Virus record (IMG/VR): IMGVR_UViG_3300049433_000139
Coordinates: 19,753 to 83,752 of that record
Length of the DNA: 64,000 nt
Source: a virus
Reading direction: 5' to 3' (one strand)
Position 1 is the first letter of the stretch. Every line of letters begins with the position of its first letter. Positions 1 through 64,000 of this stretch are shown piece by piece. The notes beneath the pieces were generated by a model that was not told where the DNA came from, did no database searches, and saw only the letters and a list, made by a program, of their open reading frames with translations. The position numbers and the translations under genes are program-made.

Positions 1-1460
1 GCCGTTGCACTCTCAACGGTCGAGAGGTAGGAATCGCCGATTTCCTTCGCGCGCGATTTGGCTAGTGCTACTTGTTCGGCCGTAAGGCCGAGCGATTTCA
101 GTAACCCCGGATCACCACCAACACCTTGAACGGCTGTATTAACATCAGCCAAGTTTCTCTTTATACCTACTTCGGGCACGAGACTGCTTATAACCGGACC
201 AAGCGTCAACGATTGCGCGTTGGTTTGAATCTTGCGCATTTCCTCGGCTGCGTCTCTGAGCTTGTTGCCGAGTTTTTCGGACTCTTCTTGTGCCTTGTGG
301 AGGCGATCGACAAGTCCATCCATGGCCGATGAAAACAGCGGACTATTTTGGAGGGTCTTGTTGGATTGAAGTTTCCCGATTTCGTCTTGTGTCTTTTTGA
401 TTTTATCCAGGCTGTTCGCGAACTTCGTTTGATCGGACTCGTTTCCTCCGATTAGCTGCCCGACGACACTCACACCACCGGACAGGCGAGTTTTGAAACT
501 CTCCCACACCTTGGAAAGGCCGCTGGCAGAATCAGCCGCGCCGTCCGTGCTGCTTTTCACGCCGTCCAAAATGATCTTTTGAGCTGCTGTCGCGTTGTTC
601 TGCGTGACCAGGGATTTGATAAGGCTTTGCGTGTTGAAGTCGAGAAAACCCAAGCGTTCGTTAAGTTGATCAGCACCTGCAACGGGATCAACCAAAGCTT
701 TTGCCAGGGAGGCAGCGGCCTTGGTAGTGTCGACTCCCATGATTTTCGCATAATCGCGCGTGACCGCGATGGCAGAACCGAATAGGTCTTTGCTGATCTT
801 GCCGGTCTGCGCCAGTGTAGAAGCGATTTCCGAGGCGGCTGTAACAGATACTTTGCTGGCCGATGCCGACGCCACGGCAATGCCGTTGATATCATCGACA
901 GTTGCGCCCGAAGCCTTACCAATGCCCTTAAGAGACAATTGGATTTTCTCTTGGGAATCGGACCACGATTTAGCGACGTAAAAGGCACCAGCCGCGAGCG
1001 CTAAAGCAGCGACGCCAGCGGCTCGGGCCGGCGTGATGAATTCCAAAAGCTTAGAACCGACCTCGCCGAACGCACCGGAGATTCCGCCTTCTCCGCTCGC
1101 CGCAAAGCTGAGGTGGTTCATTTGTTGCGTTAGCGCTTGCGAAAGCGGAATACCGAGGGCGATGCTCTCGCCCATGGATCGAATAGAGTGGAACGCCGCT
1201 TGCGCCTGGATAGACATACCGGCATGTGCATGTGAAGCGCGGTCAGAGGCGTCGGCAAGTGAGTCTGTTGCACCAGCGGCCGGCGCTACGGCTTCATGCA
1301 GGGCTTTAACGGCAGCGCTGGATTTAGCGCCAGACGCGGCCAATTTATCCGTGTTTACAGCAGCCGCGGCGCTCTTAGTAGCGAGCTGGTCAAGCGCGGT
1401 GTTAGCCGTTACGACTTGACGCGAATCAACCGCAAGACCGAGTGTTGCAATATCGGTCAT
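1..1460 (-). CDS. Tail tape measure protein (N-terminal part; runs off the window)
   Basis: Read manually: MTDIATLGLAVDSRQVVTANTALDQLAT...; Ala-rich; ATGA overlap with the upstream gene; follows the tail chaperones. Confidence 0.85.
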   Translation of the reverse strand, partial: MTDIATLGLAVDSRQVVTANTALDQLATKSAAAAVNTDKLAASGAKSSAAVKALHEAVAPAAGATDSLADASDRASHAHAGMSIQAQAAFHSIRSMGESIALGIPLSQALTQQMNHLSFAASGEGGISGAFGEVGSKLLEFITPARAAGVAALALAAGAFYVAKSWSDSQEKIQLSLKGIGKASGATVDDINGIAVASASASKVSVTAASEIASTLAQTGKISKDLFGSAIAVTRDYAKIMGVDTTKAAASLAKALVDPVAGADQLNERLGFLDFNTQSLIKSLVTQNNATAAQKIILDGVKSSTDGAADSASGLSKVWESFKTRLSGGVSVVGQLIGGNESDQTKFANSLDKIKKTQDEIGKLQSNKTLQNSPLFSSAMDGLVDRLHKAQEESEKLGNKLRDAAEEMRKIQTNAQSLTLGPVISSLVPEVGIKRNLADVNTAVQGVGGDPGLLKSLGLTAEQVALAKSRAKEIGDSYLSTVESAT

Positions 1461-1678
1461 GGAAACAACACATCAAACAACGCAGGCGTGATATTTTGCA
1501 CAGGAGCGACGACCGCACTTGGCGAATCCTCTCCGCTCCCGTAACGCGCACGCGTCAGTCCGTTTTCGAATTTAATTCGAGATGAAATTGCGCGGGCTAG
1601 GGCGTCGATCGGCATTTTACTCACTTGCTTGTGGGTATACCCACACACGCCCATGCCGTCGTTTTCCAGCCACTCCAA
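1457..1678 (-). CDS. Tail assembly chaperone, C-terminal (T-like) segment, probably made by -1 frameshift
   Basis: Lies between the chaperone and tape measure genes, in the -1 frame, open from GGGGGAA at 1699-1705. Confidence 0.7.
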   Translation of the reverse strand: MEWLENDGMGVCGYTHKQVSKMPIDALARAISSRIKFENGLTRARYGSGEDSPSAVVAPVQNITPALFDVLFP

Positions 1679-1692
1679 ATATTCGGAGTGGC

Positions 1693-2016
1693 TTAGGCTT
1701 CCCCCGACTCGCTACCCTCCGACGGCGCGACAGGACGGCCGCCGTTAACGAGATAGTCGACGAACGTGGAAAGCGGTGTGACCAGGGACGGCATGCCTGT
1801 TTTGTAAACGGCGTTCTCGACTTCGCTTGCTTTCTTATCCAGGCCGGCTGCGACCACCGCCACATAGAAATCCAAATCGCCCTGGCCGAGACGATTCGCT
1901 ACGTGCGAAAAACCACCGCTCGCGTTGATGCGCTTTGCAGCGGCCAAAGAGCAGCGAAGTACGGCGGCCTTGCCGTCAAGCGTAATTTCGACTTCGCCGA
2001 TTGAAGCGTCTGCCAT
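1693..2016 (-). CDS. Tail assembly chaperone (G-like)
   Basis: 107 aa, immediately after the tail tube gene; slippery sequence at its 3' end. Confidence 0.75.
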   Translation of the reverse strand: MADASIGEVEITLDGKAAVLRCSLAAAKRINASGGFSHVANRLGQGDLDFYVAVVAAGLDKKASEVENAVYKTGMPSLVTPLSTFVDYLVNGGRPVAPSEGSESGEA

Positions 2017-2042
2017 TCAATTCCCCTGTGTCGCGCGCGCCG

Positions 2043-2777
2043 TTACTGAATGGCGGCGAAACGAACGATGTTGCTGTTGATTTCGATTGTGCTATCGAGG
2101 TTGCGAATGGTGTTCGCGGCGCCGCCAGTTTCCTGCGCATTCATCACCAGGCCGATGAAATAGCGCTGCGACGGAACCGGGACGGACGATCTGGTATGGA
2201 CACCAGACTGAGTGCCGGTCGTGGTGATAGCGGAACCGCCCGAAGTGGCTGCTACGCTGTACGCGCCGGCCGCAAAACCAGCGGCGGCAACAAAATACGT
2301 GGTGCCCGCAACAAGGCCGGTCGGCAACGCGCCAGTCGTCGCGAACGAAACCTGGTCACCAATAGAAAGGCCATGCGCCGCGTCAGTGAATACGCCAGGC
2401 ACCGCAATGGTGACAGTCACAACAGCGGACGATACCGGCGCGGCATCGTTCCACGCAATCTTGCAGGCGTAGTTGCTCTTGTTGCTCGGCAGCGACGCTG
2501 CAATCAACGCAAGCTGGCCAGGATCGGCGGCGTTGAACGTGAAAATGTTTTGCATCGAGCCGGCGTTCGAGGTGCCCTTCTGCTTGGCGTCCCGGCCGCG
2601 ATTGATAAGCGGCGTGCTAATGAGCGCCGCGGCATCGCCGATGGTTCCGGCCTGTGACCAACCGTCGACTTCAACCCACGTTTGACTCGTGAAGTCCCCG
2701 AGCACGAAATCAGCGTTCTTATCATTGAGAACACCGCCGAGATAGAAGTGGGAACCTGCAACGGGAAACAGAGACAT
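2043..2777 (-). CDS. Major tail tube protein with an internal beta-rich insert
   Basis: WVEVDGWSQAGTIGD...KQKGTSNAGSMQ pattern typical of alphaproteobacterial siphophage tail tubes; synteny. Confidence 0.8.
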   Translation of the reverse strand: MSLFPVAGSHFYLGGVLNDKNADFVLGDFTSQTWVEVDGWSQAGTIGDAAALISTPLINRGRDAKQKGTSNAGSMQNIFTFNAADPGQLALIAASLPSNKSNYACKIAWNDAAPVSSAVVTVTIAVPGVFTDAAHGLSIGDQVSFATTGALPTGLVAGTTYFVAAAGFAAGAYSVAATSGGSAITTTGTQSGVHTRSSVPVPSQRYFIGLVMNAQETGGAANTIRNLDSTIEINSNIVRFAAIQ

Positions 2778-2786
2778 GAGCGTTCC

Positions 2787-3212
2787 TTATCTTACAAAGG
2801 TGCGGTAGCGGATGCTTACCGGCGTTCGGGTGTAGGGCGCATCAGCGATGGGCGCTGCGATTGCGGGCGTCTCGTATACATCCACTTGGACGCTGCCGTT
2901 TGTCAGGCGCGTGCCTCGCGGAAACCACGCGGCGACCGCGTCGGCGATCTGCGTCGGCGTTTTGGTCCCGCCCGCCGGAAACTGCTTGGTCACTACTGTG
3001 ACCTGTAGAATGCCCGCGTGCTCGTCCCACGCCGAAATGCCAACCCCTGCCGTGGCAGCGCGAAGAATCGCGCATTCAAGATAATTGCCGATCGCGGGTG
3101 GCGTGAACACCACGTCCGGGTACGCCACCGGCAGAACCGGCGAAAGGGTTAACGCTGCAAGGCGCGTAAACAGCGCTTCCGTGATCTGCGCTTCGACGCC
3201 CACAGCGGTCAT
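2787..3212 (-). CDS. Tail terminator-like protein (DUF4128-like)
   Basis: PVAYPDVVFTPP...GILQVTV...ADAVAAWFPRG...PVSIRY; synteny. Confidence 0.7.
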   Translation of the reverse strand: MTAVGVEAQITEALFTRLAALTLSPVLPVAYPDVVFTPPAIGNYLECAILRAATAGVGISAWDEHAGILQVTVVTKQFPAGGTKTPTQIADAVAAWFPRGTRLTNGSVQVDVYETPAIAAPIADAPYTRTPVSIRYRTFVR

Positions 3213-3217
3213 GTTGC

Positions 3218-3246
3218 TTTATACCGCCAATTTTGCAAAAAGTCAA
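3218..3246 (-). promoter_or_regulatory. Phage promoter motif copy (leaderless start of the tail terminator gene)
   Basis: TTGACT-TTTTGCAAAATTGGCGG-TATAAA, with ATG 5 nt after the -10. Confidence 0.7.
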
Positions 3247-3319
3247 CAGATAACGAAACGCCCTAGACACGGCCGGGTTGTGCAGATAGCATCCCGCGTT
3301 TTTGGGGTTCATACAGATC

Positions 3320-3724
3320 ATGCGTTGCTTTCTATTACTCGCTTCTTCCGCTGCTCTTGCCGGCTGCGCTACGATCACAGAAGGAACCACACAAAACATC
3401 CGCGTCGAAGTGGTGCCCGATAGCGGAACTTGCGTTCTTTCGCGCAAGGGCGAAACTCTTGGCGCGTCGACACCTGGGCAGCGTATCGTCAACGTATCGA
3501 AGTCCATGAACGATATTGATTTCAAGTGTTCGGCACCCGGTCATCAGGACAGGGATGAAAGTTTGTCATCGTCGCTTTCGCCAGCAACCGTTGCCAGTTT
3601 CTTTTTGTTCGACTTGGGTATTGTAGACGCTACTAGCGGCGCATGGAAAAAGTATCCAGGGCGCATAACAGTCGTGTTGCAACCGTTACCTACCGTATCG
3701 CCGCCGGCCGTGAAGCGGCGTTAA
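3320..3724 (+). CDS. Lipoprotein moron, opposite strand within the tail module
   Basis: MRCFLLLASSAALAG-C lipobox; own TAGACA-N17-TAGCAT promoter at ~3264-3292. Confidence 0.8.
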   Translation: MRCFLLLASSAALAGCATITEGTTQNIRVEVVPDSGTCVLSRKGETLGASTPGQRIVNVSKSMNDIDFKCSAPGHQDRDESLSSSLSPATVASFFLFDLGIVDATSGAWKKYPGRITVVLQPLPTVSPPAVKRR

Positions 3725-4125
3725 AGTGACGCGGCAGCCTGGTCCACGATGCCGGAAAATTCGACAACTGTAATTCGGACAACCCCGCTCGGGGCTTGTT
3801 TTGACCAGCCATATTCGAGCCGACGCGAGTAGGAGAGATTAGAGCACATCGTAATAATTGTTCCCGCGCTGAGTTGCGCAACAGCCGCGTTGACACGCGC
3901 AAAAGACGGTGCGCCAGACTTGTCGATCGTGCCGGGGTCATCGGTCGGAATTGAATTGATGGCAACAACCCATGAAGACTTAAAACGCCCTTCGTCTACC
4001 GGGGATTTCTGGATGACGCGCGAAAACATTTCCAGTGCGACTTTGCGCACGACTAGATCGGCGTTGCCTTTAGCCTTCGCGCAAAATTCGGCGATCTGCG
4101 CGGCGAAAATTGAGCCGTTAGACAC
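3721..4125 (-). CDS. HK97 gp10-like tail completion protein
   Basis: SPVDEGRFKSSW...NLSYSRRLEYGWSKQAPSGVVR motif. Confidence 0.8.
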   Translation of the reverse strand: MSNGSIFAAQIAEFCAKAKGNADLVVRKVALEMFSRVIQKSPVDEGRFKSSWVVAINSIPTDDPGTIDKSGAPSFARVNAAVAQLSAGTIITMCSNLSYSRRLEYGWSKQAPSGVVRITVVEFSGIVDQAAASL

Positions 4126-4492
4126 GAATATGACAATCGAACAAAACGACGGTCCCGGCCGGCGCGAGCGTATTCGCCTTCAGCACCGATTTGACCACGG
4201 CACCCACCACGATCGCGTCGCCCGGTAGCAGCGCGGTCACACCAAGCGCATTGAGTGGCCCGGCCGCGACCAGCCATCGTTCGTCATTTTCGAGGACGTT
4301 GCCGCCCTGCATCTGTTTCCATGTGAATTCGACCCTGGCGGCAAAGGTAGGATAGTCCGTGGGTGTAAGCGTAGGCGCGTAATCGGTGCCCGAGCTGGTC
4401 ACGCGACGAACGGACGCGGCGGCGCCGAATTCTTGAATCATCTCGTCGGCGTCGTCGCGGCTTTCTAGGTAGTCGAATGTGTCAACAGCCAT
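4118..4492 (-). CDS. Head closure / head-tail joining protein
   Basis: 124 aa; synteny; ADEMIQEFG...PAGTVVLFDCHIR. Confidence 0.65.
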   Translation of the reverse strand: MAVDTFDYLESRDDADEMIQEFGAAASVRRVTSSGTDYAPTLTPTDYPTFAARVEFTWKQMQGGNVLENDERWLVAAGPLNALGVTALLPGDAIVVGAVVKSVLKANTLAPAGTVVLFDCHIRV

Positions 4493-4534
4493 ATGCGCGA
4501 TCCCGTATCCCGTGGAAATATACGCGAGTGCGCA

Positions 4535-4909
4535 TCACAGCAGCTCCAGATGCCAAGTCCACTCAACGTGTTCGATTCCATCGTCGCTGAAATGCGGATC
4601 ATGGACGAGCGAGCCGAATGAATAGATTGTTGAATGGTAAACGCCTCGCGGCGAAAGTCCGTTGGCGATATAAAAAGCGGGCATTGCCGTTACTTCGTGC
4701 CCGCCAGTGCGTTTCAAACGCATCTTGAACATACGCGCCAGCCAATCATCGCAACGGTCTTTGTAGTTATCGTTTCGGCCGAACATCTGATCAAATGGCG
4801 GGACCATCCACAACGGAATATCAAGCAACGATGCGACGCATGCTGCAAAGCAATTACCGTTTCCGATACCTTCTGGCGAATATAGTCGATCCTGCTTGAC
4901 GGGTCTCAC
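4535..4909 (-). CDS. Hypothetical protein (GNCFAACVASLL...H..HDP; peptidase-like Cys/His pattern)
   Basis: ORF coupled to neighbour by GTGA overlap; function inferred only weakly. Confidence 0.55.
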   Translation of the reverse strand: MRPVKQDRLYSPEGIGNGNCFAACVASLLDIPLWMVPPFDQMFGRNDNYKDRCDDWLARMFKMRLKRTGGHEVTAMPAFYIANGLSPRGVYHSTIYSFGSLVHDPHFSDDGIEHVEWTWHLELL

Positions 4910-5469
4910 GCCCGCACCAGCCGCACGTTCCCGCTGCTCGCGCCCGGCGTGCTCGTCACGAGGCCGCGCAGAATTCCCTCAATAACCATGTAGCGGTCCA
5001 CGGCCGGCGCACCGTCTATGTACGTTATATCCTTGCGCAACGGCCCTACCGACTTCCCGATGCTTTTAATCTGCCCGCCGCGGACCAGTGTCGGCTCCAT
5101 ATCCGCGCCGCCCAAGGCGAGCAAAGCGGCTTCCATGGCGGCATGCTGCACTTGGAGTGGCACCGTCGTGCTGGGGATCTGAAATCCGTTGATATCTACC
5201 AATGGATACTGCATTGAGCGGTGCCAAGGGTCTCGGCTACCGTCCAGTCGAGGCCACGCAAGCGCTTGCGTTTGGGTAACGGTCAAACCAACCCATCGCG
5301 CCCGGTATTGGTTTTCCAGGTAAGCGGTCCCCTTGCGTGCCGCAGCCTCTTTGACTGCCGTAGCGCCGGTCCACGCTGTCACGCCCCGAGCGGAGAAGTA
5401 CGTATCGGCGTCCGTAATGGCGAAATATGACTCTGCCGCTACGTCACCCGCTGTGCTATTAAGCGCCAT
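4906..5469 (-). CDS. Head-tail adaptor (DnaT-like phage family)
   Basis: AESY...ADTYFSARG...QALAWPR...VQHAAMEAAL...VGPL pattern; synteny. Confidence 0.75.
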   Translation of the reverse strand: MALNSTAGDVAAESYFAITDADTYFSARGVTAWTGATAVKEAAARKGTAYLENQYRARWVGLTVTQTQALAWPRLDGSRDPWHRSMQYPLVDINGFQIPSTTVPLQVQHAAMEAALLALGGADMEPTLVRGGQIKSIGKSVGPLRKDITYIDGAPAVDRYMVIEGILRGLVTSTPGASSGNVRLVRA

Positions 5470-5478
5470 TTCTGCCCC

Positions 5479-5988
5479 TTACGCTGCCGGCGCGAGTTGC
5501 GTCCAAAGCGGCTGCGCCTTGGTCCCGGTATTGATGTAGAGCGTGCCCGCCGTAATATTGGTATAGCGCGAACCGATGCCAGCGACGCCCTCGCCAGTAG
5601 CCGGCGGGGTGCCATCCGTGTAATCGACCGGAGCGCCCGCGCCGATGTACTCCTTGACGTCGCCGACGGTGCCGTTTGCCGGCACGTGCGCAAGCAGGGC
5701 AGCCGCCGCAGCGGCGGCCAGCGTTTCCGCAGCGGTTGGGAAGTCTACAGGCGCAGCGCTGTATGTCAGAAACCCTGTAAGCGCCTCAACCTGATATCGC
5801 GTGTCGGCAGCAAACGGTCCAACCAGAACTGTCGCACTCGCGGCAACCGCAGTAAGGCCGGGAGTATCGCCGATATATGAGATAAAAGGAAACAGGCGAC
5901 CACTCGAAAGCGCATCCGCAACAATAGTGAGTTGTTGCCCGGCGGGAAGGGTGATCGTCTGCCATGAACCTTGAAAAACAGTGGTCAT
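5479..5988 (-). CDS. Putative virion structural/decoration protein
   Basis: Start MTTVFQ via ATGA overlap; lies in the head module; C-terminal GSRYTNITAGTLYINTGT. Confidence 0.55.
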   Translation of the reverse strand: MTTVFQGSWQTITLPAGQQLTIVADALSSGRLFPFISYIGDTPGLTAVAASATVLVGPFAADTRYQVEALTGFLTYSAAPVDFPTAAETLAAAAAAALLAHVPANGTVGDVKEYIGAGAPVDYTDGTPPATGEGVAGIGSRYTNITAGTLYINTGTKAQPLWTQLAPAA

Positions 5989-6221
5989 GTGATTTCCTTT
6001 TTGATGCCTGCCACGGTGCCGAAAAATGCCCCGACCATCGCCGGTAAAAGCATCCACGGGTCATTGACGAAGTTAATGGCGGCATAGCCGCTCAAAGCGA
6101 TGATGCCCGCCGCGTAAATTCCAGCCGCACCCCGGCTGCATTTGCCTATCGCGGTCGTGTATCGTGCATAGAGGAAATCAAGCACGAACACGGATATCAA
6201 GACGAGCAAAGCGTTACCCAT
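5985..6221 (-). CDS. Small membrane protein
   Basis: 78 aa with about 3 hydrophobic segments; TGATG coupling. Confidence 0.6.
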   Translation of the reverse strand: MGNALLVLISVFVLDFLYARYTTAIGKCSRGAAGIYAAGIIALSGYAAINFVNDPWMLLPAMVGAFFGTVAGIKKEIT

Positions 6222-6586
6222 CAATAAAACGCTTTCGGGTCGAATCCGTGATGTTTGCAAACCTGGGCGGCATACTTGCGAAACGGTACGTTGTGCGTGT
6301 CACCGCCACCGCGCAGGCTTTCCATCCCGGTCGCTTCAAGATGAAGGTGAATCATTTCGTGTGCCATAAAGCGCATTAACGTCCATGTGTGCCCAATTGA
6401 AATAGTCGACGCCGTAATCGTGTGCCGTTTTCCATCCCACTGATATCTCCCAAATTCTTTCTTGTTTCGAGAAAGTTTGAATCCCACTTCCTCGGATTCG
6501 GGCAAATTCCATCGGTTAAATGGTGGCGTAAGGCGCAGAAAATCATATGACGCCGCCAGCGTTTCCGGATTGAGTGGCAGCGCCAT
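6221..6586 (-). CDS. SprT-like zinc metalloprotease
   Basis: HEMIH (HExxH) plus downstream H..F...A pattern. Confidence 0.75.
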   Translation of the reverse strand: MALPLNPETLAASYDFLRLTPPFNRWNLPESEEVGFKLSRNKKEFGRYQWDGKRHTITASTISIGHTWTLMRFMAHEMIHLHLEATGMESLRGGGDTHNVPFRKYAAQVCKHHGFDPKAFY

Positions 6587-6591
6587 GGTCG

Positions 6592-6894
6592 TCAGCCTCG
6601 CGACTTCAACTTAGCTTCAATAACGTCGATCGCTTGGCGCTTGTTCTCAACTGCGCGACCGGATACCACGGCAGCGAGTTGTCGAAGCGGTCCTGCGTCC
6701 TGCGAACGCCAGTCGGCAGGCAATTTGGCAAGTAGGTCGACAGGAGGAACCGGCAGGGCAGGAAGCGGAGGCAACGCGGGCGCGGGCGGCGGCTCTGTCC
6801 ACGGCTCGTGCTGCGCAGGGTCAAAGTCAGACTCATTGATGACACAGAAGCCGTCACCACGTTTGATCTTAACTGTCGGGCAGATATCGGACAT
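6592..6894 (-). CDS. Hypothetical post-capsid protein
   Basis: RBS AAGGA; INESDFDPAQHE motif seen in genes that follow the major capsid gene. Confidence 0.65.
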   Translation of the reverse strand: MSDICPTVKIKRGDGFCVINESDFDPAQHEPWTEPPPAPALPPLPALPVPPVDLLAKLPADWRSQDAGPLRQLAAVVSGRAVENKRQAIDVIEAKLKSRG

Positions 6895-6963
6895 TTAGTC
6901 TCCTTGATGGACTCTATGAAGCGGGGCGGTTTTGACGCGCCCCACTCTTAGAACCCATTTGCA

Positions 6964-6991
6964 AACCTACAACCGATTTGCAAAAAGTCAA
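6964..6991 (-). promoter_or_regulatory. Phage promoter motif copy
   Basis: TTGACT-TTTTGCAAATCGGTTG-TAGGTT; 34 bp identical to the copy at 24957. Confidence 0.7.
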
Positions 6992-6994
6992 CAG

Positions 6995-8170
6995 TTATGC
7001 GCCGATCAGAACGCCAGCATAACGGGGCATAATCATCTTAACGCCCCACGCCAGGTTCACTTCGTAACGAAGCTGGCGCTTCTGCCGATACAGAGCGAAC
7101 TCATACGCGATGCCCGAAACGGGATCGACGATGACTTCGACCTGATCCGCACTGTCTCCACCTTCCGGCATGGCCGGCGCGCGGGTAGCGAGCTGGATAG
7201 CCGAACGATGGAAGAACATATTACGGGTCGTCGCCGCAATGGTCGTGATGACCACGGCAGACGCGGCCAGGGCCACCTTAAGGCCCGGTTCCGCGATAAT
7301 CAGCGTTCCGGCGCCGGTCGCGACGTTGGTGTCACCTTGCACAACCAGGTACTTGTTGGTGTCACCGGCAAACGTGATGATGTCACCCGCGATGATGGTG
7401 CCAGTGCCGGCGTCGGCCATGGTGATCGACGTGGTGCCGACTGCGTAGCCGGTCGCGTCGGTCGTAGCCGAGCCGTTATTGGTGCCGACGGTAACAGCCG
7501 CCTTGACCTGTGCCGACTCGTGGAGTGCCCAATTCTGCACGACACCAAGCGATCCGGTGCGGAGCAGTGCATCGCTGCCCGCCTCGTTCACTTTGAACAA
7601 GGTGGACTGCTTGCCGCGGATGTTGGTCGCGGCGTTGTCGCCGAGAACCATATGACGGTCGGACTGCGGAGCGCCGTTGGCATTGAGGATTTTCGTCGAA
7701 TTGGCGAAATCCGACAAGTCAGCGGCGGTGCCGAACGGCGTGGTGTTGAAAGTGCCATAGGCGCGACTGGCATAGATATGCAGCGCCGCGAGATCGGCTT
7801 CAACCTCGTTGGTCAAGGTACGCAAGCACTGCGCGATACGGTCGCGATTGATGGTCGCGAGCGAACCGGAAACGCCCTTGGATTCCTCGCCGGTGATGCC
7901 AAACGGCACCGAACGAGCTTTGGTAATCGTCATATCGACGTAGTTGATCGTCTGATTCGGGGCAGACGCCGAAACGTTGTCCACAGTCAGATTTTCGGCC
8001 GCCATCGCGCCGACAACCGGCGAACGGACAACCTGGTCGATGGCGGCACGTTCCGCCGAAAAGTCCTGCGACACGGCACGGACAAATCCGACCTGTTCGC
8101 GAGCAACAACGTCCATTGCCTCGTAAATGGTGGGAATCAGCCCCGTAAGAGTGGTGGTGGTCTTGGTCAT
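6995..8170 (-). CDS. Major capsid protein (P22 coat-like family)
   Basis: 391 aa, follows the scaffold gene; LIPTIYEAMDVVAREQVGFV...YEVNLAWGVK. Confidence 0.9.
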   Translation of the reverse strand: MTKTTTTLTGLIPTIYEAMDVVAREQVGFVRAVSQDFSAERAAIDQVVRSPVVGAMAAENLTVDNVSASAPNQTINYVDMTITKARSVPFGITGEESKGVSGSLATINRDRIAQCLRTLTNEVEADLAALHIYASRAYGTFNTTPFGTAADLSDFANSTKILNANGAPQSDRHMVLGDNAATNIRGKQSTLFKVNEAGSDALLRTGSLGVVQNWALHESAQVKAAVTVGTNNGSATTDATGYAVGTTSITMADAGTGTIIAGDIITFAGDTNKYLVVQGDTNVATGAGTLIIAEPGLKVALAASAVVITTIAATTRNMFFHRSAIQLATRAPAMPEGGDSADQVEVIVDPVSGIAYEFALYRQKRQLRYEVNLAWGVKMIMPRYAGVLIGA

Positions 8171-8227
8171 AGTAGTGTCAGCCTTTCGTGCTGTTCATGG
8201 ATGCGGGGCCGTAGTGGCGTGCCGCGG

Positions 8228-8992
8228 TTAATCGACGACCTTGAATCCGGCTTTCATCTTCTCAGCGCGTTCGGTCGAGCCGAGCGCGTGGAATTCCGCC
8301 AGTGTCAGAGTCTTTGCGCCGGATCCCCCGCCGCCCTTCGGTGGCGTCCCGCCACCCGCGCCCGTGCCTTCAAAGAAGTTCGGGAATTCCTTCATGATTT
8401 CTTTTACGAGATCGTCGTAATTGGCGAGGCCGTTGGACAACGAACCAACCATCGGTTTGCCGTCGGCGTCGAGAATGGAAGAACTGGCGCTACCTGCGTC
8501 GTCGAATTCGATTTTGACGCGATCTCCAAAAAGCTTCGGAGCGCCCTTGAGTCCCTGCTCGTTGGCCTTCGCCTTGATAAGCGCGGTGGCGAGTGACGTA
8601 TTGACCACGGCCTGCTCGGCGATCTTGAGCGCGGACTGCCGCTGCTTTTCTGCCGTGCTGATCTTGCCGTCGTATTCGAGCTTCTGGTCGCCGAGTTTCT
8701 TGGCGAGCACTTCGTCGAACTTGCCGGCCTTGATGGCGAGTTGTTCCGCCTTGGTGCGCTCGGCGGCGAGCATCTCGTCGATTTCCTCCGGCGACTTACC
8801 AAGCCGTTCCCACGCGGCAACCTTGTCCTTGGCGGCCTTGTTCAAACCGCGCTCGGATTCTAGGGCGCGCTTCAAGCCGGTGGTGTCCTCGATTTCGAAA
8901 TCGAGATGAAACTTTCCGTCTTTCGGCACATACGCGCCGCGCACGGCTTCGGGAACGGATTCGAGGGTATCAACTATTGCAGCCAAGGCCAT
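8228..8992 (-). CDS. Capsid scaffolding protein
   Basis: Coiled-coil, GLKRALESER, Gly-rich linker; synteny. Confidence 0.8.
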   Translation of the reverse strand: MALAAIVDTLESVPEAVRGAYVPKDGKFHLDFEIEDTTGLKRALESERGLNKAAKDKVAAWERLGKSPEEIDEMLAAERTKAEQLAIKAGKFDEVLAKKLGDQKLEYDGKISTAEKQRQSALKIAEQAVVNTSLATALIKAKANEQGLKGAPKLFGDRVKIEFDDAGSASSSILDADGKPMVGSLSNGLANYDDLVKEIMKEFPNFFEGTGAGGGTPPKGGGGSGAKTLTLAEFHALGSTERAEKMKAGFKVVD

Positions 8993-9057
8993 TTAAGCAT
9001 CCCGCTTTTTAGAACCGGCATCCCGCCGGCAAGGTGGTTCGTCGCGGGTGATACGCG

Positions 9058-10146
9058 TTACGCATACTTCGCCCGCAATTGTTCGGTAGTGAGCGGCCGG
9101 CCAGACTGGTCGAGCAGGTCGCGAAAATTGATCTTGCCGCGGCGCCACAGGTCCGCTTTACCCACGCCAAGCACAGTGTCTTGCCGCGTCTCGGACTGTT
9201 TCTTTAACCACGCTTCAAAAGTGAGACTGGCGGGCTTCTGACCGTCCATGGTGGCACGCGTTGTTTGCGGGACTTCGTCAATTGGAATGCCTAGGTCGCG
9301 GAAACTCTTGAGCACAGGAATGGAAGTCGAACGGCAGCCGCGATGCAATTTTCCCGGCCCTTCAAGCCACGGCGGCCCGCCATCCTTGGAGAAATGATCG
9401 GGCGTGTTGCTGTAGAGGTGCTTGTCGCGCGTGATGCACCAAACGGACGTTCGCGTATCCAGGGTGGCGTGCCACTGCAGCGACGTAATCAGGTCGTCGT
9501 TTTCCACATACATCGCTTCGCGGCCGACGTTAGCTGCGGTTTGCACGGACGACCGCACTAGGCTTTCCGCAGAGCGCCGGCTGATTTCCATGATGCCGCG
9601 CTGGCCGGTCTTACCGCGCAGGCGCTCGATTAGCTTCGCGTTGGGTTCGCCGAGTGCGACGCCTTTGCGCATCTCGTCTGCAAACCGATTAGACAAGCCG
9701 GCAGCCTGACGGCCCCACCACTCCTGCGAGGACGCGCCTTGGATAAAGACATTGCCGACCAAGTTCTGCAGTGCTGCGCGAGTCAAACCAGCGTCGGCGA
9801 AAGTCGCTTGCATCGCCGTGTTCATGGTATCGCCGGTCCAAGTCGATTCCTGGTCAATGATTTCCCGAATCTCGCGCGTCATTAGCGTGGACACGTCGCG
9901 ATAGCCGCTCTTGATCGCGCTGCGCACTTCCGTAAGCAGTTTATCCAAGCGAGCACGCTGCTTGATGGCCTGCGTGACGCCAGTCGGATCGACCTTCGCC
10001 AGTTGGCCGACTAATTCGCTTTCAAGTTCACGCAAAAACACGGCGACCTTATCGCGCGTGCCCGCCTCAAGTCGCAGCAAGTCGATCGCCCGTTCGGTAA
10101 ACAGGTCGACTAGCGCGTCGTTGGTGGAAAGCGTTGTGGTGGTCAA
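9058..10146 (-). CDS. Minor head morphogenesis protein (SPP1 gp7/MuF-like)
   Basis: WHATLDTRTSVWC...LHRGCRS motif. Confidence 0.85.
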   Translation of the reverse strand: MTTTTLSTNDALVDLFTERAIDLLRLEAGTRDKVAVFLRELESELVGQLAKVDPTGVTQAIKQRARLDKLLTEVRSAIKSGYRDVSTLMTREIREIIDQESTWTGDTMNTAMQATFADAGLTRAALQNLVGNVFIQGASSQEWWGRQAAGLSNRFADEMRKGVALGEPNAKLIERLRGKTGQRGIMEISRRSAESLVRSSVQTAANVGREAMYVENDDLITSLQWHATLDTRTSVWCITRDKHLYSNTPDHFSKDGGPPWLEGPGKLHRGCRSTSIPVLKSFRDLGIPIDEVPQTTRATMDGQKPASLTFEAWLKKQSETRQDTVLGVGKADLWRRGKINFRDLLDQSGRPLTTEQLRAKYA

Positions 10147-11594
10147 ACCGCACCGCCCGCGTTAGGTGACGCGTGCAGGTCCATGCCTTGACCGGGCGGA
10201 ACTGCAAGCGTCGGGGCTTCGTCCAAAAGACGTTGCGCTTCCACTTCGGGATCGAAGGCCGGGCCGAGATAATCACGGCGCTGCATTTCATCCCACAGCG
10301 TCTCTCTAGAAATATCGCCGTTCGCGCGGGCAGCAATGAGCTGTTGCAAATCGCCACGCAGGGACGAAACGCCGAAATCTTTATTGACTTCGATCTCTCC
10401 GCCACTGCCGGGCGCAAGTCCGATGTACTCGCCCATGTATCCGAAGGCAGTTTCGATCGCGTCCTCAAGGGCACGCGCCATCATAGCGAGAGGCGAATTC
10501 TCTTTCGAGTCGTCGCGGATTTCGCCAGTGGCAGACTGTTTACCGGGTTTGTTGACGAGCAATTGAAGGCCCATAGCCTCCATTTGCCTTTCCAAATTTT
10601 CTAAATCCTTGTCGCCGGCACCGATCGCTGCGCCGGAATGTTCCGTATAAGTAAGCTTTGCGTTGGGATTGGACGTCCGAATCATCTCGTTCGCGCCAAG
10701 AACGAATTTATCTTCCGAATCGAACCCGGCGCCGAACAGGATTGCCACGCGTGCCGTATGGAGAATGTTGCGCTGGTCGCTCTGCGACTGCCAATGCGCG
10801 ACGTTGGTATCCGCCAGCTTTTCTAGCGGGGGCGAAAACGTCATGAACCCTGTTCGGTTCGCGTAGAACGGCACAAGCGTGATCTTCTGCAGACTGTTCG
10901 TGCCGTTCTCGTGCGGAATCCACTCGTCTCCCTGGTCACCGCTTGGTGACTTGCGGAACGTTTGCCAGGTGCCAGGTTCGATTACGCGAATCTGCTCGAT
11001 TTCTTTTTCTAGATACGGACCATCCTCTTCGGTCACGCATTCCAAAATACGAACCTGAGTCAGCGTCTCCGCGCCGTTGATGGTGGTTGACTTCCAACCG
11101 ATCAATCGTTCGACAGGGATGTGGACAAGATACGGCCGCCACTTTGTTGCGATGTAGTCGGCCTTGGTGGCGGGCTGCTTGTCGGCGCGTGTTGGGGGTG
11201 GTGGGGCGTCTACCAGGATGTAGCCACCGCCGACTTGCAGGCCGTCATAGAGCAAATCGCGAGCAAAGAGATTCAAATGGCGCCCGGTTGAGTCGATATC
11301 TTCCGCGAAGTCTTGCAGCGCTTGCGGTACGCTATCTGAAAGCTGAATTTCCTTTTGGAAAACCTTGCCGGTCATATCCTCGGCGGTTTTTCCGAACGCG
11401 TTAAATAGCGTCGAGCGCGCTTTGCGGTTGTCATACGCCGCTTGCGTTTCAGCCGGTTCTTTCGGCAGATACAGCGTACCCGCCTCACGCATCGCCTTAG
11501 TGCCGCCCACAAGCGTGCGCGGTAACTTGGCCGCCGTAATCATTGCGCCTTGCGTCTTGGAGACCGTCGCAACTGATTTGTTCGCGTCGGTCAT
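10143..11594 (-). CDS. Portal protein (DUF4055-like)
   Basis: GGTKAMREAGTLYLPK...PPLEKLADTNVAHWQSQSD; follows terL. Confidence 0.9.
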   Translation of the reverse strand: MTDANKSVATVSKTQGAMITAAKLPRTLVGGTKAMREAGTLYLPKEPAETQAAYDNRKARSTLFNAFGKTAEDMTGKVFQKEIQLSDSVPQALQDFAEDIDSTGRHLNLFARDLLYDGLQVGGGYILVDAPPPPTRADKQPATKADYIATKWRPYLVHIPVERLIGWKSTTINGAETLTQVRILECVTEEDGPYLEKEIEQIRVIEPGTWQTFRKSPSGDQGDEWIPHENGTNSLQKITLVPFYANRTGFMTFSPPLEKLADTNVAHWQSQSDQRNILHTARVAILFGAGFDSEDKFVLGANEMIRTSNPNAKLTYTEHSGAAIGAGDKDLENLERQMEAMGLQLLVNKPGKQSATGEIRDDSKENSPLAMMARALEDAIETAFGYMGEYIGLAPGSGGEIEVNKDFGVSSLRGDLQQLIAARANGDISRETLWDEMQRRDYLGPAFDPEVEAQRLLDEAPTLAVPPGQGMDLHASPNAGGAV

Positions 11595-12886
11595 ATAAGA
11601 AGCTCCCGCCGTGTGGTCGTATTCGCACGCCGCACGTTTTCCACGGCGTAGCGTTCGGCATCGATCGTGTGGTTGTTCTTATCTTCCAGTTCGGTCGTAA
11701 TCTTGTTAGTTTTATTATCGATTTTATACGAGTACAATTTGTGCTCGTCGATCGTGTGGAAACAGTCCGGGTGAATCACGATGTCATACGACTGCAAGAA
11801 CGTTACGCCGTCCTCGACCGAACCCGGACCCTTAATCGCTGCCGTCATGCGCGGATAGCCGTTCCGCTGCATGTACGAAATTGTTTCAGGCCGTGCACTA
11901 TCCGCTACAATCGGGATTCGCCGTGCGATAGACTGCCACTGTGGATCCCGCGCACGCGCAGGGGTCCAATCCGGATCGAGTTTGTCGAACAACGCGGGCG
12001 TACGATCAATTTCGCAACCGATCGCCCAAACCTCGCGCCAAACGTAAAGAGTTCGACCGATAATGAAGCAGATAAGTCCGACGGTCGGATCAACCGAAAA
12101 GCCCCAATCGCCGCCGCCGTAAAGCGTGGTCCCGGCGGGCGGAGAGTCGAACCGTTCCACTTTCCAGTTGTGCAAAACCTGCGCTTCTGAATTCTGTCGA
12201 TAGCCGCCGCGCCAAATCCAATTGTATTTGTCAGTGTCGCGTAACTTGTCGCGTTCCATGTCCGCCCGCAGGCCCGGCGGAAACCACGGATGATCCTCAT
12301 AGTTGACCGTGATGCATGCAAAGTCCGGATCATTCGCCGCCATGTTCTCACGAAAGAACTTGTCGACAGGATCGTCCGGAAATTCTGGATTCCACGAAAA
12401 GCGCTGTTGCGATCCGTCTGCGCGAAACGTCGGCGTGGCCAAATCAAGAGAACGCTGCGTTAGCGTCTGCGACTCTTCGTACCAGCCGCGCGTAAAGCCC
12501 TCTAACGATTTGATCGACGCGGCAGTATGGTTTTGTAGACCGCGGAAAATCGCCAAACTGCCGGTATGCGGACAGACAATTTCGCGCTCGGTGATCTTGA
12601 ACCACGGCGCGATCGGCCAAAGCTTTCCAGTATCGACGTCCACGGCTTTGAACGTATTTATTTTATCCTCAAGGAGCTGCTTAACTGAGTCCTTAATGCT
12701 GTTCTGGATTTCACGAACACATGCGAGACGCGTGTGTTCTGACCACATTTCTTCAATCGACTGGCCGCCAAAGTAGTGACTCTTGGCACCGCCGCGCCCG
12801 CCTTTAGCGCCCTGATATCGCCGACCGGAGAGCAAAGGTACATAAGCGCGCGGCGTCGCCACCTCCAAGCAAAGGCCGTCAATCAT
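11591..12886 (-). CDS. terL: Terminase large subunit (PBSX-like)
   Basis: GGRGGAKS Walker A, WYEE Walker B, DWGF..DP and NHTIDAERY nuclease motifs. Confidence 0.95.
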   Translation of the reverse strand: MIDGLCLEVATPRAYVPLLSGRRYQGAKGGRGGAKSHYFGGQSIEEMWSEHTRLACVREIQNSIKDSVKQLLEDKINTFKAVDVDTGKLWPIAPWFKITEREIVCPHTGSLAIFRGLQNHTAASIKSLEGFTRGWYEESQTLTQRSLDLATPTFRADGSQQRFSWNPEFPDDPVDKFFRENMAANDPDFACITVNYEDHPWFPPGLRADMERDKLRDTDKYNWIWRGGYRQNSEAQVLHNWKVERFDSPPAGTTLYGGGDWGFSVDPTVGLICFIIGRTLYVWREVWAIGCEIDRTPALFDKLDPDWTPARARDPQWQSIARRIPIVADSARPETISYMQRNGYPRMTAAIKGPGSVEDGVTFLQSYDIVIHPDCFHTIDEHKLYSYKIDNKTNKITTELEDKNNHTIDAERYAVENVRRANTTTRRELLI

Positions 12887-13359
12887 AGGACGCTCTGCTC
12901 TGCAGTTGGGTCCACGATTAGCCGCTTGACTGTGATCTGCTTTACTTCGGGTGTCGCGCTTTCGTCTGCGGCAACTTTACTCTTTCCAGGCTTGCCGCCC
13001 ACAATCCCCAACTCTTCGGCAATCTGGCGAAACACCGCCCGCGCTTCCGCCGGCTGGTTGTTGTTCTCATACCGTTCGGCCTGGCGGCTCAATACGATCA
13101 AGCGGGCGCGCTGTTCCGCGAACGGCGCCAACGTTTCGTCGAGCAGGACGCGTTCCCGTTCGTTTTTGAAAAGCGAATAGAGGTCAGGCGACACGACGGC
13201 TAGGCGCGGATCGGTTGCGCGAACGTCGTCCTCGTGACAGGCGGTGTCCCGGAAGCGCGCCGCGAATGCAGTAGCGATATCCTTGGGCGTCTCGAAAACC
13301 GCCAGCCGGCGCACGATGAATTGTTTCTGTTCCGTGGTGTGCGCGTTACGTGTGGCCAT
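12883..13359 (-). CDS. Terminase small subunit-like (DUF2280-like)
   Basis: MATRNAHTTEQKQFIVRRLAVFETP; directly upstream of terL with overlap. Confidence 0.75.
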   Translation of the reverse strand: MATRNAHTTEQKQFIVRRLAVFETPKDIATAFAARFRDTACHEDDVRATDPRLAVVSPDLYSLFKNERERVLLDETLAPFAEQRARLIVLSRQAERYENNNQPAEARAVFRQIAEELGIVGGKPGKSKVAADESATPEVKQITVKRLIVDPTAEQSVL

Positions 13360-13817
13360 AAGACTACAGGGCGTCCCGCCCCGCCCTTCCGCGCTCCGCA
13401 AGCAAGCTGAGTGTTTTGACTGCGCTTTTGGCCCTATAAGAGCCGTTATCGCGTATGGAAAAACGCAGGCTTGGGGCGCCATCCCAAGATTAGGGTGCTG
13501 CAAACGCCTCGCGACGCAAGACGTATGGCCACTGCGTATTCGGAGCACCTGCAAATGTGACAGGCAGCACACGGGTTAACCGGCCGGTCCCCGCTCCGAA
13601 TTAGAAATTCACCGCGCTTTATTCGGCCGTTAACGGCCACCGCCCGACTCGCGCCGGGTTGGCAGGGGGCGCGTCCCTGTCGTTTGGTGCCCGGCGTTCC
13701 ACCGGACGGCGGACCTACGCGGCCGCTGCACTTCTTGTCGTCCGGCGCCGCGCGACATGCGCGAACGCCCTAAATTCTGACTTGGTGACGGGGCGCAGGG
13801 GCAGCGCCGGACGATGG

Positions 13818-13858
13818 AAAACCCCGCCATATGCGCTTCCGTGAGAGGCGGGCGGGGT
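13818..13858 (-). terminator. Terminator-like hairpin in the late leader
   Basis: ACCCCGCC...GGCGGGGT followed by TTT on the - strand. Confidence 0.5.
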
Positions 13859-13868
13859 GTTGTTTTCT

Positions 13869-13920
13869 GCAGGAAGTCAGCGATCGGTTACATGGCAAGA
13901 AGTCGGCGAACGGTTACATG
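13869..13920. repeat. Tandem 26-bp direct repeat (2 units, 3 mismatches)
   Basis: GCAGGAAGTCAGCGATCGGTTACATG / GCAAGAAGTCGGCGAACGGTTACATG. Confidence 0.9.
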
Positions 13921-13952
13921 ATGTGATCTTGAGACTTTCTCACGGCTCGCAG

Positions 13953-13981
13953 AATGTATCATTCGCTGCCCCGATTGTCAA
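13953..13981 (-). promoter_or_regulatory. Near-consensus sigma70 late promoter
   Basis: TTGACA-N17-TACATT with TGn extension. Confidence 0.75.
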
Positions 13982-14010
13982 CTGTTGGCAAAAGTGCCGA
14001 AAGTTGACAG

Positions 14011-14265
14011 CTAGGCGAGGACAAGCCGGATGCCAGTGCGAATCGCTTCCAGTCGCGAAAGGTCCACGGTGGTAGCGCCGGGCTGCTTCGCCTGACACTC
14101 CCGAATATAGCCGCCGATCAGCGCGTCCTCGACATGCTGGCGCGATTCAGCGGTGGGCATCGCATTTTCCACGGCAGCGGACGCTTCACGAACCATTTTC
14201 CGGACCGTTTCGGCGTCGAAGGTAGTCTCGTTACCGTTCGTATAAGGCTTCCGCTTGGTGCTCAC
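14011..14265 (-). CDS. Hypothetical protein
   Basis: GTGA overlap with the upstream gene; RBS GGAA. Confidence 0.6.
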   Translation of the reverse strand: MSTKRKPYTNGNETTFDAETVRKMVREASAAVENAMPTAESRQHVEDALIGGYIRECQAKQPGATTVDLSRLEAIRTGIRLVLA

Positions 14266-14693
14266 TTCGTTTCCTTCCGTGGGCTGAATTGCCAGTCTCT
14301 CCGCATCCCCCTGGGCACGTTGCCCCGCAGAACTGCGAAATGTTTTAAGGCCGTGGCCAAGTGCCCGCGCGCCGTGCCCTTGCGCCACCGATTTGACGCA
14401 TCGATATCGGCCAGTGAGTGCTCGTGGAAAAGCACGGCGTCGGCGACGCGCAACGGCACTGTGTCGCGCAAGTCCACCCGCCACGCGGGGTACGCCTTGC
14501 CCAGGTCCGATCGGTGCGCGGCGTGATCGTCCGCGGCGTCGGGCCGGGGTAGAGCAATGGGAGTGTCCAAGTCCGGATCCCGCGCGACGGGTTGGCCGGC
14601 GGCCATCTTGAACGCGGCAAGGATTTCATCCGCTGCCTGGTATTCGAACATATCCATGTAGGGGCGGAGGCGCGCGAGTGGTGCGGCCGACAT
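14262..14693 (-). CDS. Putative late-gene activator/antiterminator (DUF6456-like HTH)
   Basis: C-terminal SLADIDASNRWRKGTARGHLATALKHFA HTH-like pattern; sits in the Q-like position upstream of the late promoter. Confidence 0.5.
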   Translation of the reverse strand: MSAAPLARLRPYMDMFEYQAADEILAAFKMAAGQPVARDPDLDTPIALPRPDAADDHAAHRSDLGKAYPAWRVDLRDTVPLRVADAVLFHEHSLADIDASNRWRKGTARGHLATALKHFAVLRGNVPRGMRRDWQFSPRKETK

Positions 14694-14752
14694 ACGAGCG
14701 CCTTGCGGTGCGCGCTTGATCTTGTTGGAGCGAGGAAGGGAGGTACGGCGTT

Positions 14753-16871
14753 TCACCACCCACCGTCCCCGCGACGATCTACGTTAAACTGAGCGAACAG
14801 CGTACCCCACCGCGTATAAATCCACAGACGTTTTGCGGTGTTCGGGGCCGTTGGTTGGATGTCCAATAATGAAAATACCGCTATCCGCCACCATGGCCAC
14901 TGCCACGGGCGCGGCGCTGCGTCGTGCTGCACCCCCTTGTATCGCAGTGAACTGTCAGAGTATAAACCGTCGGCAGTCCACGGCGCATCGTCCCAATGCG
15001 CTGCGTTCAATTCGATATGAATTGGATAAACGTTCGTCCAGGATCGCGGTGTCCGAAATCGAATGTTGCGTTCCGAGGTCACTTCCGCGTACCCCGCCAC
15101 GCATCTCTTAGAGACTCGCCGAAGTCCTCTTGGACGCACCTGGCAATCGCCTCGGCGAGCCACAGGCCGGAAAGCGCGACGACTATCGCGGCGATCGTCA
15201 CGACAACCACAGCGCGGCGGAGCAGAGTAGGGCGGATGTCAGATAGGGTCACCGTGGCGGTTTCCAATTTTGGGCGTCAATGCTGTACAACACGATTCCG
15301 ACCCATTTCGCCGGCATGACGTAAATCAACCATGGAAATCGGGTACGTAATAGCAATAAGCCGTTTTCGGTTAGCGGAAGTCATCCGAACCGTCCGCCGT
15401 ATGAGCGCGCGTAGTGAATACGCAGCCCGAGAAAATAGACTTCGGTGTCATATTTCGTCGCGCTAAAAACTTTGAACCACTGCGGCGAGAGGCCGACCGA
15501 CACCTTGTTGGAAAAACTCTTACCGTCCCCGACGAACGAATCGGGGAACATCGTTTCCCAACAGAAACGAAACAAACAATAGCCGTACCACATGCGGCGG
15601 TAACGATGATTCGGGGTGCGCCAGCGGAAATTTTCAAGCACCATGAAGAAACTCCGCACGCCGTGCCGCGAGTGTCTTGCCCGCCACCTTGCGGAGTGGC
15701 AATCCGCCTACCAAGTTACTCCGCACGCCCCAACCTAACCCCGCGTCCAGCTCGTAGCGCTCCGCCTTCACGCGCCCTTTCCAGAACGCGTTGATATGGT
15801 CGGCGAGCAGACCGGCGCCGTACTTGGAAAAGAAATCAGTCTTGGGCGGGAAGGGGGACTTGCGCGACATTACGCCACCTTCCGGGTAGTAGTGGTGATT
15901 TCAACGTGAGCACCGCTCCAGTGAATCCACTGCGTTTCGTCGCCGGTCACCATGGAAAATGTCGCGCCTTGCTGGACCGCGCGATCCTTGAGCATCGCAT
16001 CGAGCAGCATCCGTTCAAGGCGCGACTTGCCAATGCCGGCAGGGCCTTCAATGGTCACTCGAATGGTGCGGGGTCGCTCGGGATGGTACTCTTGCTTCGG
16101 CTTGGGCACGGTACTGCATTTCCTTGTGTCGGGTGCAGCATGTAGGCAAATTTGTAAAAAGTCAACAGAAATCTGAGGACTTAGGAACGGGTGGCCTCCT
16201 TAACCGCAAAATAAACTGCGTAGACAATTGCACCGTCTGTTTCGTTACCATTGAACTTCTTTCGAATCGAGCGCAGCGCTTCAACCCCCGCTGCCAATTG
16301 CGCATCCGTCAGGTGATCCGCTTGCTCGCGTTCTGCACGCGTCGCCCGATACGCTTCAAAGAATTTGATCGGACTGAAACGTTCAAACGCAGAAATTCCC
16401 GCTTTCGAATCGTCATATCCCGCCGCAAGGAACATCTCGATCAGTTGCTCTATGTTGTCGCGCACGTCTCATCCTCGGCTTGTTCGCGCGGAAAGAACGG
16501 GTCGCGCGCTTCGTAAATCTGGCGCATGGCGCTTTGGTAAGCAAGACGTGCGCGACACCGATCAAGCAGCCGTTGGGTCTCGACTGCTACGGCATCGTCC
16601 ACGGCTTTTCGGAGTTTGGCGGTGTCAAACTTCACCGTTCGCGCCCGCCCGCCAGAGATCGCGCCTTAACGGCATCTTCCGTTTCGTAAAAATGAAGTAG
16701 TTTCTTTGCCGAACTTGCTGCCTCTTTAGCATTGATTTGCATCCCGGCAACGTCTCCGCTTTCTTTCGCTCTCTTGTCGAGAAACGGTAATAACCACTCG
16801 ATGTGTTGCGCTAAATCGCGCGTGGTTTGAACCAGTTTACGATATCGATCTTCTTTTTCTTGCGCGATCAT
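14753..16871 (-). CDS. Cluster of small hypothetical phage genes (approx. 14753-15080, 15079-15267, 15381-15637, 15634-15870, 15870-16109, 16181-16465, 16450-16635, 16632-16871)
   Basis: Tightly packed co-oriented ORFs, several with stop/start overlaps. Confidence 0.6.
16137..16165 (-). promoter_or_regulatory. Phage promoter motif copy
   Basis: TCAG-N7-TTGACT-TTTTACAAATTTGCCTA-CATGCT. Confidence 0.6.
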
Positions 16872-17137
16872 TTCGCCGCTCCTAGAATTCGATAAACATA
16901 CGCCCTACTACAACCAACCAATACCGCAATCCGCTCCACCACGATACCCTGCGCCGCCAGTCCGCGCACCATCCTTGGTGTGTCGGAGGTGGAGGTGCGG
17001 GCCTTCCTGGTGCGGTTGGAGCGGTGTTGGCGGAGGACGCCGTAGACGTAGCCGAGCGAGACGGGGAGGGACGCCGCGATCTCGGCGGGGTGCTTACCGG
17101 CGTCGTGGAGGGATAGGATTGCGGCGGTGTGATTCAT
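16868..17137 (-). CDS. Tandem helix-turn-helix protein
   Basis: Two repeats: AEIAASLPVSLGYVYGVL and ERIAVLVGCSRAYVYRIL. Confidence 0.7.
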   Translation of the reverse strand: MNHTAAILSLHDAGKHPAEIAASLPVSLGYVYGVLRQHRSNRTRKARTSTSDTPRMVRGLAAQGIVVERIAVLVGCSRAYVYRILGAAK

Positions 17138-17790
17138 GCGCGGACAGGTCCGCCGTGTTCAACCCATTCGCCGGTTTCAATGTCAACTGCGCTGTCAAAA
17201 CTGCCTTGAAAATCACCCCATCCGCCAGCCGGATAATAGTCGTCACCAGCGAAAACCAAATATCGTTTCATTTAACTCTCGTCGATTGCTGCGCGCGACG
17301 ATGCCGCTTCGATGGCGCTCGCAAGATTTTCGAATTCTAACGCAATTTCATACTGATGGGCATGTTCCGCAAACCCGTGAATAGCGCGTGCGCGCTCGCG
17401 CAGTATCGCAACAAGTGTTTCTGCGTTTATCATCATGCTTCCCGCTTGCGATGCTCAAGGACAATATCCCGCCTCGCGCGAAACTCGTTCATAGCGTCAT
17501 CCATAAGATTCGCGCCAGACATTTGGAAGGCATAATCCCAAACCATGTCCATCAGCGCGGCCTTGGATAAGGCTTCCATCTCCTTTCGGAACTCGAAAGG
17601 AACGAAAACAGGAGGTTGGTTTTTTGAGGTTCATTTCGCCACCCGCCGCACCCCAATGCGCTTTTTCTTGTCATCTCGATTCATCGCTCGGGCAATCTGC
17701 GTCGCTTCGGTTTTGGAAATGCCCGTCAACACAACAGTGAGGTCGTATCTGTGAAAAACTTCGTGTTTCGGAGTGCTCTGGCGGGCCATG
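17134..17790 (-). CDS. Four very small genes (MARQSTPK..., MEALSKAAL..., MMINAETL..., MKRYLVFAGDDYYPAGGWGDF...)
   Basis: Read manually; mostly below the ORF-track cutoff; RBSs and stop/start coupling. Confidence 0.55.
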
Positions 17791-17814
17791 GCGTCCTCGT
17801 CTGTCTGTGACGCA

Positions 17815-17842
17815 AACCTACGCCAAATTTGCAAACAGTCAA
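17815..17842 (-). promoter_or_regulatory. Phage promoter motif copy
   Basis: TCAA-TTATGTG-TTGACT-GTTTGCAAATTTGGCG-TAGGTT. Confidence 0.7.
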
Positions 17843-17920
17843 CACATAATTGAACTGGTCACGGTTTAGTGAAACGCCAATTTATACAGCCACGCTTTAC
17901 TTTTCGCCCCGCTCGCAAAC

Positions 17921-19546
17921 CTACGCAGCCGCAAGGCCCGGCATCGGCACCGGCAACACCGTCCCATCCGCCGTAATCTGCAATACCGAGTTCCGACTTT
18001 GGCCATTCGGCACGAGCAGCGCCCCGTCCGAACGTATCCACCGCGCCGCCCGCGCATGATCGGCCAACGAATCGGCCAAAACGTGCTCCACTAGGTCGGA
18101 AGTGACTGCCGTTATGGCGCTTCCTTCCTCCAAGGGTCGGCCAAAAACTCTTAGTATCGGCAGCCACCCGCCGTCTCGCGCCGAGCCCGTCTTGTAGCTC
18201 GATATAAGAGCAGCGCCGCTCGGGGTTTCCAATAGACTCGCTGCCTTGGCCGGCCCGCGCTCGCCGGCTCGCATATCATAGCCGCAGCCGGGACAGTCCA
18301 TGACGCCCTTGGTCACGCACACGAGGCACGCGGGGCATAGTTTGGTCATTGGCTCGTCGCAGGACCAGCACCGGGCCGACGCTGCGGCGTTGCGTTTGTT
18401 GCAGGCGTCGCAGGACACTAGGCGCGCGGCGGTGTCTTTAGGGCGTATCCAATCGATCGGTCCGAATTCGCTAGTGTTGTCCGCGAAGTCCAAAAGTAAC
18501 CCATCCGCCTTTCCGCGTCGGATTGATTCCTCAATGTTGCCGCCGATCGTGCGAAGTAGTCGCCCTAGAATCTGTATCCATAGACTAAGCGACTTCGTGC
18601 GGCGCCGACAAACCAACAAGTCAATTTCCTGGACGTCGAAACCCGTAGTCAAACATCGGACGTTCACAAGAGCGCGCAATTTACCAGAGCGTAGAGCCTC
18701 GACGTTGAACTTTCGATTCGCCGCTTCGGCCCTAGTTCTATCACCGAGCACAAGTCCGGTTGGGATGCCCCATTCGTTCATGCGCGCCGACATGGCTTCT
18801 GCGGAGTTTCTAGAAGCCTCGAACACTAACCAGGTGCGGCGGTCCCGACCGTAATGCAGCATTTGAGCGATGTGATTATCAATCATTGTGATCATTTGCG
18901 CATCAGACGACGCGCCTGTGTATTCGCCTTGAGCGACGCGCAGTTTTGTCACATCGATTTTATCATCGACCGCAGCAGAGAACGGCGTGACCAGGTAGCC
19001 GTCGCGGATCCCGTCCATGATATCGTAATTATAGACGATCTTGTCATACGGAGCGCCTTCACCTTCGACCAGTGACCCGCCCATGAGACGAAACGCCGTG
19101 CCCGTTCCGCCGACCGTGCGCGGATATCCCAACCCTCGACGCAGCGTGTGCAGCATTCCGGATTCGCCGTGCGAGGCCGTGTGCGCTTCGTCCTCAATAA
19201 GCAAGTCGATTGGTCCAAACGAGCCTGCGTAGGCATGGACACTGTTAATGGACGCCACGATCATTGGAGCGCGCCACACTCGTTTACCGAGGGCGGCGGA
19301 ATTGACGCCAACTTGCAGCCCCATGGATAGCGCAGCGCTTTCGATCTGCTCGACCAACTCGCGCGTTGGTGCGACCGCAAGCACGCGCCCGCCGCGCTCG
19401 ATACAGCGACGGGAAGTCTCAGCGTAAAAAAGCGACTTGCCAGCCGACACACACATGTTAGCCAAGGGACGATTGATGCCGGCGCGGAACGCGTCGTCTA
19501 CGGCGTCGGCGGCCTCCAGTTGATGTCGACGAAGCGTGATGGTCAC
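17921..19546 (-). CDS. SF2 DEAH helicase with C-terminal zinc ribbons (RadD/YejH-like)
   Basis: SAGKS, DEAH, LTTGFDV and QILGRLLR motifs; CxxC pairs. Confidence 0.9.
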   Translation of the reverse strand: MTITLRRHQLEAADAVDDAFRAGINRPLANMCVSAGKSLFYAETSRRCIERGGRVLAVAPTRELVEQIESAALSMGLQVGVNSAALGKRVWRAPMIVASINSVHAYAGSFGPIDLLIEDEAHTASHGESGMLHTLRRGLGYPRTVGGTGTAFRLMGGSLVEGEGAPYDKIVYNYDIMDGIRDGYLVTPFSAAVDDKIDVTKLRVAQGEYTGASSDAQMITMIDNHIAQMLHYGRDRRTWLVFEASRNSAEAMSARMNEWGIPTGLVLGDRTRAEAANRKFNVEALRSGKLRALVNVRCLTTGFDVQEIDLLVCRRRTKSLSLWIQILGRLLRTIGGNIEESIRRGKADGLLLDFADNTSEFGPIDWIRPKDTAARLVSCDACNKRNAAASARCWSCDEPMTKLCPACLVCVTKGVMDCPGCGYDMRAGERGPAKAASLLETPSGAALISSYKTGSARDGGWLPILRVFGRPLEEGSAITAVTSDLVEHVLADSLADHARAARWIRSDGALLVPNGQSRNSVLQITADGTVLPVPMPGLAAA

Positions 19547-21515
19547 GGGAGCGGGACCGGGCAACGCGCCGCGATGCCAAGCAGCGCGTTTAGCTTGCCT
19601 ATGGGATTAGTTGCGGAGCGCGGCAGCGACATGGTGCCGAAAAGATCGAACCAAGCCCACTGGTCAACCTCGCACGCTTTAGCGTTAGCGCGATCGACCG
19701 TGGCAAGCGCTTCGGTGTGCGTGACGAACGGACCAGCGAGCAGCGCAGTTCGCTTCCCGCGCCGCATGCTGACATAGTAGTCACAAACGTCTGTGCAGGG
19801 CATTACGCGGCGATCATGTTGCTGGAAACGTCACCGAACGCGGTGATTCGGCAGCCGTTGATGCAGTCCCAAGACTTGCCGCGCTGCACGAATACGTCCT
19901 TGCCGACGATCTTGAACATGGCTTTGTGCTTCGACTTGTAGTTCACGCTACGGGTATACGTGGTGACTGAAACCGAATTGCCGGCGTCCAAATTCGACAC
20001 GATAAAACGAAACATGCGACGAGCCTTATGCAGAGAAAGAATGCGGCCCGGTTTCATCTGTTCGTTGGTCATGGCGCGTCCTCGTTCTGATGCCGAGAAC
20101 TTACACCAAATTTGCAAACAGTCAACACATAATTGAACTAGTCACGCGGCTGTGACTACGCACAAGATTCGCATATCCAATCGTCACCCTCCGCCATTTC
20201 ACTCTGCTCAAACCACCAATTGCATTGTTCGCAGCAAAATACGAGTTGATCCAGTTCCGCACAGAACGCAGCATCATTTTCCAGGGCTTCGAATTCTTCC
20301 CCGAGGTTCGCAATCCCTTGACACGACCCTTCTAGACGTTCCGCAGCAATCCGTGCCATCTCGACGGGGGTGCTCACGCCGCCACCGGCACCAACAACGT
20401 CTCCGCCCGCGTCCCTCTGTTCCGGCAAGCCGCGCCACTCAACGGCCCGCGCCGGCCCGCAATCGCGGCTCGCCGCTCCGCCTCAGATCGCATCGCCGCG
20501 CGAATGTGATTCTTGAACATCCAAAAACGATTGCAAAAATCCTTCGGCCGCGGACCTTTCCAGGAGGACAGGTTAGACCAGACGTAAAGGCGAGTGGAGA
20601 GCGGGCGCCATTTGTAACAAAGGGATACGCGCGTGCCACTGAGGCGGACAACCGCGTGCCATTCGTGGGCATCGATGATTATATTTGGGGTGCGGTAAAG
20701 TGTGGTCATGGTTCCGAGTTCTCTTCGCGGGATTGGCGTTCCAAAGCATCCTCATCGGATTCCAATTCGCAAACACCATCCTTGCAGTTTTCAAACACTA
20801 AATATCCCAAACCGCAAACCCTACAATAAAATGGTTTACCGTTGTACGGATGGCGCTCGCCGCGTACTGCCCTGCTCACTTCCCTACCTCGCAAGCAATC
20901 GCATGCGCCTCTGCCCAAGGCAGGCCCGCATTGAGTAGGAGTCGAAGGGCGCGGCGGTAGGTCATGTGCGCGGCTCCGCGTCCGGCAGGATAAAATCGGT
21001 CGTCATTACAGACGCGTCCCACCCTTCGGCGTAGAGACGCTCAAAGCGCACCGCCGCACTTGGCGACATGATGTAAGCTTGCTCACGGTTCGTGTAGCGA
21101 TCGTTCGCTAGTCGCGCAGCAAGCCGGGCAGCGCGGGTTTTCCAGCCGTCCGAACTTGGGCAACGAACCGCCTTTTTACCCTTGGCGTAACGGGCGTTGC
21201 CGATCGTATATGCTGCGTCTTGGCTCATGCCCGCAAAGCTACAACAAATTTGCAAACAGTCAACAACTAATTGATGAAATCCGGCGCAAGGGCTGAAATA
21301 AATCCAGTCCGCTCCACCCGTTCGAACGTCGTCCCGTCTCGGGCATGTAGGGTTACTCGGTCGCCGTCGTTAAAACTAGGTGAAACCTGGAGGCGCGCTT
21401 GCTTCGGACACATCTTGGCCGCATCCTCGTCGTTCACGTCCCATATCAGGCGGCACACGGCGCAGTGCATCTGGTCGCTTCCGGTGTGGCGAGCTGCGCA
21501 GGGGGTTTCAAGCAT
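19543..21515 (-). CDS. Cluster of small hypothetical genes (19543-19803, 19803-20072, 20156-20377, 20374-20709, 20706-20918, 20962-21228, 21267-21515)
   Basis: Co-oriented coupled ORFs; several contain CxxC motifs. Confidence 0.6.
20098..20125 (-). promoter_or_regulatory. Phage promoter motif copy
   Basis: TCAA-TTATGTG-TTGACT-GTTTGCAAATTTGGTG-TAAGTT. Confidence 0.7.
21236..21263 (-). promoter_or_regulatory. Phage promoter motif copy (leaderless)
   Basis: TCAA-TTAGTTG-TTGACT-GTTTGCAAATTTGTTG-TAGCTT; ATG 7 nt downstream. Confidence 0.7.
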
Positions 21516-21939
21516 GCAGCACCGTGACGTCACCGCCCGAATGCGGGTCGTGCTTTACGGCGGCGCGTACCGCTGTCCCTGCACCAGCCCCCGCAAACAT
21601 CGCGCCGAGCGCGTAGTCCATGCCCGAACCGAAAGCGAAATATTCCGCTTCGCACCGGAACGAGCCATTCACTTCGAATACGTCGATTCCGCCAGCCTTA
21701 CGGAAGATCACGCCTCGGTCATGGTGACGTTCTGATTCGGTAGCCTTTGGCGGTTCGCCATTCTCGCCGGCAAGAAACCAGGCGATAAAAAGCGCGTTGA
21801 AATTCGCATTACCAGCCGCGCCGGCCATGTCGCCGTCATCCCGGCGCGCAATCTTGATCACGTTCCCCATCATCGTGCCGCCCTGATACATGACTGTATC
21901 AGCCGCAAGCACGCCGTCTTTGTACGCAATGGTTGTCAC
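21508..21939 (-). CDS. HslV/proteasome-beta-like Ntn peptidase
   Basis: (M)TTIAYKDGVLAADT N-terminus; GSGMDYALGAM; D..SGG. Confidence 0.75.
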   Translation of the reverse strand: MTTIAYKDGVLAADTVMYQGGTMMGNVIKIARRDDGDMAGAAGNANFNALFIAWFLAGENGEPPKATESERHHDRGVIFRKAGGIDVFEVNGSFRCEAEYFAFGSGMDYALGAMFAGAGAGTAVRAAVKHDPHSGGDVTVLHA

Positions 21940-22453
21940 GTTCCGCTCCCGCTTAGGCACGTCGCCACTGACAACCCATCTGCCCGCGCTTCCCCCACAG
22001 CCATTGCGACCACGGGATGCGTGTAACCTTGAATGTGCAGGAAGATCGGAGCGCCGGCCGCTATCCTGGCACGCTCTGCGTCAGTCGGTGCCCACGCGGA
22101 AATCATGAACCCCTCGTGGTCGCAGATTTCCAGTGTGCGGCAAGGGCCGTCTCTGTCAACGTTCCAGTTCTCGGGAGCGCCGAGACTTCGCGTCCTATCC
22201 GTGAGTGCGATGGATTTCATAAACCGGCCGCCCACTGTCCGCCGCAAGCCGTGATGGCTGCGCGCGCTTCGTCGCGCGTCTTAAACCCGTCAAGTTTCAT
22301 ATAATCGGATTGGATGGCGTATTCAGTGCGCGTTAAAATACTGGAGCGCACGAGATACGAAACGATATGATACTTCGTCCGCTCCAGCGTCTTGACGCCC
22401 ACCATGTAGCGCAGCGTATAAGTGCCGTCGGCATTGGCTTCTGCTCCAGTCAC
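21936..22453 (-). CDS. Two hypothetical proteins (21936-22220, 22217-22453)
   Basis: Coupled ORFs. Confidence 0.55.
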
Positions 22454-22902
22454 GACTGCGCCTCCAATGTCTGATAATAAAAACGGTGCAGAAAGGGTAG
22501 CGCGAACGGATCCCGCCCCACCTTGTTCATATGCCACGCCCACAGAATGCGCCCGGTGCGGCCGTTGCCGTCGGTGTAGGGATGCAGCATTTCGAACGCT
22601 ATGTGGGTGTTAAAGGGTGTGTTGGGTTTGTGAATACCGATCAAGAGGTTGATAAGGCGCTCGCGTATCTCAGGTCCGCCGGCCGGCGCGATGTAGTTTC
22701 CAACGCGCACGTCGAGGCCCAGCCGATCCCTTAAGTCGTGGCCAGGTGCGAACGCTTGCTGGACGTCGTTCAAGTCCTGCAGCGTGAGGTTCGGTAGGGC
22801 GAGGAAGTGCCGCGCTGCGCCGACCTCGCTGAGTTTCGGATCGCGGTGGATGCCCTCGATCGCGTTCGATTCGCGGAGGAAGGCAGTGAGTCGACTTGTC
22901 AT
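22450..22902 (-). CDS. Fic-domain protein (putative AMP transferase)
   Basis: ESNAIEG and HPYTDGNGRTGR catalytic motif. Confidence 0.9.
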   Translation of the reverse strand: MTSRLTAFLRESNAIEGIHRDPKLSEVGAARHFLALPNLTLQDLNDVQQAFAPGHDLRDRLGLDVRVGNYIAPAGGPEIRERLINLLIGIHKPNTPFNTHIAFEMLHPYTDGNGRTGRILWAWHMNKVGRDPFALPFLHRFYYQTLEAQS

Positions 22903-23026
22903 AGCGTAACCCATCCCACCGCCCATATCGCAATAGCTATCACGACATAACAAAACATCGCGAAACATACTAAAACAGTGTTATCCAAACTCGATAGACC
23001 GACTGAACTTGGTAGCGGAGGCGGAA

Positions 23027-23575
23027 TCACGCTGCCACTCCCCGAACCCCGGCCAACACCCGCAACGCCGCATTAGCCGCCCGCGTCTGCCCGATCGCAT
23101 CGTTAAGCGCCACATGCGGCGGCGGGACGCTGTAAAGCTTCGGGTCAAGGCCGGCTAGGTTATACAGCGTGCGAGTGCATTGGATGTTCCAGAACTTCCA
23201 CGGCGGTTCGATGCCGGCGCGACGATACAGTTCGCCGAGAATCGGCGCATCGAACGTTGCGCCATGGCACCAGATCATGCGCTGGAACACGTCCGGCTCT
23301 GCCCAAGACAACCACGCGGATATGTGTTCGAGCGCCGCTATGAGCGGGACGGCGCCTTGCGTCGCTGCAGCCCATGCGCCGGGATGCTTCGCTTCCTGAT
23401 CGTTCCACCAAGCCTGCGTTGCCGGGTCTATTTCCAATCCGAGCACTTGCTGGTCGGGAATGGAAATGTTGAGCGTCGTATGCACCTCGTCCGAAAAGCG
23501 CACGAACGCCGCGGCGAGCACTATGGCACCGGGACGTGTACCCAAAGTTTCGACGTCTGTCATGATGTGAGTCAT
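23027..23575 (-). CDS. DEDD-family 3'-5' exonuclease (Rv2179c/exoVIII-N-like)
   Basis: DVETLG, HGATFD, CTRT and HVALNDA motifs. Confidence 0.85.
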   Translation of the reverse strand: MTHIMTDVETLGTRPGAIVLAAAFVRFSDEVHTTLNISIPDQQVLGLEIDPATQAWWNDQEAKHPGAWAAATQGAVPLIAALEHISAWLSWAEPDVFQRMIWCHGATFDAPILGELYRRAGIEPPWKFWNIQCTRTLYNLAGLDPKLYSVPPPHVALNDAIGQTRAANAALRVLAGVRGVAA

Positions 23576-25941
23576 GCGTCCGTCTCCGCCGCTTTGACGA
23601 GTTCGGGTATATGCGCGGCTGCGATTCGACACGCCCACGCGACCGCTTCTCGGCGTTTCGTCGTCATGGTGATATGAGTGCCTGCGTTTTCCATAACGGA
23701 CGCGATGGATAGCAAGAGTTCGGAACCGTAAAGCGTGCCTTCCACTTCGTTCGCTTGCGTGACTACCGACGCACGATTAACGCGCCCTGCGTTAAGGTCC
23801 GGAACGAATACAGCGCTACCATCTATGTGGTATATCCAACCGCCGGGCACTTGCAGCCGATACGCATCTCCCAGCCCAAAGCCTTCCACTTGATGCATCT
23901 CGCCCTCCCGGCGTGGTTCGCCACTGTTCGCAAACCTACGCCGCATTTGCAAAAAGTCAACAGAAATCTAAAACGGCCGGCGTGACTTTCACATCGGCAC
24001 ACCCTATCCCCCACTGCATCAAACCCCGCGCCACCAGATCGTCAAGTTCGTCACGCCATAGGTAAGCGCGCCGGCCGGTGTCAGTGGTCGCGCGGAGCTG
24101 CGAGCAAACGAAGTACCATTGATGTTCTGTGACCAGGTAGCGGACGTGGAGCGCCAAGAAGCGGACCTGCGCTGGCGATAGGGGCTGTAGCGGCGGACTG
24201 GCGACGACGGGCACGCAGTCGCATTCGGGCCGGTGCTCGTGGCAGTTGCAGGTACGCGGAGGTAACGTGGTATGACAGGTCACACTGCCACCGCGCGCAC
24301 GTTGGCTTCCTTCATCTCGTCAAGCGATACTTCGCCAGTCGCGACAAGCACACCTTGAATATATCCAAGCCAACGCATCGCTTTGTCTTGCGACATGCCG
24401 GAGTCGATTTGCTGCACCATCCAACGCATGTGCGCGTAACCCAATCCCGTTGCGCCGCGATCAGGACAATCGCAGTACGGTTCGAGGTACTTCGCGTCAA
24501 TATCTTTCGCCGCTACGATACACTGGTTTAGGTTCAAGCCCCGCCTCCCCTGATAAAACAAAACATGCGTATCGGGTTTGTCACGAAGCAAGCCCGTAGT
24601 CGTTGGGATGCGCGTACGCATCAACAAAATACGGGTCCGCTACAAGTCCGTTCTCAACGCGGAGACTGCCTGCCGCGATCTGCCGCTGCCGGCGCGCAAC
24701 GGCGCGCTTGCCGTTCAACCCCGCTATTGCATTCCGCGCCGAGTGCCCTTCGCGTTTCGCCGTCCTTGTGCGGCGCCGATTCTCTCGCATCGCCTGTTCG
24801 TAAATACCCATCTTGACGAGGGCGCCCATGAGCGCTTCGGCCGATACGGCCAGGGCATCGGTGCCAGCGTTAACGGCACGCTGCATGAAGTTACGGGCGA
24901 ACGCAGCGGCTGCGGAAGGGCGATACATGCTGGTGCGCTCCAAGGGCTGTTGTGTCAACCTACAACCGATTTGCAAAAAGTCAACAGTTAAATACAGGCA
25001 AGCCATCCACGGTCACGGTATCGTCGTCCATATCCACTGCGTCCGGCGAGCAGGAGAGGAGTTCGCATGTGGTTTCGACTATCCAGTCCCACCTATCCGC
25101 GCGGGCCAGGAGGGCAGTAGCCGCCGTTGAGCCATCCAAGCGGCGGAGCGTCACGCGCTTGTCAGGCACGTAAGCAGCGCCGCGCAGGAGTTCGGGCGAG
25201 CGGTCGCGCAGGGCGGAAAAGGGGAGGACAGCACAAAGCAAATCATCTGCAGTCGTGCCAGACTTTAACTGCGGTTGCGCTCCCTCCGTGCTCGGGCGAG
25301 AAAAGAACCGCTCGGCACTTGGCGCCCCTTGCTTCCTTAGCGTCTCAACCGCAGCCGTTACCGCGAGCTGATGCTGCAGGGACGTTGCCGACCAGTCCAG
25401 CGCGGCGATGCGATCGGCGAGGGCGGCGTTTGTGAGGACGGTCATGATGTGGCCTTTCTGGCGCGGATCGCCGCAGCACCGTAACTGCCTGGATATTCCG
25501 TCTCAGGATTGAACTCATTATTCTTTGACAAAGCGGGACGTTCCGACTTGCCAGTGGTTATATCAATAACGGTGCCGTCATCGAGACGGACGCCGAAAAC
25601 GATATCGCCAAAGCGGTAATTGTTATTGTTGCCACGCAGGCCGTATCCCATATCCGGCACGACGCGCACGTCAAACCATCCGCCTTCCGGCGCCTGATAT
25701 GCGTATTTGCTGCTCCGCTTGATGCGGGCCACAAGTTGCTGCTCGGGTATCACAGCGCCCTCGCCTTTCTGACGCGCTTGAAGTTCTTGACGACGAACTC
25801 GCCAGGCTCGTGATCTTCCATCGGCGTCGTGTAGAAATTGCCGTGGATGCAATCCTTGACTTCGCGCAGCGCCAGCGCCTCGGTGCAAGGCTTGTCCATT
25901 CGAATCGTGACAGTAAAACTGTGGGTATGTTGCTTCGCCAT
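23572..25941 (-). CDS. Cluster of hypothetical genes (23572-23898, 23957-24283, 24280-24627, 24581-24928, 24981-25445, 25442-25753, 25750-25941)
   Basis: Co-oriented coupled ORFs grouped into promoter-headed cassettes. Confidence 0.6.
23933..23960 (-). promoter_or_regulatory. Phage promoter motif copy
   Basis: TTAG-ATTTCTG-TTGACT-TTTTGCAAATGCGGCG-TAGGTT. Confidence 0.7.
24957..24984 (-). promoter_or_regulatory. Phage promoter motif copy
   Basis: TTGACT-TTTTGCAAATCGGTTG-TAGGTT. Confidence 0.7.
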
Positions 25942-25982
25942 CTTCGTGTTCTAACTTACTTAGGGGTACGTTTCATCCTGTT

Positions 25983-26010
25983 AACCTACTGTGAATTTGT
26001 CGTAAGTCAA
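25983..26010 (-). promoter_or_regulatory. Phage promoter motif copy
   Basis: TCAC-TTATCTG-TTGACT-TACGACAAATTCACAG-TAGGTT. Confidence 0.65.
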
Positions 26011-26059
26011 CAGATAAGTGAGGTATCACGGGGTTGTGTTTGGGTGGCGGTCGCCAAGA

Positions 26060-26417
26060 GGTTCAATTACGTGTTGAATTTGAGGGGCAAAAATCTTTCA
26101 CTCGGGCGGCGACCGTTCATTTTCAAGTTATCCGTATAAAATGGGCATAACTTTTCCAAAATGTCCAAATGCCTTAGTGAACTTTCGTTTTTCAACATTT
26201 TTTTGGGAATTCTCTAAAAGCACTGTCAACACGTAATTGAACCAGTGGTGTGAGCGCCAGAATATGTTATCGAAAGTACCCCAAAAAAAATTCAATCGTT
26301 CATGTGCTTGATATTGTTAAGGAAACGACTGAATGTTTTTTCTAAAAAAGTTTCAGTGGCTCGGTATTTTCAACAGATAAGTGATATTTGCCCGTTTTAG
26401 GTTCAATTACGTGTTGA
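26060..26417. repeat. Three copies of GGTTCAATTACGTGTTGA in an AT-rich region
   Basis: 26060-26077 (+), 26226-26243 (-), 26400-26417 (+). Confidence 0.9.
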
Positions 26418-27061
26418 CGTTGTTTGACCAGTTCGGCGCGAGCAATGGCGTTTTTGCGTTTTGAGGACAAACGAGGTTTTGAACGCGCAGGGGTGCGTAA
26501 CTTGCGTTTCCGTCGCTTTATCATCTTCCGACCGCGCCGCTTTGCTGCCCCGCGCTCAATGGATTCTGCCGAGTGCTTCCGACCTTTGCTCGCGGCTCCA
26601 ATTCGTGCCTTAGATTCTGGAGTGTGCTTTGGTTTCGGTATGGGTTTCGGCTTTGGTTTTCGACTCTGAACAGTAGCCAAGCGACGCTCAATCGACTCTC
26701 GTGAGTGTATCAAACCCGGAGCACCTTGACCGCCGAGAGTGGTGTTCGCACAAAGAGGCCAGAGCAACCGTAGCGTGGCTATCCAATAGCGCTCGCGTTC
26801 CGACCAATCACCATCCGCCTGCACGGTCTCCATAGTCTGCACGCGGATGTGCTTACCGCAGCCACGTATCCACGCAGCAATCGCGCGGTGCGGGTGTTGC
26901 TTGGCGCCGTGGCGGTGCTCTGTGAGGCGTTTTTGTGCGGTGAAGATCGTTTTGCCGCAATAGAACGGGTATCCGTTCGACCAGCCGTTGGCGATCGTCT
27001 CGGGACGCGTATCAACGAGCCAATAGATTAGGGTTGGTGTGGAAACGGGACGGCGGGGCAC
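26342..27061 (-). CDS. GIY-YIG-like homing endonuclease with NUMOD3 repeats
   Basis: IYWL...FYCGKT...RL.EH...ERERYWI...N...GGQG; KHTPESKARIG repeats. Confidence 0.8.
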   Translation of the reverse strand: MPRRPVSTPTLIYWLVDTRPETIANGWSNGYPFYCGKTIFTAQKRLTEHRHGAKQHPHRAIAAWIRGCGKHIRVQTMETVQADGDWSERERYWIATLRLLWPLCANTTLGGQGAPGLIHSRESIERRLATVQSRKPKPKPIPKPKHTPESKARIGAASKGRKHSAESIERGAAKRRGRKMIKRRKRKLRTPARSKPRLSSKRKNAIARAELVKQRQHVIEPKTGKYHLSVENTEPLKLF

Positions 27062-27067
27062 ATGAAA

Positions 27068-27095
27068 AATGTACCGGAATTTTGCAAAAAGTCAA
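27068..27095 (-). promoter_or_regulatory. Phage promoter motif copy (leaderless)
   Basis: TTGACT-TTTTGCAAAATTCCGG-TACATT; GTG 6 nt downstream. Confidence 0.7.
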
Positions 27096-27169
27096 CAGAA
27101 TAGGGCGTATCTAGCAAAGTCCATCGACATCCGCTACAACCCGTCCCGACCGACGCGGAGGGAAACAGC

Positions 27170-27457
27170 ATGCGCCACGCACTTCCTTTACTGCTCCTGC
27201 TCGCTGCACCCGCTGCGGCAGCCACGCCCAACGAAACGGCGTGCATCTTGAAAGCCGCCGAGACCCTTCCGAAGATCGCAGGAATGCAAATTGGAAAGAG
27301 CCGCGCAACACTCCTGCCGGCCCCGCAGGGCTGGCAGTGGGGACCACCAATCAAAGTTGAAGTGGATTGGACCGCCGCGGGCCAAGCCGCAACGTGGGCG
27401 TATCTTTGCACCGTCGGGGATTCAGGGAACGCCGTGGTGCAGCGCCTGGCTAATTAG
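27170..27457 (+). CDS. Small secreted protein (counter-oriented moron)
   Basis: RBS GGAGG; signal peptide MRHALPLLLLLAAPAAAA; two Cys. Confidence 0.7.
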   Translation: MRHALPLLLLLAAPAAAATPNETACILKAAETLPKIAGMQIGKSRATLLPAPQGWQWGPPIKVEVDWTAAGQAATWAYLCTVGDSGNAVVQRLAN

Positions 27458-29075
27458 CAGGCAGTGCGACGCGTGGCGGCATGAACGCTGCTATCCTGGT
27501 GGCCAGCCATCTGAATTTGGGAACCGCCCAACTGTTACCAAGGCTTTTATAGCGCGGCCCGTCAGGGCAGGCGAGAGCGAGTTTGCGGCGCCATGGTATT
27601 GCCGTGTAGTCGGGTGACCACCAACGGCCGCTGTGGTCCTGCCACGCGCCGGGATAGGATGCGTGGACGCGAAACTGGAAACCCTGCAGGCGCTCGCACT
27701 CACGGGGCGTGAGACGTCGGACGGCCGAAGTGAGCACATGCGGCTTGTCACCACCACCACTGCTCGCGCGCAGCGCAAAGGCGCAGTCGTCGCCGAGTTC
27801 TGCCGTGCCGCCACCTTCACGGCCGCGCAGGGCTACTGTCATAGCAACAGCCAAGTGACCGCCACCATTTTGATGCGAGTTGGAGTGTCCCATGGCACGC
27901 ATTGTACTGGCGATTTCTCCAACGCCGAAACCTGATTGACCCGATGCCTTGCAATCGAATGCTATAATCGGCGTGCCTCGCCCTGTCCCATCCTCGCTTC
28001 CGTCCGCGCCTTCTGCTTTGAGAGCGTGAGATATCGGGCCGGTAACGCTCGTGACCGCAAGCATGGTGGTCGATTCGTAGTCTTGTGACGAACCCTCGCG
28101 CGTAGCGACACAACGCGCGAGTTGGGGAATGTACGTCTGCAGCGTGTCGTCGAAACTATCGTTACCCTTGGCCAATAGCGGACGAGACAGGACGGGTAGG
28201 AGGCCGCCGTCTAAGTCGAAATAGGTTCCAAGCCCGCCACCACCTGTAGTGCGGCTTGCAATTGTTCCGGTAACTCTTTGCCCCGCTTCTCTGCTCGGCG
28301 GAGAATCCCTGCGCACGCCTTCCGGCTCAAAAAGTACTGCGGCGGGATCGGCCCCGTTTCCAAAATCTGCGACAACGATGACACGCTCGCGTCGTTGGGC
28401 CAACTGAAAGTATTGAGCGTCCTTGACAGTCCACGCGGCGCGTCCTTTGGGTCCAATGACCACCCCGCTTCGAGGCCACTTGATGTAGTGTGACTTGTGT
28501 TTGGCGCTCCATCCCCACTGCCGGGAAGCGCGACCGGGCAAAGGGGCGGGCTCGGTAGGAATGAAGGCTGTTGCTGCTCCGACAAGTCCCGCAAGAAAGC
28601 ATCCAAACGCATTATCTTTGGTGCTGAGCACGCCGGGGACATTTTCCCACACGACGTTGCGGAGTCCATTACCATCAACAAGTTCATGTGCGAGTCCTAC
28701 GAATGCTAAGGTTAGGTTTCCGCGGGCGTCGTCCAGCGATGCGCGATTGCCGGCGATGGAAAAGGCTTGGCAGGGCGTGCCGCCACAGAGCACGTCAACG
28801 CGACCGAGGCGCGAAGTGCAGACCTTGGTAAAATCGCCGTGGTTGAGCACGCGGGGGTAGTGGTGACGCAGGACAGCGGAGGGAAACGGTTCAATCTCAG
28901 CGAAACCTACGGGACGCCAACCGAGCGGTGTCCACGCAACGCTTGCGGCCTCGATGCCGGAACAAACGGAAAAGAAGCGGATATCCGGTCCAAACAGGGA
29001 CCACGTTGCGTCTTGCAGGGATGTGCCTTGGTAGAGGACGTTGCGGCCTCGCCTAGTAGTGATGAGCACACTCAT
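27450..29075 (-). CDS. C5-cytosine DNA methyltransferase
   Basis: CSGIEA, GGTPCQAFS, ENVPG, QRRER, RRLTPRECERLQGF and LGNS motifs; start by ATGA overlap. Confidence 0.92.
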   Translation of the reverse strand: MSVLITTRRGRNVLYQGTSLQDATWSLFGPDIRFFSVCSGIEAASVAWTPLGWRPVGFAEIEPFPSAVLRHHYPRVLNHGDFTKVCTSRLGRVDVLCGGTPCQAFSIAGNRASLDDARGNLTLAFVGLAHELVDGNGLRNVVWENVPGVLSTKDNAFGCFLAGLVGAATAFIPTEPAPLPGRASRQWGWSAKHKSHYIKWPRSGVVIGPKGRAAWTVKDAQYFQLAQRRERVIVVADFGNGADPAAVLFEPEGVRRDSPPSREAGQRVTGTIASRTTGGGGLGTYFDLDGGLLPVLSRPLLAKGNDSFDDTLQTYIPQLARCVATREGSSQDYESTTMLAVTSVTGPISHALKAEGADGSEDGTGRGTPIIAFDCKASGQSGFGVGEIASTMRAMGHSNSHQNGGGHLAVAMTVALRGREGGGTAELGDDCAFALRASSGGGDKPHVLTSAVRRLTPRECERLQGFQFRVHASYPGAWQDHSGRWWSPDYTAIPWRRKLALACPDGPRYKSLGNSWAVPKFRWLATRIAAFMPPRVALPAN

Positions 29076-31729
29076 TGGTGTGCCTTGCTTATCCCAACCA
29101 ACGGCCGCCCGTGGCTGTCCGACCCGACGGTGTAGCGAACCCCGAGCCGGGGAATATCGGCGATATGCGCAGCGGAGCCGCGCACCCAAACCGCCGCGCG
29201 CTTGCCGTGAACCGTTGTTTTCTCCTGGCGAAAGCCCATGCGCTTCATGATTGCGCCGCGTGCCGATGTGGCGCCGCCGTTGCGCCAACCGCACAGACTG
29301 GCGAGCTGTACCAAGTCCGCCGCTGTGATGTAGGACAGTGTGGCGGTGTGCTCTGCCGGCGCGAACCAATCCTGCAAAAGGACTTCCATGTCGGAAGCGG
29401 AACGCGCGGCTTCCTGATGCTCTGTAGCGGTTCCCCAAACGCTGCGGGGCAGGGCGAAGTCCGCTCCTTTAGACTCAAGGGCGGCAGCCTCGCCAAGTAG
29501 GGCGCGGATGTTGTCGGACAACCACTGCAGGTTCAACTCGCCTGGCATGGCGACGGGCAGGAAGCGGCGGTTGCCAGTCGGATCCTGCAGCGGTTCGTCG
29601 CCGTTGACCGTGCCCAAGAAGATGTTGCGGCGGGGACGATTGGATACGGAACGCGCGTAGGCAGTGCGGCCGCGATCGACCTGGCGCGAAAGCATCGCCT
29701 TCACGTGATCGACGTTAGCGCTGTTGCGCTGCCCCATTTCGCCGATTTCAACAAGGCACTTGCCGGCAAGCGAAAGCACCAGCTCTTTACTGGCGTCGCC
29801 GAGTAACACCTCGTCCGAAAACCACTCGGTTGAGCGCCGTGCCAGTTCGGAAAGGGAGGACTTACCCATGTCGGCAATGATGGTCGCAATAGTCGACTTG
29901 CCGGTGCCTTGTGGTCCGAAAAATACCGCCATGAAATCGTGCTTGCAGCCGGGTTGCCGAATACGCCGCACCATGCCGCCGATGATGTTGCGGGACACGG
30001 CTTGGTGATACGGATCGCAGGGAGTCCCTGCGGTATGGGAAAGCCACGTCGAGAGGCGCGGCGAGCCGTCCCATTCGGCTTCGAGGGCGGCGAGGGTGTC
30101 GCGTGCAGGATCAACCGCGTTGGTATATGCGATGCTTTCCAGTGATTCCCAAAAGAACCGATCGGCCGGCCGGAACCGGATTTCTGTTCGATTACCGCGC
30201 GTGCGCAGTTTGGAAATTACGCTGTCATCAACAAAGGTCCAATCCGCCCAACGCAATTCATCGTCCACGCCGCCTTTTATTTCCATCCGTTCGAGCCACA
30301 GGTTCCAGCGTATTTCGAGGGAAAGCTGCGCGAGGAAGACAATGCAGTTGTCTGAGTTGTCGTTCTGAATTTCGCCTTTGTGGTCGCGCTTCCAGTCGTC
30401 GATGGTAACGAAGGCGCGTTCTACCTTGTTCGAAAAGGCGTTACCTGCGTGCTTGATCTTTGAATCGGGCAGCGTGCGGCCCATAGCGCGGACACGTCGG
30501 CAAACCGCTTCGAAAATATCCGGATGCACGTTCTGCAGAATACCTAAGACGTCAATGACGCGGCTTGGAAGGAACTTCTGTGGCGGTTCCGCCATGGCTA
30601 CGACACGGGATATAGCGTCGTTTAAGAGGTGGTAGAGGCCGTGGGCGTTGAGCGTGGGCGGAAGGGTGGGAACGTCGTCAGAAAGAGGGCGAGACGGCGC
30701 GTCGGACGTGGCTGCCAGAAACTCACGTAGGATTGCTTCGCCGTACTCGGCTTGCTTCTCGCCGCGGCCGAGCATGGGAATGCCAGCGGAGTGGAGGGTG
30801 GCGCCCGTGGCGGCGGCGAGGGCAGCAACGCCGTCGAACATCGCGGCGGAGGACTTGCGGATGGTGCCGTGCCAGCCGAGCGAATGGGCACGCTGCATAA
30901 AAGTGTTGAGCGTGACGGATTGCGGCGTGGGGTCGGTGGCGAAGGATTGCCACTTAGACGCCGCTTCCGAAGGGGTGCCTGGATTAGAATCGAAGGTAAG
31001 TTCCCAAAGCTCGAATCCGCTTTCCCCTTGGTCAAGCTTCAAAGCCATTCCAATAGAAACCCAATCCTCGTAGGCGGTGAAAACGTCGCGTTCCGAGAGC
31101 CACGTCAAGAGGGCGGCAACGTCGCCTTGATCGCGGCTACCTGGCGGCGTACCTTGGGAGGTGCGCGGCGTAGTCGAGCGCATGCAGTGGGCAAGTAGTG
31201 CGTCGGGGCAGGGGTGTGGCGGCGCATTAGACATGAGCAGATAGGGGAGCGACTCGCCGTTCTCTAAATAGGTACTGCCGGCGGCGACCGTGTACCCTAC
31301 CGCACGAACATTGATGCGTTTTTTTATTGCGTCGGGCTGGCGGAGTTGGGAGGCGTCGATGTGTGGCGGCACTGCGCAGTATACGTGCCACCCGCCTCTG
31401 GCCGACTGCACTGCAGGCGCAAGCGGGCCGGGCAAACCCCAATCCGCACACAGTGAGCACCACAGCGACCACGCTTCGGTGCGGCCCGCTTCGCCGCCGG
31501 ATGCGTCAATATCAACGATCACGAGATGCGATGCGAACGCGACGATTCCAAAGTTGCAATTTTCGTTTTCAGCGGCCCACTTTTTCCACTGTTCGGGATC
31601 GCGGCTAAAATCGTGTTTAAACGAACCTACGATTCCCGTGGGCGATTTGTTGCCCTTGGGAATTGGAAAAAGAGCCGCACCGTTGGCTGCGTAGTACGCA
31701 AGGTCGGTGGACAGAGCAGTGTCGTTCAT
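29072..31729 (-). CDS. Bifunctional primase-polymerase + PriCT-like + VapE-like helicase
   Basis: DID and GGWHVY in the prim-pol region; YEDWVSIGMAL; GPQGTGKS and DPTGNRRFLPV. Confidence 0.9.
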   Translation of the reverse strand: MNDTALSTDLAYYAANGAALFPIPKGNKSPTGIVGSFKHDFSRDPEQWKKWAAENENCNFGIVAFASHLVIVDIDASGGEAGRTEAWSLWCSLCADWGLPGPLAPAVQSARGGWHVYCAVPPHIDASQLRQPDAIKKRINVRAVGYTVAAGSTYLENGESLPYLLMSNAPPHPCPDALLAHCMRSTTPRTSQGTPPGSRDQGDVAALLTWLSERDVFTAYEDWVSIGMALKLDQGESGFELWELTFDSNPGTPSEAASKWQSFATDPTPQSVTLNTFMQRAHSLGWHGTIRKSSAAMFDGVAALAAATGATLHSAGIPMLGRGEKQAEYGEAILREFLAATSDAPSRPLSDDVPTLPPTLNAHGLYHLLNDAISRVVAMAEPPQKFLPSRVIDVLGILQNVHPDIFEAVCRRVRAMGRTLPDSKIKHAGNAFSNKVERAFVTIDDWKRDHKGEIQNDNSDNCIVFLAQLSLEIRWNLWLERMEIKGGVDDELRWADWTFVDDSVISKLRTRGNRTEIRFRPADRFFWESLESIAYTNAVDPARDTLAALEAEWDGSPRLSTWLSHTAGTPCDPYHQAVSRNIIGGMVRRIRQPGCKHDFMAVFFGPQGTGKSTIATIIADMGKSSLSELARRSTEWFSDEVLLGDASKELVLSLAGKCLVEIGEMGQRNSANVDHVKAMLSRQVDRGRTAYARSVSNRPRRNIFLGTVNGDEPLQDPTGNRRFLPVAMPGELNLQWLSDNIRALLGEAAALESKGADFALPRSVWGTATEHQEAARSASDMEVLLQDWFAPAEHTATLSYITAADLVQLASLCGWRNGGATSARGAIMKRMGFRQEKTTVHGKRAAVWVRGSAAHIADIPRLGVRYTVGSDSHGRPLVGISKAHQ

Positions 31730-32763
31730 GCGGCGCGAAGCGCTCTTATCTTGGCGGCACGTTTAAGTCCCGCTAGGAGAGGCGTAATATCCACTACTGG
31801 CGGAACGGCAGCGCGTTCGCAGTTCTGCACCGCCTGCCGCCAATACGACGGTTTCAGCTCGGCGCCGATCGCGCGACGACCCATTTGCAGCGCGACGTAA
31901 AGTTCCGAGCCGATGCCGGCGAATGGAGAGAAAACCGTATCGCCTGGATTGCTCCAAAGATCGATGCATCGGCGAATTGGCGTGAGCTGCAGTGGCGCGA
32001 TATGCGCCTCGTCTTGTTCCTCGCGCGCTTCCTTGCGGCTCAGGACGTCGGATTGAGCAATGTCCATCCATACGGGTTCGGCGTAGCGCTGCCATACCGC
32101 GATGGAATATCCGCGCGTGCCCGGCGTCGCGATCGACGGGACCATCTTCTGCGCGTCCTCGTTCCACTCGCGCGAGGGGAGCGTGTCGGTCGGAGATGCT
32201 TCGTTGCCGTAATAGGCGTCGAATTGACCCGCGACTCGTTCCTCGATGGGATTTTCCCCAGGTTTGCGCATGGTAATGATGTAGTCGGGCACGGCCATAC
32301 GCGAGAGACAAGAGTCCTTGCAAATCTGCTTATGAAGAAGGCCAATTGCCTTGGTTCGCTGCATTGCCGACACGGGATCTTTGCGGATGACGACTTCGGA
32401 GTGATAGTAGAAACCGGCTTCCTGATGGGCTTTGATGATATCGCCGCGGAAGTCGCGCAGACCAATAAAACCGTCGCGCAGTTTCGACGTCGGAAGATTC
32501 ATGCAGTGAATCGAAACGAGCCGGCCGGGTTTCGTGATGCGGTAGCACTCCGCAATCAAGAATTTGTAATGTGTCCAAAATTGATCATCCGAACGGCAAT
32601 TGCTCATATCGCGCGGGTCGTCGGAAAATGTGTAAAGCGAGCAAAATGGCGGACTGTACATTGTATAATGTACGGAATTGTCGGGTAGATTACGTGCGAC
32701 CTCAACGCAATCGCCATTCCACAAACACCACTTTGCGCCGGAAGCTTGCTCTAAAATTTTCAT
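31726..32763 (-). CDS. N4-C/N6-A DNA methyltransferase (beta class)
   Basis: SPPF catalytic motif precedes the PFAGIGS SAM-binding motif. Confidence 0.9.
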   Translation of the reverse strand: MKILEQASGAKWCLWNGDCVEVARNLPDNSVHYTMYSPPFCSLYTFSDDPRDMSNCRSDDQFWTHYKFLIAECYRITKPGRLVSIHCMNLPTSKLRDGFIGLRDFRGDIIKAHQEAGFYYHSEVVIRKDPVSAMQRTKAIGLLHKQICKDSCLSRMAVPDYIITMRKPGENPIEERVAGQFDAYYGNEASPTDTLPSREWNEDAQKMVPSIATPGTRGYSIAVWQRYAEPVWMDIAQSDVLSRKEAREEQDEAHIAPLQLTPIRRCIDLWSNPGDTVFSPFAGIGSELYVALQMGRRAIGAELKPSYWRQAVQNCERAAVPPVVDITPLLAGLKRAAKIRALRAA

Positions 32764-33434
32764 GCTGCTTTCCTGAATTCTTGATTGGTATTTTGTTTGC
32801 TGTGAACGAACAAATGACAAGGACGACACAACAAAACGAGATTGCTCAACGCAGCGCGGAGAGCTTTTACGCGAAACCCAACAATGTGATGAATGTGAAG
32901 TTTAGTGTCGTATCGCGCTGCGGCGCTTTGACTTATACCGCAGCGTTGACAGCATTTATTATCGCGAGCGTAGACTTGTATCGATACAGCGCGCCATTCA
33001 TCAGATGCATAAAACGCTTGTCGTTCCGGGGTTATGCCGCCTTGCCAATGAGGCGAATCGGGGCCGCGTTTTTGTACTTTTCCTAAAAACGCAGATGGTT
33101 CGCCCTTCTTAAACCCAACAGTTGTTCCGCTATAACTGCCACGTTTACGAGTCGGAATACCGTCGTCCTTGAGCCATTCCCATACGCGCTTAGAATTACG
33201 TCCGACCAACTTAGCAATTGCGGTGCAGTCTAGCCCTTCGGTGACGTACTTCTGTTCCAACCATTCGCGCGTAACAGGTCGCGTCCGACGCTGCCACGCC
33301 GCCTTGCATGTTTTATGATCGCAAAAGAACTGCTTGATTGGCAGCCCATTGGAAGGGTTTATCAAGCGACGGCGCAGTGCCTTTTCGCACTCGGTGCATT
33401 TTACGTCGCATATCGGACCCGTCGATATCGTCAT
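32760..33434 (-). CDS. HNH endonuclease
   Basis: RDNKCCQRCG...HIHHI...NLVLLCRPCH...H. Confidence 0.9.
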   Translation of the reverse strand: MTISTGPICDVKCTECEKALRRRLINPSNGLPIKQFFCDHKTCKAAWQRRTRPVTREWLEQKYVTEGLDCTAIAKLVGRNSKRVWEWLKDDGIPTRKRGSYSGTTVGFKKGEPSAFLGKVQKRGPDSPHWQGGITPERQAFYASDEWRAVSIQVYARDNKCCQRCGISQSAAARYDTKLHIHHIVGFRVKALRAALSNLVLLCRPCHLFVHSKQNTNQEFRKAA

Positions 33435-34816
33435 GTGAGCCACGCCGGCAACGTGCCTGTTCGTTCGTGGGGGACCACGTGCCTATCGCCACGCAGGACG
33501 CGCGTCATTAAATCGCGGGTATGCTTGGACATTTCGTTGGCCATGTACTCGGCAGCGGCTTCTTTCGCCGCGAGATTATCGACCACTGCGCCCTCCGCAG
33601 TTGATGCGATGAAATGGGCAGAGACGGGTTGGGTTTGACCAAAACGCCAGCAACGACGAATAGCCTGAAAGAGCTGTTCGAAGCTGTCATTAAGGCCGAC
33701 GAAAACCATATCGGCGCAGGCTTGAAAGTTAAGTCCCCATCCTGCGATCGAGGGTTTCGTCACAAGCACGCGAATTTGCCCGTTCACGAAACCCATCAGG
33801 CGCTTGGTTTTCAAGTCGGGATGATCGGACCCCTTGACTTCGACGGCGCCAGCGATCGCGGCCGTAAGCGCCTCGCTCTCCACGTTCGTATTGCACCATA
33901 CGAGCCACGGGCGATCCGGTCGGCTGTTTACTAGGGCAGCGGCAGCGGCGACTCGGTCCACGGCGCTTTCCCGGCGGGCGCGCATTCGTTCGGAGAGGGA
34001 GCGCGCCACGGGCAAATCGGACGGAACGGTGATAAAATGCTTGTGCAGCGGCGGGAGGTCGTATCCGGGTTCGTCATATCCCAATTCGCGGGGATGCCGC
34101 AGCATCACGGACCAGGATGAAAGCCACGCCCAAAACTCCTGCTCGGCGTGACCCTTTAAGCGCCATTCCGCAACTGGTTTAGACCCGTGGTTGTTGACGT
34201 TTGTTGCCTTCATCGATCCGTCATGGACGAACCAAGTAGCAAGCATCTCTTTAGCCGAACAGACGCCCAGGAACTCGGCGTGGTTGCCGAGTTCAACGTA
34301 GTCGTTAGGTGCCGGCGTCGCAGTGCAGGGCAGGCGATACGGAATATCCGCAGTAAAGCGAATGAGAGATGAGCGCGTCTTGCTGTCATGCGCTTTGATG
34401 ATGCTGGACTCGTCTAAGACGATACCGTCGAAGTGCGCGGGGTCGAAGTTCTGGATTCGGTCGTAGTTCGTGACGACGATGTTGCTGCGGATTTGGGACT
34501 GATCTGCGGCGTAGGCAACCGAATCGATGTTGAACTTTTGCGCCTCTTGGACGGTTTGATGCGCTACGGCGAGCGGCGCCAGCACGAGCACGGGACGCTT
34601 GGTCTCTTGCTGGACGGCTTGCGCCCATGAAAGCTGCGAAAACGTTTTTCCCAAGCCGGTCCCGGCGAACACGGCACCGCGTCCGCGTCGCAATGCCCAT
34701 GTCACGATATCGGATTGAAACGGGCGGAGTGCAGCGGGAAGGGCGGGGATAGTGGATAGGCCAACCGAATCCGGCTGCGTCATCTTGTCTGCGAGGAAAG
34801 CTTCGTAGGTGCTCAT
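33431..34816 (-). CDS. SNF2-like helicase
   Basis: GTGLGKT, DESS, TATPAPN, GWGLNFQ and QAIRRCWRFGQ motifs. Confidence 0.9.
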   Translation of the reverse strand: MSTYEAFLADKMTQPDSVGLSTIPALPAALRPFQSDIVTWALRRGRGAVFAGTGLGKTFSQLSWAQAVQQETKRPVLVLAPLAVAHQTVQEAQKFNIDSVAYAADQSQIRSNIVVTNYDRIQNFDPAHFDGIVLDESSIIKAHDSKTRSSLIRFTADIPYRLPCTATPAPNDYVELGNHAEFLGVCSAKEMLATWFVHDGSMKATNVNNHGSKPVAEWRLKGHAEQEFWAWLSSWSVMLRHPRELGYDEPGYDLPPLHKHFITVPSDLPVARSLSERMRARRESAVDRVAAAAALVNSRPDRPWLVWCNTNVESEALTAAIAGAVEVKGSDHPDLKTKRLMGFVNGQIRVLVTKPSIAGWGLNFQACADMVFVGLNDSFEQLFQAIRRCWRFGQTQPVSAHFIASTAEGAVVDNLAAKEAAAEYMANEMSKHTRDLMTRVLRGDRHVVPHERTGTLPAWLT

Positions 34817-35061
34817 GTGAGGGGCACCGGACAAGCCGGAAGCGCGATAGGACATGGCGGCAACTCTGCAGTAAGGCCCAACACCGCCGCCACGGCCCCG
34901 CTACAAGTCGGCTCAACCCGTATCGAATAGCCGTCCCCCTTGGACCGCTGCAACGATGCCTGATAGCCCCAACCATCGCCGGGCAAAGCAGGGTGCTTCG
35001 TTCGACAGATATTCAGCGCAACAAATTCAGTGCGATCGAGGGCGTCGAGAGGGAGGGGCAT
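34813..35061 (-). CDS. Hypothetical protein
   Basis: Follows a motif promoter; ATGA overlap with the helicase. Confidence 0.55.
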   Translation of the reverse strand: MPLPLDALDRTEFVALNICRTKHPALPGDGWGYQASLQRSKGDGYSIRVEPTCSGAVAAVLGLTAELPPCPIALPACPVPLT

Positions 35062-35070
35062 GTGGCGCTT

Positions 35071-35098
35071 AAAATGCACCAAATTTGTAAAAAGTCAA
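35071..35098 (-). promoter_or_regulatory. Phage promoter motif copy
   Basis: TTGACT-TTTTACAAATTTGGTG-CATTTT. Confidence 0.6.
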
Positions 35099-35204
35099 CA
35101 GAAGTCCGGAACGTTCACAAGAAATGTGCGGCATGGAAAAAGGAACTACTGCAGCGCTTGCTCGGCAAAACGCAACAGTTAGTAGCAACGGCGGCGGGCG
35201 GGTA

Positions 35205-35567
35205 CTACTTCGGCCGCCAGTTCGTGCCCTTCTCTTTCAGTTCACGGATCAGGCGCTTCGTGAGGCCGTCCTGCGGGTTGATCCCCTTATCGCCGAGCGC
35301 CTTGATTGTTTTGGTCAACTCGCGGGCGTCCTCAATCGAAATATACTCGTCGCCCTTGTTCAAAACGCCCAACTTGAGCAGGCACCGTTCCTCGCCGCAG
35401 AAATAATTCGCGGACAACGTAATAGACCCGCTCGGCAGTACAGTGTATCGCAGGCCCGTCACCATGTCGTCGGACAGGTTCGCCCGCGTCATAAGACTCT
35501 TGCCGTTTTGCAAATCCTTAGCGATGACAAACAGGGTTGCTTCTGTAAATTTAGTACCCTTCTTCAT
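35205..35567 (-). CDS. Stand-alone integrase arm-type DNA-binding domain protein
   Basis: D..VTGL...V..SG......Y......LG......SIEDAR.........GINP pattern of the Arm-DNA-bind_3/DUF4102 domain. Confidence 0.65.
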   Translation of the reverse strand: MKKGTKFTEATLFVIAKDLQNGKSLMTRANLSDDMVTGLRYTVLPSGSITLSANYFCGEERCLLKLGVLNKGDEYISIEDARELTKTIKALGDKGINPQDGLTKRLIRELKEKGTNWRPK

Positions 35568-35639
35568 AGCTTGCCGTTCGCCCTCTCGAACATATTGACG
35601 CGCCATAATTAATCACCTCCAAAAGTACCGTTGCGAGTT

Positions 35640-35807
35640 GTAGAGCGCAAAACATTGGGGTGTCAATGAAAAAGATTGCAATAAGTGTTGACTTTTGGCA
35701 AAAGCAGCGGACGGGCCGGATTCGCCCCAACTGGGCAAGCTGCCGTCTCAGAAACAAGTGGCGATCTTTTACAAATCTGTTGACTTTTCCCAAAGTGCGT
35801 CTAGAAA
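35640..35807. promoter_or_regulatory. Divergent control region
   Basis: Leftward TTGACA at 35661-35666; rightward TTGACT at 35688 and 35780 (TTAC-N7-TTGACT-N16-TAGAAA); gene orientation switches here. Confidence 0.7.
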
Positions 35808-35848
35808 TGGGACGGTACGCATCACACAACCCGCGGGGAAAACGCACT

Positions 35849-36514
35849 ATGTCAATTCGAATTACTCTGACGCCGGTCAACCATTCGGTGGATTTCGAGG
35901 TCGGCTCGCCTGAGGAAGGAATCTCCTTCGTTACCGAAAAGGGCGCGGCGCTGACGGCGCTGCTCGACGTGCTGGATCGGTTGCCCAAGGGCGATACGGC
36001 ACTGGCAACGGAAACGGCGGCCCATGGCGAACCGGCCAAGGAACGCAAGCCGCGCGGCCCGAACAAGCCGAAGGTGGACGCCGTAGCCCCGGCGCCGTTG
36101 GCCATACCGAGTGCAGCGCTTCCCGCTCCCCCGGCGCCTTTGGCAGGAACCGCCCCGATTGCGCCGGCCACCGCGCCCCAAGGCGACGACATGCCCGCAT
36201 TCCTGAAACGTGACGCCAACAACGCATCGCCGGCCATTCCCGCCCCGGCCGCTCCCCCGCCGCCCTTGGCTCCGCCCGCGCCTCCCGTTCCGGCCGCTCC
36301 GCCGCCCACGGGCGTGCTTGCGGAAAAGATCATTGCGAACTTGGACGCGCGCGCGAAGGGCACTCCGGATGGCGGCAAGTCGATCGCCGATTGGCTCGCC
36401 GGTCCCGGCTGCGGCATCACGGTTCCGGGCGCGACTTATGCCGAAGCCATCGCCGTGATTCGTATGACGGCGGATGCGAAGCTGGAACCGCTGTTGCCGG
36501 CGTTGGGCCTGTAA
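35849..36514 (+). CDS. Pro/Ala-rich early protein with an FtsZ-tail-like motif
   Basis: First gene of the right arm; contains DDMPAFLKRDAN. Confidence 0.75.
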   Translation: MSIRITLTPVNHSVDFEVGSPEEGISFVTEKGAALTALLDVLDRLPKGDTALATETAAHGEPAKERKPRGPNKPKVDAVAPAPLAIPSAALPAPPAPLAGTAPIAPATAPQGDDMPAFLKRDANNASPAIPAPAAPPPPLAPPAPPVPAAPPPTGVLAEKIIANLDARAKGTPDGGKSIADWLAGPGCGITVPGATYAEAIAVIRMTADAKLEPLLPALGL

Positions 36515-36575
36515 GGCGGAGGGAGACGGGCCGCTGCGAATGGGCGCGGCGGCCACGCGGTAGGAGCGTTTTGCG

Positions 36576-37841
36576 ATGGATGACGCGGACGGATTTAGAA
36601 TCGAAGCCGCCGAGCAGTTTGGTTTTATAGCGACCGACCCTGGAGCGGGCGCTTATGACGGAACGTATGCGTGCAGCGTTCAACAAGTAATCGCATTTGC
36701 CAAGGCGTGCGAGCGCGCGGGGATGGCGGCTGCACTGAAACTTGTGCGGATCACGGCGCAAGGTGGAAGAGATATCAAGATAAATGCCGCTCCTATCGCG
36801 CTCGACGTAATTTCCGGCGTGTTGGAGCATGCGGTTTGGAAAACGGACGCGGAACTGGCGCCGATTCTGGCCGCCGAGGAAGCGCGGTTTATGACGGCGC
36901 AGGGATACGTTCGCGCCGCAGATGATCAGCCCGGCGCACGATGGATAAAGCCCGAATCGAAATGTGACGGATGCATTCCTGCATCGGTAGTGCCATCCGA
37001 ATGCGTTGGCTGCGGACAAAATCCGGCCGACCCGCCGTCGAAACTTTGCCCCGGCTGTCAAGCCTACCGGGAGCATACCACATGTTCGTAACTGTAGTAG
37101 CCGTGCTCTGTCTTTCCACCGGCCTCTGCGTCGAGGAAATCGTCACCGATTCCAACCTCGAACCCACGCTTTCCTTTTCCTCCTGCCTTTCGGGAGCGCA
37201 AGCGCCGCTCGCCAAGTGGAAAGGCGAACATCCGGTGTATCGTTCTGCGGCGTATCGGATTGAGAAGTACCGGTGTGTGCCGGGGCATTACGAAATACGG
37301 GGACGGGTCTGATGCTTCCCCTTAGCGAAATTGAAGTTACGCAATTGCGCCGGCTCATGAACGGCGAAAACATTTGTTCAAGTGATCGCCCTACTGATCG
37401 CGCGCGGACACGATTGAAACGGTTGGGTTATGTCCAATTTGATCGCAGTGCGTGGCTGTGGCGAATTACCGCTGCGGGACGGGAACATCTTGCGGCTTTG
37501 GACTCGCGCCTCGCCTGCGAATACTGCGGCCCCGGCAAGCGAACAGGACTGCCCGGCAACGCTTGCGAAAATTGCATGAATGCGGGACTTAAGAACCCGA
37601 CAGCGGAGGATTTGAAATGACCGAAACAGAGTATTTAGAACGCAAGCCTGATCGCACCATTGAGGAAACCGCCAAACTGCTTCGGTTGCGCCTAAAAGGC
37701 GACGACACCGCTGATGATGCAAGGCTTTTCATTGCGTATCGCGAATCTGGAGCGTTTCGTCGAGTGCTTGCGGACGGAATCACGGGCATCGACATTCGCC
37801 GTCTTTGTGACGCTGTACTTGGACCGGAGCCGCAGCCATGA
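36576..37841 (+). CDS. Four hypothetical genes (36576-37091, 37082-37312, 37312-37620, 37617-37841)
   Basis: Coupled ORFs, Cys-rich. Confidence 0.6.
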
Positions 37842-38980
37842 ACGCGCACATCGACCCCAACGCCGCTCATGCCGTTTACGCCCCTTCAAGCGCGCACCGC
37901 TGGACCGTCTGCACCGCGAGCGCCACGGCGATTGCCGCCATGCAGCGGGTCGTGACGCTGGACGAACACGAGGCCGCAGAAAACGGGACTGCGGCGCATG
38001 ACGAAATCGAGCGCATATTGGGGCAGTTTAACGGCCAGATAGTCGAGCCGGAAGCCCTCAGAGCTGCGGCGGCCGATTTGCTCGATTTCGATCACCCCGC
38101 CGCTTACGGCATCGCGCTTACGATCAACTATGTTGCGGGCCTTCCCGCCGGCCGCGTTTGGATTGAACAGCGTGTTGCGCTTACGGACCAGATTTGGGGC
38201 CGCTGTGACATTGCCCATTGGCACGAAGATTCGGAAACGCTTACCATCGTGGACTATAAAAATGGGTTTGTCGGCGTCGACGCCGAAGAAAACGAGCAGC
38301 TCCGAATCTACGGCGCCGCGTCGATTTACACACATCGCCTCGTTGCCGCGCAGTGGATCCGGTACGCAGTAGTGCAGCCGAACGATTTCATGCCAGGGCC
38401 GCGCGTCAAGCAGTGGGTGGAAAGTGCTACGGACCTGTTTGCATGGGCGGAAAAGACTGCCGCCATCCCACGCGGGCCGCTCGTTTTTAAGTTCGGCCCG
38501 AGCCAATGCCGCGATTGCCCTTTGCTTGGAACGTGCGCGCCGACAAAGGACGTACTGGCGCAATTCGCCGCAGTGGTCGCTACCGGCACCGACCCGACGC
38601 CCGCGCAGATACCGCTTTTCGTGGCGCTCAAAAAACCCATAGACCATTTCTTTGAAGGGCTGATGAAAAACGGCACCAAGAAAGCCTTGGCGGGGTCCGT
38701 TCCGCCGGGCATGAAACTGGTCACCGCCGTGAAGCATCGGCAGTGGAAATCGGAGGCCGATGCGCGGGCCGCCGTGCTTGCTGCGAAGGGCGTCGAGGCG
38801 CTGAAACCGCCGACGCCGGCACAAGCGGAGGATATGGGAATCGACATATCGGGACTTGCGGACAAGCCCGAGGGCGGCCCGGCGCTGGCGTTTGAGTCGG
38901 ATAAGCGGAAACCTTGGGCTAGGAAGGGCGTCGACGAGATGTTCAAGGGCGTGGCGGATTTGACGGGAGGTGGGAAGTGA
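37838..38980 (+). CDS. DUF2800-family PD-(D/E)xK (Cas4-like) exonuclease
   Basis: HAVYAPSSAHRW..C, GTAAH, WGRCD, DYKNG, NEQLRIY and C..CP....C motifs. Confidence 0.88.
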   Translation: MNAHIDPNAAHAVYAPSSAHRWTVCTASATAIAAMQRVVTLDEHEAAENGTAAHDEIERILGQFNGQIVEPEALRAAAADLLDFDHPAAYGIALTINYVAGLPAGRVWIEQRVALTDQIWGRCDIAHWHEDSETLTIVDYKNGFVGVDAEENEQLRIYGAASIYTHRLVAAQWIRYAVVQPNDFMPGPRVKQWVESATDLFAWAEKTAAIPRGPLVFKFGPSQCRDCPLLGTCAPTKDVLAQFAAVVATGTDPTPAQIPLFVALKKPIDHFFEGLMKNGTKKALAGSVPPGMKLVTAVKHRQWKSEADARAAVLAAKGVEALKPPTPAQAEDMGIDISGLADKPEGGPALAFESDKRKPWARKGVDEMFKGVADLTGGGK

Positions 38981-47748: not shown

Positions 47749-47894
47749 CGCCCCGCCTTCTCTACGAATCCCTCGCCCCGTTTGGTCCCGTATGGAGCGC
47801 GCTTGCCGCCGGGTTCGCGGCGGTGGGGCCGTGGGGACAGTTGTATCTTACTGATGCGGGGGAAAAATATTTGCGTGAGAGGGGCGGGACGTGA
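47745..47894 (+). CDS. Small hypothetical protein
   Basis: GTGA overlaps at both ends. Confidence 0.55.
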
Positions 47895-48406
47895 CAGAGC
47901 AGGAACAGTTCATTGCCGATATGGCGGCAACAGTACCCATGATCAAAGCAACCGGACGCCAGCGAGAAATCTATACAGCGTCGCTACGTTACGCCGTGTC
48001 GCATGCCCTGGTGAAAGCGAATCGCCGTGGCACATCGCTTAGTTTCCAGAAGCGTGTTCTCAATTGGCTGATGGCCTGTTTTTCGCAGCAAATTTGCCGC
48101 GACACGACCGAGCGCAATCACCGCTTCTTAGAGGAAGCGCTGGAACTGGTGCAGTCGACCGGCTGCAGCCGTAGCGAAGCGCATCAACTAGTCGACTACG
48201 TGTTTGACCGTCCCGTCGGAGAAACTTTCCAAGAAGTCGGCGGCGTGGCGATTACGTTTTCGGCGCTCTGCTCGTGCCTGGACATTGACCAGGATGCAGC
48301 GGGCGAAGCAGAACTGGCGCGCATCAGCACACCCGCGACCATGGACAAGATTCGCGCCAAGCAAGCCGCGAAGCCGAAGCACTCGCCACTACCCGAGGCT
48401 GTGTGA
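47891..48406 (+). CDS. MazG-like all-alpha NTP pyrophosphatase family protein
   Basis: RFLEEALELVQ...QEVGGV acidic helical pattern. Confidence 0.55.
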   Translation: MTEQEQFIADMAATVPMIKATGRQREIYTASLRYAVSHALVKANRRGTSLSFQKRVLNWLMACFSQQICRDTTERNHRFLEEALELVQSTGCSRSEAHQLVDYVFDRPVGETFQEVGGVAITFSALCSCLDIDQDAAGEAELARISTPATMDKIRAKQAAKPKHSPLPEAV

Positions 48407-48675
48407 TGGCCGCCGGACTGCAACGGGCCTTTGCCGCGGCGGCCGAAACCCGCCTCACGCAAGCACAAGCCGACGCCCTCAAGTGGCTGCGCGCCCATAA
48501 CGAGACGGGTGTATTCAATAAAAACGGCGTGCTGCTCGCGGCCGGCGAACTCGCGCCATTCATGCGGAGCACATGGAACGCTCTCGCCAAGGCGGGGCTT
48601 GTGGATATCTGGAGGCCGGGGACGCGTGGACCGAAGCGCGTGGCCGTGACCGCGCCAGCATTGGGGCGGAAATGA
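48406..48675 (+). CDS. Hypothetical protein
   Basis: Coupled ORF. Confidence 0.55.
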   Translation: MAAGLQRAFAAAAETRLTQAQADALKWLRAHNETGVFNKNGVLLAAGELAPFMRSTWNALAKAGLVDIWRPGTRGPKRVAVTAPALGRK

Positions 48676-49001
48676 CGCTCTATCCCTCCGAGTCAGAATT
48701 GGCCGTCCTGGTCCTCGGTAAACGCGCCAAAGATTGGCCCGCCAAGGCGCAGTACTTAGAGGACAAGCACGGGTTGCCCCGCGTCGACGAACTCATGGGC
48801 GGCCGGTATTGGCCCGCCGTGGAGGCTTATTTTAGTGTGCGGCACGGCGTTGTGGCACTTGACGGGTCGCCTTTAATGGTCCCCAAAATGAGCAGCCGGG
48901 TTCGCGTAGTTCCGTTCAAGCCGGACGGAAAGGACAACTTGCATGGCCAGGAAGCACCTACCGCTTTTGATCGGCGGCATTCAAGTCGAAATAACCGCTA
49001 A
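48672..49001 (+). CDS. Putative excisionase-like winged-helix protein
   Basis: GLPRVDELMGGRYWPAVEAYF; immediately upstream of the integrase. Confidence 0.55.
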   Translation: MTLYPSESELAVLVLGKRAKDWPAKAQYLEDKHGLPRVDELMGGRYWPAVEAYFSVRHGVVALDGSPLMVPKMSSRVRVVPFKPDGKDNLHGQEAPTAFDRRHSSRNNR

Positions 49002-50226
49002 CGGTTTCCGGTTAATTGACCGCGGAGCCGGGCGCGAAGCGTATTGGTACGCCGCGAAGCGAGCTGTCAAAAAAGGCTACTTTCCCAAAACCGTCCGCCT
49101 TCACGGCGACCTGACTTCGTTCAAAGACGTGCAAGCCATGTTTCAGCGTTGCAACGTCCTTTGGTCCGAGATGACGGATTGGATGGCGACCGGCGAGAGT
49201 GACCGGCGCCCGGTTTATGACGGTACAGTCGGCTCCCTCATTCGCTGCTATCAGACGGACCCCGAGTCCACTTACCACGACCTGCGGTTCAACACGCAGC
49301 GGGGCTATAATTCATGGTTCACGGCGTTGGGCGAAGTGGCAGGGTCGAGGCGTATTTCCGCGCTCGCCGGCACGGACCTGCGCGGCTGGTATCGCGAAGT
49401 GCGGAAGCCTCGCAAATCTGGCTCGCCAAGGGAGCGATTGGCCAAGGCCATTATTCAGGCAATGCGAATCGTGCTCGCCTACGGCCGCGAATTGGGGCTG
49501 GAGGATTGTATCGCGCTTTCCGCCATGATCGAGGGCATGGAATTCCGTAAAGAGAACGACGAAAAGCGGTCGCTACCCAAACGAAATAAAGTGGTCATGA
49601 CTTACGGCCAAGCTGAGGCGATCGTGCGCGAGGGACTGGCAAGAGGGACGCACCGCGGCCGTTCGGTCGCGCTGTCCGTGGCTGCGCAGTTCGAATTCAC
49701 CATTAGTCAGATTGACGCCATTGGCTATTGGATGCCTGTGCGGGGCGTGGCGGTCCACCCCGGCGACGTGGTGCGCGCCGGCAAAGTTTGGCGCCCCGGC
49801 CTGCGGTTCGAGGACTTCGAATCGGGCATCCTGGACTTGGCCCGGCTCAAGACGGGGCGGACCGCGCAGTTCGACGTCGCCGAGTACCCGCTTTTCCAGT
49901 TGGCCTTAAGCAGCGTCCCACCCGACGCGCGGCACGGACCATTGGTCACGGATGACGACGGGGATCCGGTGCGCTACCGGGTGTTCTATGGCATGTACAG
50001 AGACGTTGCGGACGCCGCTGGCGTGCCCAAGGATGTTTGGAACGCCAGAGCGCGGCACGGCGGCGGGACCGAAGCACGGGCCTCCGGGGCGTCGATTGAG
50101 GACACCACAGACCACATGCAGAAGTCGGACATGGAAGGCACCCGCCGGGACTACATCGGCGGGAACGTGGAGACGACGCGGCGGGTGGCGCGTTCGAGGG
50201 TGGCGGGCAGAAAGGCGGCGGGGTAG
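48943..50226 (+). CDS. int: Tyrosine recombinase (integrase)
   Basis: 427 aa beside att; LKTG, VWNARARHGGGTEA and TRRDY; divergent catalytic boxes. Confidence 0.85.
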   Translation: MARKHLPLLIGGIQVEITANGFRLIDRGAGREAYWYAAKRAVKKGYFPKTVRLHGDLTSFKDVQAMFQRCNVLWSEMTDWMATGESDRRPVYDGTVGSLIRCYQTDPESTYHDLRFNTQRGYNSWFTALGEVAGSRRISALAGTDLRGWYREVRKPRKSGSPRERLAKAIIQAMRIVLAYGRELGLEDCIALSAMIEGMEFRKENDEKRSLPKRNKVVMTYGQAEAIVREGLARGTHRGRSVALSVAAQFEFTISQIDAIGYWMPVRGVAVHPGDVVRAGKVWRPGLRFEDFESGILDLARLKTGRTAQFDVAEYPLFQLALSSVPPDARHGPLVTDDDGDPVRYRVFYGMYRDVADAAGVPKDVWNARARHGGGTEARASGASIEDTTDHMQKSDMEGTRRDYIGGNVETTRRVARSRVAGRKAAG

Positions 50227-50238
50227 GGCGTTATTTGG

Positions 50239-50475
50239 TCACGAACGCCGACGCCGAGGCGGCCTGAATTTCCTTGGTGGTGATGTGATTGCCTCCAGTA
50301 CCGACATGGGTTGGCCGGCGTCGCCCAACTGCGCTGGCGACAAGCCCTCATCCGCAATTTTGTAGCCCGCGAGGAAGGCGCGATAGAGCTGTTGGTACTT
50401 CACGCCGTCCTTATGTCGCTTCCATAGCGGCCAAGCCTCATCAAGGTGGTCATGAAATGCGTCCTTAAGGCTCAT
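50239..50475 (-). CDS. Small hypothetical protein between int and att
   Basis: RBS GGAG; own TTGACT-N16-TAGGGT promoter at 50504-50531. Confidence 0.6.
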   Translation of the reverse strand: MSLKDAFHDHLDEAWPLWKRHKDGVKYQQLYRAFLAGYKIADEGLSPAQLGDAGQPMSVLEAITSPPRKFRPPRRRRS

Positions 50476-50592
50476 GGTCCGCGCTCCCAATTACTTACGC
50501 CGCACCCTATCCGACCCATGGCAAAAGTCAACCGAAATGGTGTAAGTCAACACAATTGCTTACGAACCCCTTTAGAATCAACGCCTCGTATA

Positions 50593-50649
50593 TGACTGTA
50601 AATCAGCCGTCTTATGACTTCGAAGGTTCGAGTCCTTCTTCCCCCACCA
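50593..50649 (+). tRNA. 3' portion of tRNA-Tyr(GTA) = att core (not an intact tRNA)
   Basis: TGA-CTGTAAA-TCA anticodon arm, long variable arm, GAAGGTTCGAGTCCTTC T arm, CCA end; D arm and 5' acceptor strand absent. Confidence 0.92.
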
Positions 50650-50806
50650 GCTTTGCTCGCGAAGCGAGCGAAGCTGCCACGCCGAAGCCCATCCGGCGAA
50701 GGCGGGCTGTGTACGCGAGCTACGGCTCGGGAGCTATCCTGCTTTCGCCCTGACGGGCTACGCGTGGCGCAGCAACCGCTTCTCGCTCGCCGCCTTCGAA
50801 GGCGAG
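50650..50806. repeat. Cluster of short GC-rich palindromes (REP-like)
   Basis: GCTCGCGAAGCGAGC, GCCCTGACGGGC, CTCGCC...GGCGAG hairpins. Confidence 0.5.
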
Positions 50807-51087
50807 TTCTCCGGCAACGTCACCAGCTATACCGGCAAGGGCGCCGCACGATATTCTTGGTGAGCGGTGCCGGCTCTTGCGGTGGCCGCGTGCAGGCCGT
50901 GGCCAAAGATCAACGCGAACGCCGTGTAAGCGGCGATTTTCGGCGGCAAGCCCGGCTGAACAGACTGCCGGACAGCGGTTCCACCGCCGCTCGGCCCTTT
51001 CGCAGCACATTTTCTTCTTTCATTGGCACGAATTCCACTTAAGATAGAGAGCATTAGGTTTGCGTAATTATTATTAAAGGTTTGCCG

Positions 51088-53772
51088 ATGCCCGAATTAG
51101 TTCAGAAGGGCAGTATAGCGGACGGACACCTTCTTTCGTCAGCACTGCCGTGCCTGCTTGTAGATGGCGACGGCATTGTTGTGAACGCGAGTCCGGCCGC
51201 TGAACGCCTTTGTGTCTCGCTCGCCAACCGGCCTCTGGCTGAGGCATTCGGTATATCCCGCGAAGCTTTGGCAGAGCACCTCGCAAGCCAGGGAAAACGT
51301 GTGCTTGTGGGCGAAAGCGTCGATATCAACGAGCACACCAACCATGTCGTCGCGCAGGCCGTCCAAATGCCTGAACGCTCGGGGACACTGGTCGTACTGA
51401 CCGACCTGCAGCCGTCGCGCCGCGCCGAAGAACAGCGCTTCGACGTAACACCCTATCCGGTTCTGCGGCTGTCATTTGACGGGCACATTGTTTTCACCAA
51501 CGAAGCAGCGCAACGCCAGCTTGGCGCAAACCTGATTGGCCGCCGGTTGTCGGACATTTTCCCCGAGACGGCGCGAGCCGAATTAATTCGCGAGTTTGCG
51601 ACCGACCCTCGTGAAAGCTCGGAGTACGACCTGCCGGCGCCGGATGCATTGCAAAGTTCCGAGGGCGCAACGGAGGTCCGGCTGTTTCTGATGCCCGACC
51701 TCGGTCCCGGAGACTACATCATCGGACGCATTGCCGTAGTGTCGTGGAATCCGTACGAAAAATACCGCGATGCCATCAGCACGGCGGTTAATCTGGGTGG
51801 CGGATGGGAACGCGCGTTTCGCGCGATGCTGGATGCGCTTCGCGTGGCAGTGCCCCATGATCGCGCCATCTTCGGCGTGTTCGCTGAAGACGGCACGCGC
51901 TTCCGCGTCACGCTTGTCCATCCTCAGCCCGAAGTGCCATGGCCTCGCCGTTGGGTTAACGTTCCGCCCGATCGCGCGGCTAGAGTCGCCAAAGGACCAT
52001 ACATCGACAACAACTGGGATGAAACGATCAAAGCGTACCCCAAGCTTCTTGACGATCCCACGGTTAAACGCAACATCGAGGACGGGATCGTTGGAATGCT
52101 TGTGCTGCCGATAGGTGGGCAAGGTATCCCGGACGGAGTTCTGACGTTTGCAAGCCGCAGCAAGGCCGCTTTCGACGATCAGGCACTACCCTTGCTGGGC
52201 TCGTTGCGCGTGGAATCCTATGTGGCCACGCTACTGCGCATGGCCGAGCGCGAGGACATTGCGGCGGTGGGGCGAATTGGCGATGCAATCGTCAAGGCAC
52301 AAAATATTCCTGACGCCGCCGATTTGCTGCTGAAAGACCTGGTGACCCATTTCAAGTGGGATCATGCGGCCCTGTTTTTTGCCGACGTTGCCTACAAGCG
52401 TACGGTGCTGGCGCGCCAATATCCCAATTTGAGCAAGTCCGGTGCTATGGATGAATTGGCAGTGGTGCCGGGATACTGGCAGCCACTGGATCGGGATCGC
52501 CCTGAGGAATCCGGAATGCTCGGGGCGGCTTTTTTTGCCGGCGAACCGCTGGTGGTCGAGGATACCGAAGCCCGCGGCCCTGACGGCAAACCCCTGTTCC
52601 ACTATCGGACCGCGGAGGGTTCCAAACAGCGGCGCTCGGCGATGACGGTGCCGATCCGGGTGAATCGCGAGATTCGTTGGTTGCTCGATATCGAATCTCT
52701 GACCACCCATGCTTTCGGCAACGACGACAAACGGATGGTCGAAAGAATTGTCCGCCGTCTCGAGCAGCGGATGGCTCTGCTGACCGAGCGGGTTTTGAGC
52801 GTGGCGCTGCTCAATACGATCGAGCAGGGCACGATCATGACGGACCGCGGGGGCCGCATTCTGCGCGCGAACCGAAGGGCCAGGGAATTACTCCGCCTGA
52901 ATGGCGAGTGGGCCGATTGGGGCAAGATTGAGCGTTACGGCGCGGATGAGCAGAGCCGGAACGTCCTCGCCAGCCACGCGATCGTGGAACGGCAACCGCT
53001 TCGAATTTGCGGCGAAGAAGGTGGCGTAGGGAACGCGGTCCTGGCCTCCCGGCGGGATTTGGATTTGGATACCGGCGACTCGTTCTGGCTTTTCACCGAT
53101 CTGCGCGTCGATGAGTGGCACCACGATTCTCATTTTATCGAAAGCACAATTCGGGAGGTTGCGGATCAAGCCCGCGGGCCTCTGATGTTGGCAGTTTCAT
53201 TCGTCAAGCGGATCGCGGAGGGCGCTCTTAGCAGCGATCTGGCGTCGCGCGCCGTTGCGGAACTCGGAAAGGCGAGTCTGACCTACAAGCGAATCGCCGA
53301 TTCTGTCGAAGCTCGCAAGGATCCAATAAGAACGCGGCGGTCACTGCAGCTGGATTCGTTGCTGCGCGATTTGCACAAAGCACTGCCGAAATGGGATGCG
53401 GGCCAGATCGACCTGTTCTTGCCGCGCAGCCACTTGTGTGTGTCGGGTGACGGGGCCCGCGTCGAGTTGGCGCTTCGCCTGATCGTGGCGTTTTTTCTGG
53501 GCCGCCTTCATCATACCGCGGCTCACGATAAAATAATCGATCTTGCGTTGCGCCAACGGCACGGAATGGCGGTCATCAAGCTATCGCTCAGGGAAGCTGA
53601 AAAGCCCGGCGCCCGCCTGCAGAAATTGCGTTTGCAAGTGGGAGCACCGTTGGAGACGGCCTCCATCATCGTGACCGCGCATGGTGGACAAATTTACGGG
53701 GCAGGTTTGGATTCAGGCTCGCCCCAAATGGAAGTCCGCCTGCCATTGCAAGAGGCCGACCATGCCGGATAA
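51088..53772 (+). CDS. PAS-PAS-GAF-GAF-PAS sensor with degenerate histidine-kinase core
   Basis: PAS (DGDGIVVNASPAAERL) and GAF (AMTVPIRVNREIRWLLDIES...F) patterns; H-box reads EVADQARGPL; N and G boxes eroded; AHGGQI retained. Confidence 0.8.
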   Translation: MPELVQKGSIADGHLLSSALPCLLVDGDGIVVNASPAAERLCVSLANRPLAEAFGISREALAEHLASQGKRVLVGESVDINEHTNHVVAQAVQMPERSGTLVVLTDLQPSRRAEEQRFDVTPYPVLRLSFDGHIVFTNEAAQRQLGANLIGRRLSDIFPETARAELIREFATDPRESSEYDLPAPDALQSSEGATEVRLFLMPDLGPGDYIIGRIAVVSWNPYEKYRDAISTAVNLGGGWERAFRAMLDALRVAVPHDRAIFGVFAEDGTRFRVTLVHPQPEVPWPRRWVNVPPDRAARVAKGPYIDNNWDETIKAYPKLLDDPTVKRNIEDGIVGMLVLPIGGQGIPDGVLTFASRSKAAFDDQALPLLGSLRVESYVATLLRMAEREDIAAVGRIGDAIVKAQNIPDAADLLLKDLVTHFKWDHAALFFADVAYKRTVLARQYPNLSKSGAMDELAVVPGYWQPLDRDRPEESGMLGAAFFAGEPLVVEDTEARGPDGKPLFHYRTAEGSKQRRSAMTVPIRVNREIRWLLDIESLTTHAFGNDDKRMVERIVRRLEQRMALLTERVLSVALLNTIEQGTIMTDRGGRILRANRRARELLRLNGEWADWGKIERYGADEQSRNVLASHAIVERQPLRICGEEGGVGNAVLASRRDLDLDTGDSFWLFTDLRVDEWHHDSHFIESTIREVADQARGPLMLAVSFVKRIAEGALSSDLASRAVAELGKASLTYKRIADSVEARKDPIRTRRSLQLDSLLRDLHKALPKWDAGQIDLFLPRSHLCVSGDGARVELALRLIVAFFLGRLHHTAAHDKIIDLALRQRHGMAVIKLSLREAEKPGARLQKLRLQVGAPLETASIIVTAHGGQIYGAGLDSGSPQMEVRLPLQEADHAG

Positions 53773-55270
53773 CCAGGAAATCCGTGTCATTAGCGCAAAT
53801 GACATTGTTCAGGATGTGTTGCAGAGCGAGATCGATCGCCTGGGCCCCCGATTGCCTCTGGTCAATCCGCGCATTACACGGTCATCAAGCTTGAAACATG
53901 CCCGTGACCAGATCGGAAAAGTTCAGCCGACGCTGGTAGTGCTGGATCCGGAAACGCCATCGAAGGATGGAACGCAGTCTTCGCGCGATATGCCCTCCGC
54001 CTTGATCGACGGAATTGGCGCGAAGGCGCCCATTCTCGTTGCTTTGACCCATTCCGAACAAGGTTGGGCGCAAGAAACGATTCGTCGTCCCGGCCTTTTA
54101 GTCTGGAACTGGGAGAATCAAAACAATGAGAACAACAAAAACGATAGCTGTACACTAGAACGCCTCCTGCCTTTGATTCTCAAGCCATCGCAAAAGCGCA
54201 AACTTCGAGCTGTCATTCGGCTCGGCTTGCGTCAGCCGACGTGCGACATCGATGTCGGAGATGCAGCTCTATTCCGCGATCTGCCGCTGGACGTCGAAGA
54301 TCTCTACAGGCGTGATTGGCGAACCGAAACCCAGCAGGTGCAGGGTCTGTTCGATGCTGACAATCGGATAACATCGTGGACATTTCTGGCGATGACAGGA
54401 AAGACGCTGTTCACCGCGATTTTTGACAAGCTTGGCGCGGCCTTGGTGCATGCACGCAACAATGGCACCACACTGGATTTGCGGTTTGAAATCGACCGGG
54501 ATGAAGTTGACCAACTGTTCTCAATGCCAGTCGAACTTCTCAACATCGAGGCAAATTGGGAGGGCTTCTTCTGCAGGACAACGGCCATGGCGCGGCGGGT
54601 GACGTCGCGTTCGGCCCATGAACGCCGGGAACCCTCGGAGCAGCCTGTTTTGCTATTTGTGGATGCGTCGGCGACACGAGGAGCCATGGATGTGGTCAAC
54701 AAAGAGGGCGAAGTTGAAAGCCGATCCTTCCGGGATTTGTCCGGTGCCGTGGCTGCCGAGCAGAAGGAACTTGAAGGGCTTGCGGCGTACTGCCGGCTCG
54801 AGGTTCTGAAGCCCAGGGAGGGGACCAGCTTGCAAGACGCCTTGCAGGATCGGCTGTCCGACACCTCCAAGCCGCCCCCGGAGATAATCCATTTTACCGG
54901 ACACGCTATTTCGCCGGAGTTCGGCAGCACCGAACTTATATTGCCGAGCGCCCGTCTGGGTGCGGTCGACCGGCTTCCGGTTGAGGTTTTCGCAGGTTGG
55001 CTCCCTGCGCAGGTGCAATTGGTTGTCCTGTCCGCCTGTCAGGGAGTTTCTGCGGATACGGCCCGGCGGCTGCACGCCGCCAAGGACATCGCTGTACTCG
55101 GTTTCCGGTGGGAGGTTCAGGCGGGAGCGGCGGCCGAGTTTGTCATCAACTTTTATAAAGCACGCCTGAAGCAGCGGGAGTCTATTGCTAACGCATATAA
55201 GACTGCTTGTTTAAAGGGTAACACCGCCAATTCCGCCTGGGCTGCCGCCGTGTTGCACGACCATGACTGA
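53762..55270 (+). CDS. Receiver-like domain + CHAT (caspase-like) protease
   Basis: PTLVVLD receiver-like strand; IIHFTGHA and LVVLSACQG His/Cys dyad; LGFRWEV...AAEF...FY. Confidence 0.85.
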   Translation: MPDNQEIRVISANDIVQDVLQSEIDRLGPRLPLVNPRITRSSSLKHARDQIGKVQPTLVVLDPETPSKDGTQSSRDMPSALIDGIGAKAPILVALTHSEQGWAQETIRRPGLLVWNWENQNNENNKNDSCTLERLLPLILKPSQKRKLRAVIRLGLRQPTCDIDVGDAALFRDLPLDVEDLYRRDWRTETQQVQGLFDADNRITSWTFLAMTGKTLFTAIFDKLGAALVHARNNGTTLDLRFEIDRDEVDQLFSMPVELLNIEANWEGFFCRTTAMARRVTSRSAHERREPSEQPVLLFVDASATRGAMDVVNKEGEVESRSFRDLSGAVAAEQKELEGLAAYCRLEVLKPREGTSLQDALQDRLSDTSKPPPEIIHFTGHAISPEFGSTELILPSARLGAVDRLPVEVFAGWLPAQVQLVVLSACQGVSADTARRLHAAKDIAVLGFRWEVQAGAAAEFVINFYKARLKQRESIANAYKTACLKGNTANSAWAAAVLHDHD

Positions 55271-55282
55271 CGGAGAAACGAC

Positions 55283-56572
55283 ATGTGGACTGCCCTTAAT
55301 CCGGTAATCGAGTTCCTGGGAGCCGGAGTCCACGGTCGCAGTAATCTGCGTCAAATCTACACGCCGGTCGTCTCGGACGCTCGTGAACCGGGGCTGGGTG
55401 GAGATCAGTTCGTTGCAGGCAAGACTTATTTCAGCGTGCGTTTGATTGAGCTCCGGCTGGCGACGGCTGGACGCTATCTCACCGAATTCCTGCCGATGTG
55501 CACCTGCGTCCTGAGCTTCCAGCAGGGAGCCGACAAGCGAACGATCCCCTTTATCGCCGGGGCGGACATGATCCGCGGACTGGTGGGGCAGAATGCACCA
55601 GCGGACGCTGCCAAGCGGATCGCCTTTGCAAATCTCGCCGCCGCTACAAACGTGCCGGTGCCGGGCGGCGATGTGACGATGTACCTGTCGCTGTGCCGGT
55701 TCAAGGACAGCAGTCTGGTGCGCGGACTGCTCGACCTCGCGACGAAAACCGTCACTGCGGTTGGCGGTCCGGTTGCCGGTCCGATGGCGAAGGCGGCAAA
55801 CGATTTTGTCGGCGGATTGATGAATATCTTCTCGATGGACGGGGTGGAAACCCGGTTTGGACGTCTCGATGGAAAAGCGCTCGGCACCAGCGGCTATCGT
55901 CTGCTGGCCGGATCCGCGGACCCTTCGCTGAACCCTCAGGAGTTGCGCGTGCAGGACGGCCAGCTCATGCGCCGCGTCGAGGGCAAGGATGTCCCGATCG
56001 ACGACGTCGACTACCTTGTGATCGCGTTCGAGCACCGGTCGACGCTGATCGACGTCACCTTCTCTCTGGTAGAGGCGCTGCCTTTTCACGCGCACTGGCG
56101 CGCCGTCATGGACAAGATCGTACGCGCCAGAGGCGCTCCTGCCGCCGCCGACGCCGAGATGATCGAACTTCGCGCTGCCGTGCTGATGTCGCCGGAACTG
56201 ACGGAAATGGACCGGCTGCCGTTGCTTCAACTCTACGACGTAAAGCGGGAGCAAATGGAGGCGCAGTTCAACCCGAACAAGGAAAAGAAAAGCGGCGGCG
56301 CAGGCTTGCAGGCTGTGCTCGAGCGTCGCGTGCAAATCGAAACCAAATCCGGCGGGATCGCGGCATCCCTACTCGGCACGGCGACCAAGGCGATGACGAA
56401 TGTGCTCACCGGAGAGGATGGTGTTAAAGCGGGCGAAAAGCCTGACGGCAGAAACATGGTGTCAACGTTCAAGGAAATCCTGCAAGGACAGAGCGAGCAG
56501 ATCGCCGCGGCGAGTCGTGAAGAACTCGCCGAGACAGCGCGCGCCTATGTCGCGGCCGCTGCGCGGAGGTAG
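55283..56572 (+). CDS. Hypothetical protein, third gene of the CHAT operon
   Basis: 429 aa; RBS GGAG; starts 12 nt after the CHAT stop. Confidence 0.8.
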   Translation: MWTALNPVIEFLGAGVHGRSNLRQIYTPVVSDAREPGLGGDQFVAGKTYFSVRLIELRLATAGRYLTEFLPMCTCVLSFQQGADKRTIPFIAGADMIRGLVGQNAPADAAKRIAFANLAAATNVPVPGGDVTMYLSLCRFKDSSLVRGLLDLATKTVTAVGGPVAGPMAKAANDFVGGLMNIFSMDGVETRFGRLDGKALGTSGYRLLAGSADPSLNPQELRVQDGQLMRRVEGKDVPIDDVDYLVIAFEHRSTLIDVTFSLVEALPFHAHWRAVMDKIVRARGAPAAADAEMIELRAAVLMSPELTEMDRLPLLQLYDVKREQMEAQFNPNKEKKSGGAGLQAVLERRVQIETKSGGIAASLLGTATKAMTNVLTGEDGVKAGEKPDGRNMVSTFKEILQGQSEQIAAASREELAETARAYVAAAARR

Positions 56573-56607
56573 GGCACAACAACAAAAGACGCAGGATTGC
56601 TCCCGGT

Positions 56608-56892
56608 TCAAATCACGGGAATCATGGGCCCATAATAGGCGCCCCAGTGGCCCCACACATCGCGGCTCCCGTAGCCGCGGAATTCGCCACGCAAACCGCC
56701 GGCGCAGTTGCCGTAACCATCGTAACCGTGACCGCAAGTGCCACCGAAGCCGCCGCCAAGGTTATTGCCGCGAGAATCAACAGCTCCGCCACCGGCGCCA
56801 TAATCGCCGCCGCTGGCAAATGCGCCGGCGGATAGAGTGGAACTTCCGAGAACAAGGAGAATTGCAAGAATAATTGTAGCGCTGCGCAACAT
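56608..56892 (-). CDS. Small Gly-rich secreted protein
   Basis: Signal peptide; GGGFGG; DVWGHWGAYYGPM. Confidence 0.65.
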   Translation of the reverse strand: MLRSATIILAILLVLGSSTLSAGAFASGGDYGAGGGAVDSRGNNLGGGFGGTCGHGYDGYGNCAGGLRGEFRGYGSRDVWGHWGAYYGPMIPVI

Positions 56893-57208
56893 TGACGACT
56901 CTTTGAGATGCTTCCCGCATCCGCCTCGCTTCAGGACTATTGTCGACGTGCTGCCCGCACGCGAGCTTCTGGCCGGCCTGCGGAAGATCTATCAACGTGC
57001 ACCTGCAATCGCTTGCCCGATATTGCTGTTCGCGCATCGGTGCGGTTCGGCCGAGCGAAGGCGCCGTTCCGGCTAAATTACTATTTAATTGAAAACATCG
57101 AGGCCGGAAAAGATTTGCAGGTATCGGTTGGGGGCACGCAGCTCAGACAGCATTGTCCTGTGCTTGCGGTTGAAAGCCGCCCGACCAATGATCAACGAGG
57201 TCACCGAT

Positions 57209-57703
57209 ATGTTGCACAGAGCGCCCCTCACGATTCCCACGGCCCTTCCGGAAAAAGCGGTTCATGACATTTCGCAAGCGTTGATACCGCTGCTCTCCGA
57301 TGTGTTTGCGTTGTATCTCAAAACAAAGAACTTTCATTGGCATATGTCTGGCCCGCATTTCCGGGACTATCATTTGATGCTCGACGATCAGGGCGAGCAG
57401 ATTTTCGCGATGACGGACGCCATTGCCGAGCGAGCACGGAAGCTCGGAGGTACGACCATTCGCTCCATCGGGCAGATTTCGCGTTTTCAGCGCGTCGTCG
57501 ACAACGATGCCGAAACCGTTGAGCCGCTCGACATGATAGCCGAACTCCGGGACGATAATGCTGGTCTGACGCAGACCATGCGCGAGGTGCATTCGCTATG
57601 CGACGAGGCAGGGGATGTGGCCACCGCAAGCCTGCTGGAGAACTGGATTGACGAATCCGAGAGGCGAACCTGGTTCCTGTTCGAATGCGGCCGGCATGTC
57701 TAA
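57209..57703 (+). CDS. dps: Dps DNA-protection ferritin-like protein
   Basis: LYLKTKNFHWHMSGPHFRDYHLMLDDQ...DAIAERAR. Confidence 0.95.
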   Translation: MLHRAPLTIPTALPEKAVHDISQALIPLLSDVFALYLKTKNFHWHMSGPHFRDYHLMLDDQGEQIFAMTDAIAERARKLGGTTIRSIGQISRFQRVVDNDAETVEPLDMIAELRDDNAGLTQTMREVHSLCDEAGDVATASLLENWIDESERRTWFLFECGRHV

Positions 57704-57926
57704 GGCCAAGCCGCGAGACCAGCTGCGGGAGGCGCCAATGAATGTCAGGAGCGGCCGGTCAGCTACAAAGCGTCCAGTCAAGGATCAAGGAAAAACACGT
57801 TTCGCGAAACCGGAAGTACAAGCCGCGGAGTGGGAACTTGCGGATGAACGACTCGACGAAGCCCTAAGACAAACCTTCCCTGCGAGTGACGCGCTATCGA
57901 TTGTTCAAAATGTTCGCGGTAGCTAG
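57696..57926 (+). CDS. Small hypothetical protein
   Basis: LDEALRQTFPASD motif. Confidence 0.65.
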   Translation: MSKAKPRDQLREAPMNVRSGRSATKRPVKDQGKTRFAKPEVQAAEWELADERLDEALRQTFPASDALSIVQNVRGS

Positions 57927-58042
57927 TTGCATAAGGTTCGACGGGGGAGCCAGATTACCATCGCCTGCGCCTGTCCTCGACCCGGTCGAGGATGACCGGG
58001 CGACCCAGTATTTCGGCGCCCGGGCACAGACGAGGACACATC

Positions 58043-58978
58043 ATGAAGATTGGAATAATCGGGGCGGGTGCGGTTGGCGCCGCATGTGCAATGGCGACCA
58101 TCATGAGAGGTTGCGCTAGCGAACTGGTTCTCGTCAACCGAGGCCGCGATCGAGCAAAAGGGATGGCTACCGACATGGGCTACGGAGCCCCTCTATCATC
58201 GACCACCAGGGTGACGGATGGTGACTATTCAGATCTGGCCGGCGCCTCGCTCGTCATGGTTACGGTTGGCGTCAACGAAAAAACGGGTGGAGCAACCGAT
58301 CGCAGCGATCCGGCAGGGCGCCTGCGCCTGCTGGACAAGAATGCGCAAGTTTATCGCGAGGTTATTCCCCAGATCAACGCTGTGGCGCCGGATGCAGTTC
58401 TGCTTGTCGTAACCGACCCTCCGGATCCGCTTGCCTGGCTGACGCGCGAACTCGCTCGCCATGATCGCGTTCTCAGCACCGGCACATTGCTCGACAGTTT
58501 GCGCTTTCGGGTGCATCTGGGGCGAAAACTCAAGGTAGCTTCCACTTCTATCGAAGCCCAGGTTCTCGGTGAACATGGAACATCGCAGATCTTTCACTGG
58601 TCCGGCGCCCGCGTGGGCGGCGTCCCGATCGCGGATGCGCTTGGGCAATGCGGCCTTGCGCATGACGACGATTTTCGCGCGACGATCGAGAAGGAAGTGC
58701 GGTATGCGAACATCACAATCATCGAAGGTATCGGAGCCAGCCAATACGGAATTGGAATGGTTTGCGCGCGGATCGCAGAGATCGTGCTGCATGACGAACG
58801 CGCCGTGATTCCGATCGGGGTCTATAATTCGAAACTTGGCGTAACGCTCTCGCTGCCAAGCGTGGTCGGCCGGGGCGGCTGCCTCCAGGTCCTTGATCCT
58901 CCGTTATCGAATGACGAGCGTATGGGTCTGAATAAATCTGTCGAAACATTGCGCAAGGCCCAGGAGCGAGTGCGCTGA
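58043..58978 (+). CDS. L-lactate/malate dehydrogenase family protein
   Basis: IIGAGAVG, GTLLDSLR and GEHG motifs. Confidence 0.92.
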   Translation: MKIGIIGAGAVGAACAMATIMRGCASELVLVNRGRDRAKGMATDMGYGAPLSSTTRVTDGDYSDLAGASLVMVTVGVNEKTGGATDRSDPAGRLRLLDKNAQVYREVIPQINAVAPDAVLLVVTDPPDPLAWLTRELARHDRVLSTGTLLDSLRFRVHLGRKLKVASTSIEAQVLGEHGTSQIFHWSGARVGGVPIADALGQCGLAHDDDFRATIEKEVRYANITIIEGIGASQYGIGMVCARIAEIVLHDERAVIPIGVYNSKLGVTLSLPSVVGRGGCLQVLDPPLSNDERMGLNKSVETLRKAQERVR

Positions 58979-59074
58979 CATCGTCCCGGACGTAAAGCTG
59001 GAACCGCCGTAGCATAAAAAGTCGGGCTGACGGAATTTTGCTGCCAGCCCGACCTCTTCGAACGCGTGTACGGA

Positions 59075-59314
59075 TCAATAGACCGACGCGGGTTCGCAAG
59101 GCGGAGCGCCATTCCAGGGCTGCGTGGCGAATGCGCCAACGGCCGGAGCCGGAATGCACGCGCGCCCATCAACGTAACGCGTGTCCGGCGTGGTGCTCGC
59201 ATTGGCGTCCGCCGCGACGTGCCGCGACGCCACACCGCTCTCGCGAGCCAAGGCGGGGCTTGCGAGCGTGGCTGCGGCGATCAGTGCAGCCGACAGAAGT
59301 TTAAGCTTGGTCAT
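59075..59314 (-). CDS. Small secreted protein
   Basis: MTKLKLLSAALIAAATLASPALA signal peptide; CIPAPAVGAFATQPW. Confidence 0.7.
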   Translation of the reverse strand: MTKLKLLSAALIAAATLASPALARESGVASRHVAADANASTTPDTRYVDGRACIPAPAVGAFATQPWNGAPPCEPASVY

Positions 59315-59664
59315 TCGATTTCTCCATTGGATGTGAAAAGCCGATAGTTTGGCTTCTCTATGGAAATGGAGCAGCGATCGGCCGATCATAGTAACAATTC
59401 CTCACCTCGTTACAACGCCGCGTGAGGTCGGTGCGTCGTACAGCGGCAATGCTCCATTGCTCTTGACGTCCCGGGGAATTCTAAATCCGTTTTTAATTGA
59501 GAACACCTCAGTTGGCGACCATTGTCAGAGTCGCTTCCGGCCGTTGTTCTGTTGCCGGAAGTTTTGTTGGGGCGCGACCCTTCCAAGAAGATACCGGGGA
59601 AACTCAAGGGCGTGGCCGGGGGAAAGTCCGCGCACGCAACGGCTGGCTATGTCCGGAGGTAAAG

Positions 59665-60180
59665 ATGATTCTGTTCTCACGCTCCTTTGTCCGCAAACGC
59701 ATGATTTCGCTGGCAACCACGGCGACAGTCGCGGCGACATCGTTCGCTCTTGCAGAGGATTCGTCGCGGGCGGATCACGTCGGTGGAGCAACGCCGATCC
59801 AAACTGTGGCGGACCGGCCGGATCGTTCGGCGGAGCAGCCGTTCCTGTCGGAGAACGAAGCCGCGATGAAAAGGATGATGGCGGACATGACGGTGAAGCC
59901 GACCGGCGACGTCGATCGCGATTTTGTCGCGATGATGGTGCCGCACCATCAGGGCGCGGTCGATATGGCGCAAGCCGAACTCAAATACGGCCATAACGAG
60001 CAGCTTCGCCGGTTGGCGCGAGAGATCGTTGCGAACCAGCAGCAAGAGATCACGGTCATGCGCAATGCCGTCAGTGAAGGGCAATCGTCCGCGGCGCAAT
60101 CGTCGCAGCAACCCCGTACGCAAAAGTCACCGCCATCGGCCCGGACTGACGGCCCCGACGGAATGAAGATGTCGCAATAA
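59665..60180 (+). CDS. DUF305 (CopM-like) periplasmic protein
   Basis: DRDFVAMMVPHHQGAVDMA...QQQEI. Confidence 0.88.
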   Translation: MILFSRSFVRKRMISLATTATVAATSFALAEDSSRADHVGGATPIQTVADRPDRSAEQPFLSENEAAMKRMMADMTVKPTGDVDRDFVAMMVPHHQGAVDMAQAELKYGHNEQLRRLAREIVANQQQEITVMRNAVSEGQSSAAQSSQQPRTQKSPPSARTDGPDGMKMSQ

Positions 60181-60230
60181 CCGGCTCCCGCCGCAGACTT
60201 CGTTCGCGGGCTGCGCTGCAAGGATAGATC

Positions 60231-63200
60231 ATGGGCATTGTTCGCTTTGCGCTGAGGTTTCCGCATACTTTCTATGTGCTGGCGGCCCTGATCCTGTTTC
60301 TCGGCGTCGCCGCAATCCGGTCGATGCCGACCGATATTTTTCCGGAGATCCGCATTCCGGTGGTGACCGTCATATGGCAATACACCGGCCTCACCACGCC
60401 GGAAATGGAACAGCGCGTCAGCACCTACAGCCAGTATTCCATCAGCTCCAACGTCAACGGCATCAAGAATATGGAAGCGCAGACCCTGAACGGTCTGTCG
60501 ATCCAGAAGATCTACTTCCAGCCCGACGTCAACCTCGACCTCGCCATCGCGCAAATCGTGTCGGCGACCAACGCCATTCGCGCGCTGATGCCGCCGGGCA
60601 TCGAACCGCCGATCGTCGTCCAGTTCAATGCGTCGAGCGTTCCGGTCCTGCAGCTCAGCCTCAATTCGGATAGTTTGAACGAACAGCAACTCTACGACTT
60701 CGGCATCTATCGCGTTCGCCAGCAGCTGGCGCCGGTTCCCGGCGTCACCCTGCCGACGCCGGCGGGCGGCAAGTATCGTCAGATCATGGTGGATATCGAC
60801 CCGGACAAGCTGCTGTCCCGGGGATTGACGCCGCTCGACATCGTGAACGCGGTCAATACCCAGAACCTGACACTGCCGTCGGGAACGGCAAAGATCGGCG
60901 ACACCCAATATACGGTGCGAACCAATGCGACGCCGGCGTCGATCAACGACCTAAACATGATGCCGGTCAAGTTCGCCAACGGTGCCACCATCCTTTTGAA
61001 GGACGTGGCGCAGGTCCGCGACGGATCGCTGGTGCAGCAGAACATCGTGCGCGAGGATGGCCGCCGCTCGGTTCTGCTGAGCATCATCAAGAACGGCAAC
61101 GCCTCCACGCTGGCGGTCGTCAATGGCGTCAAGAAAGCGTTGGAGGCGACCCGCGCCGCAGCACCAGCCGGAATGAAAATCACCGAGCTGTTCGACCAGT
61201 CGGTATTCGTCACAAACTCGGTCACCGGCGTGCTGCGTGAAGGCGCCATCGCCGCGGGTCTCACCGCGCTGATGATCCTGATCTTCCTGGGTTCCTGGCG
61301 CTCGACGCTGGTGGTGATGATATCAATCCCGCTGGCGATCCTGTCGTCGCTGGTGGTGCTTTATTTTCTCGGCGAAACGCTGAACACCATGACGCTGGGC
61401 GGCCTCGCGCTGGCGGTCGGCATCTTGGTCGACGATTCGACCGTGACCATCGAGAACACGCACCGTCTGTGGACCGAAGAAGGCATGCCGCTTTCCGAGG
61501 CGACGCTGCACGGCGCCGCTGAAATTGCGGTGCCGACGCTGGTTTCCACGCTCGCCATCAGCTGCGTGTTCACGTCGGTGGTGTTCCTCGACGGCCCGGC
61601 CAAATACCTGTTCACGCCGCTTGGACTCGCGGTCGTATTCGCGATGCTGGCTTCCTACCTGTTGTCGCGGACCCTGACGCCGATCACGATCGGCCTGCTG
61701 CTCAAGGGCGAACGCCACCATGCGGGCAATGAAACCCCGACAGGCGTGTTCGGGCGCATGTCCGCCGGGTTTGAGCGCAGCTTCGATCGGCTACGTGGCG
61801 GATATTCGAAATTGCTCACGACACTGCTTCGCCGGCGGGCCATCGTGCCTGTCGTTGCCGTGTTGATACTTGGCCTTGGCGCGGTGATGCTCACCTTCGT
61901 TGGCCGGGACTTTTTCCCGCTCATCGACGGCGGTCAGATCCAGCTTCACGTCCGCGCTCCCGCCGGCACCCGCATCGAAAGCACCGAGGCGATCTTCCAG
62001 GCGGTCGAGGATAAAATCCGCGAAGTCATTCCGGAGAAGGACCGCTCCCTGATCGTCGACAATATCGGACTGCCGGCGCGAGCCTACAATCTGGCATTCG
62101 CGGATGGCTCGACCATCGGGATCAACGATGGCGTCATCCAGATAGCGCTCAAGGAGGGCCACAAGCCGACCGCCGACTATATCAAGAAATTGCGTCAGGT
62201 CTTGCCGGCCGCATTCCCGGAAAACACGTTCTACTTCCAGGCGGCCGATATCGTGACACAGATTCTGAATTTCGGACTGCCGGCGCAGATCGACGTCCGG
62301 ACGATGGGTTACGACAAGAACAATCTGTCGGTTGCAAAGAAACTCCGCCAACGTCTGGCCGCCATCCCCGGCATCGTCGACGCACATCTGCAGCAGGAGG
62401 TCGATGGACCGGCCTTCTACGCCGACATCGATCGCACCCGCGCCGCGCAGCTTGGCCTCAATGCGAGCACGGTGGCCACCAACATCAACGTCAGCCTGAG
62501 TTCGTCGGTGCAGGTGTCGCCCAATTTCTGGACCGATCCGACCTCGGGCATTCCGTATTATCTGGCGGTGCAGACGCCCGAGTACAAAGTCAACTCGTTG
62601 AATGCGCTCGGAAACACGCCGGTTTCCACCTCGCTGGCGGTGAGCGGCCAAACCGTCCCCGGCATGCTCAGCAATGTCGCGACATTCAAACGGGACACGG
62701 TCGCCACCAACTCCAACCAGACCAACATCCAGCCGGTGTTCGACGTCTATGCCAGCGTGCAGGGTCGCGATCTCGGCGGCGTCGCAGCCGACATCAACAA
62801 GGTCACGGCCGAACTGCAGAAGGAACTGAAACCCGGCAATTCAATTCAGGTGATCGGACAAATCCAGAGCATGAATGACTCGTTCCGGGATCTGGGCATC
62901 GGACTGCTGTTCGCCGCCGTGTTCGTCTATCTGCTGATGGTCGTGAACTACCAGACCTTTGGCGACCCGTTTGTCGTGATCCTGGCTTTGCCGGCGACGC
63001 TCTGCGGTATCGTCACGATGCTGTTCATCACCGGCACCACGTTGAACGTGCCGTCGCTGATGGGGGCGATCATGGCGGTAGGCGTCGCTTCGGCGAACTC
63101 GATCCTGCTCGTGACTTTTGCGCGCGAGCAGCAGCTGAAAGGGCACTCCGCCTTCGAGGCCGCCATCAGTGCCGGCTACACCCGAATCCGCCCCGTCCTG

Positions 63201-63413
63201 ATGACGGCAGCCGCGATGATCGTCGGCATGATCCCGATGGCGATCGGCGGGGCCGGCGAGGAACAGAACGCCGCGCTTGCGCGTGCTGTCATCGGCGGCC
63301 TGCTGTTTGCGACACCGACGACGTTGCTGATCGTGCCTTACCTGTTCGCCATGCTGCGCAAGGGCAACGACGGAAAGCCTCACCATGGCGTATTCGAGGA
63401 AGTTCCAGCATGA
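60231..63413 (+). CDS. RND efflux permease
   Basis: 1060 aa; GILVDD and RIRPVLMT motifs. Confidence 0.96.
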   Translation: MGIVRFALRFPHTFYVLAALILFLGVAAIRSMPTDIFPEIRIPVVTVIWQYTGLTTPEMEQRVSTYSQYSISSNVNGIKNMEAQTLNGLSIQKIYFQPDVNLDLAIAQIVSATNAIRALMPPGIEPPIVVQFNASSVPVLQLSLNSDSLNEQQLYDFGIYRVRQQLAPVPGVTLPTPAGGKYRQIMVDIDPDKLLSRGLTPLDIVNAVNTQNLTLPSGTAKIGDTQYTVRTNATPASINDLNMMPVKFANGATILLKDVAQVRDGSLVQQNIVREDGRRSVLLSIIKNGNASTLAVVNGVKKALEATRAAAPAGMKITELFDQSVFVTNSVTGVLREGAIAAGLTALMILIFLGSWRSTLVVMISIPLAILSSLVVLYFLGETLNTMTLGGLALAVGILVDDSTVTIENTHRLWTEEGMPLSEATLHGAAEIAVPTLVSTLAISCVFTSVVFLDGPAKYLFTPLGLAVVFAMLASYLLSRTLTPITIGLLLKGERHHAGNETPTGVFGRMSAGFERSFDRLRGGYSKLLTTLLRRRAIVPVVAVLILGLGAVMLTFVGRDFFPLIDGGQIQLHVRAPAGTRIESTEAIFQAVEDKIREVIPEKDRSLIVDNIGLPARAYNLAFADGSTIGINDGVIQIALKEGHKPTADYIKKLRQVLPAAFPENTFYFQAADIVTQILNFGLPAQIDVRTMGYDKNNLSVAKKLRQRLAAIPGIVDAHLQQEVDGPAFYADIDRTRAAQLGLNASTVATNINVSLSSSVQVSPNFWTDPTSGIPYYLAVQTPEYKVNSLNALGNTPVSTSLAVSGQTVPGMLSNVATFKRDTVATNSNQTNIQPVFDVYASVQGRDLGGVAADINKVTAELQKELKPGNSIQVIGQIQSMNDSFRDLGIGLLFAAVFVYLLMVVNYQTFGDPFVVILALPATLCGIVTMLFITGTTLNVPSLMGAIMAVGVASANSILLVTFAREQQLKGHSAFEAAISAGYTRIRPVLMTAAAMIVGMIPMAIGGAGEEQNAALARAVIGGLLFATPTTLLIVPYLFAMLRKGNDGKPHHGVFEEVPA

Positions 63414-64000
63414 CCGAGATTCGTGTGCGGCCAAATAATGAAGCTGTTCAGGAACGGCTTGATCCCGAAGCCGATCGCGTTGTTGCGCCACCGAACGTTG
63501 CGCGAAAGCGGCGACGTCGTTACGGAGGGGCGGTGTTCGGCGGGATCGCGTTGCTGTTGCTCGTGGGCGGTCTTGGAGCGGGCGGCTGGCGCCACTACCA
63601 GGCCGAGCTCGCCGTCGCGGCTACCGCGCAACAGAGCAGGGCGTTTGTACCCGACGTTCGCGTGGCTACGGTCCGCGCCAGCGATCGTAAAATCACCGTC
63701 ACCTTGCCGGCGACGACGACGGCCTTCGAGGCGGCGAATATTTTTGCGCGCACCAACGGCTACATCGAAAAGCGCTACGTCGATATCGGCGATCGGGTCA
63801 AGGCGGGGGCCCTGTTGGCGGACATTACCGCTCCCGAACTCGATCACCAGATTACGCAAGCCCAGGCGACGCTGGCCCAGAATCAAGCGACATTGCAGCA
63901 GACCCAGGCAAGCCGCGATCTCGCCCAGGTCACCAATGCGCGCGACAGCAAGCTGGTCACGCAGGGATGGCTCACGCTTCAGCAGGGCGACAACGATCGC
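63410..64000 (+). CDS. RND membrane fusion protein (partial)
   Basis: ATGA overlap; ARTNGYIEKRYVDIGDRVKAG. Confidence 0.9.
   Translation, partial: MTEIRVRPNNEAVQERLDPEADRVVAPPNVARKRRRRYGGAVFGGIALLLLVGGLGAGGWRHYQAELAVAATAQQSRAFVPDVRVATVRASDRKITVTLPATTTAFEAANIFARTNGYIEKRYVDIGDRVKAGALLADITAPELDHQITQAQATLAQNQATLQQTQASRDLAQVTNARDSKLVTQGWLTLQQGDNDR

Follow-up and report, generated by a model that had tools for sequence, protein, structure and literature searches.

The window, a 64,000-nt stretch (positions 19,753 to 83,752) of the viral record IMGVR_UViG_3300049433_000139, contains a cassette of three coupled genes, all on the + strand, as are the other features described here. Gene 1 runs from an ATG at 51088 to 53772 and encodes 894 aa; an alternative TTG start lies at 51082, and the ATG fits the 894-aa length given in the sequence collection. 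Genes 2 and 3, as called from their open reading frames, occupy 53762-55270 and 55283-56572, the latter encoding 429 aa. The three-gene observation made in the first-pass annotation stands at these coordinates, and a check of the letters gave the same coupling, an 11-bp overlap between genes 1 and 2 and a 12-nt gap between genes 2 and 3. The cassette encodes no sigma factor or transcription factor, and its proteins had no match in PADLOC 2.0.0. An AT-rich promoter-like site directly 5' of gene 1 (51045-51074) agrees with the consensus at 9/12 positions, although the region before the gene holds three such sites against 2.1 expected, a weak signal that is not above chance.

The attachment site previously proposed upstream of the cassette is real. 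It is an attR (50593-50653), an exact 61-nt copy of the 3' part of a tRNA-Tyr gene that marks the right end of a prophage; the partner of this direct repeat lies at 3438-3498 of the record, where the tRNA-Tyr gene occupies 3409-3494. The 23-nt 3' end of the tRNA occurs once in the window, against an expectation of 0, and neither ARAGORN nor Rfam found a tRNA gene in the window. The homology with DNA that lies downstream of tRNA-Tyr in relatives extends to about 50739. Because the cassette lies outside attR, starting 434 nt past the prophage end, it is in host DNA; it belongs to the host chromosome as a self-contained accessory unit and is no part of the prophage. In the relatives examined, neither the tRNA-Tyr locus nor the Dps-Mdh locus contains it.

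A pseudo-histidine-kinase sensor and a CHAT protease

Pfam matches bear out the PAS and GAF inputs attributed to gene 1. PAS_4 (120-171), a weak GAF_3 (249-374), GAF/GAF_2 (407-562) and PAS_8/PAS (575-610) give the order PAS-GAF-GAF-PAS, followed by a pseudo-histidine-kinase C-terminus. No hydrophobic 19-mer reaches a KD value of 1.6, and gene 1 is a soluble sensor. Pfam found neither HisKA nor HATPase_c, even at E 10 with the C-terminal piece alone, and a kinase Pfam domain is on record for none of the ten gene 1 relatives in the collection. A profile of the C-terminus (A4) nonetheless matched histidine kinases in 16/16 PDB matches, the best being VanS (E 4e-6), whose match covers the CA domain, while the ZraS match spans DHp and CA. 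On this profile comparison, the C-terminus of gene 1 and the DHp/CA domains of histidine kinases are homologous, and it is this homology that gene 1 shares with two-component histidine kinases, having neither their acceptor His nor their N, G1 and G2 boxes.

The DHp-like helices (53119-53343) carry an Asp at the acceptor position. The ZraS motif VAHEIRNPL aligned with VAaQarGpL of the gene 1 profile, and in gene 1 itself the motif reads EVADQARGPL, as first described, with the Asp codon (53164-53166) in place of His. In an alignment of 14 orthologues, covering identities from 100% to ~27%, this position holds D, D, R, R, R, R, R, R, S, A, R, R, A and A, and His in 0/14. The degenerate CA (ATP-binding-fold) domain (53347-53751) follows. 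The N, G1 and G2 boxes, as these ATP-binding motifs are commonly named and defined, are eroded as claimed and are absent from 14/14 orthologues, in which there is no N-box Asn, no DxGxG and no GxGLG. The end motif AHGG is the only CA motif kept in the alignment, and other C-terminal motifs of gene 1 are invariant among the orthologues. Since the losses of His and boxes are common to all 14 orthologues, down to ~27% identity, the loss is old and maintained, and gene 1 is not an ordinary kinase in decay.

Gene 2 begins with a receiver-like domain (53762-54151). Profile comparison gives this assignment weak support: a profile of the N-terminus (A2) gave 41 PDB matches at E<=10, nearly all of them receivers, with PhoP (1mvo) the best at a weak E of 0.065, over profile positions 5-128, but Pfam gave no Response_reg match, even at E 10. 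Asp62, at the acceptor position, is kept in 10/11 sequences and replaced by Asn in P0028; the acidic pair, T/S and K of receivers are not evident in the gene 2 alignment. The assignment was not reproduced for the N-terminus of the L013-type cassettes, which are the most distant. Going by these alignments, the domain is probably a pseudo-receiver.

The CHAT domain of gene 2 (PF12770, residues 213-485; 54398-55216) was detected at E 2.9e-12, scoring 47.1 bits where the cut-off is 24. Its dyad is intact, as had been proposed: HFTGH (His377/His381, 54890-54904) and LSAC (Cys426, 55037-55039) were both found on the letters, and H377, H381 and C426 are invariant in 11/11 sequences. Both the Pfam score and the His/Cys dyad identify gene 2 as a CHAT, or caspase-like, protease.

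The family and predicted fold of gene 3

Gene 3, previously described as unrecognised, had no Pfam, PHROG or PADLOC match. It belongs to a large and anonymous family, whose cluster representatives number 565 at E<=1e-3 and 289 at E<=1e-10 and whose members carry only the name "hypothetical protein" in their sources and fall only in "hypothetical" clusters of the ESM Atlas. When Pfam was applied to 99 family members, one gave a match, to DUF2508 at E 0.0084, which was treated as noise. Comparison with PDB sequences gave nothing convincing (best E 0.11, to helical proteins), and no family-wide set of conserved residues points to an enzyme. There was also no gasdermin among the fold matches listed for gene 3, though a gasdermin fold may still escape such lists.

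The AF2 model (pLDDT 87.4, pTM 0.87) predicts a C2-like beta-sandwich, an amphipathic helical hairpin inserted in it and, after these, a helical C-terminal domain. The predicted sandwich (residues ~44-254; 55412-56044) resembles the C2 domains of cPLA2, perforin, PLC and PI3K in its eight strands, size and topology, with 115-120 residues aligned at Z 7.7-8.1, a range that the comparison tool calls common arrangements. It differs from them in its identity of 4-13% and in the 40-residue hairpin inserted in it. VIA-align wide matched the sandwich to the cPLA2 C2 domain (1bci_A, Z 7.9, rmsd 3.3, 115/123 aligned) and the perforin C2 domain (4y1s_A, Z 7.7), and 26 of the 50 matches listed have a C2 domain in their title. 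In a second fold comparison all 50 matches listed were to PLC, PI3K, cPLA2 or E-Syt, with a top Z of 8.1 (4gnk_D); as Z under 8 can mean a common arrangement, the C2 match, at 7.9-8.1, is borderline. Foldseek returned nothing at E<=1e-3 for the gene 3 model.

The Gly/Ala-rich amphipathic hairpin noted in the first-pass annotation corresponds to residues 143-183 (55709-55831), inside the sandwich, and is modelled as a helix-loop-helix (helix 143-160, loop 161-168, helix 168-183) whose loop is the sole stretch of the model with pLDDT<50. In 99/99 family members the hairpin exceeds the entire protein in hydrophobicity. A transmembrane role for it was considered and rejected, the top 19-mer reaching KD >=1.6 in just 4/99 members, and no transmembrane segment was found in gene 3. 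The predicted C-terminal domain (residues 261-428; 56063-56566) contains helices of high pLDDT, from 269-281 to 412-428, and flexible loops at about 330-341 and 377-388. It is the least conserved part of gene 3, is shorter in relatives of 340-377 aa, and is a candidate autoinhibitory part.

Recurrence of the cassette and exchange of its sensor

The three genes co-occur elsewhere. They are found in the same order in L002 (Bradyrhizobium erythrophlei), L003 (an Acetobacterales MAG), L006, L013 and L014, so that with the window the order is kept in six loci, across which identities fall to 27-37%; in L004 and L005 the contigs end inside gene 2, with gene 3 adjacent. The flanking genes are a transposase, a serine recombinase and a group II intron in L002, Ppx/GppA in L003, and MFS, amidohydrolase and GGDEF-EAL genes in L013; around the L013 and L014 cassettes lie metabolic or signalling genes, including one for an ABC binding protein. 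Because the flanks differ at each locus, the three genes move as one unit. Matches were present in 4/401, 3/401, 1/401 and 4/301 genomes, centres counted, a rarity that is typical of accessory systems.

More distant gene 3 relatives were also found under a different sensor. L015, L020 and L056 encode a stand-alone CHAT-like protein and an nSTAND1 NTPase, with a gene 3 relative after them; the ESM Atlas puts the 377-aa protein of this type of cassette among CHAT clusters, with a score of 0.97 and TM 0.69-0.78. L015 lies between HsdR of a type I restriction system and a homologue of PARIS AriAB (E 1.9e-83), whereas none of the pseudokinase-type loci is in a recognisable defence island. Outside the window there are 13 credible loci, a count that leaves out L021, a weak partial match, as doubtful. 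In 10 of them (five full and two contig-cut loci of the pseudokinase type and three of the nSTAND1 type) a CHAT-type gene adjoins the gene 3 relative. The other three are L007, which is cut by an insertion element, and L057 and L058, which have no detectable protease; the gene 3 relative adjoins an unknown 388-aa ORF and FtsK in L057 and is embedded in an 878-aa protein in L058. The gene 3 family thus repeatedly accompanies CHAT-type proteases, whose sensors are of two unrelated kinds, as expected of a partner that stays beside its protease when the sensor is changed. The earlier proposal that gene 3 is the protease's partner fits this pattern, as in the nSTAND1 loci the wider family has another kind of CHAT-like protease beside it.

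A proposed protease switch and its alternatives

These features partly support the first-pass interpretation of a two-component scaffold repurposed for protease activation. With moderate confidence, we propose that the cassette is a pseudo-two-component switch that works independently of phosphorylation and controls a protease, whose cleavage target is gene 3, a latent effector that may be directed to the membrane. The soluble PAS/GAF protein would sense an intracellular cue, and its DHp/CA module, binding no ATP in the usual way and carrying no phosphoryl group, would do no more than transmit a change of conformation and offer a docking surface to the receiver-like domain of gene 2. When this DHp-receiver contact changes, the CHAT protease would be released or assembled, and the His/Cys dyad would then cut gene 3, a putative non-enzymatic effector. 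Cleavage may remove or open the helical C-terminal domain, or the hairpin loop, leaving the C2-like, putatively lipid-binding sandwich and amphipathic hairpin free to act on a membrane. The outcome would be growth arrest or cell death, most likely as an abortive-infection-type defence or another conflict response.

This reading is favoured by the conservation of the cassette amid differing flanks, the pseudokinase, the invariant CHAT dyad, the receiver-like N-terminus, the swapping of sensors, the defence context of L015, the rarity of the cassette and its absence from the relatives' loci, the gene 3 fold, and the precedent of protease-licensed effectors. It is weakened by the lack of a PADLOC match, the position of pseudokinase-type loci outside defence islands, the borderline C2 match, the weak receiver assignment, the two loci with no protease and the lack of a transmembrane segment.

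It is possible, though we consider it unlikely, that the cassette serves physiology or development instead of defence, as a signalling switch based on regulated proteolysis. Gene 3 would then be processed with no killing of the cell and might serve as a scaffold, inhibit another factor or be a regulator recruited to the membrane, and the cue read by the sensor would be redox state, light, oxygen or a small metabolite. PAS and GAF domains, matched by Pfam in gene 1, are classical inputs for environmental and metabolic cues and not typical of known phage sensors, which counts against defence, and eukaryotic C2 domains are mostly modules for reversible membrane recruitment, which we also count in favour of a physiological role. 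The L013 and L014 neighbourhoods, with no defence genes, and the lack of PADLOC matches point the same way. Such a switch is harder to reconcile with a cassette that is very sparse and patchy across species genomes, has non-syntenic flanks rich in mobile elements and encodes no transcriptional regulator of its own. The gene 3 family also occurs with an nSTAND1 NTPase inside a restriction/PARIS island, and the nSTAND1 clade was defined in counter-invader systems (PMC8195603).

Another explanation, which seems improbable, is that gene 3 is not the substrate but works on the CHAT protease as its cofactor, inhibitor or targeting subunit, perhaps keeping it inactive or bringing it to the membrane, while the true substrates are cellular proteins, as for caspase-like proteases with many targets. 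Pairing with CHAT-type proteases under two sensors fits any obligate partner, no conserved candidate cleavage motif was identified in gene 3, and the pTM of the entire chain suggests a compact protein; the caspase-like immunity of type IV Thoeris is cited as cleaving EF-Tu (PMC13581612). Against this, the adjoining non-protease gene is described as the substrate in EACC1, Pepco, MBL and alpha/beta hydrolase pairs (PMC12642450), and the flexible loops and poorly conserved C-terminal domain of gene 3 are as would be expected of a removable part.

That the neighbouring phage carries the cassette as a superinfection-exclusion or lysogenic-conversion module is very improbable: the record is classed as viral and the phage end is only 434 nt away, but the cassette lies outside the 61-nt repeat that bounds the prophage, its relatives are in bacterial chromosomes and metagenome contigs with no phage genes, and 0/180 pattern matches in the viral contig collection were confirmed as cassette relatives. 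Least credible of all, and already contradicted by conservation, is a decaying two-component system beside a chance neighbour, for although kinase boxes are missing and ~0.9% of HisKA domains are reported to lack His (PMC12632262, where the pseudo-histidine-kinase concept is also discussed), the three reading frames are intact, with lengths that agree with those of orthologues, and distant orthologues share the same losses, the invariant C-terminal motifs and the gene order.

The proposed cleavage of an effector by a sensor-gated protease has parallels in defence modules in which sensors are swappable and effectors, including the pore formers EACC1 and Pepco, are licensed by a protease (PMC12642450, Evans et al. 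2025 preprint). As described there for EACC1, Pepco, MBL, alpha/beta-hydrolase and bacterial gasdermin modules, a caspase-like protease stands beside a non-protease partner with a potentially removable part, two characterised partners being membrane pore formers, and the pair stays together as sensors change, in our case between a pseudokinase and an nSTAND1 NTPase. Gene 3 is unlike the ten partner families surveyed, judged by their descriptions, and the main text names no sensor that combines a PAS/GAF pseudokinase with a receiver-like adaptor (PMC12642450). In the cassette, cleavage of gene 3 is a proposal.

Detocs (DtcA kinase, DtcB receiver, DtcC receiver-effector; bioRxiv 10.1101/2023.01.24.525353) is described as a similarly small accessory operon in which the gene after a kinase-type sensor encodes a receiver-fused effector in place of a transcription factor. 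Detocs mutants of the kinase His (H645A) or the receiver Asp (D58A) are reported to lose defence (bioRxiv 10.1101/2023.01.24.525353), whereas the cassette has no acceptor His, no ATP boxes and no stand-alone buffer receiver, and its output is a protease with a separate partner. Having neither the active kinase nor the stand-alone buffer receiver that accompany the receiver-fused effector in Detocs, and no PADLOC match, the cassette is not assigned to that system.

In the type III-E CRISPR Craspase (gRAMP with TPR-CHAT cutting Csx30), a CHAT protease is likewise joined to a sensor partner that restrains it and, on a trigger, cleaves a dedicated neighbour, a sequence of events that by analogy we propose for the cassette. 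The cassette differs in having no CRISPR components, TPR or sigma/anti-sigma genes and in its receiver-like adaptor. Gene 3 gave no PDB match to a Craspase substrate by sequence or Foldseek, a result that does not by itself tell it apart from one. Signalling by a pseudo-histidine kinase through receiver binding is known from DivL-DivK of Caulobacter, where DivL acts within a phosphorelay containing true kinases. The cassette resembles this pair in keeping a His-less DHp/CA module as a putative protein-protein surface for a receiver, but differs in that both of its signalling partners appear to be non-catalytic and that its output would be proteolysis.

Gene layout, conservation and genomic position

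Three genes, all on the + strand, span 51088-56572. Gene 1 starts at an ATG at 51088, encodes 894 aa, the same length as in the public collection, and ends 11 bases past the start of gene 2 (502 aa), which is in turn separated by 12 bases from gene 3 (429 aa), verifying the coupling described in the first-pass annotation. Pfam searches identified PAS and GAF domains in gene 1 and, at residues 213-485 of gene 2, a CHAT domain above the Pfam cut-off, leaving about 200 N-terminal residues without assignment. Gene 3 was as unrecognised as it had first appeared, with no match in Pfam, PHROGs or PADLOC. None of the three proteins contains a hydrophobic stretch of transmembrane strength, and single-sequence searches of genes 1 and 2 against PDB returned no useful match.

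Relatives of gene 3 numbered 16 in a word-indexed collection; scanning with an alignment of gene 3 relatives led to two species genomes and four metagenome contigs but to no viral contig, and genome searches added more distant relatives. The genes do co-occur elsewhere: tblastn and Pfam showed the order gene 1-gene 2-gene 3 to be kept in five loci (L002, from Bradyrhizobium erythrophlei; L003, from an Acetobacterales MAG; L006, L013 and L014), the identities of genes 1/2/3 to those in the window ranging from 74/64/76% down to about 27/36/27%. The closest genomic match for gene 3, at 76% identity, was in B. erythrophlei GAS478. Two further sequences, L004 and L005, begin inside gene 2 and run on into gene 3, and a soil metagenome contig (L007, 831-1952) has only a gene 3 fragment, which begins at about residue 87 downstream of a transposase-like ORF. 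The flanking genes include a transposase, a serine recombinase and a group II intron reverse transcriptase in L002, Ppx/GppA in L003, and MFS, amidohydrolase, GGDEF-EAL and an ABC binding protein in L013 and L014. Because the flanks are different in every locus, it is these three genes, and only these three, that travel together. The parts list of the cassette and the co-inheritance of its genes are what the analysis shows.

The cassette is rare. Counting centre genomes, the gene 3 profile had matches in 4 of 401 family genomes, 3 of 401 in a phylum sample and 4 of 301 Acetobacterales, and the single match in 401 genomes of an order sample was the centre itself; these counts are lower bounds, since four to five first-look candidates were scored per genome. 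The B. erythrophlei genome with the full cassette (G001) also carries a second, weak partial match at L021:7893-8900 (- strand), covering profile positions 114-184 (E 2.5e-9) in a 335-aa ORF close to a SPOR-domain protein and to a chaperonin; no protease lies nearby.

The 83,752-base source record is classed as viral, and the window covers its right-hand 64 kb. To the left of the cassette are phage replication genes for an exonuclease, RtcB, a gp2.5-like SSB, a DNA polymerase, a GIY-YIG protein and a CtrA-like regulator, and to its right are genes for ferritin/Dps, malate/lactate dehydrogenase (Mdh) and AcrB. Neither ARAGORN nor Rfam detected a tRNA within the window. Positions 50593-50653 repeat exactly 61 nt from the 3' part of a tRNA-Tyr near the left end of the record; the repeat occurs once in the window, and the record copy lies within 3409-3498. 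As attR, the right-hand att copy, 50593-50653 sets the prophage end at 50653 and the cassette start 434 nt outside it, in agreement with the position just downstream of a tRNA att site reported at first pass. With the prophage bounded by this repeat, the cassette, Dps, Mdh and AcrB, all to the right of 50653, are host genes. The record was classed as a 100% complete virus, yet host flanks are present on both sides. A prophage origin of the cassette was rejected, as it lies outside the att repeat and has no relative on any of the viral contigs scanned; also rejected was a tandem island at the same tRNA, there being no second tRNA 3' end (≤3 mismatches) and no notable flanking repeats.

In four relatives (G841, G862, G854 and G001) the tRNA-Tyr is followed by other DNA, homology to the window ending at about 50739, and in the first three a tRNA-Gly lies 3-4 kb beyond it. 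The Dps-Mdh block is located elsewhere in those three genomes, the cassette is not present at it, and AcrB is near it in G841 and G854. A simple insertion at an empty site was set aside, the comparison with relatives not being clean and the locus being rearranged. The contexts of tRNA-Tyr and Dps-Mdh in these relatives indicate that the cassette occupies a host-chromosome junction that is variable and has been rearranged. In the window (57089-63413) Dps-Mdh and AcrB point the same way; in two related genomes (L034 and L036) they are divergent, with about 5.7 kb between them, and lie at a distance from tRNA-Tyr that is large, a difference that points to rearrangement at this junction.

Sensor and protease genes

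Pfam found no HisKA or HATPase_c match in gene 1, including when the last 237 residues alone were scanned at E 10. A profile built from the last ~240 residues of five diverged cassettes matched 16 PDB entries, all 16 of them histidine kinases, the best being the VanS catalytic domain (E 4e-6), and the alignment to ZraS spans both the DHp and CA domains. The kinase motif VAHEIRNPL aligned over VA-x-Q-A-R/H-G-P/G-L in the profile. Not one of 14 orthologues has the phospho-acceptor His, the position being occupied by D, D, R, R, R, R, R, R, S, A, R, R, A and A, and the alignment contained no N-box Asn and no G1 or G2 glycine motifs, by the usual definitions of these ATP-binding boxes. The first-pass annotation had noted an H-box lacking His and eroded ATP-binding boxes, leaving room for an ordinary kinase in decay. 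These losses proved to be shared throughout the cassette family, and recent decay is thereby ruled out; GD..R, AHGG and other C-terminal positions are invariant in the orthologue alignments. Judged by these alignments, gene 1 is predicted to be a maintained pseudokinase. Pseudo-kinases are already known, since HisKA domains without His exist, at about 0.9% according to PMC12632262.

The CHAT domain of gene 2 had been described as having an intact His/Cys dyad, and His377, His381 and Cys426 are indeed invariant in 11 relatives. The gene 2 family profile returned 41 weak matches in PDB, nearly all of them receivers (best PhoP, E 0.065); the receiver-type matches span profile positions 5-128, with LVVLDPETP on the acceptor-Asp strand, and Asp62 is kept in 10 of the 11 relatives and is Asn in the other. 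The Pfam receiver model was silent, and no acidic pair, conserved Thr/Ser or Lys was evident in the N-terminus. By the definition in PMC12632262 the N-terminus would be a pseudo-receiver, on a weak receiver assignment. Comparison of the gene 2 family with the window's CtrA-like receiver (hhalign) was uninformative, as was a search of the L013-type N-terminus against PDB, and the N-termini of the L013 and L014 proteins could not be assigned.

The gene 3 family and its predicted fold

An exhaustive profile search recovered 565 cluster representatives of the gene 3 family at E≤1e-3, of which 289 also passed E≤1e-10; their lengths are mostly 340-450 aa. A Pfam scan of 99 members gave one marginal match, to DUF2508 (E 0.0084), which was treated as noise; the profile had no convincing match among PDB sequences (best E 0.11), and the family fell only into "hypothetical protein" clusters of the ESM Atlas, the source names likewise being "hypothetical protein".

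An AlphaFold2 model made with 99 sequences reached pLDDT 87.4 and pTM 0.87; one made with 13 close sequences was discarded (pLDDT 57.5, with the N-half under 50). The model predicts a beta-sandwich at residues ~44-254, a helix-loop-helix inserted in it at 143-183, the loop of which is the only stretch below pLDDT 50, and a helical domain at 261-428, giving form to the beta-rich N-half and Gly/Ala hairpin seen at first pass. Exhaustive structural alignment placed C2 domains at the top (cPLA2, Z 7.9, rmsd 3.3 Å, 115 of 123 residues), with the perforin C2 at Z 7.7; C2 was named in the title of 26 among the 50 matches listed, and most others were PLC, PI3K and cPLA2 entries. In a second structural alignment, PLC, PI3K, cPLA2 and C2-type entries alone were among the matches listed (top Z 8.1). 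The Foldseek comparison proposed at first pass returned nothing from PDB at E≤1e-3, and by the tool's own warning a structural Z below 8 may be a common arrangement; for these two reasons the predicted sandwich is called C2-like with moderate confidence, on exhaustive alignments at Z 7.7-8.1. Gasdermin, the MACPF body and the Craspase substrate were absent among the matches listed in the structure searches, to which we attach no weight either way.

In 99 of 99 members, hydrophobicity is higher in the inserted hairpin than elsewhere in the protein, but the hairpin is not a transmembrane segment. Family-wide conservation is limited to Tyr49, Pro71 and Pro89, together with a few positions of hydrophobic or structural character, which argues against an enzyme. 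The only viral structure match below E 1e-3 in BFVD was A0A1V0SF49, an uncharacterised protein of Hokovirus HKV1 (E 9.9e-5, TM 0.32/0.40, 339 aligned columns), which could be a giant-virus protein with a comparable two-domain architecture.

A second cassette type and the protease-effector modules

In L015, L020 and L056 a gene 3 relative (355-377 aa) follows a ~1,000-aa NTPase of nSTAND1 type, assigned by Pfam for L015 and L020 and, for L056, by its similarity to them; nSTAND1 is defined in PMC8195603 as a STAND clade of counter-invader systems. Preceding the NTPase is a 377-459-aa protein with no match in Pfam and none in PDB. The ESM Atlas places this protein among CHAT clusters (feature score 0.97, structural TM 0.69-0.78), the family being common to 10 of its 10 best named matches, and hhalign of the stand-alone CHAT-like pair against the gene 2 family was weak (probability 18.5%, E 1.3e-3), with His and Cys in register. 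Given the silence of Pfam and PDB and the weak hhalign result, the CHAT call is drawn mainly from the ESM Atlas. L015 (genome G170) lies between a type I restriction R subunit (2868-5906, + strand) and a fused PARIS AriAB homologue (15359-16576, - strand; E 1.9e-83), and the cassette with its flanking genes is a small defence island. Across these three loci the pair of protease and gene 3 is thus kept and the sensor exchanged, with one instance in a defence island.

This pattern matches the modules of Evans et al. (PMC12642450), in which interchangeable sensors are fused or linked to a protease that cuts a latent effector next to it, two of the effectors being pore formers. Gene 3 fits none of the ten partner families named in that article by size or description, and the text of it consulted here makes no mention of a PAS/GAF pseudokinase sensor. 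The nearest two-component precedent is Detocs, which requires the kinase His and the receiver Asp (10.1101/2023.01.24.525353), whereas the cassette dispenses with the kinase His. Full-text searches of main articles, supplements aside such as the sensor tables of PMC12642450 and Fig. S8 of the Detocs preprint, returned no description of the cassette. We read it as a protease-effector module in which neither the partner family nor the sensor, a two-component one that is chemically dead, has been described. The first-pass observation is confirmed, and its interpretation, a sensor and CHAT protease with gene 3 as candidate substrate or effector, is supported wherever computation could test it.

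As the cassette fits these modules without the kinase His that Detocs needs, we propose a phosphate-free switch, every functional step of which we infer. PAS/GAF sensing would alter the DHp/CA module of gene 1 with no phosphate involved, the receiver-like domain of gene 2 would read this change and free the CHAT protease, and the freed protease would cut gene 3, whose C2-like sandwich and hairpin would then act on the membrane. Taken further, and tentatively, the gene 3 family (565 clusters) could represent unrecognised protease-licensed bacterial death effectors, their C2-like lipid-binding sandwich and concealed amphipathic hairpin forming the prokaryotic counterpart of perforin's C2-guided membrane attack; one branch would be under a two-component pair without phosphotransfer, in which kinase-receiver docking survives solely to switch a caspase-like protease by allostery. 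Counting against the proposed switch, the cassette proteins have no match in PADLOC (PADLOC-DB 2023 version), the pseudokinase-type loci lie outside defence islands, the assignments of fold and receiver are moderate or weak, and the PAS/GAF inputs suggest metabolic cues. Beside these points stands a non-lethal regulatory role for the cassette, and opposite it the defence island at L015; we consider such a role rather unlikely. That gene 3 is a cofactor of the protease, and not a substrate like the cleaved neighbours in the modules of Evans et al., appears improbable.

Effectors gated by proteases are coming to be seen as one of the main principles of bacterial immunity, and as forerunners of the cell-death pathways of eukaryotes. 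The cassette would add a partner family that is large, has no name and shows a fold familiar chiefly from membrane targeting in eukaryotes, and a sensor derived from a kinase-receiver pair without its chemistry, making two-component docking reusable without phosphate. The system is compact, at three genes, and open to direct testing in laboratory strains.

Two outlying relatives fall outside the pattern of protease plus gene 3, with no protease detected near either. At L057 the gene 3 relative adjoins an unknown 388-aa ORF and FtsK, and at L058 (4314-6950, - strand, genome G1294) a gene 3-like domain occupies residues ~351-649 of an 878-aa protein. The TIGIGYDVG stretch in the N-terminal part of the latter may resemble a T4-lysozyme-type motif, and if that motif is real the gene 3 family would be linked to the cell envelope.
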